Positions 1 to 64,000 of a stretch of 64,000 bases of DNA are shown here, piece after piece. Location: assembly GCA_001782235.1 (NCBI GenBank), contig MFOC01000007.1:315909-379908 (forward strand). Reading direction: 5' to 3'. The position numbers and the translations under genes were made by a program. The stretch is from Candidatus Levybacteria bacterium RIFCSPHIGHO2_02_FULL_40_18. Its GTDB lineage: Bacteria; Patescibacteriota; Microgenomatia; Levybacterales; GWA1-39-11. The notes under the pieces were generated by a model. It ran no database searches, had not been told where the DNA came from, and was given only the letters and a program-made list of their open reading frames with translations. Numbering within the stretch: position 1 is the stretch's first letter; each line of letters starts with the position of its first letter.

Positions 1-107
1 GTCACGCGGTATCAGGCATGCTCCCAAAAAACAAATTAAGGGCATCGATGCTAAGAAGACTTTATGTATTTTCGGGAGAACAACATCCATATGAAAACAA
101 GTTCTAA
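1..107 (+). CDS. rplM: 50S ribosomal protein L13, C-terminal fragment (5' partial at window edge)
   Basis: Frame-3 translation ends ...[20 protein letters not shown], matching the conserved L13 C-terminus (KLKVYAGxxHPHxAQ). It lies immediately upstream of rpsI, the canonical L13-S9 operon order. Confidence 0.5.
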
Positions 108-531
108 AAATTTTATTTTTGCCAAAGGTGGAAGAAAAGAAGCAGTTGCCCGCATACGGCTTTATAATATGGGCAAAGCATCAATTGATGGAGTCGAACT
201 CAAAAAAGGAGACATATTTGTAAATAGTAAACCGATTCAAGAATATTTTAGATTTAGCGCTTATGCTCCAATCTATAATAAATTTATACTTGATACCGGT
301 ATAAGCGGAAAGTACCCTTTTAGTATAAAAGTTGAGGGTGGGGGATTGGCAGGGCAATTAGACGCGGTAATTCTTGGAATGGCGAGAGCTCTTGACAAAT
401 TAGATCGCGAGCAATATCACAAAGTTCTTAGAAACCACGGATATCTGACTCGCGACGCTCGGGAGCGTGAGCGCCGAAAAGTCGGAATGGGCGGCAAAGC
501 TCGTCGCAAAAAACAATCGCCTAAACGTTAG
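91..531 (+). CDS. rpsI: 30S ribosomal protein S9
   Basis: ATG at 91 within ORF 64-531. [12 protein letters not shown] and the [10 protein letters not shown] motifs are present, with the basic C-terminal tail ...[11 protein letters not shown] typical of S9. Confidence 0.9.
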
Positions 532-1045
532 CCTTACGCAAAAGTTTTGTTATTACCTCGAAGGAGAAGCCTTTTCTTTGTAAAAATCCTCCCATTTTCT
601 TTTTAAATTGGTCTGGCGGAAGTTTGCCCAGGGTTTTTTTCTTTTTGTCGAACAAAATTCGGGCTGTTTCAAAATCGTCTTGTGCTTCTTTTAACAATGA
701 TTCGATTATATCTCCGTTTAACCCTTTTAGGCGAAGTTCATTTTTGAGAATAAATTTACTTCTTCCTTTGTGTTTTTGGCGGGATTCAATCCACTGGCGG
801 GCGAACTCTTCATCGTTTAAAAACTTTAAATCAATAAGTTTTTTTAAAACTGAATTTATTGTATCTTCGATAAAGTTTTTCCGAAGTAAATAATCATAAA
901 CTTCTTTAACACTGCGATCTCGATACGAGAGGTATTTTAACGAATAATTAAAGGCCCGTTCGACGGGCTCAGGGTAAACCTGCGAGCGATTTTCTTCAGA
1001 GTTATTTTTAGGCGGCAAGTTCTTCTTCCTCATTCTCTTCAACAC
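521..1045 (-). CDS. recX: recombination regulator RecX
   Basis: RecX-like helical repeats ([22 protein letters not shown]..., [11 protein letters not shown]). Sits immediately downstream of recA on the same strand. Start uncertain because it overlaps the recA 3' end. Confidence 0.75.
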
Positions 1046-2099
1046 CTACCGCAATAAGAGGTTTTTGGGTTTTTGATTTTTCCATTACTTCTGCGGTTAT
1101 TTTCTTTTGAATTTCAGGATTCTCGCGAATATAAGCTACGGCCGCAAGTTTTCCTTGACCAAGCATTAGATCTCCGAAACGTAAGAATGCACCTGTTTTT
1201 GAAATTACCCCTGTCTCAATCCCAACGTCTAAAATATTTCCTTCCTTTGAAATTCCTTCATGTGCCAAGACATCAAACTCGGCAACTCGGAATGGCGGGG
1301 CCACCTTATTTTTAACAATCTTGACACGGACGCGGCTGCCAATTGGTTTGTCTCCGTCCTTTAGGACCTCAATTTTTCTAGTATCAAGACGTACAGATGC
1401 ATAGAATTTTAAAGCCATGCCTCCGGTTGTCGTCTCAGGATTACCAAACATTATTCCAATTTTTTGTCTAAGTTGGTTTGTAAATATGACAATTGTTTTA
1501 CTTTTTGATATTGCTGCGGTAAGTTTTCGTAAGGCTTGTGACATAAGACGGGCCTGCATTCCCATCATGGCATCTCCCATTTCTCCTTCAATTTCGGCGC
1601 GTGGGACAAGAGCTGCAACAGAATCGATAACGATAACATCTAGCCCACCGCTTCTAATAAGCTGCTCTGTTATCTCAAGAGCTTGTTCCCCCGTGTCCGG
1701 TTGAGAAATTAATAGATCGTCAAGTTTCACTCCAATAGTTTGGGCCCAAAGAGGATCCAGTGCGTGTTCTGCGTCTATGAATGCTGCTACTCCGCCTCTT
1801 TTTTGTGCCTCTGCAATAACCGAGAGCGCCAAAGTGGTCTTGCCAGATGCCTCAGGTCCATAAATCTCAACAATTCTTCCGCGCGGAAGGCCTCCAACAC
1901 CAAGCGCTAAATCTAATGCCAATGAGCCGGTTGAAATTACATCAACTACCATACGTTCTGCAGCGTCTCCAAATTTCATGATCGAACCCTTGCCGTATTG
2001 TCTCTGGATTTGTTCCATTGCCATTGAGATTGCGGTGAGCTTTTCCGATTGAGGAGATTTTGAAGGGCCGTTTCCAACTTGAGTTTTGGAGTGTCTCGC
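1008..2099 (-). CDS. recA: recombinase RecA
   Basis: [31 protein letters not shown] (Walker A), [13 protein letters not shown]-terminal motif, and the L2 loop GNPETTTGG. Start chosen at MARHSK; the ORF track extends to 2141. Confidence 0.92.
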
Positions 2100-2170
2100 C
2101 ATAAGTGAGCCCATTTTAGGAAACTTTATTATAAATTGCAATAGATCAAAACCTATGTAACAATGTTATT

Positions 2171-2701
2171 ATGGCTAAGGATCCTGTTGAAAAATTTATT
2201 TCTGAGAATGTTCATTATTCAAAGAATAAGGATGATCTTTTAGATGTTCACATAGGAAATCCTCTTCGTCGAATTACGGAACTACTCGAAGAAATCAAAA
2301 GACAAAAAGCTTTCTCGTTTACTCTCAAGGGAAGTCTTGGTATTGCGGGGGTAATTCTCACTCTTTCGATTCTTGGGATTCTTGGGGCGGGGAATTTGCT
2401 TTGCGCCAAAGGTGTCCAGAAACAAATCGGGGTAGTCAAAGTATTAAACATAAAAGAAAAAGAGCCTCCGGCAATTCCCTTATTTTCCGACGTGATAGAT
2501 CTTTTTTTCGCAAGGCCAAAGCACAATAGCGTTGTTCTTGTTAAATCGGACGATACGGTTATCACGCTTCCATATTCAAGGAGTGTCAGCCTCAATCAAT
2601 ATGCCAGCCTTCCTGTAATTGCAACGGGAGATTATGACTCCTGCGGGCAGACGCTGACAATAAAAGACCCCACCGCAATCGAGATTTATACTTCACGATA
2701 A
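2171..2701 (+). CDS. hypothetical membrane-anchored protein
   Basis: 176-aa ORF with one predicted TM helix (LGIAGVILTLSILGILGAG). No recognisable motif. Confidence 0.4.
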   Translation: MAKDPVEKFISENVHYSKNKDDLLDVHIGNPLRRITELLEEIKRQKAFSFTLKGSLGIAGVILTLSILGILGAGNLLCAKGVQKQIGVVKVLNIKEKEPPAIPLFSDVIDLFFARPKHNSVVLVKSDDTVITLPYSRSVSLNQYASLPVIATGDYDSCGQTLTIKDPTAIEIYTSR

Positions 2702-2916
2702 TGGCTTGGATTAGAATCTTTAGGACAAGAAAGGAAGCGCTCTGGGCACAAAAAATTTTAGAGAAAGGCGGATTCAAAACTACTATCTCAGAAGATAAGC
2801 TTTTTGGAATTCCCATTCAGCGATTCGGTGTTCCGGCTCGATTTAGATTGTTAATCGAACGAGCGGATTTAGAAAAAGCTGCCGAATTCCTCGCCAAAAA
2901 AATCAAAAAGAAATAG
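2701..2916 (+). CDS. small DUF2007-like (putative signal-transducing) protein
   Basis: 71 aa, start overlaps the upstream stop (TAATGG). The beta-alpha-beta pattern with hydrophobic periodicity resembles DUF2007. Weak call. Confidence 0.35.
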   Translation: MAWIRIFRTRKEALWAQKILEKGGFKTTISEDKLFGIPIQRFGVPARFRLLIERADLEKAAEFLAKKIKKK

Positions 2917-3135
2917 ATTTGTCGAGTTGCTAAGACGAACCTTGAACTTTTTATACCACTTCGCGAGTCGATAAACAAATACTGGGATAGAAGTAAATAT
3001 GACTACGCCGTTTTTAGCCAAATAATCCTAGAATCTAGCAACGAATTTCAGTATAATGGAATGTACCGATATTAAGGAATATATCGAATAAATGCGCCAT
3101 GTGTCGCAATAAATTGCCCACCATGATAAATCACT

Positions 3136-4479
3136 ATGTCAATAATTCGAAAAGAAAAAATTACAAAACCTCGGATACTGTTTTTAGACTTCGACCCAAA
3201 GGTTGTTAAAGCGATTGCAGAAAAGGGCTACTTCACGATTCAAGGTGATTCTGGCCTAAGTGGGAAACCGACGAAAATCCCACAACACCCCAGTGAAGTG
3301 GAATTGATTTTTTGGGATTGCTCTAAATTGACCGTACGACCTTCTGGTATGGGCTTCTCACCCGATTATGACGCTATTCAAAAAATCCAGCCATATTTTA
3401 CATACGTAAGAAGTAAAAATGGGACAACTACTGTGTTGTTATCACGCGACACAATCGTCCCGAAGCATATTTCTGGTGCTACTGGTTACACTTTTGGTCT
3501 TACCCCACGCTCTACAACGAATATAATTCCGCCCACTTATGAGGAAGAAGGTATAGAACACTTAAAACCGCTTTTAGAACGCTTCGTACAAGACGAGAAC
3601 ATAAAGTTTTCAATCGGTTGGCTAGACAACAAAGTTGGGTACACTGATTTTTATACAGACGAGGACAATAATCGGTTTGTTGGGTTTTCTGACCCTGACT
3701 TGCTTATTTTCCCTTACGTAAATAGCCAGGTCGACTTTATTTTGTGCGCTCTGCAAGACTGTTTCCCTTATATGACAAACGAGGATATATTTCCTGACAT
3801 TCACAACGTAGTGTGGCTAAATTCAGACGAATTTATTTATCCAGAAGTGAAAACGCTTGAAGGCGAAATTGTCGACATACAGATAAAAGCACAAGAACAA
3901 ATAGGTAATGTCGAGAAGAAAATTCAGATTGTTCGTGACAAAACATCATTTTTGAACCAGGCGTTAATAGCCGACGACAGCGACGCATTTAACGAGGAAG
4001 GTAAGCTTAAACCACAGGTTGTAAAAATGTTTAAAGTATTAGGTTTTAAAGTAACTGACCTGGACGAAGAAAATAAAAAGTTAGGTCAGGCTCTAAAAGA
4101 AGATATACAAATATCAGATAGCGGATATTTCGCCTTAGTAGAGGTAAAAGGTACAGAACGAGGGGCGAAGGCTTCTTGGATTCGAGTCGACCTGAACGCG
4201 CACATCACAGAATATGCAAGAATAAAAAAAGTAGAAACTGTAAACCTCTGTTCTATGTTGGTTTTTAACCACGAACGACGAATAAACCCGCTAGACAGGA
4301 CGCCGCCGTTTGCTTCCGACCCAAATCTGATTACCTACTGTACGGATAGTAACATCACGCTTATACCGATTTACGAGCTATACAAACTCTGTGTAGCGGT
4401 ATTAACTGATAAAGTTAGTGTGGAAGACGCCCGAACTAAGCTAAAAAATCCAGGTTTATATAAATTTACAGAGAAATAA
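3136..4479 (+). CDS. uncharacterised protein with C-terminal PD-(D/E)xK nuclease-like domain
   Basis: 447 aa. The C-terminal motif ...QISDSGYFALVEVKGTERG... (D ... E-V-K) followed by ...NHERR... is a textbook restriction-endonuclease-fold signature. The middle is a predicted coiled coil (EVKTLEGEIVDIQIKAQEQIGNVEKKIQIV). The N-terminal alpha/beta domain is unrecognised. Local GC is higher than in neighbouring genes. Confidence 0.6.
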   Translation: MSIIRKEKITKPRILFLDFDPKVVKAIAEKGYFTIQGDSGLSGKPTKIPQHPSEVELIFWDCSKLTVRPSGMGFSPDYDAIQKIQPYFTYVRSKNGTTTVLLSRDTIVPKHISGATGYTFGLTPRSTTNIIPPTYEEEGIEHLKPLLERFVQDENIKFSIGWLDNKVGYTDFYTDEDNNRFVGFSDPDLLIFPYVNSQVDFILCALQDCFPYMTNEDIFPDIHNVVWLNSDEFIYPEVKTLEGEIVDIQIKAQEQIGNVEKKIQIVRDKTSFLNQALIADDSDAFNEEGKLKPQVVKMFKVLGFKVTDLDEENKKLGQALKEDIQISDSGYFALVEVKGTERGAKASWIRVDLNAHITEYARIKKVETVNLCSMLVFNHERRINPLDRTPPFASDPNLITYCTDSNITLIPIYELYKLCVAVLTDKVSVEDARTKLKNPGLYKFTEK

Positions 4480-4480
4480 T

Positions 4481-4723
4481 ATGACTAATCAGAACGATAC
4501 AAAGCAAAACACACCAGCAAAAGCTAACCCTGTTAAGCAAGTGGTAGAAGTAATGAGAAAAATTGACACAAAGTCGCCAGACGCCGCCCAAGAAAGGACA
4601 AAAAGACTAGCTTCGGTTGTGGGTCCACAACCGTTTTGTGGTACTAATTTTGAAATCCACAACTGCCCACAACTTAGCCTCGGCTGTCCACAAACTTGTG
4701 GAGTCCACAAGTTGTGGGATTAA
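4481..4723 (+). CDS. hypothetical small protein (uncertain; 3' half overlaps the CCACAA repeat array)
   Basis: Start ATG overlaps the upstream stop (TAATATG), suggesting translational coupling. The N-terminal 45 aa is polar and basic; the C-terminal Cys/His-rich part is encoded by the DNA repeats and may not be genuine coding sequence. Confidence 0.3.
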   Translation: MTNQNDTKQNTPAKANPVKQVVEVMRKIDTKSPDAAQERTKRLASVVGPQPFCGTNFEIHNCPQLSLGCPQTCGVHKLWD

Positions 4724-4737
4724 GATACCCACAAACA
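4613..4737. repeat. array of ~10 CCACAA/TTGTGG hexamers incl. three palindromic pairs (TTGTGGgtCCACAA; CCACAAacTTGTGG; CCACAAgTTGTGG)
   Basis: Read directly: ggttgtgggtccacaacc, ttttgtgg, atccacaa, cccacaac, gtccacaaacttgtgga, gtccacaagttgtggga, acccacaaac, all within 125 bp. Confidence 0.85.
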
Positions 4738-4780
4738 GACTTTTGTTGAAAGAATGTTTTCCAAATGCTAAGATTGATTC

Positions 4781-6595
4781 ATGTTTGATGATGATCCTAA
4801 AACCCCTACTAGAGACTTCTTTACTTCATTCACAAATTCAAAAGCAATAGGCGTAATAGTTGTTATTGGATTGATAGTTTTTTTTAACAGTTTATCAAAT
4901 CCATTTATCCTTGATGATAATGTTCAGATTCTTAATAATGCATCTATAAATAGCTTAAGCAATATCCCTTTATATTTTTTAAGAGGTGAAATATTTTCGG
5001 ATATTCCTTCAGTAAATATATTACAAATGCACTATAAGCCACTTTTTTATTCTGCTTATTCACTGATATATTTTTTTTCAGGTGACAATCCTGCGCTATT
5101 CCATTTAGTTCAATTAACGATATACATAGCAAATTCAATTTTGATTTTCTTTATTTTCTCACGCTTTCTGAACAAAGCGTTGTCACTTATTCTATCACTT
5201 ATACTGTTGGTTCACCCCATTAATAGTGAAGTTGCAATTTATATTGCTGACTTGCAAGATGTAATTTTTGTATTGTTTGGCTTATTAGCTTTTTATATCA
5301 CCATAAAAATTAAACATCCTATTACCTATAGATATATATTTTTATTATCATTTTTGTTACTTAGTTCACTTCTGTCAAAAGAGACAGGAATCCTCTTTTT
5401 AATTATTTGTCTATTCTATAGTTGGTTATTTAGTCGAAAAAGCCTCAAGCTAGTCACTGTCGGTGTTTCGATTTCATTAATTTCCTACATATCCCTCAGG
5501 TATTTAGCTTCATTGTCACCCTTATCGACTATAATACTACCCTCTGTTATTCAGTCAGCTCCTATTTTTAATGTTCTTTTAACTGTCCCTAAAATACTTC
5601 TTTATTATCTATCCAATTTCTTATACCCAGTTAATTTAGCAGTAGGACAAGAGTGGATAGTCAGACAGATTAGTTTTCAAGACTTTTATTTCCCAATTCT
5701 TCTTGATACGCTAGCCATCTTCGCTTTTGTTATCTGTGGAACCTTTCTCTATAGAAATAAAAGAAACTTACTTAAACAATTCATATTTTTTTCCTTATGG
5801 TTTTGGCTAGGCATGATAATTCATCTACAAATAATACAACTAGATTTTACTGTCGCAGATAGATGGTTTTATTTTCCGATAATAGGTCTTGCGGGAGCTA
5901 TGGGAACAGTGATAACAAGTTTTAAGTATGAAGGTAACAAGCGAAACTTAAAGAGCATCTTGGTCGCTATATTTATCTTTTTAATACTAATACTTTCAAT
6001 ATTAACTATTATAAGAAATTCACAGTGGCAAACTCCGTTAAAACTTTATGCACACGATGCAAAGTATGCGGAGAGCCCAGAGATTTACACTTATTACGGA
6101 GGACTTCTTATTCATGAGGGAAGGCACGATGAGGCCAAACTATATTTAGAAAAATCCATATCTCTAGATCCTTATCTTGGAAGCAACATAAATAACTTAG
6201 CTAAGCTTTATGTGTATAAAAAGGATTTTGCAAAAGCAAAAGAATTATATAGGCGTAATATAAGATCTAATAAAAGAAAATTAAGCCATAAGGACATTTC
6301 TTATATTGGATTAGCTCAAATTGAACTATTTATTGATAAGGATGCGCAAGAGGCAAAAAAATTTTCTCTACTCGCAACAAAAGAAAATAATTTTAATCTA
6401 AATGCTTTATTATATTTAGCGTTATCTGAATATCAACTTGGGGAGAGAGAAAAATCACTTCAAACAGCTCAAAAACTTTATACATCTGACCCCAGTCAGA
6501 AAAATCAGAGACTGTATTTACTAATTAAAGAAAATAAACTTTTATCAATAAGTGATCCTGCTTATGGACAAATATTTTTCGATTCAGAACGCTAA
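4781..6595 (+). CDS. polytopic membrane protein, GT39/ArnT/PMT_2-like glycosyltransferase fold with C-terminal TPR repeats
   Basis: More than 10 predicted TM helices. The HP-x-SE-V loop motif (LLVHPINSEVAIYIAD) is typical of ArnT/PMT-type glycosyltransferases. The C-terminus has TPR-like repeats (EAKLYLEKSISLDPYLGSNINNLAKLYVYKKDFAKAKELY). Confidence 0.6.
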   Translation: MFDDDPKTPTRDFFTSFTNSKAIGVIVVIGLIVFFNSLSNPFILDDNVQILNNASINSLSNIPLYFLRGEIFSDIPSVNILQMHYKPLFYSAYSLIYFFSGDNPALFHLVQLTIYIANSILIFFIFSRFLNKALSLILSLILLVHPINSEVAIYIADLQDVIFVLFGLLAFYITIKIKHPITYRYIFLLSFLLLSSLLSKETGILFLIICLFYSWLFSRKSLKLVTVGVSISLISYISLRYLASLSPLSTIILPSVIQSAPIFNVLLTVPKILLYYLSNFLYPVNLAVGQEWIVRQISFQDFYFPILLDTLAIFAFVICGTFLYRNKRNLLKQFIFFSLWFWLGMIIHLQIIQLDFTVADRWFYFPIIGLAGAMGTVITSFKYEGNKRNLKSILVAIFIFLILILSILTIIRNSQWQTPLKLYAHDAKYAESPEIYTYYGGLLIHEGRHDEAKLYLEKSISLDPYLGSNINNLAKLYVYKKDFAKAKELYRRNIRSNKRKLSHKDISYIGLAQIELFIDKDAQEAKKFSLLATKENNFNLNALLYLALSEYQLGEREKSLQTAQKLYTSDPSQKNQRLYLLIKENKLLSISDPAYGQIFFDSER

Positions 6596-6837
6596 TATTA
6601 ACGTAGCGCATCATAACAATTCTAGGATAAGCCAAACCTGTGCGAATTATATAGTTGAATCGATAATTTACCAGTTAATTAGTTATGTGTATTTTTCTAA
6701 TTAATATTTGTCAGAATTCAAATATCTTTAAATCATTGATTTTTTAAATATGCTTCTTCCGGACTTCCCAGACTGTTATGATCTATTTTACTCCAGTTGA
6801 CTTATTGATTTTAAGGTGATATGTTTATTTAATTAGA

Positions 6838-8559
6838 ATGAATAGCTTAATTAAAAAGCTAGGTATATTACTAACAACTTTCACGTTTCTTCTTTTTGGA
6901 TTTTTTATTACCGCTCATGCAAATCAAGCACTTGCACACACACTCTCGGGGAATGTTTCAGAAGCATCTGGTACAGATATAGTTGGAGCTGTTGTTGATG
7001 TAATTGATACAACTACTAGTAATAATATAGGAAGTGACACTACAGACAGTTCCGGAAATTATAGCGTAGAAGTAAATAGCGGGACATATGATATAGAAGT
7101 TACACCACCGGGAGGAAGTGGATTTGGCTCCGCAATTGCCCCGAGCAGAACTATTTCGGGTGATACTGTTGTAAATTTTATTTTAGTTCCTGCTGGGCCT
7201 GTTATTCTTAGCGGTCATGTATACGATCGATCTGGAAATGCTGTTCCTAATCAAACGGTAAGATTAGGGGATTCAGCTGGTAATACAACAAGTACGACTA
7301 CAAACAGCAATGGCGAATATTCTTTGCAAGTGTCGCCAGGTACTTTCCGTCTTGATGTAACTGGAGACAATAACCCTGTAACCCTAGAGATTCCAAGAAG
7401 GTACGAGATTACAAAGAATGGTTATTCTCTTACTCAGAGTACGACTTTAGATATTACAATTCCTGCAAAACAAGTAATTACTCATGTCCAAGATGCATCA
7501 GGAAACTCTATAAGTGGAATAGAGATTACCGTTGTACCTCCAACTGGTGTATCAGGAGGAGGTTATTCTATTGGTGGAGGTATTACAAATGCATTTGGCT
7601 CTTCCAGATATGTTAGTCCTGGATTAGTCACGAATCAGAACGGAGACGTAACATTTTGGCTTCTCCCGAATGAAGGGGGCGGCAATACCTATACCTTTAC
7701 AGCAACGCCACCAAGCGGAAGCATTTATTCACCTTTCAATTTAAATAATGTAGTTGTGGTATCGGATCAGACAGAAATAGTTTCACTGCAATTTATTCAT
7801 GATGCGCCGGTTACGACAGCAAACTTGGCAACCCAAAATGCAGACGGAACATACTCTGATCCGACAACAGTCACGCTTTCCGCAACGGCAGCGGAAGGAT
7901 TTACCATTGCCAATACTTATTACACGATTGATGGCGGTGCTCAACAGACTTATTCATCCCCTTTTCAAGTTTCAGGTGATGGACAGCACGCAATCACATT
8001 TTGGTCTATAGATAATGTTGGAGTTTTTGAAAATCCAAATGAACAAATCTTCACGATTAACGCAGTAGATCAGCTTACCTCCCTCTCCCCTGCCAACATC
8101 TGGATAGGTCTTAAGAACAGTGATGATGTTGGAACAAGATTTGATTTGAAAGCCGAAGTGTATAAAAATAGTACTGAACTTGTTAGTTCTGGACAGTTGG
8201 ACAATGTCTGGGGAGGGAGCAGCGGTTTTAATAATGCCAACCTACAAACCATTCCATTTAACACTTTTTCACCTGTAGATTTTCCAGAAGGATCAACTTT
8301 AAGCATTAAGCTATACGTTAGAAATGCTTGTCAAGGGCCTACGCATAATTCAGGAACTGCTCGTCTATGGTATGATGATGCGGCGGCTAATAGTAGATTC
8401 GATGCAACAATAGAAGGAAGCAATAGCAATTACTATCTTAGAAACAATTTTGTTCTTTCAACAGCAGTCGGTATCGGTCCAAAACAAAAGATTGATGTTC
8501 AGGCAGGATCTAAGTGCAGTCCTTTCAAGACCTTTGGAACATGGAGTATCACTCCGTAA
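6838..8559 (+). CDS. secreted cell-surface protein with CarboxypepD_reg-like (Cna-B/prealbumin-fold) repeats
   Basis: N-terminal signal peptide (MNSLIKKLGILLTTFTFLLFGFFITAHANQALA). Repeated SGxV-D-xG-xxGA-V-...-TD-xGxY-...-GTY-...-V units, plus a beta-sandwich-like C-terminal domain. Confidence 0.6.
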   Translation: MNSLIKKLGILLTTFTFLLFGFFITAHANQALAHTLSGNVSEASGTDIVGAVVDVIDTTTSNNIGSDTTDSSGNYSVEVNSGTYDIEVTPPGGSGFGSAIAPSRTISGDTVVNFILVPAGPVILSGHVYDRSGNAVPNQTVRLGDSAGNTTSTTTNSNGEYSLQVSPGTFRLDVTGDNNPVTLEIPRRYEITKNGYSLTQSTTLDITIPAKQVITHVQDASGNSISGIEITVVPPTGVSGGGYSIGGGITNAFGSSRYVSPGLVTNQNGDVTFWLLPNEGGGNTYTFTATPPSGSIYSPFNLNNVVVVSDQTEIVSLQFIHDAPVTTANLATQNADGTYSDPTTVTLSATAAEGFTIANTYYTIDGGAQQTYSSPFQVSGDGQHAITFWSIDNVGVFENPNEQIFTINAVDQLTSLSPANIWIGLKNSDDVGTRFDLKAEVYKNSTELVSSGQLDNVWGGSSGFNNANLQTIPFNTFSPVDFPEGSTLSIKLYVRNACQGPTHNSGTARLWYDDAAANSRFDATIEGSNSNYYLRNNFVLSTAVGIGPKQKIDVQAGSKCSPFKTFGTWSITP

Positions 8560-8845
8560 TTATCCTCTTGCAAAATAAGTTTTCACATAATATATTAAAA
8601 ACGGACTCAGCTTTTCGTAGATCATCTTTTTTTGTGGCGCACTTGTTCAGCAAGGAGATGATCTGAGCTGAGTCCAACAGGTGCGCCATCTTAGATTTAG
8701 GAATACATTAAAAAAATTTTCGCGTTTTCTTTCACTTCTTTTTGTTCTCAAGTTTCCGCCGTTTTCAAAAAGGGCTTTGAAACAATCCGCGCGACCCCCC
8801 ACGCGCGGAAGATTTTTGAGCTTCCTGCAACAGACTCTCTCTGTG

Positions 8846-8916
8846 TCGGGATGTGGGGAATTGAACCCCATCCACACGCACCCCATGCGCGCATTCTACC
8901 GTTAAACTACACCCCG
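8846..8916 (-). tRNA. tRNA-Pro (anticodon GGG)
   Basis: Manual fold of the reverse complement: acceptor CGGGGTG/CATCCCG (one G-U pair), D arm GTTT-AACGGTA-GAAT, anticodon stem CGCGC/GCGTG with loop AUGGGGU (U33, anticodon GGG, G37), T arm GGGG-TTCAATT-CCCC, discriminator A. No CCA is encoded. Confidence 0.8.
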
Positions 8917-8986
8917 TTCGACTCGCTTCGCTCGCTCAGGGCGAGTCCGTCGATATGTTCGTATTATATCGAATCCAGTATCGAAT

Positions 8987-9592
8987 TTGTACAATTGCTA
9001 TACTATGCATGTGGAAGGTTTGATTTTTTTTGCCCAAAATTATAACCCCGTTATTGTCGGGGCTCATCTGTTTGGGGTGGTTTTGGGTTTTGGCGCGGCT
9101 TTAATAGGCGACATTTTATTTTTTAAATTCTTAAAAGACTCTAAAATCGAAGAAAAAGAGGTGGATGTCTTAAAAACAATGTCAAAAATTGTCTGGACAG
9201 GACTTTTTATAATTGTTATTTCGGGCGTTTTTTTGTTTTTGTCAGACGTCGAACGTTATTCTCAATCTTCAAAATTTCTTGTAAAGATGATTGTCGTTGG
9301 GATAATTATTCTTAATGGTGGAGTGCTCAATTTGGCTGTCGCGCCGAAACTTACGTCTATCAATTTTAGTGAACCTAGGGGTTCGGGAATTCGGAGCCTT
9401 GCGTTTGCCTGCGGCGCGATTTCAGTAACCTCCTGGTGGACGGCATTTATTTTGGGCTTAATGCACATGTCTCCTGCCCCGTTTCATGTTTTACTTTCAA
9501 TCTATCTATTTATCCTTGCCGGCGCAATACTTATAAGCCAAATTTTAGAGCGGCTTATTTCTACTCATAAAATCAACCCTCCGGTTGTATAA
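8987..9592 (+). CDS. hypothetical integral membrane protein (4 TM)
   Basis: Hydrophobic helices (VIVGAHLFGVVLGFGAALIGDILFF, VWTGLFIIVISGVFLFL, MIVVGIIILNGGVLNL, and others). Start uncertain (ATG at 8987 or 9005). Confidence 0.45.
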   Translation: MYNCYTMHVEGLIFFAQNYNPVIVGAHLFGVVLGFGAALIGDILFFKFLKDSKIEEKEVDVLKTMSKIVWTGLFIIVISGVFLFLSDVERYSQSSKFLVKMIVVGIIILNGGVLNLAVAPKLTSINFSEPRGSGIRSLAFACGAISVTSWWTAFILGLMHMSPAPFHVLLSIYLFILAGAILISQILERLISTHKINPPVV

Positions 9593-9688
9593 TAGACCTA
9601 TGGATTTGACTAAGAAAAAGTGTAAGCCCTGTGAGGGCGGGCTTTCAATCAACGACTTTATCCTGGCCTCAAAAATCGAGCAACTTGA

Positions 9689-10258
9689 TTAATGTCGAAG
9701 CGTTCTAAAGAGTCCAAGCAAAGAGTCAAAAATTTTTCTTTTCTCACTCTCGCCAAGACTTGAACATCTATTGTTATTACTTACCAAATCTAGAATATCT
9801 GTCCCCATTTCTTCTATCTGTTCGACTGGAACAATGGGGGGGTGATGTTTTTCAATTATTGTTATGATGTCCTGATCGATTTCTCTTCCAAAATTCAAAA
9901 TTTTTTCAGAGCTTAAAATTGGTGTTCCAACTGCTAAGGCATAAGCAATCTCCGTACCCGTGCTATGACCGACATAGCCATTGGTAGCAACAACATACAT
10001 AAACCTTGCTCTTTTTATCGCCTCAAGAAAAAGACGTTCAAGCCGTTTTTTCTCGACAAGACCCCCCCCACCCCCTAAAAAAACAAAATTTACATCCAGA
10101 TAAATGGGTTCTGAATCTGGAAGAGGATAAACAGCAAATCCACTATCTGAAAATAAAGCCGAAACGCGTTGCGTCTCCCTAAAATGATCTTCCCGTCGAT
10201 AACTTGAGGCAATAACTATGTCTTTGTCTCTGATGAAAGGGGGAATCTCGACGCTCAT
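9689..10258 (-). CDS. LOG/TIGR00730-like Rossmann-fold protein (putative nucleotide-binding)
   Basis: Motifs in LOG-family order: FVFLGGGGGLVEK (compare GGGxxGLMG) then YVGHSTGTEIAYALAVGTPI (compare PGGxGTxEE). The track ORF (to 10468) overlaps the upstream gene, so the start is set at MSVEIP (10258). Confidence 0.4.
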   Translation of the reverse strand: MSVEIPPFIRDKDIVIASSYRREDHFRETQRVSALFSDSGFAVYPLPDSEPIYLDVNFVFLGGGGGLVEKKRLERLFLEAIKRARFMYVVATNGYVGHSTGTEIAYALAVGTPILSSEKILNFGREIDQDIITIIEKHHPPIVPVEQIEEMGTDILDLVSNNNRCSSLGESEKRKIFDSLLGLFRTLRH

Positions 10259-10361
10259 CCCGATTATTATAACACGATTTTTTACCAGTGGGTTCGGAGG
10301 TGGTTCCCTTCGACTTACTTCGTGGATCGGTAAACTCGCCGCTCGTTCGCTCAGGGCAAGC

Positions 10362-12017
10362 TTACCAGTTTTCCCTGAGGTGATGCATTGCGTATTCGAG
10401 GGAGCCATTGACTTTTTTGCCGCGATTGAAAATATTCTCCGGGTCAAATATTTTTTTGGTTTCTTCAAAAAGTTTGACGATTTTTTCTCCGTACATTTGT
10501 TTAAGATAGGGAGTTCTGATTAATCCGTCGTTATGTTCTCCCGTTGTCGAACCCCTGTATTCTGTAACTATTTTATACACTTTATTTGAAATCTCAGGAA
10601 TTGCGGTTCTAACTCTTGGATTTTTAATATCAACCAATGGAATTATGTGAAAATTGCCGTTTCCAACGTGTCCTGCAACCGTATAAATAAACTCAGGATA
10701 TTGTTTGAGGATGTCCGTAACCCGCGGCAAAACCTCCGAAATATATTCCGGCTTTATTACAAAATCATCTATAAAAGGAGCTGTGTGCTTATCTCGTATT
10801 TTTTTACGAAGCAAATTAAAACTTTCACGGCGGACCAGCCAATATTTTTTTTCCTGCCCTTCCTCGGCAGTTTGGGTGGTAGGGTGAAGCGGCTTTAATT
10901 TCTCGCGTAGCGCTTGAAGTTTGTCTTCAACCTCGCGTCTTTCATTGCTAGTAAAATCAACCTGAAGAACGAGTTTAGGTAGTTTTCTCCCGGTGAATAA
11001 TTCGAAGAATGCCGGCAAAAAAGCAAGTCCTGCCTCAATCATTCCAAAAAGCCCAAGCTGTTTTGCGAATTCGGGGAAATACTTGAGCGCCAATTTTAAT
11101 GTATTGTCATCATATGACTCAAAACTTTCAGGATTAAGTTCGAGAACCGCGTTAATTATTTGCCCAAGATGAGACATGTCATGAAGGTAAATGATTAACA
11201 TTCCACGGTGTTCGTGAACCGGAACAAGTTCAAGATCCCCCTCAAGCATTAGCCCTAATGTTCCTTGTGCGCCAACCCAAAGTTGAGTTAAGTCGAATGC
11301 TTTTTGTTCGCGATCATATACGTTCCAAAGAAAATATCCCGCCGAATTTTTTGACACATCCGGTTTTGCGTTCATAATCTCATCATAGTTATCATTTATT
11401 AGCTTATACATTTTTTGGTAAATTTCTCCTTCAAAATCGTTTTGCGACATTTTTTCTTTTAGTTCTTGTTCGCCAAGTTTTTTAAATTCATAAGTTTTCC
11501 CGTCTGATAGAACCACTTTTACGCGCCTTACATAATTTTCCGTTTTTCCATATTGGAGCGATTTTTCCCCTCCGGAATTATTATTAAATATTCCTCCCAT
11601 TGCACAGATTCCTTTCGATGCCGGATAAGAAGGGAAAATTAAATTGCGTTTTAATGTTTCTGTCTCGAAATCTCGATAAAAAACGCCCGGCTCTGTTGTC
11701 GAAATATTTCCATTTAGAACAGGTGTATGGTTAAAGTATTTACCAAAAGCTACAATAATCGATTCTGAAAGCGCTCCGCCGCTCATGTCAGTCCCCGCGG
11801 CACGCCCTGTGAGTGAAAGGCCGGGATTTTCTTTTTTATGTTTATTAACAAAATTAACTAGAGACTCAACGTCTTCTTGATCGCGAGGAAAAACCACAAC
11901 CTGGGGTTTCACTTCGAACAATGAAGCATCATGACTATATTCTGTAAGTGTCGTTTCGTCAGTTGAAATATCACCTTTTAAAGATTGTTTAAGCTCCTTT
12001 ATAAGATCATTGTTCAT
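10362..12017 (-). CDS. FAD-binding oxidoreductase (FAD-linked oxidase, GlcD/D-lactate dehydrogenase family)
   Basis: N-terminal FAD-binding PCMH-type region (VVFPRDQEDVESLVNFVNK...LTGRAAGTDMSGGAL) and a C-terminal FAD-oxidase domain. Confidence 0.75.
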   Translation of the reverse strand: MNNDLIKELKQSLKGDISTDETTLTEYSHDASLFEVKPQVVVFPRDQEDVESLVNFVNKHKKENPGLSLTGRAAGTDMSGGALSESIIVAFGKYFNHTPVLNGNISTTEPGVFYRDFETETLKRNLIFPSYPASKGICAMGGIFNNNSGGEKSLQYGKTENYVRRVKVVLSDGKTYEFKKLGEQELKEKMSQNDFEGEIYQKMYKLINDNYDEIMNAKPDVSKNSAGYFLWNVYDREQKAFDLTQLWVGAQGTLGLMLEGDLELVPVHEHRGMLIIYLHDMSHLGQIINAVLELNPESFESYDDNTLKLALKYFPEFAKQLGLFGMIEAGLAFLPAFFELFTGRKLPKLVLQVDFTSNERREVEDKLQALREKLKPLHPTTQTAEEGQEKKYWLVRRESFNLLRKKIRDKHTAPFIDDFVIKPEYISEVLPRVTDILKQYPEFIYTVAGHVGNGNFHIIPLVDIKNPRVRTAIPEISNKVYKIVTEYRGSTTGEHNDGLIRTPYLKQMYGEKIVKLFEETKKIFDPENIFNRGKKVNGSLEYAMHHLRENW

Positions 12018-12139
12018 ACAGAAAAAGGAAAGTGGTTATTTGAGATTAGAGAATAGTAATAGAAATTGGAAATTGGAGAATAGCTATTTTTCTATTCCCT
12101 ATTATCTATTTTCCATTACTAATTTTCATTTTCCAATAA

Positions 12140-13129
12140 CTATTTTCTAGATATAGCTTTTTTAACTGCTGCAATTACGGCGTCTTTGTCCATTTTGTAT
12201 TTTTTAATTAATTCGGCAGGTTTTCCCGATTCTCCAAAAGTATTTTGAAGACCAACGAATTCCATCGGGACAGATTTGTTTCGAACAAGAACTTCTGCAA
12301 TTGCACCTCCCAAGCCTCCTGTGATTTGATGGTCTTCTACTGAAACTGCGGTTCCTGCCTTTTGGGTGAGTTCGAGTATTGATTTTTCATCAATTGGTTT
12401 TATTGTTGAAACATTAGCAACAATCACTTCGATTCCTTGGATTGCGAGTTCTTTTGCGGCGAGGAGCGCCTGGTACAAGAGCCAGCCCATGCTAAAGATT
12501 ACTACCTGAGGTTTATTCGAAGTCCAAAAGACTTGAATTCTCCCGGGCTCAAAAGGAGTTTTTTCGGTGGTCATCACAGGGCTTTTGTCTCGAGTAAATC
12601 TTAGATAAACAGGCCCCTTTATTTTTCCTGCTTCAACAGTTGCTTTTTTGGCTTCAATTGCGTCACAGGGTACGAAAATCTTGATATTTGGCCATGCTCG
12701 GACTGACGCAATATCTTCTGTTGCTTGGTGAGTTGCACCATCAGGGCCTGTCATAATCCCCGAATGATGCCCTGCGATTTTAACATTTGAATCGTTATAT
12801 ATAATAGTTGTACGAATTGTTTCCCAATTCTTTCCGGGAGAAAAAGTTGCGTAAGATGAAATAAAGGCGGTTTTTCCTGAAATTCCAAGGCCGGCAGCGA
12901 TAGCGGCCATGTTTTGTTCGGCAACTCCCACTTCAAAAAAGCGGTCTGGGAATTTTTTAGCAAAGTCTTCAGATTTGGTCGACTCTGTTAAATCAGCACA
13001 AAGAACTACAACATTTGGATCTTGTTCGCCCAATTCTACAAGACCCGCGCCGTAGCCGGATCTCGTTGCATCCATCTCAACATCCTTATCAAAAAGTTTA
13101 GGGTTCAGTTTTAAATCAGGATTTAACAT
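12140..13129 (-). CDS. transketolase, C-terminal (pyrimidine-binding) subunit
   Basis: Transketolase Pyr and C-terminal domain motifs (FFEVGVAEQNMAAIAAGL..., GPDGATHQATEDIA). Pairs with the adjacent N-terminal subunit. Confidence 0.85.
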   Translation of the reverse strand: MLNPDLKLNPKLFDKDVEMDATRSGYGAGLVELGEQDPNVVVLCADLTESTKSEDFAKKFPDRFFEVGVAEQNMAAIAAGLGISGKTAFISSYATFSPGKNWETIRTTIIYNDSNVKIAGHHSGIMTGPDGATHQATEDIASVRAWPNIKIFVPCDAIEAKKATVEAGKIKGPVYLRFTRDKSPVMTTEKTPFEPGRIQVFWTSNKPQVVIFSMGWLLYQALLAAKELAIQGIEVIVANVSTIKPIDEKSILELTQKAGTAVSVEDHQITGGLGGAIAEVLVRNKSVPMEFVGLQNTFGESGKPAELIKKYKMDKDAVIAAVKKAISRK

Positions 13130-13133
13130 AATA

Positions 13134-13236
13134 AGAACTCAAAACTTAAAACTCAAAACTCAAATCTACAACTTTAAATCTTAAAACTTTTTAGATTTGA
13201 GATGTAGTTTTGACATTTGACATTTGAGATTTGACA
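13134..13236. repeat. family-B imperfect palindromic heptamer repeat (aaactca/aaactta ... agatttga/catttga) filling the gap between the two transketolase cistrons
   Basis: The left arm (aactcaaaacttaaaactcaaaactcaaatctacaactt) and right arm (agatttgagatgtagttttgacatttgacatttgagatttgac) are roughly reverse complements. Related fragments occur inside tsaE (54603-54650) and the SpoU gene (24781-24817). Confidence 0.75.
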
Positions 13237-13240
13237 TGAA

Positions 13241-14104
13241 TTATTGGTGTTCGCTTATAATCTTACCTTCAAGAGTCCTTAATTCTTTCAGTGCCTTTTT
13301 AGCTTCCTCCTCATTTGGCGGCTTTCCATGCCACTCAAATTTATTTTCCATAAAATCAACACCTTTTCCCGGAATTGTATGGGCAATTATCACAGATGGT
13401 TTTTGGTGAACAGCTTGCGCCTGATTTACTGCCTCGGTAAAGGCTCGGATATTATGTCCATCGACATCCTGCACGAACCAATTAAATGCTTCATATTTTG
13501 AACGTAAAAATTCAAGCGGCATTACGTTTTCCGTATATCCGTCTATTTGAATATTATTCCGGTCAATTATTACTGTTAAATTGTCAAGTTTATTTTTGGC
13601 TGCAAACATGGCTGCTTCCCAAGTATTTCCTTCTTGGTGTTCGCCATCTGACGCAATGCAGTAGACATGATAGTCTTTCTTGTCCAAACGTCCTGCAAGG
13701 GCCATTCCGATTGATTGAGATATTCCTTCACCAAGTGGGCCGGAAGTTGTTTCTACGCCCGGGAGGGCGGATCTATGAGGATGCCCTTGTAAACGCGAAT
13801 TAATTTTTCGCAGAGTTTTAAGTTCGGCGGCAGGGAAATATCCTGCCATTGCCATGGCAACGTAGCGAATAGGACAGATGTGTCCGTTTGATAAGACCAG
13901 ACGGTCACGGTCTGTCCAGAAAGGGTTCTTTGGATCGTGATTTAAAATATGAAAGTAAAAGGCGATAAAAATATCCGCCATTCCCAAAGGCCCTGCAGAG
14001 TGTCCTGATCCTGCCTCAAGTAAAGTTTCGATCACAAGTTCCCGCGCGCGAGTTGCTTTAAGCTCGAGATCTTTTAATTTTTCGTCATGTATTTCTTCTA
14101 ACAT
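13241..14104 (-). CDS. transketolase, N-terminal (thiamine-diphosphate-binding) subunit
   Basis: TPP-binding motifs (GSGHSAGPLGMADIF, GDGEHQEGNTWEAAMFAAK, GHPHR). Confidence 0.85.
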   Translation of the reverse strand: MLEEIHDEKLKDLELKATRARELVIETLLEAGSGHSAGPLGMADIFIAFYFHILNHDPKNPFWTDRDRLVLSNGHICPIRYVAMAMAGYFPAAELKTLRKINSRLQGHPHRSALPGVETTSGPLGEGISQSIGMALAGRLDKKDYHVYCIASDGEHQEGNTWEAAMFAAKNKLDNLTVIIDRNNIQIDGYTENVMPLEFLRSKYEAFNWFVQDVDGHNIRAFTEAVNQAQAVHQKPSVIIAHTIPGKGVDFMENKFEWHGKPPNEEEAKKALKELRTLEGKIISEHQ

Positions 14105-14105
14105 G

Positions 14106-15440
14106 CTATTTTCTTAGTACTATTATTAAATCAGATACATTGGAAGGAAGTCTACCCGTAGTAAGATTATCCCGAGTTTTCTTGAAGAACTCAAAACTAT
14201 TGTTGGTTTCCAAATATTTTAGGGGTTCAATCTCTAATTTTTTTGCTCTCTCGATAGTTTTATAGTCGCCAATTGCGCCTGCATGTTCGGTATTGTCCCA
14301 TCCGTCTGAAGCGAACGAACAAATTGTAATATCGCGGCCGACATGCTCAAGTGCTCCTAAAACTAGTTCTTGGTTTCGCCCGCCGCGACCCTCCCTCTGG
14401 GCCAGAGACTCTCTGGGCCGGAGACTCTTTTTTGCTACGTGAACGGTTGTTTCTCCCCCGCAAAGCAAGATCGAATTAAGATGAGTCTCAGAAATCAATT
14501 TTTTGCCTGCATCTCGTGCCTCTGATTCAAATCGATCGGAGAAAATCTCTGCATGGTAGCCTAGGTCTTTGGCCCCTTTTTGCATTGCAGAAAGTGCCGT
14601 ATCGTTACTTAAAACGATTATATTACGAACATTCTCAAAATATTTTTTATCATGAGGATTTTCAATAAAAGCGTCACGCGTCAAATTTAATTCTTGTTCG
14701 AGGTTATATTTTTTAATGATCCCAATTGCATCTTCAATTGTTGTTGGATCGTAGGCTGTTGGGCCTGAGGCAATGGTTGATAGATCATTTCCGGGAACAT
14801 CTGAATAAATCAAAGCTGCCACTTTTGCGGGGTACAAAATTTGAGCTAATCCTCCGCCTTTAACGTCCGATAAGTGCTTTCTGACTATATTCATTTCGGT
14901 AATATTTGCTCCGGATTTCAAAAGCGCTTTGCCGACCTCTATTTTTTGTTCGAGTGATATTGTATGCGGATGAACAAACATGGCAGACCCGCCGCCGCAA
15001 ATAACAACCAAAACAAGATCTTTTTCGGAAAGATTCGAAAGCCTTTCGAGAACCTTTTGGGTGAATTTAAAATTCGTTTCGGACGGAAGAGGATGAGTTC
15101 CCTTAGTAAATTCAAGTTTTTCAAGGCGAGGCCTTGCATGAGCTTGCCTTTCAGGGATGCTAGTATCGATCACGTAACCCTCCGTTAATTTGTCGGAAAT
15201 TAGATTTTCGAGTATCTTAGCATTCTCGGCCGAACCTTTTCCAAAGCCCAAGATAAAGACTCGTTCGAAATCATCCAGATCGAATTCCTGATCGCCGATC
15301 GTCAAAATATTCCCGTGTCTGTGAACGCTTGTTCTGAAAACCTCCTCCGGCTGAATCGAAGCAAGTGCAGCCTCAACAAGCTCTAAAATAATTTTTCTTT
15401 CAGGCGTCTTTGCAATCTCGGAGAAATTCTTAATAAACAT
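14106..15440 (-). CDS. glycerate 2-kinase (MOFRL family)
   Basis: MOFRL-family motifs (VFILGFGKGSAENAK; LVLVVICGGGSAMF; LLCGGETTVHV). Confidence 0.75.
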   Translation of the reverse strand: MFIKNFSEIAKTPERKIILELVEAALASIQPEEVFRTSVHRHGNILTIGDQEFDLDDFERVFILGFGKGSAENAKILENLISDKLTEGYVIDTSIPERQAHARPRLEKLEFTKGTHPLPSETNFKFTQKVLERLSNLSEKDLVLVVICGGGSAMFVHPHTISLEQKIEVGKALLKSGANITEMNIVRKHLSDVKGGGLAQILYPAKVAALIYSDVPGNDLSTIASGPTAYDPTTIEDAIGIIKKYNLEQELNLTRDAFIENPHDKKYFENVRNIIVLSNDTALSAMQKGAKDLGYHAEIFSDRFESEARDAGKKLISETHLNSILLCGGETTVHVAKKSLRPRESLAQREGRGGRNQELVLGALEHVGRDITICSFASDGWDNTEHAGAIGDYKTIERAKKLEIEPLKYLETNNSFEFFKKTRDNLTTGRLPSNVSDLIIVLRK

Positions 15441-15669
15441 AGGCAGTTACAGTTTATCGAGATTGAGTTTTGTTGTCCAATTTGAATGTGATATAATACT
15501 TTTGGTTGAGCCAATGGAAATGTGGATTCAAACGATTCGAATTCTTCGAATAGCCTAATTTTAGGCAGGTCTTCTTTTGGCCACAACACATTGTCATCCC
15601 CGACTTGATTGGGGAACCAGAAATAAAATAAAACTAGATTCCCGCTTTCGCGGGAATGACAAATCAACT

Positions 15670-16827
15670 ATGGACGATAAAGCTAAATATAGAAAAAAGC
15701 TTGAGGAGGTCTCAAGGATTTCTCTTGAAGAAGCAAAGAGGCAAATTTTAGAAGAAGCAAGAGACGAGGCAAAAGAGGATATTGCCAAAATAATCCGTGA
15801 GGCAGAAGAGGAGGCAAAGGCCACAGCTAATATCAAATCCCGGGAAATTCTTGCAGATGCGCTTCGCCACGGAGCATTAGATATCATTCCCGAATATACT
15901 GTTTCAGTTATAAAAATTCCCGATGAAGACATCAAGGGAAGAATTATTGGTAAGGAAGGTCGCAATATCCGCGCTTTTGAGACCGCAACCGGCGTTGATG
16001 TAGGACTTGATGAGGAAGGGATGATTCGTTTATCTTCCTTTGATTCGGTCCGCCGCGAAATAGCAAGACGTGCCCTCGAACTACTAATTAAAGATACTCG
16101 AATTCAACCAATTCGCATAGAAGAAGTCGTCGAACAACAAAAAAAGGAAGTCTCAAGAATTCTCTTTGAAGAAGGTCAAAAAATTGCAGAAGAAATTGGG
16201 GTATTAAATATTCATCCTGATCTTCTGTCAATGTTAGGACGCTTTAAGTTCAGAACTTCTTTTGGGCAAAATTTGGTAGTCCATTCTCTTGAAGTAGCAA
16301 AAATTGCAAGTCACCTGGCAGTAGAAATTGGTGCGAATGTTGAAATTGCAAAACTCGGGGCACTTTTTCATGATATAGGTAAAGTTGTATCGGACAAAGA
16401 AGGAAGTCACGTGCAATTAGGAGTCGAATTATTACAAAAATACAAAATGCCTCGGGAGGTAATCAATGCGGTGGCAGAGCATCATGAAGATAAGCCATTC
16501 TCGTCAATCGAGTCAGTTCTTGTATATATTGCGGATGCGGCGTCCGGCGGCCGCCCCGGCGCGCGTCATGAAGACGTTGAGGGATACGTTAAGAGAATCC
16601 GCGACATGGAGGAGATTGCAAAAGGGTTCAACGGAGTAACAGATGCATTTGCTTTTGAAGCAGGGAGAGAACTACGTGTAGTCATGGATCCCGGGAAAAT
16701 GGATGACATTGAAACTACAATTGCCGCCAAAAGAATAAAAGAAGAAATCGATAAAAAACTGATTGTCCCGGGCGTTGTTCGAGTAACAGCGATCCGCGAA
16801 TTTCGAGTTTCCGAACCAAAAGAGTAA
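15670..16827 (+). CDS. rny: ribonuclease Y
   Basis: KH domain (IIGKEGRNIRAFETATGVDV) and HD domain (HSLEVAKIASHLAVEIGANVEIAKLGALFHDIGK), with the conserved RPGARHE. Start taken at MDDKAKY; the N-terminal TM helix seen in many RNase Y proteins is missing. Confidence 0.85.
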   Translation: MDDKAKYRKKLEEVSRISLEEAKRQILEEARDEAKEDIAKIIREAEEEAKATANIKSREILADALRHGALDIIPEYTVSVIKIPDEDIKGRIIGKEGRNIRAFETATGVDVGLDEEGMIRLSSFDSVRREIARRALELLIKDTRIQPIRIEEVVEQQKKEVSRILFEEGQKIAEEIGVLNIHPDLLSMLGRFKFRTSFGQNLVVHSLEVAKIASHLAVEIGANVEIAKLGALFHDIGKVVSDKEGSHVQLGVELLQKYKMPREVINAVAEHHEDKPFSSIESVLVYIADAASGGRPGARHEDVEGYVKRIRDMEEIAKGFNGVTDAFAFEAGRELRVVMDPGKMDDIETTIAAKRIKEEIDKKLIVPGVVRVTAIREFRVSEPKE

Positions 16828-17122
16828 CAATGTTCAGGTAATGCCACTTGCTTAGTCGCTCGTGTCTTCAAAAAAGTACACTTCGCGCCTTTGGATTACT
16901 AAATCAGTCTATTGACAAATGCCTTTTTAAGAGTTATTGTTATATCAATATAAACTCATTATGACTCACCCGCCTATTCTTACTTCAAGCCTTTTCATCC
17001 CGATTTAATCGGGATTCGGTACCATTCGTACACGGCTTGAAGAGCGAATTATGGCGGGCATAAGAAATTGTAAGACTCACTTCGCTCGTCAACAATTTCT
17101 AATGAGGGGTGGTGATAAATAA

Positions 17123-17407
17123 ATGGCAAAATCTGTAACTAAAAAAGAGCTGATTGAGCTCGTAGCAAAAAAAGCAAACCTCACAAATAAGGCATCAAAA
17201 GAAGCAACTAAAGTCTTTCTTAATGGTATTCGAGACTCGTTAAAACGTGGAGAGAAGGTGGTTTTGACAGGATTTGGTACATTTTCGCTCCGAGCGAGAA
17301 AGCAAAGAAAAGGAAGAAATCCAAAGACAGGCGAAACAATTACTATCCCGGCAAGAAATGCCCCCGGATTTACACCCGGAAAAAGTCTCAAGAAAGCTGT
17401 AAGATAG
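17123..17407 (+). CDS. hup: DNA-binding protein HU
   Basis: ELIELVAKKANLTNKASKEATKVFL...VVLTGFGTFSLRARKQRKGRNPKTGETITIPARNAPGFTPGK matches the HU/IHF beta-arm signature. Confidence 0.9.
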   Translation: MAKSVTKKELIELVAKKANLTNKASKEATKVFLNGIRDSLKRGEKVVLTGFGTFSLRARKQRKGRNPKTGETITIPARNAPGFTPGKSLKKAVR

Positions 17408-17412
17408 CCCAC

Positions 17413-18315
17413 GTGAAGGCAATATTTATAGTAGGTCCAACAGCCGTTGGTAAAACGGATCTAGCATTCGGTATTTCTAAGGTTATTCCATCCATTTTAA
17501 TTTCTGCCGATTCTGTACAGGCTTACCGGGGCGCTGACATAATTTCGGGAAAAGATAAATCGGTTAAGACATATCTTCTTGATGTGGCACCCGCAACTCA
17601 GCCTTTTTCGGTCCGGGATTTTGTTGAAAATGTTCGACACATTGTTAAAAAAGCAAGGCTAGAAGGCAGAATCCCTATAGTTGTTGGGGGTACTGGTTTT
17701 TATATTGATGCGCTTTTTAGGAAAATCGATACTCTTTCTATTCCGCCTAATCAGGTTCTTCGAGAAAAACTTGAAAAATTGACTGTCAAAAAACTTCAGG
17801 AAAAATTAAAAAAACTATCCCTTGATCGCTTTCTTAAAATGAATAAGTCCGATGTTAGTAATAAAAGAAGGTTAATTCGTGCAATTGAGATAGCCCAGTC
17901 TAAGAAGCGAAACATAAAGAGCGATGAGTCAATTTTTAACCCCTCTGAAGTATTAATTATTGGGCTTAAAGCCTCGATGGACAATTTGAGAAAGCGAATT
18001 GCTGATCGCGTAGAGAAGAGGCTCGCGATAGGAGCAGTTGATGAAGCTAAAGAGTTATTTAAAGAGTACGAACATTTATCTCCCCAGCTAAAAACGGCCA
18101 ACGGATATAGGCAATTATTTGAATATCTAAAAGGAAAATTGACGTATAATGTGGCAAAAGAAGCATGGATAAATTCTGAAGTAAAAACTGCCAGGAATCA
18201 AATGACATGGCTTAAGAAGAACAAAAATATTAAATGGTTCGATATTGGCAAGAGAGATCTTGAGAGTAGAATTTCAAAGCTTATTGAAGAAGAGTTTGTG
18301 CTAGGAAGAGAGTAA
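17413..18315 (+). CDS. miaA: tRNA dimethylallyltransferase
   Basis: P-loop IVGPTAVGKTDLA followed by ISADSVQAYRGADIISGK. Confidence 0.85.
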   Translation: MKAIFIVGPTAVGKTDLAFGISKVIPSILISADSVQAYRGADIISGKDKSVKTYLLDVAPATQPFSVRDFVENVRHIVKKARLEGRIPIVVGGTGFYIDALFRKIDTLSIPPNQVLREKLEKLTVKKLQEKLKKLSLDRFLKMNKSDVSNKRRLIRAIEIAQSKKRNIKSDESIFNPSEVLIIGLKASMDNLRKRIADRVEKRLAIGAVDEAKELFKEYEHLSPQLKTANGYRQLFEYLKGKLTYNVAKEAWINSEVKTARNQMTWLKKNKNIKWFDIGKRDLESRISKLIEEEFVLGRE

Positions 18316-18684
18316 GCCAGATTCTGTTTTCTCGCCTCGATTCGAGTCGAAGCGGGTCGATTGCCATCTATCTCTGTTTCGATAAAGTGTCGAATCAGCC
18401 CCGATTTTACGGGATGCCCTAAACCTTGATGCTCCTGTAATGTAAGTAATAACGCATCAATTCGTAGGTTGCAGCGGGTAGGATTTCCCGTTTCACTTCT
18501 GCTCGTCTCTGTTGATCTCAAATCCTGTTGATTCAGAATCTGTTTCGAACCCCGTTTAGCAGAGTAAGGATCCGAAAACTAGCCATTTCTGATCGGAACT
18601 TACGTTCCATCCCCGACATTACGCCTGTCTGGACTTTCCTAGAGGTACCGTCTGGTACCCCTCGACAATCCTTCTTCCTAGCAT
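18298..18684 (-). ncRNA. rnpB: RNase P RNA (bacterial type, reduced)
   Basis: On the reverse complement: a 10-bp P1 helix (5' GCUAGGAAGA / 3' UCUUCCUAGC), a P3 hairpin (AGGGGUACC-AGAC-GGUACCUCU) directly followed by the P4 5' strand AGGAAAGUCCAGAC, and near the 3' end ACAGAAUCUGGCUUA (compare E. coli ACAGAACCCGGCUUA). The P4 strands carry compensatory changes. Roughly 390 nt are free of credible ORFs and have elevated GC. Confidence 0.75.
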
Positions 18685-18737
18685 AGTTAATTATACAACA
18701 ATGGGGGATCCGATGCAAACTATAAGCTCAATTGGTC

Positions 18738-18962
18738 TCACATTAATTCCCGAACAATGTAGTGGGTTATGTAGAGAATTACGAAACCTATTATAAAAGA
18801 AGCAGAAAATGATAATGTAGGATTTTCAGGGAAAAGATAAATATCCATTAGTCCCCACGCTCCTCTCCAAAAAGATACAACAGCAATCCCAATCCCAATA
18901 GCCATTATTAGCTTATGGTGAATTTTATATTTTATTTTATAGCGATGTGGAGACTTGGGCAT
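18738..18962 (-). CDS. small hypothetical membrane protein (2 TM)
   Basis: 74 aa with two hydrophobic helices (LIMAIGIGIAVVSFW; FIIGFVILYITHYIV). Confidence 0.4.
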   Translation of the reverse strand: MPKSPHRYKIKYKIHHKLIMAIGIGIAVVSFWRGAWGLMDIYLFPENPTLSFSASFIIGFVILYITHYIVRELM

Positions 18963-18980
18963 ATTTTAAGCATAGCAAAA

Positions 18981-21938
18981 TTAGTTGGCGGAACACAACA
19001 TTTTATATTCGCAGTTTTTGCAGATAATGCTCCTTGAGCACTTAAAGTCGCTTGATTCGATTTGTTCAATTTTCTTAAGAATTAGTTCACGAATTTCATC
19101 TATTCTTTCTTGCGTCATATCTTCCGATTTCTTTTTTCCCTCCTCTAGATATAAAAGAGAAACTCTTATATCTTCCGGTTTTCTTTTTAAAATCTTCTCT
19201 TCAACTTCTGTTGCGGCTAGAGCATAGACTCCTAGCTGTAAAGTATAGTTAAACTGCGACATTCCAGCAGACTTTCCTGTTTTGTAGTCGACAATCTCGA
19301 TCTTTCCATTTGAAAGCTTATTTATCCTATCAATTTTCCCGACAATTTTAACTGGATTTTTATGTTCGCGTTTAAGAAAAAAAGCAAAAGGCAATTCAAG
19401 AGAAACCGGTAAATTTTTGGGGTCAAACATTTTTTTATAATAATCCTTGACTATCTTCTCGCCAAGCGCAAACATCTTCCTCTCATAAGACTTATCGGAA
19501 TATCCTTCCGAAATCCATTTTGCCTGCAGTAAATTCAAAAAATCTGATAACGTTTGTTTCTTTCCATGTCGAAGAGCCTCGTAAAAATAATAGAAAGCGT
19601 CATGGATCGAACTTCCAAAAGAAAGAGGAGCGGTTTGAGGTGTTGGTAAATTCAATAAATGTCTTGCCCTGAAATGCAAAGGACAAATGTCAAAACTTTG
19701 TAATTGAGAATAGGAGATTCGTTCGATAGCTATTTGGGCCAAAGGCTCATCAGCCTCTGGCTGAAGCTTTTGAGGAGATTCTTGATAATCCCTTATTGTT
19801 TCGACTAATGATAATTGTTTTTCTTTTTTTTCACTTTCAATTTTCCTTATTAGATCTGGGAGCGCTTCAAAAACGAAAGGAGAAATTTTCCTCTCTCTTT
19901 TTCCGTCCGCATAAAATCTTGAGGCAGTGAAAAACAATAAGTCGCGAGTTCTGGTCATGCCTACATAAAAAAGTCGCCTTTCTTCCTGAAGATGATGATC
20001 CCCGAGAGGCACTATCTCTTTAATTAGTTGTTCGTTCAAAGGAATTTTTTCTCTTCTTTCTCTTGTCGGAAAGCGATCAACAACAAGATTCACCATAAAA
20101 ACAACCGAAAACTCAAGGCCCTTACTTCCATGCACTGTTAAAATATTGACAGCGTTCACTTCCTTAAAATCTATGTCTGAGACAAGAGGACTATCGCCTA
20201 TCTCCATTTGAAGGTCAAGCCAATCAACTATAGAATATACGTTTGCTTCAGGGTTTAGAGTTTCAAAAGTTTTGATTCTGTCAAAAAACTTTGCAATATT
20301 ATTTGCTTCTTTTTCGTCTTTTTCAGTTTTTATGTCTAGAAACGAATTTAAAAGCCCTGAATCAAGTAAGAAATAATAAAGAATTTGTCCAGGCGAATCT
20401 TTCTTAACTCTTTCTAAATGTCTTAAAATCATTTTTACTATTTTTTGGGCCTTTGCTTTTGTCTGATTCGGCAAGTCTGTTTCGTTCGCATGCTCGAGTG
20501 TTTCAAATAAAGTCCAATTTTTCTTTCGATTCCACGCTAAGAATTGATTAATTTCGCGCGATGTAAAGCTAAATATATCCATGTTTAAAACACGATATAG
20601 CGAAACTGAATCGTCAAGATTATATAAAACTTTAAAATAAGCAATTAGATTTTTGATCTCCTCCCGCTGGAAAAGATACCCCAGGCCTAGGAATTGGTAG
20701 GGAATTTTATTTCTTTGTAAGGAGACCATTATGGGTTGGGCGTGATTGTTTGCGCGGACAAGAATTGCGATATCTGAATACTTGTAATTTGACCCCGATT
20801 TAATCGGGGTTGAATTTCTCATAATCGATTTAATTTTTTGGGCGATTTTTTCTGCTTCTTCATCAACTCTGTCTGTTAAAATAATTTCAATAGGTTTCCC
20901 CCGAATTTTTCTTTCGGATACTAATTTTTTGTTTATGTTCTCAACAACCTCCAAACGATTTGGATTATTATTTTGAATCATAGCATAAGCGCGATCTAGA
21001 ATTTCTTGAGTAGATCGATAATTTTTAATCAAGGTTATAATTTTTGCTTTTGGGAAGTTATTCCTGAATTGTATTACGTTTGATAAAGCCGCTCCTCGCC
21101 AGCGATAGATCGCCTGGTCATCATCCGCAACAACGGTAATATTTTGCTGTGCTCCGGAAAGGAGCATCGCTAGCTCATTCTGCGCATAGTTAGTATCCTG
21201 AAATTCATCAACCAGAATATACTTGAATTGATTTTGATATCGCTTAAGAATATTTTTTCTGATTCGAAGTAAAAACAGTGCTTGAGAAATTAAATCTGCA
21301 AAATCCAACATCCCTTCTTTTAATTTAAGCTGCGAATATTGTTTATAAGCATTTGCTAATTCGAGGGTTTTCTCGACCTCAAGAATCTCCTCATCTTCTT
21401 TTGACTTTTTCCGCCCGAGGCGGATCAGCCTTTGGCTAAGGCTTTGGGCGAAGCTAACATATTCATCGGGTGTTATGTCTTCATCCGCAAGCCTTGAGAA
21501 GTGTGTTAGTAATGCTTCTAAAAACTTGTTCGGACTTCCAAGCGGGCGAAAATATTCAAGATCAAGTTTAAATAGGTGTTTTTTGAGGAACAAGATACTT
21601 TCTGATTCTGTAATTAACTTAAAATTTGGGTTTAATCCTATTGAAATTCCTTCTTGGCGAAGTATATTGTCGCAGAAAGTGTGGAATGTTGAGATCCACA
21701 TTTGGGTGTATCCATAGGGCATTATCCGGTCAACCCTGTCCTCCATCTCCTTTGCAGCCTTATCAGTAAACGTTAAGGCAAGAATTTCGTCCGGTTTTGC
21801 CAATTTTTGCTTGATTAGATATTTGATTCGCTCGGTAATCACGGTGGTCTTGCCAGTTCCTGCTCCTGCAATAATTAAAAGAGGTCCGATTCTATGTTCA
21901 ATTGCCTTCTTCTGTTCGGAGTTTAGTTTGAGAGCCAT
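18981..21938 (-). CDS. UvrD/PcrA-family ATP-dependent DNA helicase fused to C-terminal RecB/Cas4-like PD-(D/E)xK nuclease domain
   Basis: N-terminal GAGTGKTT Walker A and UvrD helicase motifs (DEFQDTN, VGMTRTRD...). The C-terminal ~250 aa carry a RecB-nuclease-like region (IEIVDYKTGK) ending in a Cys cluster (CSRSIICKNCEYKMLC), as in AddB/Cas4 Fe-S nucleases. Confidence 0.8.
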   Translation of the reverse strand: MALKLNSEQKKAIEHRIGPLLIIAGAGTGKTTVITERIKYLIKQKLAKPDEILALTFTDKAAKEMEDRVDRIMPYGYTQMWISTFHTFCDNILRQEGISIGLNPNFKLITESESILFLKKHLFKLDLEYFRPLGSPNKFLEALLTHFSRLADEDITPDEYVSFAQSLSQRLIRLGRKKSKEDEEILEVEKTLELANAYKQYSQLKLKEGMLDFADLISQALFLLRIRKNILKRYQNQFKYILVDEFQDTNYAQNELAMLLSGAQQNITVVADDDQAIYRWRGAALSNVIQFRNNFPKAKIITLIKNYRSTQEILDRAYAMIQNNNPNRLEVVENINKKLVSERKIRGKPIEIILTDRVDEEAEKIAQKIKSIMRNSTPIKSGSNYKYSDIAILVRANNHAQPIMVSLQRNKIPYQFLGLGYLFQREEIKNLIAYFKVLYNLDDSVSLYRVLNMDIFSFTSREINQFLAWNRKKNWTLFETLEHANETDLPNQTKAKAQKIVKMILRHLERVKKDSPGQILYYFLLDSGLLNSFLDIKTEKDEKEANNIAKFFDRIKTFETLNPEANVYSIVDWLDLQMEIGDSPLVSDIDFKEVNAVNILTVHGSKGLEFSVVFMVNLVVDRFPTRERREKIPLNEQLIKEIVPLGDHHLQEERRLFYVGMTRTRDLLFFTASRFYADGKRERKISPFVFEALPDLIRKIESEKKEKQLSLVETIRDYQESPQKLQPEADEPLAQIAIERISYSQLQSFDICPLHFRARHLLNLPTPQTAPLSFGSSIHDAFYYFYEALRHGKKQTLSDFLNLLQAKWISEGYSDKSYERKMFALGEKIVKDYYKKMFDPKNLPVSLELPFAFFLKREHKNPVKIVGKIDRINKLSNGKIEIVDYKTGKSAGMSQFNYTLQLGVYALAATEVEEKILKRKPEDIRVSLLYLEEGKKKSEDMTQERIDEIRELILKKIEQIESSDFKCSRSIICKNCEYKMLCSAN

Positions 21939-21956
21939 AAGGTGGGCTCTATTTTA

Positions 21957-22169
21957 TCACTTTTCGCCGAGTTGTTTTTTGAGGAGGGCTAGTGTGTTTC
22001 TTTTTGCCTCCTCCACTGTTTGCCCTTCGGCTTTTGCAGCTTCTTCAAACGTTTTTTCTGTTATATTTTCAGGATGCCCCATGTCGTCATCGGGCATCTC
22101 ACATCCGCAGTTATAACACATAGTCTTTTTCCCCAATTGGGTCTTGCCAATTAGGGGTCCCGATTTCAC
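21957..22169 (-). CDS. small Cys-rich hypothetical protein (possible metal-binding)
   Basis: MCYNCGCEMPDDDMGHPENI... The real start may be the internal Met (~54 aa). No confident family assignment. Confidence 0.3.
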   Translation of the reverse strand: MKSGPLIGKTQLGKKTMCYNCGCEMPDDDMGHPENITEKTFEEAAKAEGQTVEEAKRNTLALLKKQLGEK

Positions 22170-22179
22170 TTAGGTCTAT

Positions 22180-22560
22180 CTATTCTACAATAATAGTGCC
22201 CGTTTGTGAAGGCTTGAGATGGTTATGGTAGCCGTATATTCCTGTTTGCTCGAATGTCACTTGAACTGAGGAGCTGGAAGGAAATTCCCCACGATTCAGA
22301 AATCTATATAAGTTGTGGGTGGGATGAGGATCTGAATTTACAGTAACAGTATCTCCGCTTTGATTAATCCAAATCACAGTCTCACCCCTTTTAATCGTTA
22401 GTGACTGCGGGGAGAATCCGTCTTTGTTCACTATAACTTCACTCCTTGAAATAGGTGGCGGTCCCGGCTCGGTTTTCTTAAGAGTTTTAGAAACAAAAAA
22501 AAGTAGAAGTCCAATTCCAATGATAACTATCAAAACAATTGGAACAATAGGTTTTCGCAT
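22180..22560 (-). CDS. membrane-anchored cupredoxin-like (plastocyanin-fold) domain protein
   Basis: N-terminal TM helix followed by a ~90-aa beta-rich domain with His-rich segments (DPHPTHNLY ... GYHNH) reminiscent of cupredoxin and EfeO-like metal sites. No Cys ligand is present. Confidence 0.4.
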   Translation of the reverse strand: MRKPIVPIVLIVIIGIGLLLFFVSKTLKKTEPGPPPISRSEVIVNKDGFSPQSLTIKRGETVIWINQSGDTVTVNSDPHPTHNLYRFLNRGEFPSSSSVQVTFEQTGIYGYHNHLKPSQTGTIIVE

Positions 22561-22596
22561 GATATTGAACTGAGATCCTTCGCTTGCGCTCAGGAT

Positions 22597-22620
22597 GATA
22601 GTGGGATATATCCCACTATC
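22597..22620. promoter_or_regulatory. perfect 24-bp palindrome GATAGTGGGATA|TATCCCACTATC in divergent promoter region
   Basis: Sits between the start of the minus-strand cupredoxin-like gene (22560) and the plus-strand FAD/NAD oxidoreductase (22675). Confidence 0.7.
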
Positions 22621-22674
22621 AATAAGTTAGCATAAAGTATTGTATAAAATCAAGAAATAATTTATATTATTTCC

Positions 22675-23373
22675 ATGTCAAATCCCCCGCAAAGTTTTAT
22701 TTCTCGCTTAATAAGAAAAGAACAGCTCACGCAAGATACATATTCTTTATACTTTGGAAGGCCGCAAGCTTTCGAATTTATTCCCGGACAATACATAAAG
22801 ATGATATTAAATATCGATAATCCTGACGAGCGCGGTACATCGCGTTTCTTTACAATCGCTGCCTCACCAACAGAGCGCGATCATTTAATGATTGTAACAA
22901 GAATTCTTCAAAGTTCTTTCAAGAAAACACTTGGGAATTTGTCCATTGGCGCAGAGATTCAGATGAGGGGTCCGCATGGAGCATTCGTACTTGATGAAAA
23001 GGATATAAGAAAGAGGGTGTACTTAGCTGGAGGGATTGGAATAACACCTGCAAGATCAATGCTTGTGTATTTGCGAGATAAAAACCTTCCTATTCCTTTC
23101 ACTTTAATGGCGTCTTTTAGCAATAAAGATGAGATTATTTTTCAAGATGAATTAACTTCACTTTCTAATGATGCTCGAAGAATAATATATGTAATAACTT
23201 CTGAGGAAGGGCGAATTGATGAGGAGAAAATTAAGAAAAATATTCCAGACATTTTAAATTCGCTTTTTAATATATCAGGGCCTCCCGGATTTGTCAGCGC
23301 AATGGAGCAATTAGTCAAAAGTATTGGGGTTGCGGAAGAAAATATCAAAACTGAAGACTTCCCCGGTTACTGA
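22675..23373 (+). CDS. FAD/NAD(P)-binding oxidoreductase (ferredoxin-NADP reductase-like fold)
   Basis: The RFFTIAS motif (compare the RxYS FAD site) and YLAGGIGITP (NAD(P)-binding glycine motif). Confidence 0.7.
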   Translation: MSNPPQSFISRLIRKEQLTQDTYSLYFGRPQAFEFIPGQYIKMILNIDNPDERGTSRFFTIAASPTERDHLMIVTRILQSSFKKTLGNLSIGAEIQMRGPHGAFVLDEKDIRKRVYLAGGIGITPARSMLVYLRDKNLPIPFTLMASFSNKDEIIFQDELTSLSNDARRIIYVITSEEGRIDEEKIKKNIPDILNSLFNISGPPGFVSAMEQLVKSIGVAEENIKTEDFPGY

Positions 23374-23426
23374 CAAAATGTCTAGGAAATTAAATATCTT
23401 GCCTTAGAGTGGTATAATATACCTCC

Positions 23427-24554
23427 ATGATTCTCTATCTTGCTTTGGGATTTTTGTTAGGCACTATTATTGCCGCCTCGGTAGTCTTCTTACTCCTTAA
23501 AAGTAAGAATTCCAAAATTTCAGAAGAAATCGAAGACAAAATAAAAAGTAGTTTACCGGATTTATTCAAACCGATAACCGAGCAAGTTATAATGCTGGCG
23601 GAAGAGAAACTAAAGGCACAAAAGGACGATATAAAAACGGATTTAAATAATAAAAAAGATGCCATAGAAAAAATGGTTAAGCAAATAGGTGAAGATATGG
23701 CAAAAAATAACAAGAGATTGGAAGACAGTGATAAAGACAGAATAGGCTCATTTAGCGTATTAACTCAAGAGTTGAAAAATCAAAAAATACTTACCGAACA
23801 ACTTAAAATTACTACCGAAGGCTTAAAGAACGTACTTTCAAACAATCAACTTCGAGGACAGTTTGGTGAGCAAATAGCTGAGGATTTACTGAAAATGAGT
23901 GGATTTGTAGGTGGTGTTGATTATGTTAAGAATCAGAATCAATCAACAAATACTCGTCCAGACTTTACTATTCTACTTCCTGATGGAGTAAAAATAAATG
24001 TTGACTCAAAATTTCCATATGCAAATCTTCAAAAGGTAGCTGAGTCGGAAGGCAAGGTTGCTAAAGCTCAGCATATGAAAGCATTCGAAACAGATGTCAA
24101 AAATAAAATAAGAGATATAACGTCTAAAGATTACATAAATCCAGAAGAAAACACAGTAGATTTTGTAATACTTTTTGTTCCTAATGAAATGATATTTTCA
24201 TACATTTACGATAAAATGAATAATATTTGGACAGAAGGCATGAGGCGAAAGGTTATTTTCGCTGGACCGTTTAGCTTCACAGCAATATTAAGGCTAGTTA
24301 GACAATCTTACAGTAATTTTAAGTATCAAAAGGAACTCCATAATATTATTATGAATATTAAAGTTTTCGAAAACGAATTCAAGAAATATAATGAAGAATT
24401 CGAAAAAATAGGAGATAGAATTACTTCTTTAACAAAACAATACGATGAAGTCAATAATACTAGAACTAAGCAACTAAATCGGTCAATTGATAAAATCAAC
24501 TTAGAGTCAGCAGTTGAAGAACTTGCTCCACTTGAAGAACAGATAAAGAATTAA
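23427..24554 (+). CDS. rmuC: DNA recombination protein RmuC
   Basis: N-terminal TM helix, a long coiled coil, and the RmuC core (RPDFTILLPDGVKINVDSKFPYANL ... FVILFVPNEMIFS). Confidence 0.75.
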   Translation: MILYLALGFLLGTIIAASVVFLLLKSKNSKISEEIEDKIKSSLPDLFKPITEQVIMLAEEKLKAQKDDIKTDLNNKKDAIEKMVKQIGEDMAKNNKRLEDSDKDRIGSFSVLTQELKNQKILTEQLKITTEGLKNVLSNNQLRGQFGEQIAEDLLKMSGFVGGVDYVKNQNQSTNTRPDFTILLPDGVKINVDSKFPYANLQKVAESEGKVAKAQHMKAFETDVKNKIRDITSKDYINPEENTVDFVILFVPNEMIFSYIYDKMNNIWTEGMRRKVIFAGPFSFTAILRLVRQSYSNFKYQKELHNIIMNIKVFENEFKKYNEEFEKIGDRITSLTKQYDEVNNTRTKQLNRSIDKINLESAVEELAPLEEQIKN

Positions 24555-24555
24555 T

Positions 24556-25086
24556 TTATTTATTTCTCTCGAGGGATTTGTAAAGGACTATTGCCAGACT
24601 GACTATTACATTGAGGCTGACATTTACGCCAAACAGGGGGAGTTCGACAATTTGATCTGAGATTTCAAGAGTCTCTTTTGAGACGCCGCGGGTCTCATTT
24701 CCAACTACTAGCGCGATAGGGAATTCGTAATCTGCCTCCGTATATGGAATACTTTTCGAAGATTGCTCAATCGCAATCACTTTTAGATTTAAGATGTAAG
24801 ATTTAAGATGTAAGATGGCGGATTTGGTGTCAACGACATGCTCCCAGTCGACCCATTCGGTTGTGTTAATCGAAGCCTTCTTGATTCGGGAATTTGGCGG
24901 GGTTTCAGTGTATCCGCAAAGCAAAAGTTTTTTTGCAGCAACTGCATCAGCCAATCGAAAAATTGCACCGACATTATATGTATCCAAGACGTTATCAAGA
25001 ACTATATAAATATCGTTTTTTTTGATTTTACCTTTTTCTTTTTCAGAGGATGAGCTCCGCCTCAATTTATATGCGTTTAACTTCAT
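24556..25086 (-). CDS. SpoU/TrmH-family RNA 2'-O-methyltransferase
   Basis: SPOUT motifs (IYIVLDNVLDTYNVGAIFRLADA ... ALVVGNETRGVS ... LNVIVSLAIVLY). Confidence 0.75.
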   Translation of the reverse strand: MKLNAYKLRRSSSSEKEKGKIKKNDIYIVLDNVLDTYNVGAIFRLADAVAAKKLLLCGYTETPPNSRIKKASINTTEWVDWEHVVDTKSAILHLKSYILNLKVIAIEQSSKSIPYTEADYEFPIALVVGNETRGVSKETLEISDQIVELPLFGVNVSLNVIVSLAIVLYKSLERNK

Positions 25087-27152
25087 TGTTCACTTGGGGC
25101 AGGGGTAGATGGCACAGCTTGTTTCACAAGTTGGGCTTTAGTCCACACCGCAAAATCACACTTTGGATAGTTGCCGCATCCGTAAAATGTTCGGCCGCGG
25201 CGCGTCCTTTTCAGTACCATCTTACCTTGGTCGCGAGGGCATAAGTAACCCGATTCCTCAGCAAAAGATTCACGGAATTTGCAGTTCGGAAAATTAGAGC
25301 ATGCCTTAAACTTACCGAATCTACCGATTCTAATAACAACGTCACCGCCGTCGAGCGGACATTTTTCGCCTGTTTTTTCAAGCTCAATCTTAATTTTTTT
25401 CTCCTCTTGCGCATCTTTTAAGTGCTTCTCGAATGGTCCGTAAAATTCTTTTATAACCGGAACCCAGTCCGTTTTACCGTCTGCTACCTCATCAAGTTTG
25501 TCTTCCATAGACGCTGTAAAAGGAATATCATCTATTGTTGAGAAGTTTTTAACCAAAAAATCATTCACCAGAGTCCCTATCTCAGTTGGCTTAAAGCGAT
25601 TTTCTTCTTTTTCAACATAAAATCTTGCTTCTATTGTTGAAATAATCGGCGCATAAGTTGAGGGACGTCCGATTCCGTGTTCCTCAAGCGCACTAATCAA
25701 AGATGCTTCACTATATCTTGGAGGCGGATTGGTATTGTGAGAGGTGATATTAATTTTGCGAAGATCCAATTTTTCATCTTTTTGAAGTTCCGGTATCAAC
25801 TGCTCTTCATCCTCGTAAAACCAGATTTTAAGAAATCCATCGAATTTTATCACGCGACCATTTGCTACAAAATCATAAGCTTTGCTATCTTTCACCTGGG
25901 CCTCGACTCGGGTAGAAAGGAATACTGCATCTGCCATTTGAGTTGATAGAGCTCTTTTATATATAAGACTGTAAAGCTTTGCAAAATCTCTTCCGAGTTT
26001 TGCAGTGACCGTCTCTTCATCTTCGAATAAATTAGTGGGGCGTATTGCTTCGTGTGCTTCTTGAGCAAGCTTTGATTTCGTATGGTAAATTCGGGGTGTT
26101 TGAGGTAGGTATTTTCCCCCAAAATTTTTCTCAATATAATTTCTTGCAGCGGATATAAATTCATTCGAAAGATTGTAGGAATCGGTTCTGTGATAGCTTA
26201 TAAAGCCTTCTTCATATAATCTCTGTGCTAAGCCCATGGTTCGTTTACTTGTGTAACCGAAACGGCGAGAAGCCTCAATCTGAAGAAGCGATGTGGTAAA
26301 GGGAGGATAAGGCGCACGTTTTGTTTCTTTTTGAATTACGTCTGTAACAACAAAATCTTTATTTGCAAGATCGTTCTGGATTGATTCGGCATCCGTGTTC
26401 GACAATCGGGTTTCGGCATATTTGTATTCCCCATCATAAAGAGGTAGGGTAGTTGTTTTTTCAATCGGCTCATCGTTTATCTTAACCAACTCAAAAGTTA
26501 TCGGCTGGTTTTCTCCCCTCCAGGCCGGAGGCCCTCCAGGGCCGGAGGCCTGTTTATTAACGACGACAAAAACTCTATAAAATTCTGTGCTTTTGAATTT
26601 TTCAATTTCGCGCTCACGCTCAACAATTAATCGAAGCGCTATAGACTGAACGCGACCGGCTGACAATCCCTTTTTGATTTTCATCCAAAGAATTGGCGAA
26701 AGCTTGTATCCTACAACTCGATCTAAAACACGTCTTCCGGTTTGCGCGGCAACAAGATTCATGTCTATCTCCTTTGGATGTTCCAAGGCTTCGTTAATTG
26801 CGGTAGGCGTGATTTCATGGAAGACAATTCGATCGAACTTAGTTTTCTTATTTTCCTCCGATAAAACCGTTTTGAGATGATATGAGATTGCTTCTCCTTC
26901 GCGGTCCGGATCTGTTGCCAAAATTATTCGATCGACATCTTTTACTTCCTCAATTAAACCCTCAACAATTTTCCTCTTATCTTTTGGGATTACATACGAG
27001 GGTGTGAAGTCATGATCAATATCCACCCCCAAAGCCCCCTTTGGCAAATCTCGAATATGCCCCATCGATGCCTCTATTTTGTACTTTTCTCCAAGAAACC
27101 TCGATAATGTTTTCGCCTTAGTGGGAGACTCGACAAGTATTAAAGATTTCAT
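25083..27152 (-). CDS. topA: DNA topoisomerase I
   Basis: Toprim N-terminus (LILVESPTKAKTLSRFLG...GHIRDLP), the Topo IA core, and C-terminal Zn-ribbon repeats (CPLDGG..., CPRDQGKM..., CGNYPKC). Confidence 0.9.
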   Translation of the reverse strand: MKSLILVESPTKAKTLSRFLGEKYKIEASMGHIRDLPKGALGVDIDHDFTPSYVIPKDKRKIVEGLIEEVKDVDRIILATDPDREGEAISYHLKTVLSEENKKTKFDRIVFHEITPTAINEALEHPKEIDMNLVAAQTGRRVLDRVVGYKLSPILWMKIKKGLSAGRVQSIALRLIVEREREIEKFKSTEFYRVFVVVNKQASGPGGPPAWRGENQPITFELVKINDEPIEKTTTLPLYDGEYKYAETRLSNTDAESIQNDLANKDFVVTDVIQKETKRAPYPPFTTSLLQIEASRRFGYTSKRTMGLAQRLYEEGFISYHRTDSYNLSNEFISAARNYIEKNFGGKYLPQTPRIYHTKSKLAQEAHEAIRPTNLFEDEETVTAKLGRDFAKLYSLIYKRALSTQMADAVFLSTRVEAQVKDSKAYDFVANGRVIKFDGFLKIWFYEDEEQLIPELQKDEKLDLRKINITSHNTNPPPRYSEASLISALEEHGIGRPSTYAPIISTIEARFYVEKEENRFKPTEIGTLVNDFLVKNFSTIDDIPFTASMEDKLDEVADGKTDWVPVIKEFYGPFEKHLKDAQEEKKIKIELEKTGEKCPLDGGDVVIRIGRFGKFKACSNFPNCKFRESFAEESGYLCPRDQGKMVLKRTRRGRTFYGCGNYPKCDFAVWTKAQLVKQAVPSTPAPSEQ

Positions 27153-27282
27153 ATTTTTCAGTTCTCTGTTCTCAGTTTTCGGTTTTCGGATCCCGGTTTA
27201 CCGGTCGTCAGTTTATCAGTTAAATTAGTATAACAAAGAGAAGTCATGTATTGTAAAGGGCAGAAACCAGTTTTGCAAGGGG

Positions 27283-28377
27283 TCAGTCGAAGTAGAGGTC
27301 GGGAAGGGCGGTGATTTTGTGCCAGTCGACTGGTTTGTAATTTAGGAGGGCATAGGCGCCGATCATGGCGGCATTGTCTGTAGCGTAAGTTTTTGCAGGA
27401 GCGGAAATCTTAGCCGTTGGCAGTTGGCTTTTGGCTGTTAGCTCGAACTGTTGGCGGAGGGTTTGGTTTGCGGATACGCCGCCACCAAGAAGAATATTGT
27501 TAATTTTGTACAATTTTGCTGCTCGAATAGTTTTTTTGATCAACACAGCAAAAATTGCCTCTTGTAAAGCATGGCAAACCTCATTAATTAACCTTTCGGT
27601 TAAATGTTTTTTAACAATAAATCTTGATATTTCAGTCTTTAGTCCTGAAAACGAAAAATCAAAATCCTCGGTATTAATTAATGGACTATGAAATTTGGCT
27701 GTTGGTTGTTGGTTGTTAGCTCGGCGCTCGATTTCGGGACCGGCCGGATAAGATAGGCCAAGAATTCGGCCGACTTTGTCGAGTGCTTCTCCTGCCGCGT
27801 CGTCTCGAGTCCCGCCAAGCCATTTGAATTTAGATGCTGATTCGAACAACAACAAATCAGTATGGCCTCCGGAGACAATAAGGCCGATGAAGGGGAACAT
27901 TTTTCCAGTATTCAGTATTGAGTATTCAGTATTGAGTATAAAATTAGCAAAGAGGTGTGCGAGGAGATGATGAACGGGAATTATTGGCTTGTCGAATGCA
28001 AAAGATAGGGTTTTTGCTGTTTCGACTCCAACGAGAAGTGAACCTATTAAACCGGGGCCACTGGTGACGGCAATGGCGTCGATAGACTTTTTAAGTATTT
28101 CATTTGCTCGTTCGAACTGTTTCGAATTGTTCAATTGTTTGATTGCTTCATTGTTGATCCCTTCGGAATTAAGAAGTGCGCGGACAATAACCGGAATTAT
28201 TGCTTTGATTTGTTCGCGGGCTGCGAATTCCGGAATTATTCCGCCAGTTTTGGCATGGAGACTTGAAGAGGTGGCGGTAACATTTGATAAAACCCTTACG
28301 AATTGTTCGTTGTCTTTTTTTTCAACTACAGCCGCCCCCGTTTCATCACAGCTAGTCTCAAGACTTAGTATTATCAT
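27283..28377 (-). CDS. tsaD: tRNA N6-adenosine threonylcarbamoyltransferase
   Basis: MIILSLETSCDETGAAVV, HHLLAH, SGGHT and DFSFSGLKT, all Kae1/TsaD hallmarks. The start is taken at MIILSL; the track ORF extends further upstream. Confidence 0.88.
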   Translation of the reverse strand: MIILSLETSCDETGAAVVEKKDNEQFVRVLSNVTATSSSLHAKTGGIIPEFAAREQIKAIIPVIVRALLNSEGINNEAIKQLNNSKQFERANEILKKSIDAIAVTSGPGLIGSLLVGVETAKTLSFAFDKPIIPVHHLLAHLFANFILNTEYSILNTGKMFPFIGLIVSGGHTDLLLFESASKFKWLGGTRDDAAGEALDKVGRILGLSYPAGPEIERRANNQQPTAKFHSPLINTEDFDFSFSGLKTEISRFIVKKHLTERLINEVCHALQEAIFAVLIKKTIRAAKLYKINNILLGGGVSANQTLRQQFELTAKSQLPTAKISAPAKTYATDNAAMIGAYALLNYKPVDWHKITALPDLYFD

Positions 28378-28610
28378 AAATTGTTTCGCCTGCCCCGTAT
28401 AAGCGTCCTCGCGACGCGAGGACGAAGACCTCGGGAGTAAGTAAGCTTTGTGCGGGGTCACAAGAGGTCTCAATAGCCAAAACTCTCATTGAAATAAAGA
28501 AATTGGTTGTAAGAAATTGGAAAATGGTTATGGAAACTAGATATTGGAAATTGGTTTGTTTTAAAAAACTATTTTCTATTTTCCTATAACTATTTTCTAT
28601 CTTCTCTTTG

Positions 28611-29081
28611 CTATATTCCCTTGAAAGTAATCTTGATGCCTTTTTTAATTCCCAATTTCTTAACCTGTCCGGCGTTTAATTCCAAAACTCGATTTACGGG
28701 TACGTCAGGAATGTAAATAGTTAAATTTGGAGTCTGGGCGCCTGGCGAGGCATTTTCGACGATATAAACGACCATATCGTCATCAATAAATATAATATCT
28801 ATGGGAAACTTCATGTCTCTCATCCAAAAGCCGTATGTCCCCTTTTTTTCAAAAATAAATAACATTCCCTGGTCTTCCGGTAAATTATTCCTTCCCGAGA
28901 GCCCCTTCGTTCTATCTTTGTCAGATTTTGCAAGAATCAGGCTTATCTTTTTGTTATTGACTTGCGCCTCGGCGCCCCCTTTAAACGGAATTAAAGATGG
29001 CAGATTTCCTCCGGCTTTAAAAACTGCAAGGAGAATAACTGCAATTATAAGTGCCACATAAACTATAATTAATTTCTTCAT
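28611..29081 (-). CDS. DUF192 domain protein
   Basis: Signal/TM N-terminus plus the DUF192 core (GMLFIF...GFWMRDMKFPIDIIFID). Confidence 0.65.
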   Translation of the reverse strand: MKKLIIVYVALIIAVILLAVFKAGGNLPSLIPFKGGAEAQVNNKKISLILAKSDKDRTKGLSGRNNLPEDQGMLFIFEKKGTYGFWMRDMKFPIDIIFIDDDMVVYIVENASPGAQTPNLTIYIPDVPVNRVLELNAGQVKKLGIKKGIKITFKGI

Positions 29082-29551
29082 ATTTTTTCTTCCAGTCTTG
29101 TTGTAGAGTAATTTTTAATCCTTGAAATTACTTCAACAAGGTTGCCGCCGACCATCTTAGCGTATCTTTTTTTAAGATTCGAAAGCGCATCGGTTTTTGT
29201 GACTGCAATTATATCAGGTTGGAGCGTTTTTACAAGTTCTTCATAGTCTTGATCGCGTCTAAAGTAGGGAAGAAGAATAACATAATCAACCATAATAAAT
29301 CTTGATAGCACAAAAGCTCTGTCTTCCTGTGTGTTGACCGGTCTATTTTTGCCTTTAATTTCCCTTGTCTTTAAATCACTCTCCAAGAGCGCAATTAAAA
29401 TATCTCCCTCTTTTTTTGCTGCTTCAAGAAACTCAACATGGCCTTTATGGATTAAATCAAATATTCCACCAACCAACACAATCCTTTGTCCCTGGTGTTT
29501 TATTTTTTTTATTGTCCTCGCTGCTTGTTCGACCGTAATTATTTTCCCCAT
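29078..29551 (-). CDS. cytidylyl/adenylyl-transferase-like nucleotidyltransferase (HldE domain II/RfaE-like)
   Basis: HxGH motif in GGIFDLIHKGHVEFL and the overall ~150-aa size of cytidylyltransferase-family enzymes. Confidence 0.6.
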   Translation of the reverse strand: MGKIITVEQAARTIKKIKHQGQRIVLVGGIFDLIHKGHVEFLEAAKKEGDILIALLESDLKTREIKGKNRPVNTQEDRAFVLSRFIMVDYVILLPYFRRDQDYEELVKTLQPDIIAVTKTDALSNLKKRYAKMVGGNLVEVISRIKNYSTTRLEEKI

Positions 29552-29584
29552 ATTCTTAAAGTCCTAAATTCTAATATCTAAATC

Positions 29585-29735
29585 ATAGTTAATAAGAAAT
29601 TGGTTGTTGGAAATAAGAAAATGGTAATAGAAATTAGATATTAGAAATTGGTTTTTATTTATTTTTATTTAACTATTGTCTATTTTCTACTTTCCATTAC
29701 TAATTTCCATTTTCCTATAACTATTTTCTAATATA
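29585..29735. repeat. family-A palindromic heptamer-periodic intergenic repeat (~150 bp), copy A3; near-identical inverted copy at 46495-46650, shorter variants at 12030-12150 and 28487-28612
   Basis: The reverse complement of 46502-46648 aligns almost base for base with 29592-29733. Shared blocks are tagaaattgg, aaaatggtaatagaaa, ccattactaatttccattttcc and ataactattttcta. Confidence 0.85.
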
Positions 29736-29739
29736 TTAA

Positions 29740-31161
29740 TTATTCTTTGGTTCCTCGCAAGAAAATCGCCTGCCATGGTCTGTATGAAGAAACGAAAACA
29801 TCGTTAATGACTACTTGTCCGTCTTTTGTGACGGTTCTTGAGAATACGGATTTTCCTCCCGGTGCCGCAAAATCCACTTGTTTCTCAACCCCTTTTGGCA
29901 AATTGGGATCGTCTTGATAAAGAGGGGGCGGAGCAGGTACAACATTTGTTACAACCGGTTGCGTTACCACGACTTTTCTTCCATCAGACTTCCCATAGAT
30001 AGTAAATGTGAGACTCATATTAATAGGGTCAATTAATCCCTGAATTAGTACGTGATTTCCGGTGTCATTTTTAAATTTGAAGTCAACGCTTGGAGCATAC
30101 ACCGTTGCGTCAAATCCGGGCAGAGAGTCTTGTTCGTAGTATCCTACCCGGTACGCATGTGCACGTCTTTCCGTAATTGGCAGGCCCGAGTTTAAAATTG
30201 CCCGAAATAAAGTTGTGGAAACCTGGCAAACTCCGCCTCCGTCTCCAAGCACGGTTCTCCCGTTCTGGATAACATATGCCTCCTTATACCCCGTGAATTT
30301 TGAGACATCGCCAAGAGCTTTATTAAATGAGAATTCTTCACCCGGAGCAATAAGTACTCCATTGATTCGTGATGTTGCTAAGTTTATGTTATAAAATCTA
30401 TTTGCAATTGACCCCACAAAAATAGATTTACCGGCACCAATATCCTCAACTATCCCTAAATTATTTGCCTCCTCTGTTGTCACATCAGGTTTTAAGATTT
30501 TAATTGGGACTTCAATCGCTATGGTTTTTATGTCTCTTTCTCTTATAATTTCTTTGATCCTTTTTCTTAGCTCTTTCTTCACAGCATCAATGTCAATAGT
30601 TTTTCCTTCACTTGATTCCTGGAATGCTACGACCCTGTTATTCTCCACTTTAAATTGAGCATCTTGGGGATCCACGTGAATTACTTTTCGGATTGGTTCA
30701 AGTTCCGCGGTAAGTTTTTCCTCATCAAGTGTATAAGTTGAGGAGAGAAAAGTGCCATTAATATAGGAAGAAAGCGTTATGTAGGTATCGCTGAAAAGAT
30801 TTTTTGTTTTTCCAAGGCTAAGCGCCTGTTCTGTTATTAGGTTGATGTCATATCCGATGTCAAGTTTTTTGGCCGAGACTGTCGCGACATATGAATCTTG
30901 AGAAAAAATAAAAGTGTTCTCCCCAATTTTCTGATTCTTCGCAAGAAAGATTTTCTCAATGTCGGCGCGGGATTTTTCTCCGATATAAACATTATCGATA
31001 AAGATGCCCGGAATGACCCTGTTTTTAAAGGTATGTTGAAAATAAAAAAGAATAAGAGAAGAAAGCACCATGCTCGCCAAAATAAATCCTATCAAAAACC
31101 AATAAGACGATTTTGCGACATGGTAAATCGTTTGTTTTTTACGGGGTGAAAGTCTTAGCAT
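29740..31161 (-). CDS. VanW-family protein
   Basis: N-terminal TM helix and the VanW core motif (GGGVCQVSTTLFRAILNSGLPITERRAHAY). Confidence 0.75.
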   Translation of the reverse strand: MLRLSPRKKQTIYHVAKSSYWFLIGFILASMVLSSLILFYFQHTFKNRVIPGIFIDNVYIGEKSRADIEKIFLAKNQKIGENTFIFSQDSYVATVSAKKLDIGYDINLITEQALSLGKTKNLFSDTYITLSSYINGTFLSSTYTLDEEKLTAELEPIRKVIHVDPQDAQFKVENNRVVAFQESSEGKTIDIDAVKKELRKRIKEIIRERDIKTIAIEVPIKILKPDVTTEEANNLGIVEDIGAGKSIFVGSIANRFYNINLATSRINGVLIAPGEEFSFNKALGDVSKFTGYKEAYVIQNGRTVLGDGGGVCQVSTTLFRAILNSGLPITERRAHAYRVGYYEQDSLPGFDATVYAPSVDFKFKNDTGNHVLIQGLIDPINMSLTFTIYGKSDGRKVVVTQPVVTNVVPAPPPLYQDDPNLPKGVEKQVDFAAPGGKSVFSRTVTKDGQVVINDVFVSSYRPWQAIFLRGTKE

Positions 31162-31204
31162 TGTTGGCTTTTTGAAATCAACATATTATACTATATGAGA
31201 GTTT

Positions 31205-32590
31205 ATGGATGACAGTCAAAACCCGCAATCCCAGGTTTTAGAACCCACTCCCGAATTGGATAGTCAAAATACGGGGTCAGGTATAAAAAAGATAATCAGC
31301 TTAATAATTGGGCTCGTTTTAATTGTCGCTCTCGTAATTGTAGCTATCATTTTTATACTCCCTCGTTTTAAAGGCGGCGAGCCACGCGAAGCAGAACTTG
31401 TTTACTGGGGTGTCTGGGAGGATTCTCAGGCATTCCGAGAGATAGCGGATGAGTTTATGAAAGCACATCCCAATATTAAAATAAAATATGAAAAACAAGA
31501 TATTAAAGGTTTGGGAAAGTATGTTGACCGACTTTCAACAAGAATAGCAAATGGAACTGGCCCTGATATTTTTCGCTTTCACAACAGTTGGGCGACTCAA
31601 GTTAGGTCTCTTCTCTTACCATTCCCAAGTGACGTAGTAAATTCTCTTGAAATGGATAAGTTTTATAAGGTTATTCAAGAGGATCTTAAAATTAGCGGTG
31701 CATATTATGGCGTTCCTATTCAATTTGACACTCTTGCCCTCTTTGTAAATGTTCAAAGTTTTGCTGCGGCGGGCATTAACGAATATCCGTCAACATGGGA
31801 TGATCTTCTAGATGCCGCTCGCAAACTTACCGTCAAAGACGCTTCCGGCAGACTAGTTTCTTCAGGAGTTGCTCTTGGTACATACGATAATATTGCCCAT
31901 GCATCTGATATTATTTCTTTGCTTCTAATTCAGAATGGAGCAAACCTTAAGGATCTTAACGGCGAATCAAAACTGAATGCATTTGACACATTGGATTTCT
32001 ATACATCTTTTGCTCGGGGAGACGCAAAAGTTTGGGATGACACACTTGAGAATTCAAAGCTTGCCTTCGCAAAAGGAAAGTTGGCTATGTATTTTGGATA
32101 TTCATGGGACATATTAGACATCAAGGCATTAAATCCAAACCTTGAGTTTGCGGTTGTGCCGGTTCCTCATCTTCCATCACGTAATGCTACGATAGCAAGC
32201 TATTGGGTGGAGGGGGTGTCAAATAAAACGGAATTCGCAAGGGAAGCATTTGAATTTATAAAATTCTTGGCAAGTCGGCAGACCATGGAGAAACTTTACA
32301 GTAAAGAATCAAAAGTTAGATTATTTGGGGAGCTTTATCCAAGAACCGATATGGCAGATCTTCTAAAAGCAAATACGTTAATTTATCCCTTCGTGGAACA
32401 AGGTAAAATTGCGACCTCAACCATTTTTTCTTCCGATACCTATGATGATGCTATGGTTGATTCGCTAAATTCTTATTTTGGCAATGCTATAAGGTCTATG
32501 ATTAACCAAAACGCTTCCCCTCAAAGCGCCGTTGAGACGTTGGCAAGCGGCGTGGCTCAGGTTTTGGGCAGATATGAAGAACAACAGTAG
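31205..32590 (+). CDS. ABC transporter extracellular solute-binding protein (family 1, sugar-type)
   Basis: N-terminal TM/signal helix and SBP_bac_1-like sequence (LVYWGVWED..., GTGPDIFRFHNSWAT). Confidence 0.7.
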   Translation: MDDSQNPQSQVLEPTPELDSQNTGSGIKKIISLIIGLVLIVALVIVAIIFILPRFKGGEPREAELVYWGVWEDSQAFREIADEFMKAHPNIKIKYEKQDIKGLGKYVDRLSTRIANGTGPDIFRFHNSWATQVRSLLLPFPSDVVNSLEMDKFYKVIQEDLKISGAYYGVPIQFDTLALFVNVQSFAAAGINEYPSTWDDLLDAARKLTVKDASGRLVSSGVALGTYDNIAHASDIISLLLIQNGANLKDLNGESKLNAFDTLDFYTSFARGDAKVWDDTLENSKLAFAKGKLAMYFGYSWDILDIKALNPNLEFAVVPVPHLPSRNATIASYWVEGVSNKTEFAREAFEFIKFLASRQTMEKLYSKESKVRLFGELYPRTDMADLLKANTLIYPFVEQGKIATSTIFSSDTYDDAMVDSLNSYFGNAIRSMINQNASPQSAVETLASGVAQVLGRYEEQQ

Positions 32591-33488
32591 AATTTATCGT
32601 TCAATAATTAAAACGCTTTTATATTCGGATGTTTTTGATTATCCGTTGCGAAAAAGAGAGCTTTGGAAGTTTCTAAATATTCGCGGCCGAGTTAATAAAG
32701 ATTTGTTCAATAAAAATCTTGATGAAATGGTGCAATCAAGGCAGATTAAAATGAAAGACGGATATTATTTTTTAACGGGTAGAGGAAATGTAATATTTAC
32801 AAGGCTAGAAAGAACAAGAATAAGTAGAGACAAGATGGAAATAGCAAACAAAGCCGCAAGAATCCTGTCCTATATACCTACAATAAAATTAATTGGCATC
32901 TCGGGCAGTCTTTCTCTAAAAAACGCTTCGCTACAAGATGATATAGATTTTTTTATTATTGCAAAGCCTGATACTCTCTGGATCACAAGATTTTTAGTAA
33001 ATGTTCTATTGATTATAACTTCCCATAAGAGATCAATTCGAGATTCGCAAGGAATGAACTTGATTTGTCCAAACCTATTTCTTTCAGAATCCGAACTTTC
33101 AATGTCCATAGTGCGCCGCAATTTATTTTCTGCCCGAGAAATCGCCCAGCTATATGTTTTGTTTGAGCGGGACAGAACATATAAAAAATTTCTATCAGCT
33201 AATTTTTGGATAAAGAACTTTTTGCCAAATATTAAGATCCCAAAGAAAAAATATATTCATAAAAATGACAGAAGCATTTTGGGCTTTCTGGATAAGATTT
33301 TTTATGCTCTTCAGTTTTTGTATATGAGTAATAGAATAACGGCTGAGGAGATAAGGCGGAACGCAGCGTATTTTCATCCTAAAAATAAAGGAGAAATTAT
33401 TCTTAAGATCTATAAGCTGAGATATGAAAAGTATTTGAAAAATATACTCCAGGATATTGACAATAAATCACCTTTCCTGTATATATAA
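32574..33488 (+). CDS. predicted nucleotidyltransferase (Pol-beta superfamily NTase motif)
   Basis: GISGSLSLKNASLQDDIDFFI matches the G[GS]x9-13 D-x-D NTase motif. Start set at MKNNS (32574) just before the upstream stop. Confidence 0.45.
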   Translation: MKNNSRIYRSIIKTLLYSDVFDYPLRKRELWKFLNIRGRVNKDLFNKNLDEMVQSRQIKMKDGYYFLTGRGNVIFTRLERTRISRDKMEIANKAARILSYIPTIKLIGISGSLSLKNASLQDDIDFFIIAKPDTLWITRFLVNVLLIITSHKRSIRDSQGMNLICPNLFLSESELSMSIVRRNLFSAREIAQLYVLFERDRTYKKFLSANFWIKNFLPNIKIPKKKYIHKNDRSILGFLDKIFYALQFLYMSNRITAEEIRRNAAYFHPKNKGEIILKIYKLRYEKYLKNILQDIDNKSPFLYI

Positions 33489-33560
33489 GCTGGTAAATTA
33501 AATTACAAATTCCCCAAGAAACTGCGTCTTGGGGTTACTTGTAAAAAGGGTCAAAAAATT

Positions 33561-34034
33561 ATGGATGCAAAAAGTGTTTACGTGACACGCGACGGTCTTC
33601 ACGAGTTGAAAACTGAACTCGAAGAATTGAACCGGGTTAAACGCCCTGAGGTTCTTGAGAGAGTATCTCAGGCAAGATCCATGGGAGATTTGGCGGAGAA
33701 TTCGGAGTACACGGCGGCCCGGGAAGAACTATCTCTTATCGATGGCAGAATTGAAGAGCTAAGCGAGATAATTAAACGTGCAAGCTTAATTGAAGGAAGC
33801 CATAAAGGAGGCAAAAAAGCAATGGTTCAGCTAGGATCGGTAGTTACTCTCTCGGTAAATGGAAAGAAGGAAGAATTCAATTTGGTTGGCGAATGGGAGG
33901 CGGATCCTAAGGCCAAAAAAATCTCCCATGAATCTCCTCTTGGCAAGGCATTGATAGGTAAGTCAATCGGTGAAAAAGTTGAAGTAGAAGCCCCAGCAGG
34001 AAAAGTAGTCTATACAGTCGTCTCCATTCATTAA
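33561..34034 (+). CDS. greA: transcription elongation factor GreA
   Basis: Coiled-coil N-terminus with the acidic tip (ARSMGDLAENSEYTAAREE) and an FKBP-like C-terminal domain. Confidence 0.88.
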   Translation: MDAKSVYVTRDGLHELKTELEELNRVKRPEVLERVSQARSMGDLAENSEYTAAREELSLIDGRIEELSEIIKRASLIEGSHKGGKKAMVQLGSVVTLSVNGKKEEFNLVGEWEADPKAKKISHESPLGKALIGKSIGEKVEVEAPAGKVVYTVVSIH

Positions 34035-34121
34035 TCTTTGTTAAAATCTTAACAAAACCCCCAAAAAATCTAAAATCTTCTTAAAAATTGACACGCTCTT
34101 TAGGGCTGCTACAATATATAA

Positions 34122-34742
34122 ATGATCGATTACAGCATCGAGCTTGCCCATGTCTACGCAGATGAATCAATAAGGGATGAACAGATTAGGTCGCTTGTGG
34201 AAGGGGCAAGAATAATAAAGGAATTAAGCACAAGCTCTAAAAGCTTTTCAGTTTCTATTTTAATAGATGATTATAGCGTTCCCACTTTTACAGTTGATAC
34301 GAATAGATTAATTGATTTGGCAAAAAGTCATGGCATCTTAATTGACTTCATTGTAAAAGAAGCAAGGTTGAGCGCGGTAGCAGACCTTTTTTTGAAAGAA
34401 ATAAACCCTGGTGTATTGAGCACAGAAGAATTTCCCAAAGCAGGAAAACACAGCCTTGTTCTAACAAACAAAGGAGAGAAAATCGGCATCAGGGATTATT
34501 TCAGTGGTCATCAAAAAAACACATGCGCATCTCTTATTGCCGTATGGCAGCTTGCAAGACTTGGAGTTTATGAATTGGAAAAGGAGACCTTCATTAAACG
34601 TTCTGAAAAGCCTTTCTCGGCAGCAAGAACAATAACTGTATTACCTGAAAAGTACAGAGAAAGCGAAAATAAAGCAACTATTATCCTAAAGAACAGTAAT
34701 TTTGCTCATTTAGTTGACAAAATTGAACATGTTTTCTTTTAA
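34122..34742 (+). CDS. hypothetical protein
   Basis: 206-aa ORF with no recognisable motif. Confidence 0.4.
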   Translation: MIDYSIELAHVYADESIRDEQIRSLVEGARIIKELSTSSKSFSVSILIDDYSVPTFTVDTNRLIDLAKSHGILIDFIVKEARLSAVADLFLKEINPGVLSTEEFPKAGKHSLVLTNKGEKIGIRDYFSGHQKNTCASLIAVWQLARLGVYELEKETFIKRSEKPFSAARTITVLPEKYRESENKATIILKNSNFAHLVDKIEHVFF

Positions 34743-34777
34743 GGAAACGTTGCTTTTGCCAATGCTGCTATGCTACC

Positions 34778-35461
34778 ATGACAATAGAAATGGAATCTAT
34801 GGCTGGAGAGGGCGGAATGACAAATATATCAGTTGTTTCAGGTGCATCAATTTCGCCAAATGAAAGAACAAAATTTATGGATGGAGTTATGGAGGTCGAA
34901 CATAATTCTTGGCCACCAGAACTCGTGGGGCCAAGATGGAAATATGAGTCTAGACTAGAAATATTTCCAGATGGGTTTTTTTCCGCAGTGGAAGATGGTA
35001 AAACGAGGGGTTTTACTATCTCAGAGATTATGAATTACGACCCTGATTCCAAAAAAAGCTGGAATGAATTAACTGACAATGGTACTTTTAAGACTACCCA
35101 TAATCCCGAAGGCGATTCCTTATACGTTTCAACGGTTGTAGTTGCAAAAGATGCACAGGGTAAAGGAATAGGGGGGGAACTTGTTGATGTTCAAAAAGAA
35201 CTTGTAAAAAGGTTGCGTCTCAAGCGTCTATTTTTAGGTGCAAGAGCGCCAGGGTACGATAAATATTGCAGAGAAAACGGAGAAGTAACTGTAGAGGATT
35301 ATATAAAATTGAAAAATGAAAAAGATGAGCCTTTTGATCCTGAAATTAGATTTTATTCAAGACAAGGTTTACGACCAACAAAAGCGATTCCGGATTTTGA
35401 ACCCGACGATGCGAGCAGAAATTACGGCGTTGTAATGGTTTGGGATAATGCTTCGATGTAA
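34778..35461 (+). CDS. GNAT-family N-acetyltransferase
   Basis: Acetyl-CoA-binding motif (VSTVVVAKDAQGKGIGGELV). Confidence 0.65.
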   Translation: MTIEMESMAGEGGMTNISVVSGASISPNERTKFMDGVMEVEHNSWPPELVGPRWKYESRLEIFPDGFFSAVEDGKTRGFTISEIMNYDPDSKKSWNELTDNGTFKTTHNPEGDSLYVSTVVVAKDAQGKGIGGELVDVQKELVKRLRLKRLFLGARAPGYDKYCRENGEVTVEDYIKLKNEKDEPFDPEIRFYSRQGLRPTKAIPDFEPDDASRNYGVVMVWDNASM

Positions 35462-35518
35462 ACTCCCTAGCACTCATCTTCCGGTGTAATTTTCCTCAAA
35501 TTAAGCTATAATTACCTC

Positions 35519-37000
35519 ATGTTTTGGGCGGATAAAATACTTGAAGATCAAAAGGGAAAGCAATTAATTAATGACTCATGGACTCCGTCTGGAATAGTGC
35601 ATATGGGCTCCTTAAAAGGCCCTGTAATTCACGATACTTTGTTTCGAATCCTCAAGGAAAAAGGCACAGATGTAAAGTTCATGTATGGATTCGATGATTT
35701 TGATCCTATCGATGGATTACCGGCAGATCTTGCTGAATTCCACAGTAAATATCTCGGCGTTCCAATATCAATTGCTCCTTCGCCAGATGGCAATGGATCT
35801 TTTGGGGATTATTTTGGAAACAAAATGAAAAAGTTGCTTGATAAACTTGGCATTGAAGCTGAGATGTATAAAACAAGCGAGCTTTACAGTGGGGGGAAAT
35901 TCAATGATGCAATAATTTATGTTCTTGACCACGCCCAGGAAATAAGAGATGTCTACGGGAAAATCTATAAAAAAGAAATTGGGAAAGACTGGCATCCTCT
36001 TCAGGTCATTTGCCCAAATTGTGGGAAATTAGGAACAACTCGCGTCACTTCTTGGGATGGAAAAGAAGTATCTTTTTCATGCGAGGAAGATCTAGTCGAA
36101 TGGGCAAAAGGTTGTAGAATAAAAGGCAAACTTGATCCATTGAATGGAAATAGCAAGATGCTATGGAAAGTTGAATGGGCTGCAAAATGGTGGACCTTTG
36201 GTGTAACTATTGAGGGCGCGGGTAAAGATCATGCGTCAGCAGGCGGTTCATATGATGTAGCATTGCAGCTTGCTTCTGATGTGTTTAAAATTAAAAGACC
36301 ATTACAGTTTGGCTATGAGTTTTTCCTAGTAGGCGGAAAGAAAATGTCCTCATCAAAAGGAATTGGATTGACAGGGGAAGAATTACTAGAAGTTTTAACA
36401 CCTCAGGTCGCGCGTTTTTTGATGATTAAAACAAGGCCGGAACAAGCAGTCGAATTTGATCCAAGAAGTCCTGACATAATTCCAAGACTTTACGATGACT
36501 ACCAAATAGCTGCTAACAGTAAGGATGACTTTCATAGAGCATTTATGTTGTCGCAAACAGGGGGAGCTGAGAAAGTTCCCGAATTAAGATTCTGGTCATT
36601 GTCTCAATGGATCCAGTTCCCAGACATGGAGAGTGAGATTAAGAGTGAAGGATTGGAAAATTGGTCCTCTTATGCCAAAACCTGGGTAGAAAAGTATGCA
36701 CCAGGCGACATTAAATTTTCTATCCAGGAGAGCATTCCAGAGCAAGCCAGGAGTTTAACACAAAAACAAAAGGAGTTTTTAGGTAAAAAGTTGTTGCCGG
36801 AAATTGACAACGCAAAAGATCCAGAGGTATATCAAAGAAATATCTATGAATGGGCAAAGGAGTATGGTTTATCATCAGCTGAAGCATTTGAAGCAATATA
36901 TAAATCACTAATAGGAAAAGATCATGGTCCCAAAGCTGCTTGGTTAATATTTAAGTATAAGGATATAGCTAAAAAGAGATTCCAGGAAATTGCTTCTTGA
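35519..37000 (+). CDS. lysK: lysine--tRNA ligase, class I
   Basis: Class I HIGH-type motif (TPSGIVHMGSLKG) and KMSKS (GGKKMSSSKG), with the LysK-type Zn-binding CxxC (CPNCGK). Confidence 0.75.
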   Translation: MFWADKILEDQKGKQLINDSWTPSGIVHMGSLKGPVIHDTLFRILKEKGTDVKFMYGFDDFDPIDGLPADLAEFHSKYLGVPISIAPSPDGNGSFGDYFGNKMKKLLDKLGIEAEMYKTSELYSGGKFNDAIIYVLDHAQEIRDVYGKIYKKEIGKDWHPLQVICPNCGKLGTTRVTSWDGKEVSFSCEEDLVEWAKGCRIKGKLDPLNGNSKMLWKVEWAAKWWTFGVTIEGAGKDHASAGGSYDVALQLASDVFKIKRPLQFGYEFFLVGGKKMSSSKGIGLTGEELLEVLTPQVARFLMIKTRPEQAVEFDPRSPDIIPRLYDDYQIAANSKDDFHRAFMLSQTGGAEKVPELRFWSLSQWIQFPDMESEIKSEGLENWSSYAKTWVEKYAPGDIKFSIQESIPEQARSLTQKQKEFLGKKLLPEIDNAKDPEVYQRNIYEWAKEYGLSSAEAFEAIYKSLIGKDHGPKAAWLIFKYKDIAKKRFQEIAS

Positions 37001-37554
37001 TGAAAAAGCTTTGCTTTGTAACCAGCAATAAGGACAAGGTAGATGAAGCGAGAGAAATCCTTGGAATACCAATTGAAATAGTTGATATAGATATTGATGA
37101 GATCCAGAGCATGGATCTTAGGAAAATCGTAAAGCATAAGGCTCTTGCGGCATATAAAAGAGTTAAAAGACCCGTGATTGTTGATGATGTAAGTTTTGAG
37201 GTTCGCGCATGGAATGGTTTTCCCGGTCCGTTTATTAAGTATATTTGTCAGGTGAGCAATAATACATGCGACCTTATGCTTAGAATGCTATCGGCAGAAA
37301 AAGATAGAACCGTCAAAGTTATCGCAGGAATCGGTTATCATGATGGCAAGAGAGTACATGTAATTGAAGGATCATTTATTGGGACAATAGTCGAACGAAG
37401 AGGAGATAGGGGATGGGGGTTTGATCCGTATGTTATTCCACGAGGTTATACAAAGACATTTGGTGAACTTTCGGAAAGTGTAAAAAATAAGATCTCACAT
37501 AGAGCACGGGCATTGCGGAAGTTCAAAAAATTACTTAATAGCCAAAAGAAATAA
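36997..37554 (+). CDS. rdgB: non-canonical purine NTP pyrophosphatase (RdgB/Ham1)
   Basis: Ham1 motifs (CFVTSNKDKVDEA ... FGELSESVKNKISHRARAL). Confidence 0.8.
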   Translation: MMKKLCFVTSNKDKVDEAREILGIPIEIVDIDIDEIQSMDLRKIVKHKALAAYKRVKRPVIVDDVSFEVRAWNGFPGPFIKYICQVSNNTCDLMLRMLSAEKDRTVKVIAGIGYHDGKRVHVIEGSFIGTIVERRGDRGWGFDPYVIPRGYTKTFGELSESVKNKISHRARALRKFKKLLNSQKK

Positions 37555-37593
37555 AACGAGATATAATTTAGTGATTAGGATTAAAGGATTAAA

Positions 37594-37878
37594 GTGATTA
37601 GTAATTATAAGGAGTTACTCTTTTGGCAAAGGGCTCATCAGGTCATATTGTTAGTGATAAAATTATGTAAAAATCTACCTAAGGATGGGATTTCGGTAAT
37701 TTTAATTAATCAAGTAATAAGAGCAGCGGGTTCAGTGGGGGCAAATATTGCTGAAGGCTTCGGAAGATATAAGGGGAAAGAGTATAAACGTTTTATTCAA
37801 ATCGCTTTAGGATCGGCGAACGAGACAGAATACTGGCTACTAGTAATTTCCGAAAGAAAATTAAACAACAAGCAATAA
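37594..37878 (+). CDS. four-helix-bundle protein (TIGR02436 / 23S rRNA IVS-protein family)
   Basis: ELLFWQRAHQVILLVIKL...VIRAAGSVGANIAEGFGRYKGKEYKRFIQIALGSANETEYWL. Confidence 0.7.
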   Translation: MISNYKELLFWQRAHQVILLVIKLCKNLPKDGISVILINQVIRAAGSVGANIAEGFGRYKGKEYKRFIQIALGSANETEYWLLVISERKLNNKQ

Positions 37879-37919
37879 CTAATCATTTTAGTCTTTTAGT
37901 CTTTTAATCTTAAACAATT

Positions 37920-39182
37920 ATGCTTGATATTAAGTTTATTCGGGAGAATCCGGATAAAGTTCGTGAAGGGGCAAAAAATAAAAATATCAATGTTCCGATT
38001 GATGAAATACTTCGTCTAGACCAAGAACATCGCGAATTGTCTCGGATACTCCAAGAATTGTATACCCAAAGAAACCGCGCCGCAAAAGAAAGAGATATTG
38101 AAGGCGGTCGGGAGGTTAAAGCAGAGGTTGATTCTAGCGAAGATAAACTTGGGAAAATCAAAGAAAGATTGGATGAACTTCTTTATGCCGTACCAAATTT
38201 GCCGGCCCTTGATGTAAAAATAGGAAAAGACGAATCGGAAAATGAGATTATTCGAAAAGTTGGTTCGCCGAAAAAGTTTTCATTCAAAGTTCGTGACCAT
38301 GTTGAGTTGGGAGAATTGCTTGAAATTATCGACCTTGAACGAGCAGCAAAAGTTTCCGGTACCCGATTCGCATATTTAAAAAATGAAGGAGTTCTTCTTG
38401 AATTCGCACTCGCCCAATTTGCCTTAGACAGCTTAATAAAGGAAGGATTTATTCCGATAATTCCGCCCGTGCTTATTAAGACGGAAACAATGAAAAAGGT
38501 CGGTTATATGGAACACGGTGGGGATGAGGACATGTTTCATATCGAAAAAGATGGTTTGACCCTCGTGGGAACTGCCGAGCATTCAATCGTCGCAATGCAT
38601 CAAGACGAAACATTTTTGGAACGTGATCTACCTGTAAGATATGTCGGGTTTTCATCTGCCTTCAGGCGTGAAGCGGGATCTTACGGCAAAGACACTCGGG
38701 GAATTCTTCGCGTCCACCAATTTGATAAAGTAGAAATGGTTTCATATACGACTCCTGAAAAGAGCGATAGTGAACAAGACTATCTTTTGAATATTGAAGA
38801 GAAGTTTTTTCAGGCGCTCAAGATCCCTTATCAAGTTGTCAAAATGTGTACAGCCGATTTAGGATTTGTTCAGGCCAAAAAATATGATATTGAAGCATGG
38901 ATTCCGTCTCAAGAGAAATATCGAGAGATGACCTCCGCATCGCATCTTACAGATTTTCAAGCAAGACGGTTGAATATTAAATTCCTGCCTGCCGGCAGGC
39001 AAGGCCAAAAAGGTTTGGAAAAAGAATTCATACACACTCTCAACGCCACAGGTTTTGCAATTGGCCGAACTTTAATTGCAATTCTTGAAAATTATCAAGA
39101 AAAGGATGGTTCAGTTGTTGTACCAGAAATTTTGCGAAATTACGTAAATATAGATAAGATTTCACCAAAGAAATTAAAATAG
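37920..39182 (+). CDS. serS: serine--tRNA ligase
   Basis: N-terminal coiled-coil arm and the class II core (FRREAGSYGKDTRGILRVHQFDKVE). Confidence 0.9.
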   Translation: MLDIKFIRENPDKVREGAKNKNINVPIDEILRLDQEHRELSRILQELYTQRNRAAKERDIEGGREVKAEVDSSEDKLGKIKERLDELLYAVPNLPALDVKIGKDESENEIIRKVGSPKKFSFKVRDHVELGELLEIIDLERAAKVSGTRFAYLKNEGVLLEFALAQFALDSLIKEGFIPIIPPVLIKTETMKKVGYMEHGGDEDMFHIEKDGLTLVGTAEHSIVAMHQDETFLERDLPVRYVGFSSAFRREAGSYGKDTRGILRVHQFDKVEMVSYTTPEKSDSEQDYLLNIEEKFFQALKIPYQVVKMCTADLGFVQAKKYDIEAWIPSQEKYREMTSASHLTDFQARRLNIKFLPAGRQGQKGLEKEFIHTLNATGFAIGRTLIAILENYQEKDGSVVVPEILRNYVNIDKISPKKLK

Positions 39183-39579
39183 TTAAAATGGTTGGAATAG
39201 TTGAATGGTTTTGATAGCCATGTAACCATGTAGCTATTTTAGCCATTGGCTCTTTTGATTTTTGTTGATTTATCAGTCTAAACCTTAATTTTCGAAGCAG
39301 GCAATTTTCTTGACAAAATTTTTTATTTTTTTCACGATTAAATTGGAGCATAATAAGTTCTAGTTTGAGATACTGTTTGGTCCGCCAGACCTTACTTTAG
39401 GGCTTTTCAGTATTATTCATACACGCCCTAAAGAGCGGTCTTCGGCGGACGTAAGAAACTGTAAACTCACTTTACAGTTCGTTAACAGTTTCTAACGGAG
39501 GTGATATTTTCATGGCAAGAAAAAAAGCAAAGAGAAGGAAGAGGAGATAAAATAAATTCCAAAGAATGATCATCTTTTG

Positions 39580-39610
39580 GATAAAAGAGTCCCGCACCAG
39601 AATTGGTGCG
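39580..39610 (+). terminator. Rho-independent terminator-like hairpin
   Basis: tcccgcacca-gaat-tggtgcggga followed by a ttttta T-run. Confidence 0.6.
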
Positions 39611-39737
39611 GGATTTTTATACTCCTCCATTCGTATTTTAGCCTCATTTATGGTAAAATTGAAAGTCAACCGAATTTTAGGATAGTAATCTTGTTGACTT
39701 TCATCCCGAACTTGATTCGGGATCTCATATTCTAATT

Positions 39738-42512
39738 ATGCTTGGTGTTTTGTCTAAGTTTTTTGACTCAAACGAGCGAGAGATTAAAAAATTTTTACCC
39801 ATTGTTGATGAGATCAATGCTCTTTCGGAGAAAACTAAAAAACTTCGCGATTCTGATTTTCCAAAAAAAACAGAAGAACTAAAAAAAAGAATAGAAAAAG
39901 GCGAAAGTATTTTCATGGTTTTACCTGAAGCTTTCGCTCTTGTACGTGAAGCTTCTCTAAGAACCACGGGTTTACGGCCATATGATGTTCAACTAATCGC
40001 GGCCACTGTTCTTTCTCAAGGCAAAGTCGCAGAGCAAAAAACAGGAGAAGGAAAAACTCTTTCGGCAGTCCCCGCCCTATACTTGAACGCCCTTACAGGC
40101 AATACGGTTCATCTTGTTACCGTAAATGACTATCTTGCTCGTCGTGACGCAGGATGGATGGGGGCAATTTTTGACTTTTTAGGAATGAACGTTTCCTCAA
40201 TAATTTCCGATGCTTCTTTTATTTACGATACCAAATACACAGATGAATCGGCACAGGACTTCAGGCTCCTTCATCTCAGGCCTATATCTCGAAAAGAAGC
40301 ATATCAAGCCAATATAGTTTACGGAATCAATTCTGAATTTGGATTCGATTATCTTCGCGACAACATGGTCTTTAATAGCGAACAATTGGCTCAAACAGGA
40401 CACACATATGCAATTATTGATGAGGTAGACTCGGTTTTAATCGATGAAGCAAGAACGCCCCATATAATCTCAATGCCGGACGCTACGCCTTCCCAAAAAT
40501 ATTATGAATATGCAAAAATTGTCGATAAACTCAACAAGGAAATAGACTATAAAGTAGATGAGAAGACAAGAACTGCACACTTAACAGATCACGGGATTGA
40601 AAAGGTTGAAAAGCTTTACGGCGTCAAAGATATATATGAAAAGGATTTTGATACGGTTTATCATATAGAAGCCGCTCTTAAGGCAAATACCCTGTTTCAT
40701 AAAGACCGCGATTACATTGTCCGCGACAACCAAGTTATTCTAGTTGATGAGTTTACCGGAAGACTTCTTGAAGGAAGGCGTTTGTCAGAAGGTCTCCATC
40801 AGGCAATTGAGGCAAAGGAAGGCGTCGCGATCCAGCAAGAGTCAAAAACTCTTGCAACTGTTTCTCTTCAAAACTACTTCAGAATGTATGAAAAGATTGC
40901 GGGAATGACGGGAACAGCCGTAACTGAGGCTGAGGAGTTTCAAAAGATCTACAAACTTGATGTAGTTTCGATCCCTACTCATAAAGAGATGATTCGCGAA
41001 GATCTTGGCGATCAGATCTATAAGACTACGCGCGCAAAAGTGGCTGCAGTAGTTAGGGAGATTGAGGAAGCACATAAAAAAGGACAGCCGGTGTTAGTTG
41101 GCACTACATCAATTGATAAGAACGAAATAATTTCAGAATATCTAAAAAGAAAAGGGATCCTGCACGAGGTTTTAAATGCTAAAAATCACATTCGGGAGGC
41201 AATGATTATTCAGAATGCGGGTAAAAAAGGCGCGGTTACAGTTGCGACAAATATGGCTGGTCGAGGGGTAGATATTATTTTAGGAGGCCAGCCTCCATCA
41301 CAATTTGATATTGCCCACAAGGGAAAAAGCGGTCAGAAAAAACTTCGTGAAGATATGGAGAGATGGCAGAAGGAGCATGATGAGGTGGTCTCGCTTGGCG
41401 GGCTTTATTTAATTGGTACCGAAAAACACGAATCAAGAAGAATTGATAATCAGCTAAGGGGAAGATCTGGCCGCCAAGGAGATCCCGGAAAATCTATGTT
41501 CATTGTTTCTTTGGAGGATGATCTTATGAGAGTCTTTGGGGGAGAGCAGATTTCAAACCTAATGACTCGGTTTAATTTTCCGGAGGATCAACCACTCGCC
41601 CATGGTTTAGTTTCGCGTGTTATAGAACAAGCGCAAGTCAAGGTAGAAGGGTTTAATTTTGAAGCAAGAAAACACCTTCTTGATTATGACGATGTTTTAA
41701 ACAAGCAAAGAGAAATTATCTATAAAATGAGACAAGGAGTAGTAGGGAATGAAGCCGCCGGCCCAGAGGCCTCTGGCCAGAGGGATGATATAGTTGAAAT
41801 AGTTTTAGGGAAAGTCGCGAGCGTAATTGCAAATAATGTTCAATTTAATCTTTCAACAGAAACCCAAGAAGACGGGCGCAAAACCATAATTTCGGAATTC
41901 GCAAGCATTGTCCCCTTTGATGAACATTCGCAAGAACATCTCTATAAACAAATTCAGCAATATCAAACCGCAGAACAAATTTCGGACTTTTTAATCGGAA
42001 TAGCAAAGCAAATTTCTAAGAAATGGGAAGAGCAATTTGGCCGCGATCATTTGGCTCACGCATATAAAATCGTATTTCTATCAACAATCGATAATCTCTG
42101 GATGGACCATTTAACCTCGATGGAAGATCTTAGAACAGGAATCGGGCTACGGGGCTACGGACAGAGAGATCCTCTTATCGAATACAAAAACGAGGCATTT
42201 ACCATGTTTGAGCGTTTAATTTCGCAAATTGACGACGGTATAGCTCACCGCGCTTTTCGAATTAACATCGGAGAAATTCCTCCTCCGGCAGTCAGAGTAA
42301 ATATACAAGCAAACGTTCCGGAGTCAGAAGTGGGAGAAAAAGCTGAGAAGGTTAGCCGAGCTCCGCAAATCGCGAATCGAACAGAAATAGCTTCGAATAA
42401 TAATTTGAATGGTACTACAGGTGTCGAAAAAAAGAAAATCGGCCGCAACGACCCCTGCCCTTGCGGTTCGGGAAAGAAGTGGAAAAAGTGCCACTATCCC
42501 AACCTCCCATAA
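39738..42512 (+). CDS. secA: preprotein translocase ATPase SecA
   Basis: SecA DEAD motor motifs and the C-terminal Zn finger CPCGSGKKWKKCH. Confidence 0.92.
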   Translation: MLGVLSKFFDSNEREIKKFLPIVDEINALSEKTKKLRDSDFPKKTEELKKRIEKGESIFMVLPEAFALVREASLRTTGLRPYDVQLIAATVLSQGKVAEQKTGEGKTLSAVPALYLNALTGNTVHLVTVNDYLARRDAGWMGAIFDFLGMNVSSIISDASFIYDTKYTDESAQDFRLLHLRPISRKEAYQANIVYGINSEFGFDYLRDNMVFNSEQLAQTGHTYAIIDEVDSVLIDEARTPHIISMPDATPSQKYYEYAKIVDKLNKEIDYKVDEKTRTAHLTDHGIEKVEKLYGVKDIYEKDFDTVYHIEAALKANTLFHKDRDYIVRDNQVILVDEFTGRLLEGRRLSEGLHQAIEAKEGVAIQQESKTLATVSLQNYFRMYEKIAGMTGTAVTEAEEFQKIYKLDVVSIPTHKEMIREDLGDQIYKTTRAKVAAVVREIEEAHKKGQPVLVGTTSIDKNEIISEYLKRKGILHEVLNAKNHIREAMIIQNAGKKGAVTVATNMAGRGVDIILGGQPPSQFDIAHKGKSGQKKLREDMERWQKEHDEVVSLGGLYLIGTEKHESRRIDNQLRGRSGRQGDPGKSMFIVSLEDDLMRVFGGEQISNLMTRFNFPEDQPLAHGLVSRVIEQAQVKVEGFNFEARKHLLDYDDVLNKQREIIYKMRQGVVGNEAAGPEASGQRDDIVEIVLGKVASVIANNVQFNLSTETQEDGRKTIISEFASIVPFDEHSQEHLYKQIQQYQTAEQISDFLIGIAKQISKKWEEQFGRDHLAHAYKIVFLSTIDNLWMDHLTSMEDLRTGIGLRGYGQRDPLIEYKNEAFTMFERLISQIDDGIAHRAFRINIGEIPPPAVRVNIQANVPESEVGEKAEKVSRAPQIANRTEIASNNNLNGTTGVEKKKIGRNDPCPCGSGKKWKKCHYPNLP

Positions 42513-42624
42513 TTATATTAAAATCCTAAGAAACTTTTAAAATTTATGACTTTATGTTAAAATTACAACACTTCGACTCGTTTCACTCGCTCAGTGCGAG
42601 TAGTTCGTTTCGGATAATTATACA

Positions 42625-43269
42625 ATGGTTACAGTGCCTGAAGCTACTAAAAAGATTGTCGAACGTTCAAGATATCTTTCAGAGGCTATCTCGAAAGGTC
42701 TTATAAACTATTCGTCTCTTGCACGCTATATAAAGCCTGAACTTGAGGAAATGCTTTTAAAAAAAGTAAGCATCGCATCTATAATTATGGCTTTAAACCG
42801 CCTCGAATCTGATTTTCAACCAAAGTTTACGCAAAGCAATATTTTTAAAACTCCTCCGGAAATCACAGTTCGCTCAAATCTGATCTTAGCAGGGCTGTCG
42901 AATATTGATGTTCAAGGGCTATCGATACTTATCTCGCGTGACACTAATTCTCGTTCGCTTTTTTTAAAAAATCAGGGGATACACGAGGCCTCGTTTATTA
43001 TGAGTCAAGATTTATTCGAGAAATACAAAAATACTATAGAAAGCAAGAATCCTTTGGTGTTTCAGGATAAAGTTTCGACCATTACAATTTACCTACCCAA
43101 GGAAGCGCAGGAAACCTCTGGAATCTATTATTTTTTTCTAAAATCCCTTGCCTGGGAGGGTATAAACATACTCGAATTAGTTTCAACACCACAAGAACTT
43201 ACCATTGTTGTTTCCGACCATGATGTCGAGAGAGCGTTTGGTATTATTAAGTCCCTGTTCGCTTCCTAA
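42625..43269 (+). CDS. hypothetical protein (possible ACT-like regulatory domains)
   Basis: 214 aa with two beta-alpha-beta-beta-alpha-beta-like segments. Weak call. Confidence 0.35.
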   Translation: MVTVPEATKKIVERSRYLSEAISKGLINYSSLARYIKPELEEMLLKKVSIASIIMALNRLESDFQPKFTQSNIFKTPPEITVRSNLILAGLSNIDVQGLSILISRDTNSRSLFLKNQGIHEASFIMSQDLFEKYKNTIESKNPLVFQDKVSTITIYLPKEAQETSGIYYFFLKSLAWEGINILELVSTPQELTIVVSDHDVERAFGIIKSLFAS

Positions 43270-44750
43270 TCTTTCGAATCATAATTGACTTTGTACAAAT
43301 AAGCAGTTCCGATTTGCTTCTCAAGTCTTATTTTCCCAACCTTTTCCATATTTTTTACTCCCTCGCGAAAGTTCCGGGGGCTTTCGAGAAGCTGAATGAG
43401 AGTTTGTTGCTCGCTTAAGTTAACCATTATATATTCGGCTTCTTTTGGGAAATCAAGCCACCAGCAGAGCTTTCTTCCGCAGGGATTATTCTCAATTTCA
43501 TGTTCGCGAGGATATATTAGATAGATTTGGTTTCTGTGAGAAATGTGGGGGACTATGTTTTGCGTCGAGGCAATACTCGCATCTTTCGGGATAGACGTGA
43601 TTAGCTTTCCCGTGTCTTTCATCCATTGTTCGCTCTTATAATATATTGGCTTTGACAATTTATTTAGAGCAAAGTGGAATTTGTATTGCAGGAGGAGAGC
43701 TACGGATACCATTACAATAGCAATAATCTCGGGCTTTCCCGCGAAGCGGGATCCCGCCCTGCGGGAAAATTTTCGCTTCAAAATATTAATTGCGTCCAGA
43801 GTCCCCAATAGTAAAAATGGTGCAAGGATTGCCCTGTGATGCATAAATGGGCTCCACATTCGTGCAAAGGCTTCGCCCGTTACAAAATATTGCGAAAGAT
43901 CAAGCGTAACCGCAAGAATTGCTCCGGGCGAGAGAAGAGGAAGAGCGGAGAACCAGGAAAATGAATAAAGCCACACCTGTTGTTTTTCTTGGCTATTGAA
44001 GAAATTGCTGATTAGATTTGCTGGCTGTAAGTCGATTTGAGGTGTATATTCGAACCCAATCGGCGAGAAATATCGAGTTAGAGTGATAGCGATAAGCGTT
44101 GCTAAAAAACCTCCAAAGATGAATCCTAGCGCAGCTTTACGATATTGTTTTTGAAACAAATAAATAAGTCCCAGAGAAGCAAGGGCGATGCCCATGTTTT
44201 CCTGTGTTAGAAGTAGTAAAATTATTGATCCGGATAACAGTTTCCAGTTTTTTGTTTCCAAAAAATAAGCGATCCAAGGAATTAAACCCACCCCTATTGC
44301 AACGGGATGAAAATCAAAAAATACCAAAAATTGTATTCCGTAGAAAAGGCTATAGACAAAGCTTAAACATAGGGCTACTAATGAAAAATAGCCTCTATTT
44401 CGCACCAAAAGAAATATGGGAAGCGCAGAAAGACTTACCCAAAACGCCTGAAAAAGCAATAAGATTCTTACATCATCCCAAATCCAAAAAAGGGGCGAAA
44501 GAAGCGGGAGAGTTAACGCAAGATGATCACCTAAGATAAACCTATTTTTAATTGTGTTGTATGGAGCCTGAAATTGAGAATATTGCCAGATGGATTGATC
44601 GTAAAGACCAAGATCAAAGGCGCCCGATTGGAAATTGTTATGTCGCACAATAGAAAGTGTCGAATAGAGCATAGTCAAAGTAACAATCCATACAAACAGA
44701 AGCTTTACGGAAGATCGTTCGATTAATGGAATAAATCCCTTAAGATTCAT
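43266..44750 (-). CDS. DUF2079-family integral membrane protein
   Basis: Polytopic protein with the DUF2079 N-terminal motif (RHNNFQSGAFDLGLYDQSIWQ). Confidence 0.7.
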   Translation of the reverse strand: MNLKGFIPLIERSSVKLLFVWIVTLTMLYSTLSIVRHNNFQSGAFDLGLYDQSIWQYSQFQAPYNTIKNRFILGDHLALTLPLLSPLFWIWDDVRILLLFQAFWVSLSALPIFLLVRNRGYFSLVALCLSFVYSLFYGIQFLVFFDFHPVAIGVGLIPWIAYFLETKNWKLLSGSIILLLLTQENMGIALASLGLIYLFQKQYRKAALGFIFGGFLATLIAITLTRYFSPIGFEYTPQIDLQPANLISNFFNSQEKQQVWLYSFSWFSALPLLSPGAILAVTLDLSQYFVTGEAFARMWSPFMHHRAILAPFLLLGTLDAINILKRKFSRRAGSRFAGKPEIIAIVMVSVALLLQYKFHFALNKLSKPIYYKSEQWMKDTGKLITSIPKDASIASTQNIVPHISHRNQIYLIYPREHEIENNPCGRKLCWWLDFPKEAEYIMVNLSEQQTLIQLLESPRNFREGVKNMEKVGKIRLEKQIGTAYLYKVNYDSKD

Positions 44751-44804
44751 TAACTTGATACTAAAATTCTAATCCAAATTTCTTCTTTTTGCTATTATTA
44801 AAGT

Positions 44805-45677
44805 ATGGATTCTTCAGGACACTATAGAAAGCTTGCGGATAAGTGGATCAAGCGGCACCGTGATTTTCAGGAACAGTTGTGGGCTTCGCACGGAGATGCA
44901 ATAAATGACTTTATAAACAGCACAAAAAATTTTGCCATTGGGTCAATCTCGGGGCTAATGCTTTTATCAAGTCCAGCCGCAAATTTAATTGGGCCAGTCA
45001 GTGCGCTGACGGTCGAAGAACAAAAATTACCCGTAGATAAAAGCGCTTTTTTGGCCTCAGATGTTCTTTCTGTTTTGCCAAAGGAGGTTCGTCCATTAAC
45101 GCCGGAAGAAGAAAATTCCATTTCTCAGATTTTTACTCGGGATTTTGGGTTTAAAGTCGCACATGAACTTTCAGGTATTCGATTGAATCGATCATATGGT
45201 TATATAGGGGCCGAGCAGCATCTGGCGCGATATCCCGGTGACACAATGACTACTCATTTCGAGGATAGTTCGGATAGTTCAAAATTCTATTCGTCCGGAA
45301 TGGCACCGGGACTGGGTGCCTGGGGTTATTTTGCAAATTCTCGTTCGGAATTAACCCAAAAAGACATAGATCGTGAGAAATATTATATTGCCGTTCAAAC
45401 ATTTCTTGCTCCGGGATTCGCGGAGCACACGGGAAAATACATTACTTTTTTTAAATTTCGGAAAATGCTTGTAGTGAATCCTCATACCGGGCGTGCTATA
45501 GTAGTGGTGATAGGTGATGCCGGACCCGCTGAATGGACTGGAAAGAGTTTGGGCGGGTCGCCCGAGGTTATGAAGTATCTTGAGCGTGTTGACGGTAGCG
45601 GGAGAGGGCCGGTTCTGTATTTTTTTATAGACGATCCAGAAGACAAGGTTCCACTGGGACCAATCGAAATTAAATAG
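44805..45677 (+). CDS. hypothetical protein with possible RlpA-like double-psi beta-barrel domain
   Basis: The C-terminal segment LVVNPHTGRAIVVVIGDAGPAEWTGKSLGGSPEVMKYL resembles the DPBB pattern V.V.N..NGR.V.V.V.DRGP. Confidence 0.35.
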   Translation: MDSSGHYRKLADKWIKRHRDFQEQLWASHGDAINDFINSTKNFAIGSISGLMLLSSPAANLIGPVSALTVEEQKLPVDKSAFLASDVLSVLPKEVRPLTPEEENSISQIFTRDFGFKVAHELSGIRLNRSYGYIGAEQHLARYPGDTMTTHFEDSSDSSKFYSSGMAPGLGAWGYFANSRSELTQKDIDREKYYIAVQTFLAPGFAEHTGKYITFFKFRKMLVVNPHTGRAIVVVIGDAGPAEWTGKSLGGSPEVMKYLERVDGSGRGPVLYFFIDDPEDKVPLGPIEIK

Positions 45678-45740
45678 TTAAAATGGTTAAAATAGTTAGA
45701 ATAGTTCAAAACCATGTAGCCATTTAACTATTTAGCTATT
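45672..45740. repeat. family-C repeat (aaatagttaaaatggtt ... aaccatgtagccat ... aactatttagctatt), copy C2; other copies 39178-39250, 50536-50625, 52268-52312, 59403-59478
   Basis: Five copies, each starting at or overlapping the stop codon of a + strand gene. Some contain an in-frame ATGGCTAAATGG. Confidence 0.8.
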
Positions 45741-45749
45741 GATTACTCT

Positions 45750-46079
45750 ATGATTAAACACTTTTATTCATATCATGTTGAGATTGACTCGCTAATTATT
45801 GAAATCGAGTCCCTTCCAATCGAGGAACACGAAAAGAGACATCTAGTTGAACTTGCAGAATCTCAAGTTCACAATGCCATTTTGGATTCGATTCTTTCAG
45901 AATTAATTACGGAAGATAAGAGATTATTTCTTAAGCATTTAAATTCTAAAAATCATGAAATAATTTGGAAATTTTTAAGATCAAAAGTAAAAGATATTGA
46001 AGAAAAAATTGAAGGCGTCGCGCTTTCCGTTAAAAAAGAATTATATAGAGACATAAGAGAAATTAAGGGACAATCTTAA
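45750..46079 (+). CDS. hypothetical protein
   Basis: 109-aa ORF, helical and charged. Confidence 0.35.
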   Translation: MIKHFYSYHVEIDSLIIEIESLPIEEHEKRHLVELAESQVHNAILDSILSELITEDKRLFLKHLNSKNHEIIWKFLRSKVKDIEEKIEGVALSVKKELYRDIREIKGQS

Positions 46080-46080
46080 A

Positions 46081-46464
46081 ATGGCATACAAAAAAATAGA
46101 TAAACCCAGATTGCTTGAAGGGGAGACTGTCGAAGCCCGATGGGATCCAAAGAAAATAATAATAGGAGTTGTAATCCTTGCAGCATTGGGCCTTTTGGGA
46201 GCAATAATGTTGACCGGAATCGGAAGACAAGGTTCGGTAAGTGGTCGAGAGACTTTGGGTACAACAAACGAAGCGCCATCCCTCCCATCATCTGAGAATA
46301 TTGAAAGGATTATCCGTGAAACCCGTGAAACAATGTCCAATATAACTGCCGATAATCTTACCTCCTCACAGGCGGCAATCCAGAAGATGATTTCAGATCT
46401 TGAAATTCTTCAAGGGAAAAAAGATGTAAAAGACGTAATTTGCGAGTTAATCTGTAAGAAATAA
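46081..46464 (+). CDS. hypothetical membrane-anchored protein
   Basis: 127 aa with a single TM helix (IIIGVVILAALGLLGAIMLTGI). Its start overlaps the upstream stop (TAAAATGG). Confidence 0.4.
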   Translation: MAYKKIDKPRLLEGETVEARWDPKKIIIGVVILAALGLLGAIMLTGIGRQGSVSGRETLGTTNEAPSLPSSENIERIIRETRETMSNITADNLTSSQAAIQKMISDLEILQGKKDVKDVICELICKK

Positions 46465-46684
46465 ATTCAAATTCCTAAATTCTAAAAAATATATCAATAT
46501 ATTATTAGAAAATAGTTACAGGAAAATGGAAATTAGTAATAGAAAGTAGAAAATAGAAAGTAGTTAAATAAAAATAAATAAAAACCAATTTCTAATATCT
46601 AATTTCTATTACCATTTTCTTATTTCCAACAACCAATTTCTTATTGACAGAATTTTGATATTCGAATTTAGGATTTAAAATAGT

Positions 46685-47950
46685 ATGCTGAAGAAACTTA
46701 AAAAACTTCTATCGTTGCTGGGGCCGGGATTCATTACCGGCGCATCGGATGATGACCCATCGGGAATTGCAACATATGCCCAAACTGGCGCACAATTCGG
46801 ATATTCCCAGCTTTGGACCGCACCTTTCTCTTTTCCCTTCATGACGGCAATTCAAGAGATGTGTGGAAGAATAGGGCTCGTAACAGGAAAGGGGCTTTCG
46901 GGCGTTATCAAAAAATATTATTCAAGGCCCGTTCTCTACATTGCTGTTTTAATTCTTTTTACCGCGAACACTGTGAATATAGGGGCAAATCTTGGGGCAA
47001 TGGCAAGCGCGGCTGGTTTATTATTCGACATACCTTTTATTTTCTGGCTTGTGGGAATGACCGTTTTAACTTTAATTCTTGAAGTTTTTGTATCATATAA
47101 ACTTTATTCAAAATACCTAAAGTATCTTGCGTTCTCACTTTTTGCATATGTGCTGGTGGTGTTTGTAGTAAGACAGAATTGGGAGCAAATAATAGCTTCA
47201 ACAATTGTCCCAAGTTTCGCTCTAAGTGGTAGTTATCTACTTAATATTGTTGCAATTTTGGGAACTACAATTTCTCCATATCTTTTTTTCTGGCAAGAGA
47301 CAGAGGAGGTTGAGGAGGAAGTCGAAAAAGGTAAGATCATGGGGATTGGGCGAGGTATACCAAAAGTATTAAAAAGAGACATTAGAATCATGAGAATAGA
47401 CACGGTTATCGGAATGTTTTTCTCGAATCTTGTAATGTTCTTTATTATCGCGACTGTCGCATCAACCCTTTATGCTTCAGGGATCCATAATATAAACACG
47501 GCCGATCAAGTGGCCGAAGCACTCAGACCATTAGCAGGAGATTTTGCCTATCTGCTTTTTGCGGCAGGAATAATTGGGACCGGTCTTCTTTCTGTTCCAA
47601 TCCTGGCAGGTTCGGCGTCATATGCGCTAGCCGAAGCTCTTGGGTGGCGCGAAGGATTGTATCGAAAGTTAAAACAGGCTCATGGATTTTATGGTGCAAT
47701 AACTATTGCAACGCTGATTGGCTTACTTGTGAATTTTTTGCATATACCGCCATTTCAAATGCTTTATTACACAGCCGTACTCAACGGGATCGCCGCTCCG
47801 CCGCTTATTATTCTTATTTTATTAATCTCAAACAACAAAAAAATCATGGGCGGACGCACCAATTCGACACTTTCGAATGCATTGGGAATAACAATAACTG
47901 CAGTTATGTCTTTCGCCGCATTAGCCCTCCTCTTTGATCTCATTTTTTGA
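46685..47950 (+). CDS. mntH: NRAMP-family divalent metal (Mn2+/Fe2+) transporter
   Basis: NRAMP signature LGPGFITGASDDDPSGIATY and 11-12 predicted TM helices. Confidence 0.82.
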   Translation: MLKKLKKLLSLLGPGFITGASDDDPSGIATYAQTGAQFGYSQLWTAPFSFPFMTAIQEMCGRIGLVTGKGLSGVIKKYYSRPVLYIAVLILFTANTVNIGANLGAMASAAGLLFDIPFIFWLVGMTVLTLILEVFVSYKLYSKYLKYLAFSLFAYVLVVFVVRQNWEQIIASTIVPSFALSGSYLLNIVAILGTTISPYLFFWQETEEVEEEVEKGKIMGIGRGIPKVLKRDIRIMRIDTVIGMFFSNLVMFFIIATVASTLYASGIHNINTADQVAEALRPLAGDFAYLLFAAGIIGTGLLSVPILAGSASYALAEALGWREGLYRKLKQAHGFYGAITIATLIGLLVNFLHIPPFQMLYYTAVLNGIAAPPLIILILLISNNKKIMGGRTNSTLSNALGITITAVMSFAALALLFDLIF

Positions 47951-48049
47951 TAGACTCCGTTAGAGACTTGAGAAAAATAATTTTTATAAATTATTTTTCT
48001 ACTTAGTAGTTGCGCTATGCGTCTCTAACGGGGTAAAATTAGCTTTGCT

Positions 48050-49051
48050 ATGAATGATTTCATTAAACGGGCAAAAATTTTGCTTGAAAAAATGGATGTT
48101 AAACAAAATAAGGTTCGCATTCAGGAAATTGAGACTGAATCCACATCGCCGGATTTTTGGAAGGATACTAAGTTAGCCACTCAAAAAATGAAGGAGATGG
48201 CGGCTCTTCAAAAAGAAGTCGAGAGCGCTGAGAAGCTTTCGAAATATATAGAATCGAACAACACGACAGGTTTAAGTTCATTACTTTCTGATATGGAGGT
48301 CTATTTTTATCTGTCAGGTCCATATGATAAGAATAATGCTATTCTGTCAATTCATGCAGGACAGGGAGGCGCAGATGCTATGGACTTCTCAGAGATGCTT
48401 AAGCGAATGTATGTTCGTTATTTTGAAAAAAAGGATTGGAAGTATGACATTTTAGATGAAACGCCGGGCGAAGAAGCAGGAATTAAAAGTGTTTCTTTAT
48501 CAATCGAAGGGCAGTTTGCTTATGGATATTTGAAAGGCGAGCAAGGGGTCCATCGTTTGGTTCGTCTATCTCCGTTTAGCGCGAGCAAACTAAGGCACAC
48601 TTCCTTTGCGCTTGTGGAAGTTTTGCCTCAGGTTGAAACCTTCGAATTTGAAATAAAAGAGGATGATCTTGAGTGGGAGTTTTATCGAGCATCAGCGCAT
48701 GGTGGTCAAAATGTCCAAAAAGTCTCATCAGCTGTTCGCTTAAAACATACACCAACAGGAATTACAGTTTCATGTCAGACCGAAAGATATCAAGCGCAAA
48801 ATAGAGAGAATGCATTGAAACTTTTAAAAGCAAAATTATGGGCGCGCGAGCAGGAGGAACGTTCGGAGGAAGAAAAAAAACTAAAAGGCGAATATAAACC
48901 TGCTTCTTGGGGAAATCAGATCCGTTCCTATGTTTTACACCCTTATCAAATGGTAAAAGACCTGCGGACACAAACGGAAACCAGCAACACACAGGGAGTA
49001 TTAGACGGCGATATTGACATATTTATAGACGCAGAACTTAAGGCCGATTAA
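48050..49051 (+). CDS. prfB: peptide chain release factor 2
   Basis: GGQ motif (HGGQNVQKVSSAVRLKHTPTGI) and the SPF tripeptide (RLSPFSAS), which specifies RF2. The ORF is uninterrupted from the N-terminus, so no +1 frameshift site. Confidence 0.88.
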   Translation: MNDFIKRAKILLEKMDVKQNKVRIQEIETESTSPDFWKDTKLATQKMKEMAALQKEVESAEKLSKYIESNNTTGLSSLLSDMEVYFYLSGPYDKNNAILSIHAGQGGADAMDFSEMLKRMYVRYFEKKDWKYDILDETPGEEAGIKSVSLSIEGQFAYGYLKGEQGVHRLVRLSPFSASKLRHTSFALVEVLPQVETFEFEIKEDDLEWEFYRASAHGGQNVQKVSSAVRLKHTPTGITVSCQTERYQAQNRENALKLLKAKLWAREQEERSEEEKKLKGEYKPASWGNQIRSYVLHPYQMVKDLRTQTETSNTQGVLDGDIDIFIDAELKAD

Positions 49052-49053
49052 GT

Positions 49054-49461
49054 ATGGAGAAAATAGTTAGGTCCGGAGTATCGGTAATAATTATAAAAAA
49101 CGGCAAAGTACTGCTCGCCAAAAGATTGAGTCGTCACGGATATAGAACGTGGGGATTTCCTGGCGGTCACTTGGAGCATCTTGAGAGCTTTGAGGATTGT
49201 GCTATTCGTGAGGTTTTTGAAGAAACATCGCTTAAGGTAAAAAATATAAGATTCGGGTCGATTACAAATGACATTTTTGAAAGTGGTAAACACTACATAA
49301 CGATTTTTATGGTGTGTGGCTGGAAGTCTGGTGAGGCGCGTTCGATGGAACCTGAAAAGGCGGGTGAATGGGATTGGTTCGAGTGGGAAAATTTGCCAAA
49401 ACCTCTGTTTTTACCAATCGTTAATTTACTCAAGCAAAACTTCCACCCCCTAGAGCAATAG
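49054..49461 (+). CDS. NUDIX hydrolase
   Basis: Nudix box GFPGGHLEHLESFEDCAIREVFEETSL. Confidence 0.8.
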   Translation: MEKIVRSGVSVIIIKNGKVLLAKRLSRHGYRTWGFPGGHLEHLESFEDCAIREVFEETSLKVKNIRFGSITNDIFESGKHYITIFMVCGWKSGEARSMEPEKAGEWDWFEWENLPKPLFLPIVNLLKQNFHPLEQ

Positions 49462-49540
49462 TTTCCTCATTCATAGACTCTTAACGATTGATTATTGACA
49501 ACCTAATAGATTTATAAGTAATATTATTCCGTTCATCTGA

Positions 49541-50002
49541 ATGACCGGTATTTTACTATATGATATGATGCAGGTTTCAAAGAATTATTTGTCTAAGAAT
49601 TTAGAAAATAAATTGTTCGAACTGTTTTTTGATTCTTTAGCTCATATTTCGAATCGTTCTGACATTGAAAAATTCCTATTCAGTTTAATTAGTCCATTCG
49701 AGAAAACGATGTTGGCAAAAAGATTAGGAATTGCCATCCTTTTAACAAAAGGATATCGACAAGAAGAGATAAGGAAGATTTTGAGAGTCTCTAATGAAAC
49801 AGTTTCGCGAGTAAGTATGGCTTTAAATTATAGAGGCGAAGGATACAAAATAGTTATAAAGAGAGCGTTGGACAAAGAGCGATTCAATGAAATCTTCGGA
49901 ACGATTTTGAAAGAAACATTATCCGCATTTTCATATTCTAATTATCGAAAATGGCCAGGATTGGAACCTCATAAGGGTGACAAGAAAACTCCTCTTGGCT
50001 AG
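49541..50002 (+). CDS. TrpR/YerC-YecD-like DNA-binding protein
   Basis: MLAKRLGIAILLTKGYRQEEIRKILRVSNETVSRV matches the TrpR-like HTH of the YerC/YecD family. Confidence 0.55.
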   Translation: MTGILLYDMMQVSKNYLSKNLENKLFELFFDSLAHISNRSDIEKFLFSLISPFEKTMLAKRLGIAILLTKGYRQEEIRKILRVSNETVSRVSMALNYRGEGYKIVIKRALDKERFNEIFGTILKETLSAFSYSNYRKWPGLEPHKGDKKTPLG

Positions 50003-50123
50003 CTCACTTATTATTGCCTTGCCAAAATTGTTGAAATGTGGTTTACTAGTGGTTATGGAAAAGGATCAGCCCCGATCTGATCGGGGTGAATTGGTTCATA
50101 ATTTTAGTGGATCAGACGCAAAA

Positions 50124-50540
50124 ATGACTGCTTCCAAAAGCACACCTTCTAAAGTCCCGATAATTTTGTTTTTAATCCTTGCGGTTTTAGGTATAGGAAC
50201 GGGTTTTTTACTTTCCCAAACTCAGAATGCCTCCTTGGTTGGCGGGCCTTCTTCACCGCTGTCAAAAGTCGCAGGTCCGCAAAAAGGTCAGACTTTTGGA
50301 TCAAAAGATGAAAAAACTTTCAAAGACAGTGCGGAAGGAACTCTTCGTGAAGGAGGCATAGATGGCGAGGGCGCATACCATCTTGAAAGACCGGGCGGAG
50401 AATCTCAAAATGTATATCTTACGTCATCGGTGCTCGATTTGTCCCAGTTTATAAGTAAAAAAGTGAAAGTCTGGGGGGAGACACATGCAGCCGAGAAGGC
50501 TGGTTGGCTGATGGACGTAGGCCGACTCCAGGTTTTATAG
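50124..50540 (+). CDS. hypothetical secreted/membrane-anchored protein
   Basis: Start chosen at MTASK, giving an N-terminal anchor (VPIILFLILAVLGIGTGFLL). The track ORF begins at 49977. Confidence 0.4.
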   Translation: MTASKSTPSKVPIILFLILAVLGIGTGFLLSQTQNASLVGGPSSPLSKVAGPQKGQTFGSKDEKTFKDSAEGTLREGGIDGEGAYHLERPGGESQNVYLTSSVLDLSQFISKKVKVWGETHAAEKAGWLMDVGRLQVL

Positions 50541-50629
50541 CTAAATAGTTAGAATAGCTAAATGGCTACATGGTTTTATTTTTATGTTCAGCTATTTAAC
50601 CATTCAACTATTTTAGCTATTTTTATTCG

Positions 50630-51418
50630 ATGATTGAATTTAAAGATGTTACAAAAAAATTCGCCAGCGAGCCTGTCCTTGACAAAATAAATTTCCTTAT
50701 TGATAAAGGCAGCTTCGTATATCTTGTGGGGCCTACAGGATCCGGTAAAACGACAATTTTCAGGCTTATTATAAGAGATATTTTGCCCTCAGAAGGTACT
50801 ATAGCCCTTGGGGACTGGGACTTATTAACTCTTCCTCGTTCAAAAGTTCCACATCTTCGTCGCCGCGTTGGAGTTGTTTTTCAAGACCTCAGATTATTGA
50901 TGGACAGAACTGTTTCGGAGAACGTAATGCTGCCGCTTGAGTTCTCGGGGATGAGTGAGACTGAGGCACGCGAGAAAGCGGAAAAAGTACTTTCAGAAGT
51001 TGGACTTGCGGGAAAATTTGACCAATTCCCTTTGCAGCTGTCAGGAGGAGAGAGACAAAGAGTGGCTATTGCCCGGGCGCTCGTTTTTGAACCGGAGATA
51101 ATACTTGCGGATGAACCAACCGGAAACCTTGATATTGAAACTTCTTTTCAGATTCTTGATTTACTTCAGACCATAAATAAAAAAGGAACCACCGTGTTTA
51201 TGGCAACACATAATGAAAAGCTCATCTCAGGCCATGATCGAGTAATTGTTCTTGAGAAAGGACGCATTGTAGAAGATAGGTCCTCAGAAAAGTCAAAGAA
51301 AAAATCCTCCTCAAAAGAAGACTCGCAAGAAAAAGTAGAGACGTCCAAAGAGACTGAGAAAAAATCCCACCCTGCGGAAGATAAAATAAAACTTGAAATA
51401 CTAGCAAAAAATGATTAG
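50630..51418 (+). CDS. ftsE: cell division ATP-binding protein FtsE (with K/E/S-rich C-terminal tail)
   Basis: Walker A GPTGSGKTT, ABC signature LSGGERQRVAIARAL and Walker B ILADEPTGNLD. About 45 extra charged residues at the C-terminus. Confidence 0.88.
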   Translation: MIEFKDVTKKFASEPVLDKINFLIDKGSFVYLVGPTGSGKTTIFRLIIRDILPSEGTIALGDWDLLTLPRSKVPHLRRRVGVVFQDLRLLMDRTVSENVMLPLEFSGMSETEAREKAEKVLSEVGLAGKFDQFPLQLSGGERQRVAIARALVFEPEIILADEPTGNLDIETSFQILDLLQTINKKGTTVFMATHNEKLISGHDRVIVLEKGRIVEDRSSEKSKKKSSSKEDSQEKVETSKETEKKSHPAEDKIKLEILAKND

Positions 51419-52271
51419 TACTGTTTCAAAATATGTTAGAAGGTCGCCGTATCAGGCACTTTCTGCAGCTCTTATCATGAGCCTGACTTTCTTTGCGATT
51501 ACTATCTTTTCTATTCTTACAATTCTTTCAATTCGTTTTATCTCCTATTTTGAAACACGACCTCAGCTCACCGTCTTTTTTAAAGATTCGGCAAGTCGGG
51601 ATGAGATCCGAGGGCTTGAAAATAAACTTTCAGATACCGGTAGAACTTCTTCCATTACGTATGTTTCAAAAGAAGAGGCCCTTGCCATATACAAAGAGCA
51701 AAATAAAAAAGATCCGATTCTACTTGACTTGGTTACCGCAGATATTCTCCCGGCCTCAATAGAGGTTCAGGCAACACAAGCAGAATACCTTGCAGACCTT
51801 GCGGGAATCGTGCGTGGTTCCCCATTAGTTGAAGAAGTTGTCTTTCAGAAAGATATTGTCGACACGCTGATCTCTTGGACAAATGCCGCAAGAAGACTTG
51901 GAATAGCCATTATTGCTATTCTTGTCACTGTTTCAGTGTTAGTCATAATTACAATAATTGGAATAAAGATTACCGTAAGGCGTGAAGAGATAGAGACAAT
52001 GAAGCTTTTGGGCGCGACAAATTGGTTTATTAGGGCACCATTTCTTTTGGAAGGGGCATTTTACGGATTTGTAGGTTCTCTTGCCGGTGGGGGTCTGGCA
52101 ATAGCCTTATTTTATTACTTCTCGCCGTCTTTTGAAGCGTTCCTGCGAGGAGTTGCCATTTTTCCGATCTCGCCGGTCATGATGCTTGAGCTTCTTGCAA
52201 TTGAGACGATTGTTGCCTGCCTCTTAGGAATGTTCGCAAGTTACATGGCAGTACTACGATACTTAAAATAA
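51411..52271 (+). CDS. ftsX: cell division permease FtsX
   Basis: Four-TM FtsX topology with a large periplasmic loop. Overlaps ftsE by 8 nt. Confidence 0.82.
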   Translation: MISTVSKYVRRSPYQALSAALIMSLTFFAITIFSILTILSIRFISYFETRPQLTVFFKDSASRDEIRGLENKLSDTGRTSSITYVSKEEALAIYKEQNKKDPILLDLVTADILPASIEVQATQAEYLADLAGIVRGSPLVEEVVFQKDIVDTLISWTNAARRLGIAIIAILVTVSVLVIITIIGIKITVRREEIETMKLLGATNWFIRAPFLLEGAFYGFVGSLAGGGLAIALFYYFSPSFEAFLRGVAIFPISPVMMLELLAIETIVACLLGMFASYMAVLRYLK

Positions 52272-52278
52272 ATACTCA

Positions 52279-53544
52279 ATGGCTAAATGGTTACATGGTT
52301 ACATAGTTAGATCATCTTTCGCAATTCTCGTTCTGTTTCTTTCTTTATTCTTAGGCAGGATTGTTTTTGCACAAACGGTAACGCCATCCCCAACGCTTTC
52401 ACCTACGCCAACTCCGGAATCGAATTCTTCGTCAAATGTCTGTACTGGCGTTCAGGAATGTGCCGATCAAAAATTAGATTGCTCAAAGTGTATAGAATAT
52501 TTAACAAACAAGAAGAATGAGGCTTCGGGCAAAGCAAAAACTCTCTCGTCGGAAATCGCCGTAACAAATAACCAAATTAAATTAACTGAGGCAAGAATAA
52601 GAGCAACCGAACAGAAAATAAAAGAGCTTCAGAAAGACATAGGCATTGCAAAAGGAAAGATAGAGGAGCTTGAAAGCACGATAGATAGGGCAACAAGACT
52701 CTTGATTGAAAGAATTGCCGCCGTATATCAGGTGGGAAGAATTGAGCCTTGGCAAATATTCTTGACCGCAAGGAATATTGATGATGTTTTTTCAAGACTT
52801 AAGTATCTTCGTTTAGTTCAAATTTATGATAAGAGACAAGTTTATGCAGCGGAACAGGCAAAAACTGACTATGCAAACCAAAAAGAAATTTTTGAGGACA
52901 AAGAAGGCGAGGCAAAAAGCCTAAGTGCAAAACTCGAAGGTTATAATCAACAACTTGAAACAGAAAAAGCCGGAAAGCAAGAATTGCTGAATATAACCCG
53001 GAATGATGAGGCAAGATATCAAAGATTCTTAGCCCAAGCAAGAGCTGAGCGAGCAATAATCCAGGGTGGGGGGACGGAGGTATTTTTGCGGAATGTTAAT
53101 GTAGGCGATTCGGTCGGAACAATAATTTCAGGTAGATCCGGTTGTTCCACGGGTACACATGTTCACTTCAGTGTTTATCAAGGAACTTCTCCGCGCGATC
53201 CAAGCGATTTCCTCTCATCAAAGGGGGTTTCCTACTCGTATCCCGAGTCGCAGTATGGATATTATGGCACTGTAAATCCGCATGGAAGTTATCCATGGCC
53301 TCTTGACGACCCAATTCAAGTTAATCAGGGATATGGTTCGCATGGGTTTGCTCAGCAGTTTTATCCAAGTGGGTTTCATGACGGGATTGATATGGAGGGC
53401 GGAAGTCTTAATGTTAAGGCAGTCCGCGCTGGCAAGCTTTATGAAGGAAGTTACGGCGGCTGTAGTTATGGTCCCCTGACTTACGCAAAAGTTGAGCACG
53501 ATGATGGATTGATAACTTGGTATCTTCACATAACTCCCCACTAG
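52279..53544 (+). CDS. M23-family peptidoglycan metalloendopeptidase with N-terminal coiled coil (EnvC-like)
   Basis: Signal/TM segment, ~200 aa of coiled coil, then an M23 (LytM) domain (GCSTGTHVHFSVYQG ... HDGIDMEGG ... YLHIT). Sits directly after ftsEX. Confidence 0.8.
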   Translation: MAKWLHGYIVRSSFAILVLFLSLFLGRIVFAQTVTPSPTLSPTPTPESNSSSNVCTGVQECADQKLDCSKCIEYLTNKKNEASGKAKTLSSEIAVTNNQIKLTEARIRATEQKIKELQKDIGIAKGKIEELESTIDRATRLLIERIAAVYQVGRIEPWQIFLTARNIDDVFSRLKYLRLVQIYDKRQVYAAEQAKTDYANQKEIFEDKEGEAKSLSAKLEGYNQQLETEKAGKQELLNITRNDEARYQRFLAQARAERAIIQGGGTEVFLRNVNVGDSVGTIISGRSGCSTGTHVHFSVYQGTSPRDPSDFLSSKGVSYSYPESQYGYYGTVNPHGSYPWPLDDPIQVNQGYGSHGFAQQFYPSGFHDGIDMEGGSLNVKAVRAGKLYEGSYGGCSYGPLTYAKVEHDDGLITWYLHITPH

Positions 53545-53592
53545 AAATAGTATCTAGATATTAGATACTAGATATTAGATAATAGGTGCGAA

Positions 53593-54411
53593 ATGATGAG
53601 ACGATTCTTGTTGGTTTTATTCTTGATTTCGGTGACCTTTTTTATTTTACCCAGCGAAATATATGCTTCTATTACAATTAACGAATTCAGTTCTAGTACG
53701 TCTAGCGATGACTGGGTAGAAATATATTTTGAGAGCGAAGACACTGCATTATATCAGCTAGTAGATGCTTCGGATAATACAAAAAACTTATCAGATGGAA
53801 GTTGTTCTGGTAATTTTTGTACAGTTGATTGGTCGAACAGATTAAATAATAATGGCGACACAATAAAACTTCGGCTGATATCCTCTAGTTCAGTCGTGGA
53901 TGAAATAACTTACGGGAATGATTCACTATCGGCTCCATCTGATGGGCAAACGGTCGGTCGACTTCCGGATGGAACAGGTTCGTTTGTGATGTTGTCTTCT
54001 TCATCGAAAGGGAGTTCGAATAATTCTTCGAATGCTGTAGTCTCGCCGACGGCGACGCCAACTAATACACCCACGCCTACGGATTCGCCGGATCCAACAA
54101 ACACGCCTACACCTACAAAAACTCCCACCCCAAAAAAGACGCCAACCCCGACTAAAAGACCAACCCCAACCCCTACAAAACTACAAGAGAAAGAGGCGGG
54201 GACGGATGATTTATTTGTTGCTGGCGAGACCAAAATTGCGCTTGATAAGTCTCCTACGCCTTCTGGAGTCACTGAGATTTTGGGAGAAAGCACATCAAAA
54301 CAGCCCCTTATTTTTATCGGCCTTGGGGCAATAGTTCTTGCAGTGTGCGGAATTCTTGCATATTTCCAGTTTGGAAACAAAATCCTTGTATGGAAGAAAC
54401 AGAATTTATAA
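53593..54411 (+). CDS. secreted lamin-tail-domain (LTD) protein with Pro/Thr-rich linker and C-terminal membrane anchor
   Basis: Signal peptide; LTD motif (SITINEFSSSTSSDDWVEIYFESED ... NNGDTIKLR); a (TPTP)n linker; a C-terminal hydrophobic helix. Confidence 0.7.
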   Translation: MMRRFLLVLFLISVTFFILPSEIYASITINEFSSSTSSDDWVEIYFESEDTALYQLVDASDNTKNLSDGSCSGNFCTVDWSNRLNNNGDTIKLRLISSSSVVDEITYGNDSLSAPSDGQTVGRLPDGTGSFVMLSSSSKGSSNNSSNAVVSPTATPTNTPTPTDSPDPTNTPTPTKTPTPKKTPTPTKRPTPTPTKLQEKEAGTDDLFVAGETKIALDKSPTPSGVTEILGESTSKQPLIFIGLGAIVLAVCGILAYFQFGNKILVWKKQNL

Positions 54412-54878
54412 CTCGCTCGGCGAGAGAAACAGAAGATTTAGGTTCAAAACTTGCTCATAACTTTCGAATCGGTAATATTATTGTGTTGACGGGCGAACTA
54501 GGGGCAGGAAAAACTACCTTTGTTCAGGGGGTAGGCAAAGCATTTAATATTAAAAGCCGAATCATTTCGCCTACATTTATTTTGGTTAGAAGACACAAAG
54601 TGAAACTCAAAACTCAAAACTCAAAACTCAAAACTACAACTCCCCTCGATGAAACTCGGGGCAAGCAAAACTTAAAAACTCTCTATCATATTGATTTATA
54701 TCGGCTGGAGGATTCGGAGGAAATTAAAAATTTGGGGCTCGAGGAGATTTTTGAAGATCCGAACGCCATTTTTTTCGTCGAGTGGGGAGAAAAACACGAG
54801 GAGTTGAAAGCCTCTTGGGAAATAAACTTCGAGATCCTTGAGAAAGACAAGAGACGTATAACGCTCAAACATGAATAA
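54390..54878 (+). CDS. tsaE: tRNA threonylcarbamoyladenosine biosynthesis ATPase TsaE
   Basis: P-loop LTGELGAGKTTFVQG and the conserved SPTF..V..H...LYHIDLYRL. Carries a ~20-aa insertion encoded by a heptamer tandem repeat. Confidence 0.85.
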   Translation: MEETEFITRSARETEDLGSKLAHNFRIGNIIVLTGELGAGKTTFVQGVGKAFNIKSRIISPTFILVRRHKVKLKTQNSKLKTTTPLDETRGKQNLKTLYHIDLYRLEDSEEIKNLGLEEIFEDPNAIFFVEWGEKHEELKASWEINFEILEKDKRRITLKHE

Positions 54879-55449
54879 AAATTTATTAAAAGCGCTCGAA
54901 ACTGTTAAGAAAGGAGGAATCATTATTTTTCCAACGGATACGGCATTCGGGATTGGATGTCGAGTTGATGATGAAAAAACCGTTGAACGATTATTTCAAA
55001 TTCGAAAACGACCAAAAGAAAAGGCTGTTCCTGTTCTTGCAAGTTCAATCAATATGGTTGAAGACTATGTCGAATATATCAAACCTGATGTTCGAAAGCT
55101 TATGGGGAAATATTGGCCGGGCGCTTTAACTTTGGTCTTGCCAGCGAAAGTAGAAAGAGTGTCGAATTTGATTCGCGGTGGTGGGAAAACAATAGGGATT
55201 CGGATTCCGGATCATGATTCAATTCTTAGGGTTATTAGGGCGGTTGGGGTGCCGATTTTGGGGCCATCCGCGAACCTTGCGGGAGAGAAAACGCCTTTTA
55301 AAATGTCTGATTTAGATCCGAATTTGGTACGATTGGTTGATTTTGTTTTGCACGGCCGTTGTAAAATTAAGAAGCCCTCCACAGTTCTTGACGTTTCGAA
55401 AAAGCCATGGAAGGTGATTCGGCAGGGAGCCGTCCGTCTAACAAAGTAA
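54871..55449 (+). CDS. tsaC: L-threonylcarbamoyladenylate synthase (YrdC/Sua5 family)
   Basis: YrdC motifs (GGIIIFPTDTAFGIGC ... AVPVLASS ... WPGALTLVLPA ... IGIRIPDH). Confidence 0.85.
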   Translation: MNKNLLKALETVKKGGIIIFPTDTAFGIGCRVDDEKTVERLFQIRKRPKEKAVPVLASSINMVEDYVEYIKPDVRKLMGKYWPGALTLVLPAKVERVSNLIRGGGKTIGIRIPDHDSILRVIRAVGVPILGPSANLAGEKTPFKMSDLDPNLVRLVDFVLHGRCKIKKPSTVLDVSKKPWKVIRQGAVRLTK

Positions 55450-55475
55450 CAAATTGACCAATTAACAAATTAACC

Positions 55476-55787
55476 GTGAATAAATTATATATTGATACAA
55501 GAGATAATAACCGGATTGTCGTTCGGTTAAATAAAAATGGAGAGGTATTCCAAGAAATATCGGTAGCAAGCAAAAATAAAGCTCAGATAACACTTCCTTT
55601 GATCGAGGAAGTTTTAAACAAGGCGAAACTTACGATTAGCGATATTGACAAAATTGATGTGGAAACAGGGCCGGGGTCTTTTACCGGGCTGCGGGTAGGA
55701 ATCTCGATTGCCAACGCACTGTCCTTCACAGGATTAGTCCGAATCAACGGCAAAAAACTCGGCGAGGTTGAAATACCCCAATACTAA
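55476..55787 (+). CDS. tsaB: TsaB-like protein, short form (N-terminal YeaZ domain only)
   Basis: LYIDTRDNNRIVVRL ... VETGPGSFTGLRVGISIANALSF matches the TsaB/YeaZ N-terminal half. Only 103 aa, against ~230 aa in E. coli. Confidence 0.7.
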   Translation: MNKLYIDTRDNNRIVVRLNKNGEVFQEISVASKNKAQITLPLIEEVLNKAKLTISDIDKIDVETGPGSFTGLRVGISIANALSFTGLVRINGKKLGEVEIPQY

Positions 55788-55929
55788 AAGTTTGGGTTTT
55801 GGTTTGTGTTTGGGCTGCTAGTATAGTCATGGTTTGGGTCTTGGGTTAAATTACCAAAAACCAAACCCTCTTACCATACGAGCTGCTCCACCCATACCCT
55901 TAAACTATAACTTTTGATATGATAAAACT

Positions 55930-56817
55930 ATGTTCGGATTTCTAAAACATCTATTAATTCCTCATGAGAAAAATAATCACAGAGCAAAGCTCCTTCATAA
56001 TTCAAGCCTCGCTACAATTCTTTCGCTGTTTCTTATCTTAAATTTTGCTTGGTACTTAATCAGCGCATTAAGGCCGGATGTTTTAGGTGTTTCCTACTCA
56101 ATTTCGGAGAGCGAACTGCTTGAATTAGTAAATAAGGAGAGAGGCCAAAATGGGCGTGCCCCGCTGACATTAAACCCTCAGTTGTCGGATGCCGCAAGAA
56201 GAAAAGCAGCAGATATGCTTGAGAAAAATTATTGGGCCCATTTTTCTCCGGACGGATCAACTTCTCCCTGGGGATTCATACGTGCGGCAGGATACAATTA
56301 TGTTCATGCCGGAGAGAATTTGGCACGCGGCTTTACGGATTCGTCAGCAGTAGTCACTGCCTGGATGGCCTCCCAATCTCACCGCGACAACATCTTGGCA
56401 GACAAATATCGCGATGTTGGATTTGCTATAGTGCCGGGGACATTAAACGGGGAAGAAACGGTCTTGATTGTGGAGATGTTTGGATCATCCGTGTCGCCAT
56501 TTATAGCTACTGTTTCATCAAATGAAGAAGTAAAGCAAGTATCCACCGAATCCGCTCCTCTATCTTCTTCCCCATCGGGCACTGCCATTGAAAACCCCAC
56601 AAAACTTCTCGCAGCGCCCAAGATAGACTCAAGAATTACATCAAGAGCTATCTCAACAGTTGGCTTGACATTCCTGGCTTTTGCGTTTATTACGGATCTT
56701 GTTATTGTTGAAAGAAAAAAGATTCCAAGAATTGTAGGTCATAATCTTGATCATATAATATTAATAGTTGGGTTTCTATTATTTGTTATATTACAGAGAA
56801 GTGGAAGCATTTTATGA
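55930..56817 (+). CDS. CAP/SCP/PR-1 domain protein, membrane-anchored
   Basis: CAP-domain motifs (YWAHFSPDGS ... HAGENLARG ... AWMASQSHRDNIL) with TM helices at both ends. Confidence 0.7.
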   Translation: MFGFLKHLLIPHEKNNHRAKLLHNSSLATILSLFLILNFAWYLISALRPDVLGVSYSISESELLELVNKERGQNGRAPLTLNPQLSDAARRKAADMLEKNYWAHFSPDGSTSPWGFIRAAGYNYVHAGENLARGFTDSSAVVTAWMASQSHRDNILADKYRDVGFAIVPGTLNGEETVLIVEMFGSSVSPFIATVSSNEEVKQVSTESAPLSSSPSGTAIENPTKLLAAPKIDSRITSRAISTVGLTFLAFAFITDLVIVERKKIPRIVGHNLDHIILIVGFLLFVILQRSGSIL

Positions 56818-57080
56818 TTTTGGAAAGAATCCCACACCAATTATACTATTTACTCGAGCTTTTAGCCTTAACTTTAGGTTTTTTCTTAGTTTTTTTACTT
56901 TCTACAAACTTTATACTTCAATTATTGACAATTGGCATAATGTTGTCTTTGTACACACTTATTGGAATAGTGCACCATAAGATTCATCACACTCTCAAAC
57001 TTAAAGTTGTGGTAGAATATATACTTGTAAGTGCAGTCCTATTTGCTGCATTTTTGTTTCTAAACATAAGCAAATTCTAA
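56814..57080 (+). CDS. small hypothetical membrane protein (3 TM)
   Basis: 88 aa, almost entirely hydrophobic helices. Overlaps the upstream stop. Confidence 0.4.
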   Translation: MILERIPHQLYYLLELLALTLGFFLVFLLSTNFILQLLTIGIMLSLYTLIGIVHHKIHHTLKLKVVVEYILVSAVLFAAFLFLNISKF

Positions 57081-57184
57081 TAAGTTAGTTTGTCATCCTG
57101 AGCCTACAGGCGAAGGATCTTTGTATTAAAAGCGCTCTAGGGCAAGATTCTTCACTACGTTCAGAATGACATTATAATGAAAAT

Positions 57185-57922
57185 ATGAAGGGAGTGATAC
57201 TTGCAGGAGGACTTGCTACACGCTTAAGACCACTTACTTGGGTTACTAACAAACATCTTCTGCCCGTATACAACAAGCCGATGATCTATTATCCGCTTGA
57301 GGCGATGGCCCGCGCAGAAGTAAAAGAGGTTCTGCTCACAAGTTCGTCAGATCATTCGGGAGATTTTGAAACACTTCTTAAAAGCGGTGAAGAATTCGGA
57401 CTCCAATTATTTTATGCAGTCCAGGAAAATCCCAAAGGTGGAATTGCGGAGGCTATAATGCTTGCTGAGGAGTTTGCCCAAGGTGAGAGAATCGTTGTAA
57501 TCCTTGGGGATAATATTTTTAACTTTGACCTTAGAAGCGCAAGAGAAAAGTTCGAGAAAAGAGGCGAAGGGGCAATGGTATTTGGAGTTCGCATGCCAAC
57601 AGAGTCAAAGCAATATGGAGTAATTGAAATTGATTCTAGTGGAAAGGTTATTTCAATAGAAGAGAAACCTGAAAAGCCAAAATCTGACATTGCGCAAACT
57701 GGAATATATATGTATGACGAGACTGTTTTTGACAAGATTAAAAACCTCTCTCCCTCTGCACGTGGAGAGATTGAAGTTACGGATCTAAATAACATTTTTG
57801 TTAAAGAGGGAACAGCCATATGTGAATTAATAGACTGGTGGATTGACGCAGGAACATCTCATGATGAGCTGCTTAGGGCAAATAACCTGGTTTACGAGAA
57901 GGTAAAGGCAGGCGAGCTATGA
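57185..57922 (+). CDS. sugar-1-phosphate nucleotidyltransferase (short RmlA-like glucose-1-phosphate thymidylyltransferase)
   Basis: GVILAGGLATRLRPLT...KHLLPVYNKPMIYY N-terminal signature of RmlA/GlmU-type NTP transferases. Confidence 0.75.
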   Translation: MKGVILAGGLATRLRPLTWVTNKHLLPVYNKPMIYYPLEAMARAEVKEVLLTSSSDHSGDFETLLKSGEEFGLQLFYAVQENPKGGIAEAIMLAEEFAQGERIVVILGDNIFNFDLRSAREKFEKRGEGAMVFGVRMPTESKQYGVIEIDSSGKVISIEEKPEKPKSDIAQTGIYMYDETVFDKIKNLSPSARGEIEVTDLNNIFVKEGTAICELIDWWIDAGTSHDELLRANNLVYEKVKAGEL

Positions 57923-58392
57923 TCGAATGTGAGTTTGAAAATGGCAACAAAGCAAATCTTCGACATGTTACAGTAAAGGCACTGACAATTAATGATAGAC
58001 ACGAAGTTCTTCTAACCAAGAGGGCTCCACATTTGTTGAGAGGCGGAAAATACGATATTCCCGGAGGCTTTATGGATCGTGATGAAGATACAAGGGAATG
58101 TGCGCTAAGAGAGTTGTTTGAAGAAACAGGTATTAAAGGGGAGGTCGAATTTCTTTTGAGGATAAATGACAATCCAGAAAGACCAAAAGAAGATAGGCAA
58201 AATGTGGATTTTATATATGTTGTGAAAGCAGTGGAGGGAGAGCTAAGGCTTGATCATGAGGGTATAGAGGTCGGGTGGTTTTCCGAAAAGGATTTACCCT
58301 CAGAAGATAAATTTGCTTTTGATCATCGTGATTCCATCCTCAAATACTTTCAATATTTGAAAGCGCCGTTTGAACTCCCTATAATTGGATAG
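57919..58392 (+). CDS. NUDIX hydrolase
   Basis: Nudix box GGKYDIPGGFMDRDEDTRECALRELFEETGI. Confidence 0.75.
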   Translation: MIECEFENGNKANLRHVTVKALTINDRHEVLLTKRAPHLLRGGKYDIPGGFMDRDEDTRECALRELFEETGIKGEVEFLLRINDNPERPKEDRQNVDFIYVVKAVEGELRLDHEGIEVGWFSEKDLPSEDKFAFDHRDSILKYFQYLKAPFELPIIG

Positions 58393-58394
58393 GT

Positions 58395-59408
58395 ATGAGA
58401 TTGTTAGTCACCGGTGGAGCTGGATTTATCGGTTCGAATTTTATTCTTTATTGGTTAAAAAACCATCCAGAAGATGAAATTGTAAACTTTGATAAGCTAA
58501 CTTATGCAGGAAACCTTGAGAACTTAAAAAGTATCGAGGGCACTCCGAATTATAAGTTTGTAAAAGGTGATATTGCAAATGCGGATGATGTCGCGGCAGT
58601 AATTCTCGGGATTGATATTGTTGTTCATTTTGCCGCAGAAAGTCATGTTGACCGTTCAATTCATGATTCTGCCCCATTCATCATGACAAACGTCGCCGGG
58701 ACTCAAATTCTCCTTGACGCTGCGCTTAAAAATAATGTTAAAAGGTTCCACCATGTCAGTACGGATGAGGTTTTTGGATCACTAGAATTGAACGATCCGA
58801 ACAAATTTAATGAACGAACAAATTATAACCCCAGAAGTCCTTATTCGGCAAGTAAAGCCGGTTCGGATCATTTGGTTAGTGCTTATTATTATACATACAA
58901 TCTTCCGATTACAATTACAAACTGCTCAAACAATTTCGGTCCGTATCAGTTCCCTGAAAAAATTATTCCTCTTGCAATCACTAATCTTCTTGAAGGAAAA
59001 AAAGTTCCAATATACGGAGATGGTTTGTATGTTCGCGATTGGCTTTATGTGGAGGATCATGTAAAGGCAATCGAAGCGGTTCTTGACAAAGGAAAAATCG
59101 GCGAAACTTATCTTATAGGTGGCATGACAGAAGATATTCCTAACATTGAAGTTGCCAAAAAAATTGTTCGCATTTTAGGAAAATCGGAAGGTGATATTGA
59201 ATTTGTTAAGGATCGTCCCGGACATGACAGGCGTTATGCTATTGATTGGTCAAAAATTAAAAACGAGTTAGGCTGGAAGCCACTCCATGATTTTGACACG
59301 TGGCTTAAGAAAACAGTAGAGTGGTATAAAGAGAATGAAGATTGGTGGAGAGAGGTAAAGAGCGGTGAATATCAGAAGTACTATGAAAAACAGTACAATA
59401 ATAAATAG
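58395..59408 (+). CDS. rfbB: dTDP-glucose 4,6-dehydratase
   Basis: LVTGGAGFIGSNF Rossmann motif, YSASKAGSDHL catalytic YxxxK and HVSTDEVFG. Confidence 0.88.
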   Translation: MRLLVTGGAGFIGSNFILYWLKNHPEDEIVNFDKLTYAGNLENLKSIEGTPNYKFVKGDIANADDVAAVILGIDIVVHFAAESHVDRSIHDSAPFIMTNVAGTQILLDAALKNNVKRFHHVSTDEVFGSLELNDPNKFNERTNYNPRSPYSASKAGSDHLVSAYYYTYNLPITITNCSNNFGPYQFPEKIIPLAITNLLEGKKVPIYGDGLYVRDWLYVEDHVKAIEAVLDKGKIGETYLIGGMTEDIPNIEVAKKIVRILGKSEGDIEFVKDRPGHDRRYAIDWSKIKNELGWKPLHDFDTWLKKTVEWYKENEDWWREVKSGEYQKYYEKQYNNK

Positions 59409-59479
59409 CTATATAGCTTAAATGGTTAAAATAGTTTTAAAACTATTTAGCTATTCAACTATTTAGCTATTTTTATATT

Positions 59480-60418
59480 ATGAAGATAGCATTGACTGGG
59501 GCGAGTGGACTTATTGGCTCGCGTTTTTTTGACTTACTCAAAAGTAAATATGAAATTATACCCCTCTCTTCCTCGTATGGCGTGGATATAACCGATAAGA
59601 CTAAGCTAGAGAGATTTTTATCTAACAAAAATCCGGCACTTATTGCTCACATGGCAGCAAAGACAGGCGTTGATAGCTGTGAGCAAGATCGGGAAACCGA
59701 TATCAAAAAGCTAAAAAAAGCTCGAGTCTATATAGAAGATAAAAAATTAGACGTTTTAGCAATAGATCCAACCGAATGGAAGAATGAAGTTTCCGCCTTT
59801 GCAATCAACGTAGTTGGAACCAAAAACCTCTCGGATTATGCTCAAAAAAATGAAATTCCACTAATTTACATCTCTACAGATTTTGTTTTTGACGGAGAAA
59901 AAAACGGCGAGTATACGGAAGAAGACGAGACGAATCCTATTAATTGGTATGGACAAACTAAACTTTGGGGAGAGAAGGTTCTGCCCCAAGAACATTTAAT
60001 AACGAGAACGTCTTACCCTTATGGATATAAATCACAGATAAAGAAAGATTTTATATGGAGCCTTGTGGATCTTATTCAAAGTCAAGATATTGCAAGACTT
60101 GTTTCAGACCAGATTATTACACCGACTTTTATTGACAACATAGTTTACGCACTTGATTTTTTGATAGAGAAAAAAGCGCGAGGTTTATTAAATGTCGTGG
60201 GCAATAACTTTCTCTCGCCATACGAAATAGGCATTGCGATTTCTCGTGAATTTGGCATTCCCGAGATAAAAATTGAGACTGTAACGCGAGAAAAACTATA
60301 TAAAGGTCGAGCGCACCGACCCTTTAAAGTAATGCTTAAAAATGATAAACTTAGGGATCTCGGTTTTGAAATGACCGATTTTTTTGAAACTCTAAAGTTA
60401 ATTAAGAAAGGAATATAG
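59480..60418 (+). CDS. rfbD: dTDP-4-dehydrorhamnose reductase-like NAD(P)-dependent reductase (with ~50-aa insertion)
   Basis: IALTGASGLIGSRF N-terminus and RmlD-like C-terminal region (YISTDFVFDGEK...YGQTK). Confidence 0.7.
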   Translation: MKIALTGASGLIGSRFFDLLKSKYEIIPLSSSYGVDITDKTKLERFLSNKNPALIAHMAAKTGVDSCEQDRETDIKKLKKARVYIEDKKLDVLAIDPTEWKNEVSAFAINVVGTKNLSDYAQKNEIPLIYISTDFVFDGEKNGEYTEEDETNPINWYGQTKLWGEKVLPQEHLITRTSYPYGYKSQIKKDFIWSLVDLIQSQDIARLVSDQIITPTFIDNIVYALDFLIEKKARGLLNVVGNNFLSPYEIGIAISREFGIPEIKIETVTREKLYKGRAHRPFKVMLKNDKLRDLGFEMTDFFETLKLIKKGI

Positions 60419-60489
60419 GCTTGTAGGCCCTCTCCTAAAATCCTCTCCCTTGAGGGAAAGGAAAGAAGAAGAAAGGCGGAATGCATATT

Positions 60490-61779
60490 ATGAAAATCGC
60501 TTTTGTTGGTCACGGATATGTCGGACTTGTCACGGCCGCTGTTTTTGCCGATTTTGGAAATGAAGTTTTTGTCATCGGGCATACAAAAAAGAAGGTTGAA
60601 GACTTAAAACGGGGAATAATTCCTTTTTATGAGCCGGGACTTTCAGAATTAGTTAAAAAAAACATAGAGGCAAAAAGATTGAATTTTACACTTGATTACA
60701 CGCCTTCTGTGCCAGAGTCTGATGCCGTATTCATAGCTGTTGGGACTCCTGCAACTCTGACAGGGGACGCAGATTTATCAACGGTTCTTGAGGTTGCGCA
60801 AGAGATAGGAAAAAATCTTGAAGGCTATACTGTGGTTGCAACAAAGAGTACGGTTCCAACGGGGACAAATAAAAAAGTTCAGAAGATTCTTGAGGAGGCA
60901 AAGCCTCGCGGAGCAGAAGTTGACTACGCATCAGTTCCTGAGTTTTTACGCGAGGGAAGCGCGATTTCGGACACCATGAACCCAGATAGAGTTGTCATAG
61001 GGACTGAGTCTGCCCGCGCTCAAGAAGTTTTAATTAAATTACATGAACCAATTGGCGCGCCAATTCTTTTAACCAATTTCGAAACGGCAGAACTTATAAA
61101 ATATGCCTCTAACTCTTTTTTGGCGCTAAAGATTTCCTATGCCAATGCTATAGCAAAACTCTCAGAACTCGTGGGAGCAGATGCTTTAAAAGTTCTCGAG
61201 GGATTAGGTATGGATAAAAGAATTGGTAACATGTTTTTAGCTCCAGGACCGGGGTACGGAGGAAGTTGTTTCCCAAAAGATGTAAAAGCACTTATATCAA
61301 TTGCAAAGGATAATGATTATGCCTTTTCATTACTCGAAGAGGTGGAAAACATAAATCATCAGGCAAGGCGCGACATCGTTCGAAAAGCTCGAAAAATTTT
61401 AGGGGATGTTAGGGGCAAAAAGATTGGGATTTTTGGACTTGCTTTTAAGCCGAACACTGATGATATGAGATATGCTCCAAGCATAGATATAATCACAATG
61501 CTTACGAATGATGGAGCAAAGATAACCGCGTTTGACCCAAAAGCCCACAATAACGCAAAAGACGTTCTATCTAATATAGCTTATGCAGATGATATGTATT
61601 CTGTTTCAGACGATGCGGATCTATTAATCTTGTTAACCGAGTGGAATGAATTTCGCGAGATAAATTTTAATGAAATAAAGAAGCGTATGAAAGCACTTAA
61701 CATTATTGATGGCCGCAATATTTATGACCCTGAGCAACTTCGCGCGCTTGGTTTCAATTATGTGGGAGTTGGTAGATGA
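60490..61779 (+). CDS. ugd: UDP-glucose 6-dehydrogenase (nucleotide-sugar dehydrogenase family)
   Basis: IAFVGHGYVGLVTAAVFA Rossmann motif and the catalytic GGSCFPKD. Confidence 0.85.
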   Translation: MKIAFVGHGYVGLVTAAVFADFGNEVFVIGHTKKKVEDLKRGIIPFYEPGLSELVKKNIEAKRLNFTLDYTPSVPESDAVFIAVGTPATLTGDADLSTVLEVAQEIGKNLEGYTVVATKSTVPTGTNKKVQKILEEAKPRGAEVDYASVPEFLREGSAISDTMNPDRVVIGTESARAQEVLIKLHEPIGAPILLTNFETAELIKYASNSFLALKISYANAIAKLSELVGADALKVLEGLGMDKRIGNMFLAPGPGYGGSCFPKDVKALISIAKDNDYAFSLLEEVENINHQARRDIVRKARKILGDVRGKKIGIFGLAFKPNTDDMRYAPSIDIITMLTNDGAKITAFDPKAHNNAKDVLSNIAYADDMYSVSDDADLLILLTEWNEFREINFNEIKKRMKALNIIDGRNIYDPEQLRALGFNYVGVGR

Positions 61780-62732
61780 AAAAGGCATTTATTACAGGGA
61801 TTACTGGCTTTGCGGGAAGTTTTTTGGCCGAACACCTTGTTGGGGAAGGGGAGTATGAAATTTCAGGTACTTACTTGACAGATGGGAGCCTTAAAAATGT
61901 ATCAAACATTCAGTCCAAGGTTAAATTAAATAAAGTAGATCTTCAGGACGCAAGCGCTGTCAAAGCAATAATCACAGAAGTAAAACCAGATTTAATATTT
62001 CATCTGGCTGCTCTAACGGCTCCCGGAGAAAGTTTTGAAAATCCGGGCGAATTCATCACTAATAATATTTTAGCTCAGGTTAACGTGTTTGAGGCAGTAA
62101 GAAGTTCCAAGCTTAAATCAAAAATTCTTATTGTTTCTTCCGCAGAGGTGTATGGAAATGTTAGTCCGCAAGATCTCCCGGTTGATGAGGAGACACGCCT
62201 TTTGCCTGTCAACCCATACGCAGTATCAAAAGTTGCCTGCGATTTTTTGGGCCTGCAATATTTCCTGGCATATAAAATACCGATAATTCGTGTTCGGCCA
62301 TTTAATCACATTGGACCAAGGCAATCTCCGTCTTTTGTTGTTGCTTCTTTTGCCAAGAAAATCGCTGAGATTGAGACAGAAAAGATCGAACCGGTTTTAA
62401 AGGTTGGAAATCTCTTGGCAAAACGCGATTTAACCGATGTTCGTGATACTGTTCGTTCTTATCAACTATTGATTGAGAAAGGAGAGCCAGGCGAGGTTTA
62501 CAATATAGGATCGGGTCGATCTTATGAAATTAAATACCTGTTAGATACGCTTTTATCATTCTCGAGTAAAAAAATAAATGTGGAATCTGATCCGGCGCTT
62601 ATGCGGCCGGTTGATGTTCCGGAACTTGTTTGCGACAACTCAAAGATCAGAAAGCAAACAGGTTGGGAGCCAAAAATTCCAATAGAACAGACAATTCGTG
62701 AGACTCTAGACTATTGGAGAAGCATAGTTTAA
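61776..62732 (+). CDS. rmd: GDP-6-deoxy-D-mannose reductase-like NAD-dependent epimerase/dehydratase
   Basis: FITGITGFAGSFLAEHL and the YAVSKVACD YxxxK motif. Sits immediately upstream of gmd. Confidence 0.7.
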   Translation: MKKAFITGITGFAGSFLAEHLVGEGEYEISGTYLTDGSLKNVSNIQSKVKLNKVDLQDASAVKAIITEVKPDLIFHLAALTAPGESFENPGEFITNNILAQVNVFEAVRSSKLKSKILIVSSAEVYGNVSPQDLPVDEETRLLPVNPYAVSKVACDFLGLQYFLAYKIPIIRVRPFNHIGPRQSPSFVVASFAKKIAEIETEKIEPVLKVGNLLAKRDLTDVRDTVRSYQLLIEKGEPGEVYNIGSGRSYEIKYLLDTLLSFSSKKINVESDPALMRPVDVPELVCDNSKIRKQTGWEPKIPIEQTIRETLDYWRSIV

Positions 62733-62741
62733 AATAATTGC

Positions 62742-63719
62742 ATGGCAAAAAAGGCTTTAATTACGGGAATTACTGGGCAAGATGGTTCATATCTTGCAGA
62801 ATTTCTGCTTAAAAAGGGGTATAAAGTTTATGGTTTAACTCGTCGTACGAGTACGGTAAATTTTGAAAGAATAAAGCATATTGAGGATCAAATAGAACTT
62901 ATCCAAGGTGACCTTTTAGATCAAGGCTCATTGCACGATGCTTTATATACCACACAACCTGAGGAGGTATATAATCTTGGCGCGCAGTCTTTTGTTAAGA
63001 CTTCCTGGAATCAACCAGTCTTAACAGGCGAGGTAACTGCAATAGGTGTTACTAGAATGCTTGAGGCAATACGGGCGGTTAATCTTAAGATTAAATTTTA
63101 TCAAGCTTCATCCTCTGAAATGTTTGGAAAAGTTACCGAAACCCCACAAAAGGAAACAACCCGTTTCCATCCAAGAAGCCCTTATGGCGTTGCAAAAGTC
63201 TACGGGCATTATATAACCGTAAATTACAGAGAAAGTTATGGTATCTTTGCTTGTTCCGGTATTTGTTTCAATCATGAATCTCCCCGCCGCGGACTTGAAT
63301 TTGTTACGAGGAAAATTAGTCACGGAGTTGCTCGTATTAGTCTTGGTAAGCAAAAGAAAATTGAACTAGGAGATTTAAAACCAAAACGAGATTGGGGATT
63401 TGCAGGCGATTATGTTGAAGCAATGTGGCATATGCTGCAGCAAGACGAGCCCGATGACTATGTGATCGCAACCGGTGAGAATCACAGTGTCGAAGAGTTT
63501 GTAAAACTTGCTTTTGATGTGATTGGAATTAAAAATTGGCAGGATCATGTTGAGCCAAATAAAGAAGCACATATGAGACCGGCAGAAGTAGATTATCTTG
63601 TTGGTGATTATTCAAAGGCAAAAAAGGTATTAGGATGGGAGCCAAAAACGAGCTTCAAAGAACTTGTTCGAATGATGGTTGAGGCAGATATTGAGATGGA
63701 GAAAAAGAACCATTCATAA
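62742..63719 (+). CDS. gmd: GDP-mannose 4,6-dehydratase
   Basis: [39 protein letters not shown] and the Gmd-specific NHESPRRG. Confidence 0.9.
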
Positions 63720-63786
63720 TTTTCCCCAATTTAAACTACTAGTTGCTCAAATGCTTCAAAAGACGATAGAATAGTTATAAAGCTTT

Positions 63787-64000
63787 ATGAAGGCTGTTGT
63801 TATAATTCCCACTTACAACGAGAGGGGCAATATAGAAAGAATTGTTCCTATTACCGAAGAGGTATTTAAGAAAATAAAGAATTACGAGATGGCAATTCTT
63901 GTTGCAGATGACAACTCGCCTGATGGAACCGCAGAGTTAGTCAAAGATCTCTCCAAAAAATACAACAATATAGAATTATCGCAGGGTGAACGGCAAGGTT
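63787..64000 (+). CDS. GT2 glycosyltransferase (polyprenol-phosphate mannose synthase-like), 3' partial at window edge
   Basis: MKAVVIIPTYNERGNIERIV...AILVADDNSPDGTAELV matches the GT2 / Dpm1-like N-terminus. Truncated by the window end. Confidence 0.75.
   Translation, partial: MKAVVIIPTYNERGNIERIVPITEEVFKKIKNYEMAILVADDNSPDGTAELVKDLSKKYNNIELSQGERQG

Follow-up and report, generated by a model that had tools for sequence, protein, structure and literature searches.

Predicted AU-rich hairpins built of short repeat units at gene junctions of Candidatus Levybacteria

In a Candidatus Levybacteria genome, a 290-aa open reading frame ends inside a short repeat (45668–45746, + strand) that is followed closely by the ATG of the next gene at 45750. 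Does such a repeat remodel the proteins whose ends it touches, or is it the junction between the genes that is changed? We analysed the 64-kb stretch of DNA around this copy, hereafter the window (W). The initial annotation had placed five copies of one repeat, here family C, in the window, and our scan for ATRGYT and ARCYAT units recovered all five as clusters at 39179–39246, 45674–45739, 50537–50620, 52279–52308, and 59405–59470; a three-unit pattern matched 14 times in the window and not once in 100 shuffles (expected 0). We label these copies C1 to C5 in coordinate order; a sixth, C6, lies just outside the window (15407–15472 of L167; L-numbers denote relatives). The common part proved to be a degenerate unit, not the three strings that had been taken as shared by all copies. 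A full copy measures 65–85 nt and consists of 4–5 degenerate 8–9-nt ATRGYT units, a short loop, and mirrored units. The description of the copies as palindromes holds for four of the five, which have forward units, loop, and mirrored units and are predicted to form long + strand RNA hairpins (dG −16.4 to −28.6 kcal/mol, z −3.8 to −5.7); C4 (52279–52308, + strand) is a left half that consists of four forward units and for which no fold is predicted (z +0.4). The family C stems are AU-rich and mismatched, the copies within the genome are 60–77% alike, and every copy, the sixth included, sits between genes. Rfam gave no family C match: at the gathering threshold it returned one tRNA only, and at E≤1 the sole match was a chance miRNA hairpin (26 bits vs a gathering score of 90). 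Among the matches listed from a fixed-gap pattern scan of a contig collection were tandem repeats of 9 nt in coding sequences of other phyla, which are unrelated, and our literature search met no description of repeats of this type in CPR/Patescibacteria.

The positions of the copies relative to genes follow a recurrent order. C1 (39176–39256, + strand; dG −26.6, z −4.1) is a full hairpin directly 3′ of serS, whose TAG (39180–39182) is part of the first unit; the hairpin has a U-rich tail, and the distance to the next gene, secA, is 555 nt. C2, the focal copy, has 4 forward and 4 mirrored units (dG −16.4, z −3.8), with the TAG of the 290-aa ORF (45675–45677) in the stem. C3 (50537–50620, + strand; dG −28.6, z −5.5) separates a 161/187-aa ORF, ending with TAG at 50538–50540, from ftsE, whose ATG at 50630 is preceded by a tail (50621–50629, TTTTTATTCG) that is native spacer. 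C5 (59405–59470, + strand; dG −23.8, z −5.7) lies between rfbB, with its TAG at 59406–59408, and rfbD, with a U-rich tail at 59471–59479 and the ATG at 59480. In the mRNA of C2, C3, and C5, the 5′ strand of the stem would reach the UAG after 1–8 nt, and the AUG would come 3–14 nt past the closing pair. A U-run follows C1, C3, C5, and the C3 orthologue in L004; C2 and C6 have a weak one or none. The upstream stop had been described as the first triplet of the element in every case. At four copies a TAG does lie inside the first unit (39180, 45675, 50538, and 59406), and TAG is the stop at 4 of the 6 full or half copies; at C6 the upstream TGA stands 2 nt before the first unit, and at C4 the ftsX TAA (52269–52271) stands 7 nt before it and is identical in relatives that have no repeat there, so this TAA is native and outside the repeat.

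Comparison with relatives shows what the junctions look like without the repeat. These genomes were obtained via exact-protein look-ups; a metagenome scan with an M23 alignment gave few close relatives, and strain L002 differs from the window at the contig end only. In syntenic relatives from the Levybacteria, these junctions lack the repeat, and the flanking genes abut or overlap (ATGA, TAATG, TGATG); filled junctions read, in order, TAG, hairpin, a 3–14-nt tail, and ATG. The presence of family C copies is patchy among close relatives. The C2 site is empty in L003, with an ATGA overlap, and the upstream protein has its native GPIEIK C-terminus in L164. The C3 site is empty in L003, L163, L164, L165, and L174 and holds an orthologous copy in L004; the upstream protein ends in GRLQVL in L003, L004, and W, and L163 and L165 have a native TAG at this position. 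At the C5 site, which is empty with an ATGA overlap in L163 and L164 and carries an orthologous copy in L003, the final Lys of rfbB is also present in L163 and L164. The K-TAG end of serS at the C1 site is likewise native in L168, and ftsX ends RYLK-TAA in all genomes compared. Since the upstream C-termini are native, the ends of these proteins have not been replaced; at most, the stop triplet has changed. The first unit coincides with, or supplies, the stop triplet only, and there is no remodelling of the protein. The N-termini downstream of C2, C3, and C5 are native as well (MIKH, MIEFKDV, and MKIALTG), and what survives of the proposed remodelling of gene termini at these sites is that the junctions have been re-engineered. 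Since each unit contains TA, the boundaries of the element are ambiguous, and a clear target-site duplication was not definable when filled and empty sites were compared: C3 is compatible with a TA...TA reading, which for C5 would imply that rfbB and rfbD were fused before insertion.

The half copy C4 is where a protein terminus was altered. As initially annotated, it gives the M23 peptidase its start: Ahead of the signal-peptide core, the reading frame has no canonical start other than the ATG at 52279. The N-terminus it encodes in W, MAKWLHGYIV, compares with MRF.../MRN... in relatives, where the gene is joined to ftsX by TAATG, and at least 7 homologues share the N-terminus encoded by units. 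In C4, the native start and N-terminus have indeed given way to repeat units, which supply about 10 residues. The comparison of termini with orthologues therefore divides the original claim, with upstream proteins unchanged and the M23 start and N-terminus replaced. Decayed copies may in this way be captured as coding sequence; the M23 peptidase now has its probable start codon, and its signal peptide the n-region, from C4. For annotation, caution is in order: Stops, starts, and signal-peptide N-termini beside repeats can derive from the repeat.

The conservation of orthologous copies goes well beyond that of neutral sites. They are 75–90% identical (C3, 80/107; C5, 58/75; C4, 44/49) vs 43–48% at fourfold sites (196/411 for W–L004, 80/187 for W–L003), with binomial p from 1e-8 to 1e-9. 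The C3 arms are about 2 substitutions apart between orthologues, vs 6 differences in 21 nt of adjacent codons. These arms are kept in primary sequence (~97%) and not in pairing alone, a pattern that also fits a protein-binding or gene-conversion explanation; within the units only the R and Y positions vary, also in the non-hairpin C4. Pairing itself finds its support in C5: In the single W–L003 pair from which covariation could be read, none of the 22 predicted pairs is broken, 2 changes are compensatory, and 2 are wobble-preserving. When G-U and A-C mismatches are counted as a contrast of RNA- vs DNA-level selection, they number 20 vs 13 in family C and 8 vs 20 in family A, which does not favour the sense RNA.

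Further unit-built hairpin families occur in the window, and these share the layout of family C. Family A, with GAAAATAG / GAAATTGG units, is present at 12015–12149 (− strand), with the TAG of the transketolase C-half gene (12140–12142) inside; at 28486–28599 (− strand); at 29583–29733 (− strand); and at 46495–46648 (+ strand), nested in a second inverted repeat (46465–46485 and 46661–46681). The copy at 29583–29733 is 97% identical over 146 nt to 46503–46648, in the same orientation relative to genes, and by its sequence this pair is evidently a recent copy-and-paste. In several family A copies the stop lies outside the stem, as in C6. A family B hairpin of TCAAAAC units (13136–13234, − strand) lies between the halves of a split transketolase. 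Tandem-only TAG arrays, with no mirrored arm, exist as well; one at 53542–53585 (+ strand) begins with the TAG stop of the M23 peptidase. Folding of intergenic gaps shows a GTTTGGG/CCAAACC hairpin (55785–55915, + strand) after a 103-aa TsaD-like ORF. The coding sequence of TsaD also contains units, in frame. TAG is overrepresented among the stops that precede unit-built hairpins (13/22 vs 27/114, Fisher p 0.0017). At the TsaD′-CAP junction, four genomes have four hairpin families (the window plus three others in L003, L004, and L005); in each case a U-run comes after the hairpin, and then a TGnTATGAT −10 box that stands 6 nt from the ATG. An exchange of hairpin family at this junction is the sole difference between two strains of 99.85–99.98% identity. 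This suggests that the junction keeps some hairpin rather than a particular sequence. Since the stop differs with the family across these four genomes, the stop triplet tends to move along with the repeat.

Some unit-built inverted repeats carry a gene. Beside serS, arms of GATTAAAG units (37572–37606 and 37874–37916, the whole spanning 37572–37916, + strand) enclose a PF05635 gene (23S rRNA IVS protein / four-helix-bundle; 37594–37878), and the serS ATG is 4 nt past the right arm. Inverted repeats also flank this cassette at the syntenic position in L168, L171, and L173; we considered a recent mobile insertion and rejected it, the cassette being syntenic across Microgenomates. L004 has a PF05635 cassette at the C2 junction (3955–4396) that is lineage-specific, and two ORF-less hairpins of L004 (13245–13347 and 13642–13729) share CAGTAT/GAGTAT units with the arms of that cassette. 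Many PF05635 homologues lie on contigs of ~1 kb.

Based on these observations, we propose a role for family C at the mRNA level, to which we give tentative preference at slightly less than even confidence: Family C may be a REP/MITE-like, lineage-restricted, and selectively maintained mRNA stem-loop that defines the 3′ end of a transcript or separates cistrons, with a mechanism that we infer as follows. The family appears confined to a small clade of Candidatus Levybacteria. Its copies, to go by filled and empty sites, would have been acquired at junctions of co-directional genes that were formerly coupled in translation. The element would be transcribed with the upstream gene and form the long, imperfect, AU-rich stem computed from its sequence, with the UAG in the 5′ base of the stem; a short and mostly U-rich tail would separate the 3′ base from the next AUG. 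It could then act as a weak intrinsic terminator, as a barrier to 3′ exonucleases, or as a processing site, and the formerly coupled genes would be split into separately controlled units. With the stop codon in the stem, a terminating ribosome would have to melt the lower half of the hairpin, and the effect would therefore depend on translation of the upstream gene. As in a terminator, a U-run follows most copies, but the element departs from the usual kind: The stems are not GC-rich, a consensus terminator scan does not call the family C stems, and they are unlike the canonical GC-rich terminator of the same window at 9581–9694. A reading of the copies as sigma-70 promoters or canonical terminators is unsupported, the counts in the window being equal to shuffle expectation. 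The genome is almost without Shine-Dalgarno sequences, and its genes overlap the upstream neighbour or have a −10 box 6–8 nt before the ATG. Termination within rfbB-rfbD or before ftsE would need a downstream promoter, and there are only weak −10-like boxes there (TATTTT, −12 to −7).

A palindromic repeat of the MITE/REP type that is selfish or neutral, with no function for the host, could produce much of the same picture, and we regard this as unlikely yet as an alternative to be taken seriously. Where a genome leaves hardly any spacer, such a repeat would survive only at junctions, the richness of its left end in stops (the first unit has TAG and, in frame +1, TAA) would make insertion at a gene end harmless, and the overlaps with stops and starts would be a survivorship effect. 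The restriction of copies to junctions, their patchiness among close relatives, the 97%-identical family A pair, the exchange of element families between near-identical strains, the units in frame within TsaD, and the many PF05635 homologues on ~1 kb contigs, as expected from assembly-breaking repeats, all agree with this explanation. It does not account, however, for orthologous copies conserved far above fourfold sites; the 60–77% likeness of family C copies in one genome implies no recent burst, and neither a transposase in the 64 kb nor a clear target-site duplication was found. Alternatively, the hairpins of all families may be exchangeable gene-boundary modules (stop triplet, stem, and tail) for a genome without Shine-Dalgarno sites, coupling translation across the hairpin and interchangeable at one junction even between 99.9%-identical strains; we hold this broader idea to be distinctly unlikely. 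Still less confidence goes to the more specific notion, derived from geometry, that the stem juxtaposes the upstream UAG and the downstream AUG and that ribosomes re-initiate across it, which would keep translational coupling despite an insertion of 70–90 nt in a genome lacking Shine-Dalgarno sites. The overlapping, coupled gene pairs at empty sites, the scarcity of Shine-Dalgarno sequences, the constraint on the elements, and the placement of UAG within the 5′ base and AUG 3–14 nt past the 3′ base in C2, C3, and C5 would be as expected, but C1 has no adjacent downstream gene, the stops of C6 and several family A copies are outside the stem, and insertion into a spacerless junction trivially gives the same geometry.

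Two further explanations concern what might recognise the element. By analogy with rRNA intervening sequences, the ~30-bp imperfect duplex may be cut by an RNase III-type enzyme so that the cistrons are separated, the copies carrying PF05635 being a cargo-bearing form of the same device. Unit-built inverted repeats do enclose PF05635 genes (W 37572–37916, L004 3955–4396, and in L168, L171, and L173), and the ORF-less hairpins of L004 share units with the cargo arms of that genome; against this, we found no PF05635 cassette with family C arms, and the window encodes RNase Y. We hold this proposal to be improbable. The least probable of the explanations is an array bound by protein at the DNA level, similar to a transposon end, an iteron, or a centromere, or, in the RNA, a target for a protein with affinity for UAG repeats. 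The direct and then inverted repeats of a 6-bp motif at 8–9 bp spacing would suit it, as would the ~97% retention of the primary sequence of the C3 arms beyond the needs of pairing, the confinement of variation to R and Y positions even in C4, and the tandem-only TAG arrays without a mirrored arm; yet no candidate binding protein is known, the copies lie strictly at gene 3′ ends in transcribed orientation, and the compensatory changes in C5 point to pairing.

The family bears on a wider issue. Genomes of the Candidate Phyla Radiation are tiny and tightly packed, and gene expression there is poorly understood; this Levybacteria lineage tolerates and conserves structured repeats of 70–150 nt at boundaries that overlap in relatives. 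It can now be tested how internal cistrons are translated or separately transcribed in organisms nearly without ribosome-binding sites, whether AU-rich unit-built hairpins are terminators or processing sites, and how hairpin modules spread and replace each other.

The layout of family C recalls several known repeats. The REP/BIME sequences of Enterobacteria and Pseudomonas are species-specific, imperfect extragenic palindromes at gene 3′ ends and within operons; REPs are 20–40 nt long, GC-rich, and linked to the RAYT transposase (IS200/IS605-like Y1), and they are transcribed, with proposed roles in mRNA stabilisation and termination. A REP near a stop codon reportedly has a role in translation, a finding credited to Liang, Rudd and Deutscher in 2015. 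A review of REP/BIME elements is PMC3184786. Family C is likewise a short, imperfect extragenic palindrome in multiple copies (4 hairpins and a half copy in 64 kb, with a sixth copy outside), but it is 65–85 nt long and AU-rich, its arms are made of tandem 8–9-nt units, its stop is normally inside the stem, and Pfam scans of ~40 proteins from the 64-kb window found no transposase or RAYT gene. Correia/NEMIS elements of Neisseria are short, bounded by inverted repeats, and co-transcribed with their neighbours, their long hairpins being RNase III substrates; they have TA(TAG)-type ends and are patchy between strains, and Correia copies, which occur in large numbers, hardly differ from one another and have defined terminal inverted repeats of 26 nt as well as a TA duplication. 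The arms of family C are mirror images, i.e., terminal inverted repeats, as in MITEs of the Correia or IS630 type, but its copies are not near-identical (only the sister family A pair reaches 97%), no target duplication is definable, and the arms are built of units. The intervening sequences of 23S rRNA are long stems of terminal inverted repeats with or without a PF05635 gene; Ralph and McClelland are said to have described such sequences with a PF05635 ORF in 1993. This layout recurs beside serS in the window and, in L004, at the C2 junction, with the differences that the host here is an mRNA junction rather than rRNA, that excision is putative, and that family C has no ORF, its cargo-bearing relatives using other unit families. 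TIGR arrays have a 36-nt period, edge and loop repeats, variable spacers, and an adjoining Nop-domain Tas gene (PMC12045711); we rejected this identity, family C having an 8–9 nt period, singly scattered copies, and no Tas gene in the Pfam scans of ~40 window proteins. MIRUs, according to the passage on Supply et al. 1997 in PMC3184786, lie between genes of polycistronic operons with ends that overlap the flanking stop and start codons, and are direct repeats with a small ORF that keeps translational coupling. Family C shares the position and the overlapping ends. A bridging ORF of the MIRU kind was rejected: Only C3 has one, ending in ATGA at ftsE, and in the L004 orthologue it stops after 5 codons. 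Neisseria REP2 and Borrelia IR repeats lie immediately upstream of genes and bring their ATG, as a fixed module that also has a promoter and ribosome-binding site (PMC3184786). C4 similarly brings the ATG of the M23 peptidase, with the difference that in family C one decayed half copy only supplies a start.

The window has a GC content of 39%, and the nearest relatives of its proteins carry the annotation Candidatus Levybacteria (Microgenomates, Candidate Phyla Radiation). From reading of the sites and a motif scan, its five family C repeats share a degenerate hexamer, ATRGYT, that recurs every 8-9 nt and is followed by its complement, ARCYAT. Our unit scan found clusters of at least three units at exactly five places on the plus strand, as many as the initial annotation listed: 39179-39246 (C1), 45674-45739 (C2), 50537-50620 (C3), 52279-52308 (C4) and 59405-59470 (C5). 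The three-unit pattern has 14 matches in the window and none in 100 dinucleotide-preserving shuffles, and Rfam holds no match to the element. According to the ORF table and Pfam, the neighbouring genes are serS, a 290-aa ORF, ftsE, ftsX, an M23 peptidase gene, rfbB and rfbD. The copies had all been described as palindromic, which is true of four: in these, 4-5 forward units are joined through a loop to 4 mirrored ones, and they fold as single long hairpins on the plus (mRNA-sense) strand (dG -16.4 to -28.6 kcal/mol, z -3.8 to -5.7), whereas C4 has forward units only and gives no fold. Similarly, the upstream stop had been taken as the first triplet of every copy; a TAG lies within the first unit at four (39180, 45675, 50538 and 59406), but the ftsX TAA at 52269 precedes the first C4 unit by 7 nt. 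Because a sixth copy just beyond the window (15407-15472 of L167, further sequence of the strain) is preceded by a TGA, 2 nt ahead of the first unit, the rule of a TAG in the first unit is not absolute. In the hairpin copies, the UAG sits 1-8 nt inside the 5' stem strand and the next AUG 3-14 nt past the closing pair; a U-run follows most copies. The initial observation is thus largely confirmed.

The initial annotation further proposed that the repeat remodels gene termini. Syntenic loci were reached through M23 peptidase homologues in six related genomes (L003, L004, L163, L164, L165 and L174); the window, L003 and L004 are related to one another to much the same degree (~80% amino-acid identity per gene), and L165, L163 and L164 are more distant. 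The C2 junction (290-aa ORF/109-aa ORF) is filled in the window and empty in L003, with an ATGA gene overlap, while L164 has an unrelated 57-nt spacer and L004 a different hairpin family carrying a PF05635 gene; the upstream protein ends in GPIEIK in both the window and L164. C3 (161/187-aa ORF/ftsE) is filled by orthologous copies in the window and L004, empty in L003 (TGATG) and without family C in L163, L164, L165 and L174. Its upstream C-terminus is GRLQVL in the window, L003 and L004; at the matching position L163 and L165 already have a TAG stop. The 10-nt tail of C3 in the window (TTTTTATTCG) has its match in the native L163 spacer (TTTTTATTGGG) and is therefore native sequence outside the element. 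C4 (ftsX/M23) has units in the window, L004 and L174 and a TAATG overlap in L163, L164, L165 and L127, where the peptidase starts with MRN, MRH or MRF; ftsX ends in RYLK-TAA in all. C5 (rfbB/rfbD) is filled in the window and L003, and an ATGA overlap is found in L163 and L164; L004 has TAATG, but its rfbD is non-orthologous (38% identity). The final Lys upstream is conserved. As for C1, a more distant Levybacterium without the element also has serS ending in K-TAG.

Judging from these filled and empty junctions, the upstream proteins were not remodelled: the supposed replacement of their ends is contradicted by the same endings in genomes without the element. The N-termini downstream of C2, C3 and C5 are likewise native. 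Repeat-derived protein sequence is confined to the start of the M23 peptidase and roughly its first ten residues, MAKWLHGYIV in the window, MVKWLNSYIA in L004 and MVEWLYGL in L174, all from C4 units; the homologues P0005, P0006, P0016, P0023 and P0056 have similar N-termini, and the window gene has no other canonical in-frame start ahead of the signal-peptide hydrophobic core. The proposal that C4 supplies this start therefore holds, and the initial interpretation is borne out in part, remodelling being reduced to one start codon and the layout of the junctions.

Orthologous copies are 75% (C3), 77% (C5) and 90% (C4) identical, against a fourfold-degenerate identity in flanking genes of 48% (196/411) between the window and L004 and 43% (80/187) between the window and L003 (binomial p 1e-8 to 1e-9). 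The C3 arms have about two substitutions between orthologues, while six positions differ in the seven adjoining codons. RNAalifold gave 22 pairs for C5, of which two carry changes in both partners (A-U to G-C, U-A to C-G), two a change in one partner via G-U, and none was broken; the C3 stem is invariant. G-U and A-C mismatches showed no strand bias that held across families (20 vs 13 in family C, 8 vs 20 in family A), so that the constraint may act on either RNA or DNA. Based on the observed filled-versus-empty contrast, conservation and geometry, the best-supported interpretation is that family C elements are REP/MITE-like, lineage-specific intercistronic palindromes under purifying selection. 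We infer that they most plausibly act as mRNA stem-loops defining a 3' end or separating two formerly coupled cistrons. REP and Correia/NEMIS elements are hairpin repeats that are processed or act in mRNA. As the stem of family C includes the stop codon, any effect of the element would hinge on whether the upstream gene is translated.

Family C might instead be a selfish repeat, one end of which is rich in stops; we consider this unlikely. No transposase was detected among the ~40 proteins of the 64-kb window scanned with Pfam, and the copying seen here concerns family A, another unit-built hairpin repeat: over 146 nt, its copies at 29588-29733 and 46503-46648 share 97% identity; they have the same orientation relative to genes and show weaker similarity on to the downstream ATG, which demonstrates recent copying. 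An IVS-type site for RNase III seems decidedly improbable. Unit-built inverted repeats also flank genes for PF05635 (23S rRNA intervening-sequence protein/four-helix-bundle), and an RNase Y gene is present in the window. With UAG in the stem and AUG shortly beyond it, a hairpin bridging termination and re-initiation could also be imagined, though we find it very doubtful. To a putative protein-binding array in DNA or RNA we give very little credence.

Returning to intercistronic stem-loops, the association with stop codons is wider than family C. At least eight unit-built repeat families occur in the window strain (with L166, also further sequence, and L167), L003 and L004, and many of these begin right at a TAG stop (e.g., TAGAAAGTAG..., TAGTATTCAGTAT..., TAGTGACTAGGGACTAG..., TAGAAATAGTATCTAG...). 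The upstream stop is TAG at 13/22 unit-built hairpin junctions versus 27/114 other genes (Fisher p 0.0017), by an automatic junction classification in which a few false positives and two pairs of orthologues are counted. Most telling is the junction behind a 103-aa TsaD-like ORF (TsaD'-CAP): it carries four different hairpin families in the window (55785-55915), L003 (12870-13030), L004 (13646-13706) and L005 (13660-13763), and the stop triplet varies with the family: TAA then AAGTTTGGG, TAG then AAAGTAG, TAG then TATTCAGTAT, and TAA then GTTAAAAAT. Downstream of each come a U-run and, 6 nt short of the ATG, a conserved TGnTATGAT box. L004 and L005, at 99.85-99.98% identity elsewhere, differ here from 5 nt before the stop to just short of the conserved U-run and -10 box; the stop triplet thus tends to be part of what is exchanged, and the protein sequence is left essentially intact. 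Tandem short-unit arrays containing TAG or TAA, without a mirrored arm, also begin at or just after stop codons (window 53542-53585; L004 7709-7750; L166 455-492 and 2583-2607), following the M23 peptidase, prfA, an L36-like small ORF and rplR.

Upstream of 58 genes the Shine-Dalgarno motif is almost absent. Among the gene starts of the window (e.g., 23427, 34122, 35519, 42625, 55930 and 57185), many carry a TATAAT-like box whose end lies 6-8 nt ahead of the ATG, which suggests that leaderless mRNAs are widespread, and the others overlap the preceding gene; a generic promoter and terminator scan gave nothing over shuffle expectation. Family C resembles MIRU in overlapping gene termini in operons, and Neisseria REP2 and Borrelia IR in donating an ATG (C4, to M23), both already described (PMC3184786). 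Unusual are the arms assembled from short tandem units, the systematic anchoring of several families at TAG stops, family replacement at fixed junctions between near-identical strains, and the setting in a Shine-Dalgarno-poor CPR genome; our literature search yielded no account of elements like these from CPR.

The window PF05635 cassette (37572-37916; arms of GATTAAAG-type units at 37572-37606 and 37874-37916; ORF 37594-37878) lies between a Ham1-like gene and serS, and its protein is shorter than usual (94 versus about 120 aa). The serS-linked gene is syntenic, with complementary flanking arms, in three more Microgenomates (L168 1440-1930, L171 1440-1950 and L173 1440-1930); the arrangement is therefore old, and a recent insertion is ruled out. 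The cassette at the C2 junction of L004 (3955-4396) carries a different, 121-aa paralogue (37% identical to the window copy) between 37-nt CAGTAT/GAGTAT-unit inverted repeats (3955-3991 and 4360-4396), with the upstream TAG inside the first unit. ORF-less hairpins of the same units occur at L004 13245-13347 and 13642-13729 and L166 4829-4897 (secY-adk). Most close PF05635 homologues (P0121-P0240) are on ~1-kb contigs, which suggests that they sit in repeats that break metagenome assemblies.

Other hairpins were noted in passing. The family A copy at 46.5 kb is nested in another inverted repeat (46465-46485/46661-46681). Two sites lie within the TsaD (Kae1) gene (27906-27940 and 28358-28489): the reading frame runs through five CAGTAT/GAGTAT units (ILNTEYSILNTG), and near the 5' end a second MRVLAIETSCD start and ~90 nt of GC-rich hairpin-like sequence, perhaps a duplication or an intervening element, precede resumption of the ETSCDETG motif. 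A split transketolase (12140-14104) has a family B hairpin (13136-13234) between its N- and C-terminal genes and a family A hairpin after the second. A ~90-nt hairpin (CCGTTAGAG...CTCTAACGG) upstream of prfA is ~95% conserved between the window (47950-48045) and L004 (6608-6705), with a related one upstream of rplQ (L166 9010-9092). Finally, a short hairpin, GGGGCCCCCATTTTGC.TCGCCAAAATGGGG, recurs between ribosomal-protein operon genes of the window strain (L166 3070-3110, 5440-5480 and 6575-6612).

Follow-up and report, generated by a model that had tools for sequence, protein, structure and literature searches.

Here we describe an in-frame insert in the tsaE gene of a Candidatus Levybacteria genome and propose that it is a translated solo copy of a short, dispersed sequence module, which the enzyme would carry as a passenger and which would turn over at this site, a reading that we consider probable. 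The window analysed is a stretch of 64,000 nucleotides, in which the open reading frame at 54390-54878 (forward strand, 162 amino acids, taken from the list of open reading frames) encodes TsaE. Membership in the family is indicated by its score against the Pfam profile PF02367 (E = 1.9e-32; 112.3 bits, where the cut-off is 26.6; alignment to positions 2-127 of the 128 in the profile), by the Walker A and Switch I and II motifs and by the P-loop fold. The Walker A (GELGAGKTT), Switch I (SPTF), Switch II (YHIDLYR) and Walker B (VEW) motifs are all intact, Switch I and Switch II taking the forms SPT/SF/Y and HxDxY/FR in the family at large, and the protein is 100% identical to P0001 from Candidatus Levybacteria RIFCSPHIGHO2_02_FULL. 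The essentiality of tsaE is taken from bacteria other than those of the candidate phyla radiation (CPR).

The insert comprises 78 bases, lies between Switch I and Switch II, and is a composite of two nested parts. It opens with a heptamer array, (AAACTCA)x4.7, at 54603-54635 on the forward strand (TRF period 7, 100% matches, score 66), which reads directly as gtg, four aaactca units, aaactac and aactcc, and which represents four canonical CTCAAAA units of the module when counted by the rule used for 115 further loci. This array forms part of the 5' module part (54603-54642, forward strand), consisting of four heptamers and the core AAAACTACAACTC and encoding KLKTQNSKLKTTT, which fits the search pattern that retrieved the 115 loci and which, when aligned, corresponds column by column to the two arms of an intergenic palindrome at 13135-13237 and to the tsaE inserts of relatives. 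The module is then split precisely by a GC-rich mini-palindrome of 24 nt, CCCTCGATGAAACTCGGGGCAAGC (54643-54666, forward strand), which encodes PLDETRGK, and resumes in a 3' tail, AAAACTTAAAAACT (54667-54680, forward strand), which encodes QNLKT and leads into the conserved LYHIDLYRL strand. The 24-nt piece is missing from the tsaE genes of relatives L004-L007 and from canonical modules, where CTACAWCTY runs straight into AAAACT; it belongs to a dispersed family of its own, CCYTCG-N4-9-CTCRGG(G/A), with 23 matches in 958 kb, often within heptamer arrays. The array region translates as SPTFILVRRHKVKLKTQNSKLKTTTPLDETRGKQNLKTLYHIDLYRL, the predicted junction-spanning peptides of the insert include HKVK/LKTQNSK and QNLKTLYHIDLYR, and the intact reading frame suggests that the loop is translated. 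The first-pass annotation had correctly recognised a heptamer tandem repeat lying in frame in tsaE, including its translation, but placed its end at 54650, which cuts through a feature that reaches about 54680 and contains the mini-palindrome.

Seven is the dominant repeat period in the window: eight period-7 arrays were found, the highest-scoring being that in tsaE, whereas 40 sequences simulated under a third-order Markov model contained none. The 14-mer AAACTCAAAACTCA occurs nine times with up to two mismatches, against 1.45 occurrences expected, and none of 100 shuffled sequences reached nine. The likeness noted at the outset between the tsaE insert and the left arm of an intergenic element proved to be real and spans the full ~55 nt of that arm with the non-repeat core included, and the right arm is homologous as well. 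The left arm (13135-13188, forward strand) is a module copy built of AACTCAA units with the core AAATCTACAACTT, and is located between two transketolase half-genes, one carrying Transketolase_N and the other Transket_pyr/Transketolase_C. The right arm (13189-13237, reverse strand) is a module copy when reverse-complemented, is of the AAATCTC/AAATGTC type with the core AAAACTACATCTC, and in alignment is closest to the tsaE insert of relatives L004-L007. Together the arms form a hairpin of 5-bp helices separated by 2-nt mismatches with a period of 7, which folds on either strand (z = -4.3 and -4.85). The tsaE copy consists of one arm only and is itself not palindromic.

A scan of species-representative genomes retrieved 115 further copies of the module, mostly from genomes labelled Patescibacteria/CPR, although some 45 of the copy-bearing metagenome-assembled genomes (MAGs) carry non-CPR taxon labels, all labels being used as given. 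The module is ~53 nt long with a period of 7, and consists of four STCAAAW heptamers, a CTACAWCTY core and a AAAACTNAAAACT tail. Its ends are sharp: across 112 copies the consensus 3' of the core reads AAAACTNAAAACT, after which information content is at background, and the signal extends 14 nt beyond the search pattern on its upstream side and 13 nt on its downstream side before reaching background. An inverted partner lies within 140 nt at about 39 of the 115 loci. Between 24 and 29 copies, about a quarter, lie inside long open reading frames, always in the sense orientation and distributed 7/9/13 over the three frames. Their host genes include those for IleRS/ValRS, PolA, PolX, PGK, TopA, YchF, DnaX, GltX, DHFR, HMG-CoA reductase and another TsaE, and TsaD is also among the core enzymes read through by single heptamer-palindrome arms. 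The antisense strand of the module carries stops in all three frames in every one of the 114 copies compared; the sense strand is not stop-free throughout, as the 3' tail often yields TAA in one frame.

Intergenic copies occur between tandem, divergent and convergent neighbour genes, half of them being undetermined in this respect, and this lack of a clear orientation pattern leaves a pure terminator role unsupported. In orthologous intergenic spacers, different relatives carry heptamer palindromes of different families, which shows fast turnover. The genomes of CPR/Patescibacteria are tiny and streamlined, yet the window and its relatives carry heptamer palindromes in many intergenic spacers. 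An origin of the module in phages or plasmids was also considered, and rejected because no matches were found among IMG/VR viral contigs or GenBank phages, and the plasmids searched gave no more than a weak match to cyanobacteria, in which 43 nt align at 84% identity with an (ATTTGAG)x3 stretch of Fremyella/Tolypothrix plasmids (E = 7e-3). A literature search on CPR bacteria returned nothing relevant on heptamer repeats or in-frame palindromic elements, and the CPR module family is apparently undescribed so far.

These features bear directly on whether the array is a locally generated microsatellite acting as a contingency locus, in which slippage by one or two units would switch tsaE off and on. 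The four units are perfect and their length is not divisible by three. In other lineages this site holds perfect arrays of other heptamers, 4.7 to 5.7 units long, which shows that slippage or homogenisation takes place over evolutionary time. The arithmetic behind the earlier suggestion that gain or loss of one or two units would shift the frame is therefore right, but copy-number variants did not appear: no length variant was found among the 31 contigs with an identical protein or in clusters of at least 90% identity, these searches being made on consensus assemblies and protein clusters that exclude frameshifted alleles. The identical TsaE protein occurs in 31 contigs and four NCBI MAGs, and within the clusters of at least 90% identity every member has the same loop while other residues vary. 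Array length is equal in L001-L003 and L129, whose units have diverged. A scan of JGI metagenomes for the flanks separated by N{7,37}, corresponding to one to five units, gave no match, with the window allele itself also absent from them, and a second metagenome scan anchored on the nested hairpin returned one contig, identical to L001, and no variant allele. Furthermore, the tandem repeat is real, but its four units are the canonical number of a discrete module, occurring exactly in 74 of 115 copies, and do not reflect an expanded microsatellite; the non-repeat core and tail are likewise common to the 115 other copies. A phase switch is unlikely because no copy-number variant was found and four units are the family norm, and a housekeeping t6A gene is the wrong kind of host for contingency repeats. 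We therefore rejected phase variation as unsupported, and regard the contingency locus as highly improbable.

Comparison with relatives confirms a net gain of repeat-derived sequence, which had been put at ~20 residues. The loop from SPTF to YHID has 35 residues here, against 17 in 47 of 120 homologues and 12 in T. maritima TsaE (S61PTF64 ... H78LDLYR83), so that the gain is 18 residues relative to the closest short-loop relatives and ~23 relative to T. maritima. Relatives without the repeat have shorter and different loops, contrary to the outcome that would have spoken against an insertion, namely close relatives sharing the same loop. Orthologues differ at this site: tsaE of L012 and L013 has no array and a 17-residue loop; L004-L007 carry the AAATCTC variant; L008-L011 carry AGAATCA arrays; L130 carries (ATATCAA)x5.7; and L131 carries AGATCWA units with another nested hairpin. 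The short-loop relatives have about nine codons in place of the module and offer no clean empty site from which a target-site duplication could be defined.

Occupation of the site in many lineages would be expected if the tsaE of a CPR ancestor had received one ancient insertion, which was then inherited vertically and decayed or was lost in most lineages, with no ongoing exchange, and the common 17-residue loop (GKFDKQKIN, in A-rich codons) could then be a decayed remnant. We consider this very improbable, given that the heptamers found at this one site belong to four or five different families and that the loops group the window with L001 and L004 with L007, in conflict with flank similarity (0.86 for L001-L007, 0.82 for window-L004). 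In addition, the tsaE module is 85% identical to the L018 copy, although flanking third positions are saturated there (30% identity), and it is far less diverged than its flanks in closer comparisons as well. The genes neighbouring tsaE give incongruent trees, and a neighbour-joining tree of TsaE alone is too short and poorly resolved to separate single from multiple gains. The M23 peptidases of L001 and L008 are 95% identical; a cassette swap between these two in a near-identical background was considered and dropped, as their tsaE flanks are only ~75-85% identical and the loci are mosaic.

The module also shows unusually low divergence, being about fourfold less diverged between species than the flanking tsaE. 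Between the window and L001, nucleotide divergence is 6% in the module and 21% in the flanks (third positions, 7% against 43%), and the 24-nt piece is identical at 24 of 24 positions, its copy-specific loop included; between L004 and L007 it is 5% against 21% (third positions, 0% against 37%). One synonymous codon difference was seen in the module where 11.6 would be expected from amino-acid-specific rates in 1,272 neighbouring codons (P < 5e-6). Such low divergence suggests recent replacement, gene conversion or a constraint acting on the nucleotides, and the near absence of synonymous change could reflect selection on the nucleotide sequence in place of youth or conversion.

That last possibility is the basis for an alternative in which the module is kept in tsaE as a cis-acting nucleotide element and the peptide is a by-product. 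The element could be an array of sites bound by an RNA- or DNA-binding protein, or a pairing target for the G/U-rich arms of intergenic copies, with the CCCCUCG...CUCGGGG hairpin forming part of the signal. Consistent with such a role are the nearly frozen synonymous sites in two independent species pairs whose flanks have changed at 37-43% of third positions, the near invariance of the module sequence among over 100 copies from many lineages, and the constancy of the loop within the clusters of at least 90% identity. However, close relatives lack the module or carry unrelated heptamers, which argues that no specific sequence is needed for tsaE. A 14-mer search of the window found no complementary module arm near tsaE, and the fold of the tsaE segment is not unusual (z = -0.19), the 24-nt piece forming its only predicted stem. 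Rfam offers no match either: at gathering thresholds only a tRNA was recovered, and in a permissive E-value mode the palindrome returned only miRNA-hairpin noise far below threshold. Moreover, no factor is known to bind the module. A cis-acting role appears unlikely.

At the protein level, the AlphaFold2 model of TsaE has the TsaE fold (pLDDT 84), finds its best Foldseek matches in the TsaE structures 5np9, 1htw, 6s84 and 6n9a, and superposes on 6n9a_E and 6s84 at 2.1-2.2 A. In this model the insert corresponds to about residues 71-96 and connects strands 66-70 and 97-102; pLDDT falls below 50 at residues 76-92, inside the insert, while the remaining fold is confident. The insert is thus predicted to form a surface loop on a TsaE fold that is normal elsewhere. 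The loop would lie at the tip of the beta-hairpin between Switch I and Switch II, in agreement with the surface location anticipated by the first-pass annotation. Published contacts between TsaE and TsaBD involve helix alpha3, the beta5-beta6 loop and the nucleotide-site loops, and the hairpin tip is not among them.

The loop is Lys-rich, and SK(L/V/I)KTTTQN(S/L)K-like loops recur in the TsaE of distant CPR lineages, as might be seen if a positively charged flexible arm had been selected as protein, for example for contacts with RNA or a partner, and were encoded by a repeat by chance. Such an adaptive extension is very improbable in our view: selection on the protein leaves the conserved synonymous sites unexplained, the peptide recurs across dozens of unrelated enzymes, read in three different frames, the loops of relatives are short or quite different, and the model gives the loop no ordered structure. 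TsaE, furthermore, competes with tRNA for TsaBD instead of binding tRNA.

We propose instead that the insert is a solo arm of the dispersed module, read through as protein, into which, in this lineage, a 24-nt mini-palindrome of the second dispersed family was inserted. The intergenic module would usually be an inverted pair able to fold into a long imperfect hairpin. An intragenic single arm would survive only if the A/C-rich strand were the sense strand, since the opposite one has stops in every frame, and only where the host site tolerates a floppy loop rich in Lys, Thr, Gln, Asn and Ser. The tip of the TsaE hairpin, away from the published TsaBD contacts, may be such a site, leaving the enzyme intact and the insert a probable passenger. 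Copies at this site would turn over, either through replacement or through re-insertion or gene conversion that brings them back into line with the family, and turnover of this kind would lead both to near-consensus sequence and to different heptamer families at the same site in each lineage. The proposal names no transposase, recombinase or other machinery for the spread of the module, and mobilisation of the type known for MITEs or REPINs is not evident for the tsaE copy because it is not palindromic. It is possible, though we hold it doubtful, that CPR heptamer modules are more than passive junk and are either made or acted upon by a dedicated, sequence-specific process, with coding copies such as that in tsaE under both protein and nucleotide constraint and the surface loops of core enzymes being constantly remodelled throughout the radiation; templated reiterative synthesis or homing that repeatedly restores copies to a master sequence, or a conserved nucleic-acid-binding factor with the arrays as its functional sites, may be candidates for such a process.

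Among known systems, the insert is best described as a translated repeat of CPR bacteria resembling the Rickettsia palindromic elements (RPEs), an analogy drawn at the outset that turns out to be both apt and broader than envisaged, as the module lies in frame in at least 24-29 other housekeeping genes of the CPR. RPEs are dispersed short repeats with in-frame copies in unrelated housekeeping genes at positions compatible with the host fold, and the mechanism of their spread is unknown (PMC10969869). Like them, the CPR module is dispersed (115 loci, 24-29 of them in open reading frames), is found in frame in unrelated housekeeping genes and adds a peptide at fold-compatible positions, which for the tsaE insert is a surface position as predicted by AlphaFold2. 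RPEs are ~100-150 bp long, each copy is palindromic, and they occur only in Rickettsia and are not built of heptamers. In contrast, the module is ~53 nt long and CPR-wide, and its coding copy is a single non-palindromic arm, which sets it apart from RPEs by description; with its 24-nt piece the tsaE copy is no self-folding palindrome of 100-150 bp, as only the intergenic doublets fold. REPs and REPINs, in turn, form genome-specific families of inverted doublets that fold into hairpins and are mobilised by RAYT transposases (PMC3116915; PMC3733652). The module resembles them in its intergenic inverted doublets, its long imperfect hairpins, a conserved CTAC/GTAG tetranucleotide and its genome-specific families. 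Each REP is a self-complementary palindrome of 20-40 nt with GTAG at its head (GTAG/CGTC being the terminal motifs) and is extragenic by definition, whereas the module arm is A/C-rich and not self-complementary, its GTAG is internal, and about a quarter of its copies are intragenic.

The architecture is also reminiscent of cyanobacteria, for which Mazel in 1990 and Elhai in 2008 reportedly described heptanucleotide arrays, the STRRs, and small dispersed repeats (SDR) nested in them. STRRs are tandem heptamers with many kinds of unit, dispersed over the genome, and mini-elements of 21-27 nt lie inside the arrays, keeping the frame in genes. The module likewise combines heptamers of several unit types with a nested mini-element, the 24-nt tsaE piece being the direct counterpart. 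This likeness is architectural only; phylum and sequences differ, and no homology to the Nostocales STRR/SDR families was found beyond the weak (ATTTGAG)x3 match. We know of no STRRs that form a four-unit module with a conserved core and tail, inverted pairs and cross-lineage identity. With the simple-sequence contingency loci of Haemophilus and Neisseria the array shares an intragenic repeat unit that is not a multiple of three, so that a change in unit number would shift the frame, but it differs in showing no copy-number polymorphism, in a unit number fixed family-wide, in its housekeeping host and in belonging to a dispersed module. Intragenic MITEs (Correia/NEMIS, ERIC, BOX) are similarly small non-coding repeats read through in host reading frames; they possess terminal inverted repeats and target-site duplications. 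Here the intergenic copies form inverted pairs and the tsaE copy is a single arm. Borg repeats located within genes are known for units whose length is a multiple of three. Borg tandem repeats, which can likewise be read through in host reading frames, create disordered protein regions and arise locally (PMC9879509), unlike the tsaE repeat, which is part of a dispersed conserved module.

If the family is as widespread as the 115 matches suggest, it would represent a general cause of inserted loops in CPR proteins that has gone unreported so far, and a confounder for CPR alignments, phylogenies and structure predictions. It would also offer a tractable system for exploring how very short repeats, including RPEs, REPs and STRRs, spread and stay uniform, with the frozen synonymous sites in tsaE providing a concrete and testable handle on repeat uniformity.

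The tsaE gene of this Candidatus Levybacteria genome (Microgenomates, CPR) occupies 54390-54878 on the plus strand (Pfam PF02367, E = 1.9e-32) and is followed by a tsaC/Sua5-YrdC gene (54871-55449) and a gene for a TsaB-like protein of 103 aa (55476-55787); its product is 100% identical to a Levybacteria RIFCSPHIGHO2_02_FULL MAG protein present on 31 contigs. Tandem Repeats Finder places a perfect period-7 array, (AAACTCA)x4.7, at 54603-54635, and the frame runs uninterrupted across it, giving SPTFILVRRHKVKLKTQNSKLKTTTPLDETRGKQNLKTLYHIDLYRL, which bears out the first-pass annotation in its description of heptamers lying in frame within tsaE. The array is not a product of chance: its 14-mer is present 9 times where 1.45 would be expected, a count reached in none of 100 shuffles, and seven is the commonest tandem period in the window (8 arrays versus 0 in 40 Markov simulations), with the tsaE array scoring best among those of period 7.

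The array forms part of a longer loop between the two switch regions of TsaE. T. maritima TsaE has its Switch I at S61PTF64 and its Switch II at H78LDLYR83, which puts 12 residues between F and Y compared to 35 here; among 120 homologues the loop has 17 residues in 47 (typically RKHRGKFDKQKINL), 13-15 in 16 and 20-51 in 39. In comparison loci from other genomes (L numbers), the repeat is absent from the tsaE loop DNA of L012/L013, while L004-L007 carry (AAATCTC)x4, with AAATGTC in one unit, followed by AAAACTACATCTC and AAAACCTAAAAACT, and L001-L003 have the same arrangement as the window with AAAGTCA in two units. The window and L001 have an additional 24 nt, CCCTCGATGAAACTCGGGGCAAGC, relative to L004-L007 and to every canonical copy of the dispersed module described below, placed precisely at the junction of module core and tail (54643-54666). 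The tsaE loop is an insertion of composite make-up, so that the proposed heptamer insertion stands, but its extent does not reduce to heptamers, a second, nested family also being present. This GC-rich mini-palindrome, CCYTCG-N4-9-CTCRGG(G/A), often with CAAGC directly after it, occurs 23 times in 958 kb of compared DNA, including further copies in the window at 22577, 57096 and 60936(-) and others in L010 (position 2761), L037, L078, L082, L101, L119 and L126. Nesting is frequent, several copies lying within other heptamer arrays, and the family encodes peptides such as PLDETRGK, SLRQGSGRA and FPREDSGQA.

An AlphaFold2 model built from a 40-sequence alignment adopts the TsaE fold (mean pLDDT 84), with Foldseek matches to 5np9, 1htw, 6s84 and 6n9a_E at 2.1-2.2 A. 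In this model the insert (approximately residues 71-96, with pLDDT below 50 at 76-92) links strands 66-70 and 97-102, and since Switch I lies ahead of the first strand and Switch II comes after the second, the far turn of the hairpin is formed by the insert. Published TsaE-TsaBD contacts involve helix alpha3, the beta5-beta6 connection and the nucleotide-site loops, the hairpin turn not being among them, and the modelled loop would thus be expected to point away from the TsaBD interface.

The likeness noted earlier between the insert and the left arm of an intergenic element holds over about 55 nt: both arms of a palindrome at 13135-13237, between two transketolase half-genes, align with the tsaE inserts column for column. 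The left arm is like the window tsaE copy, and the right arm, when reverse-complemented, is like the L004 copy, down to the non-repeat core AAAACTACAWCTY. A scan of GTDB representatives (one genome per species) with the pattern AAAWSTCAAAWSTCAAAWCTACRWCTY returned 115 loci, the majority labelled Patescibacteria/CPR (Roizman-, Davies-, Gottesman-, Levy-, Falkow-, Kuenen-, Magasanik- and Buchananbacteria, Saccharibacteria and Parcubacteria) and approximately 45 under other or generic taxon labels, which are taken as given; for one MAG labelled 'Gammaproteobacteria', the closest TsaE sequences are among the homologues that the Levybacteria query retrieved. Conservation extends past the search pattern to two more heptamers upstream and AAAACTNAAAACT downstream, and falls to background beyond. 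Unit number is exactly four in 74 of the 115 copies, as in the window tsaE copy, and five in 10; this four-unit norm, together with the sharp ends of conservation, indicates that the array belongs to a discrete element some 53 nt long rather than an expanded microsatellite. An inverted partner lies close by in approximately 39 of 115 copies, and the window doublet is predicted to form a long imperfect hairpin on both strands (z = -4.3 and -4.85), in which 5-bp helices separated by 2-nt mismatches recur every 7 nt.

Between 24 and 29 of the 115 copies fall within long ORFs, with all three frames in use (7/9/13) and the A/C-rich strand as sense in all, because the antisense strand contains stop codons in every one of its three frames (114/114 copies); the 3' tail can introduce a TAA into one of the sense frames. 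The encoded peptides are KTQNSKLQLK, QKSKVKTTTQNSK or SKLKTQNYNSKLK. The hosts include another TsaE (L018, same site), CarA and a PduO-type adenosyltransferase (same site in two genomes), Ile/Val-tRNA synthetases and GltX, PolA, PolX, TopA and DnaX, as well as PGK, YchF, HMG-CoA reductase, 6-phosphogluconate dehydrogenase and DHFR. CPR proteins with the CTACA-core module often hold additional heptamer-derived peptides of other families (L021, L034, L067, L074, L106), for example KIKNQESRIKNQED in IleRS, PRWKNQEPNAKNQKRTKNQEPKY in TopA and ISNIKKISNIKYQISNIF in a large surface protein.

Within tsaE, the module has diverged far less than its surroundings. Between the window and L001, nucleotide differences amount to 21% in the flanks and 6% in the module, and third-position differences to 43% and 7% (Fisher p 2e-4); the corresponding values between L004 and L007 are 21% and 5%, and 37% and 0% (Fisher p 4e-4). 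Seven neighbouring genes supplied 1,272 conserved codons for estimating amino-acid-specific rates, by which 11.6 synonymous codon differences are expected in the module and 1 is seen (P < 5e-6). Against the distant L018 the module is 85% identical, flank third positions being saturated at 30% identity, and the low-divergence tract begins and ends where the module does. By loop type, the window falls with L001 and L004 with L007, while the flanks group L001 with L007 (0.86) and the window with L004 (0.82), and in clusters at >=90% identity the loop is invariant and other positions vary. A neutral, vertically inherited loop would do the opposite, which speaks for the copies being either young or homogenised with the family, through replacement or gene conversion. 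The main but less probable rival is selection on the module at the nucleotide level; young or homogenised copies would for their part fit the fast turnover at the TsaE site and in spacers. Trees of neighbouring genes conflict with each other, a sign that Levybacteria lineages may recombine often; the M23 peptidase (52279-53544 in the window) is 95% identical in protein between L001 and L008, and all other neighbouring genes approximately 48-75%.

Turnover is apparent at the TsaE hairpin tip, which carries (AGAATCA)x4.7 in L010/L011, AGAATCA units interrupted by a different mini-palindrome (CCCTTCG...CTCAGGG) in L008/L009, (ATATCAA)x5.7 in L130 (Parcubacteria, with a CTACA-core module elsewhere in that genome), AGATCWA units with a nested GC hairpin in L131, and variant CTACA-core modules in L018 and L132. 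Intergenic spacers that are orthologous across tsaE loci likewise contain heptamer palindromes whose unit family differs between relatives. The hairpin tip is a hot spot, the TsaE loop behaving like these spacers. The spacers at 53545-53592, 55440-55480 and 55788-55929 and their orthologues in L001, L006, L008, L010 and L012 all contain arrays or palindromes with a period of 7-8 nt, with units varying by relative (for example TAGATAT, AGATGTA or AGATATT), which implies that whole arrays either turn over rapidly or change in concert.

As first argued, gaining or losing one or two units would break the frame; the break would come ahead of Switch II and Walker B. An on/off contingency locus is nevertheless argued against by a unit number equal to the family norm, by an array length constant in the L001 lineage despite diverged units, and by an identical protein from 31 contigs and four NCBI MAGs; the scans run gave no variant unit number, in consensus assemblies that are blind to rare frameshifted cells.

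Other genes and spacers of the window carry related features. The tsaD gene (27283-28473, minus strand; Pfam TsaD 5e-75; 396-aa ORF as listed, TTG start) contains at least three in-frame heptamer arrays: ATACTCA/ATACTGA x5 at 27906-27939 (ILNTEYSILNTG), of which the first 20 nt are identical to a palindrome arm in the L001 tsaC-tsaB spacer, AACAACC x3 at 27695-27717 (ANNQQPTA) and a CCAAAAG/CCAACTG-type array at 27416-27443 (LTAKSQLPTAK). A SpoU-family RNA methyltransferase gene (24556-25086, minus strand) has an in-frame AGATTTA/AGATGTA array at 24781-24817. Another intergenic palindrome family, with an arm period of about 7 (gaaattg/gaaaatg ... ctatttt/cattttc), has four copies (12040-12150, 28490-28620, 29590-29740, 46520-46640) and a relative after a tsaB-like gene in L010. 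GC-rich perfect hairpins of period 16-17 at 14395-14428 and 26516-26550 (CTCTGGGCCAGAGACT, CCCTCCAGGGCCGGAGG), both at gene ends, look like intrinsic terminators, in contrast to the AT-rich heptamer palindromes. The TsaB-like gene matches the TsaD/TsaB Pfam profile N-terminally only (positions 24-78 of 264), and as its 103-aa length is kept in L001, L005, L008 and L010 (106 aa in L130), CPR seem to use a mini-TsaB. Upstream, a 272-aa ORF (53593-54411, plus strand) shares 22 nt with the start of tsaE and contains a Pro/Thr-rich 36-nt tandem repeat (54094-54169) and a hydrophobic C-terminal segment; no other gene of the locus is as divergent (35-70% identity). It has no Pfam match, while its L130 counterpart matches LTD (PF00932).

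Cyanobacterial STRR/SDR elements combine heptamer arrays with nested 21-27-nt mini-elements, an architecture like that of the arrays described here; the sole sequence link found to cyanobacteria is a weak match in Fremyella/Tolypothrix plasmids. The inverted doublets are similar to REPINs (PMC3116915); they differ in that their arms are not REPs and that many copies lie within genes. Functionally, the closest analogue is the Rickettsia palindromic element, a dispersed repeat whose copies sit in frame, at fold-compatible positions, in numerous unrelated metabolic genes (PMC10969869), and the initial reading of the loop as a repeat-derived insertion of this kind is supported; the module is, however, shorter, built of heptamers, non-palindromic in its coding copy and from a different phylum, and is not a member. 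Rfam holds no family matching the module or palindrome, and full-text searches of the literature yielded no description of such elements in CPR, although one may exist elsewhere. The tsaE feature is one visible copy of a much larger phenomenon that is apparently undescribed.
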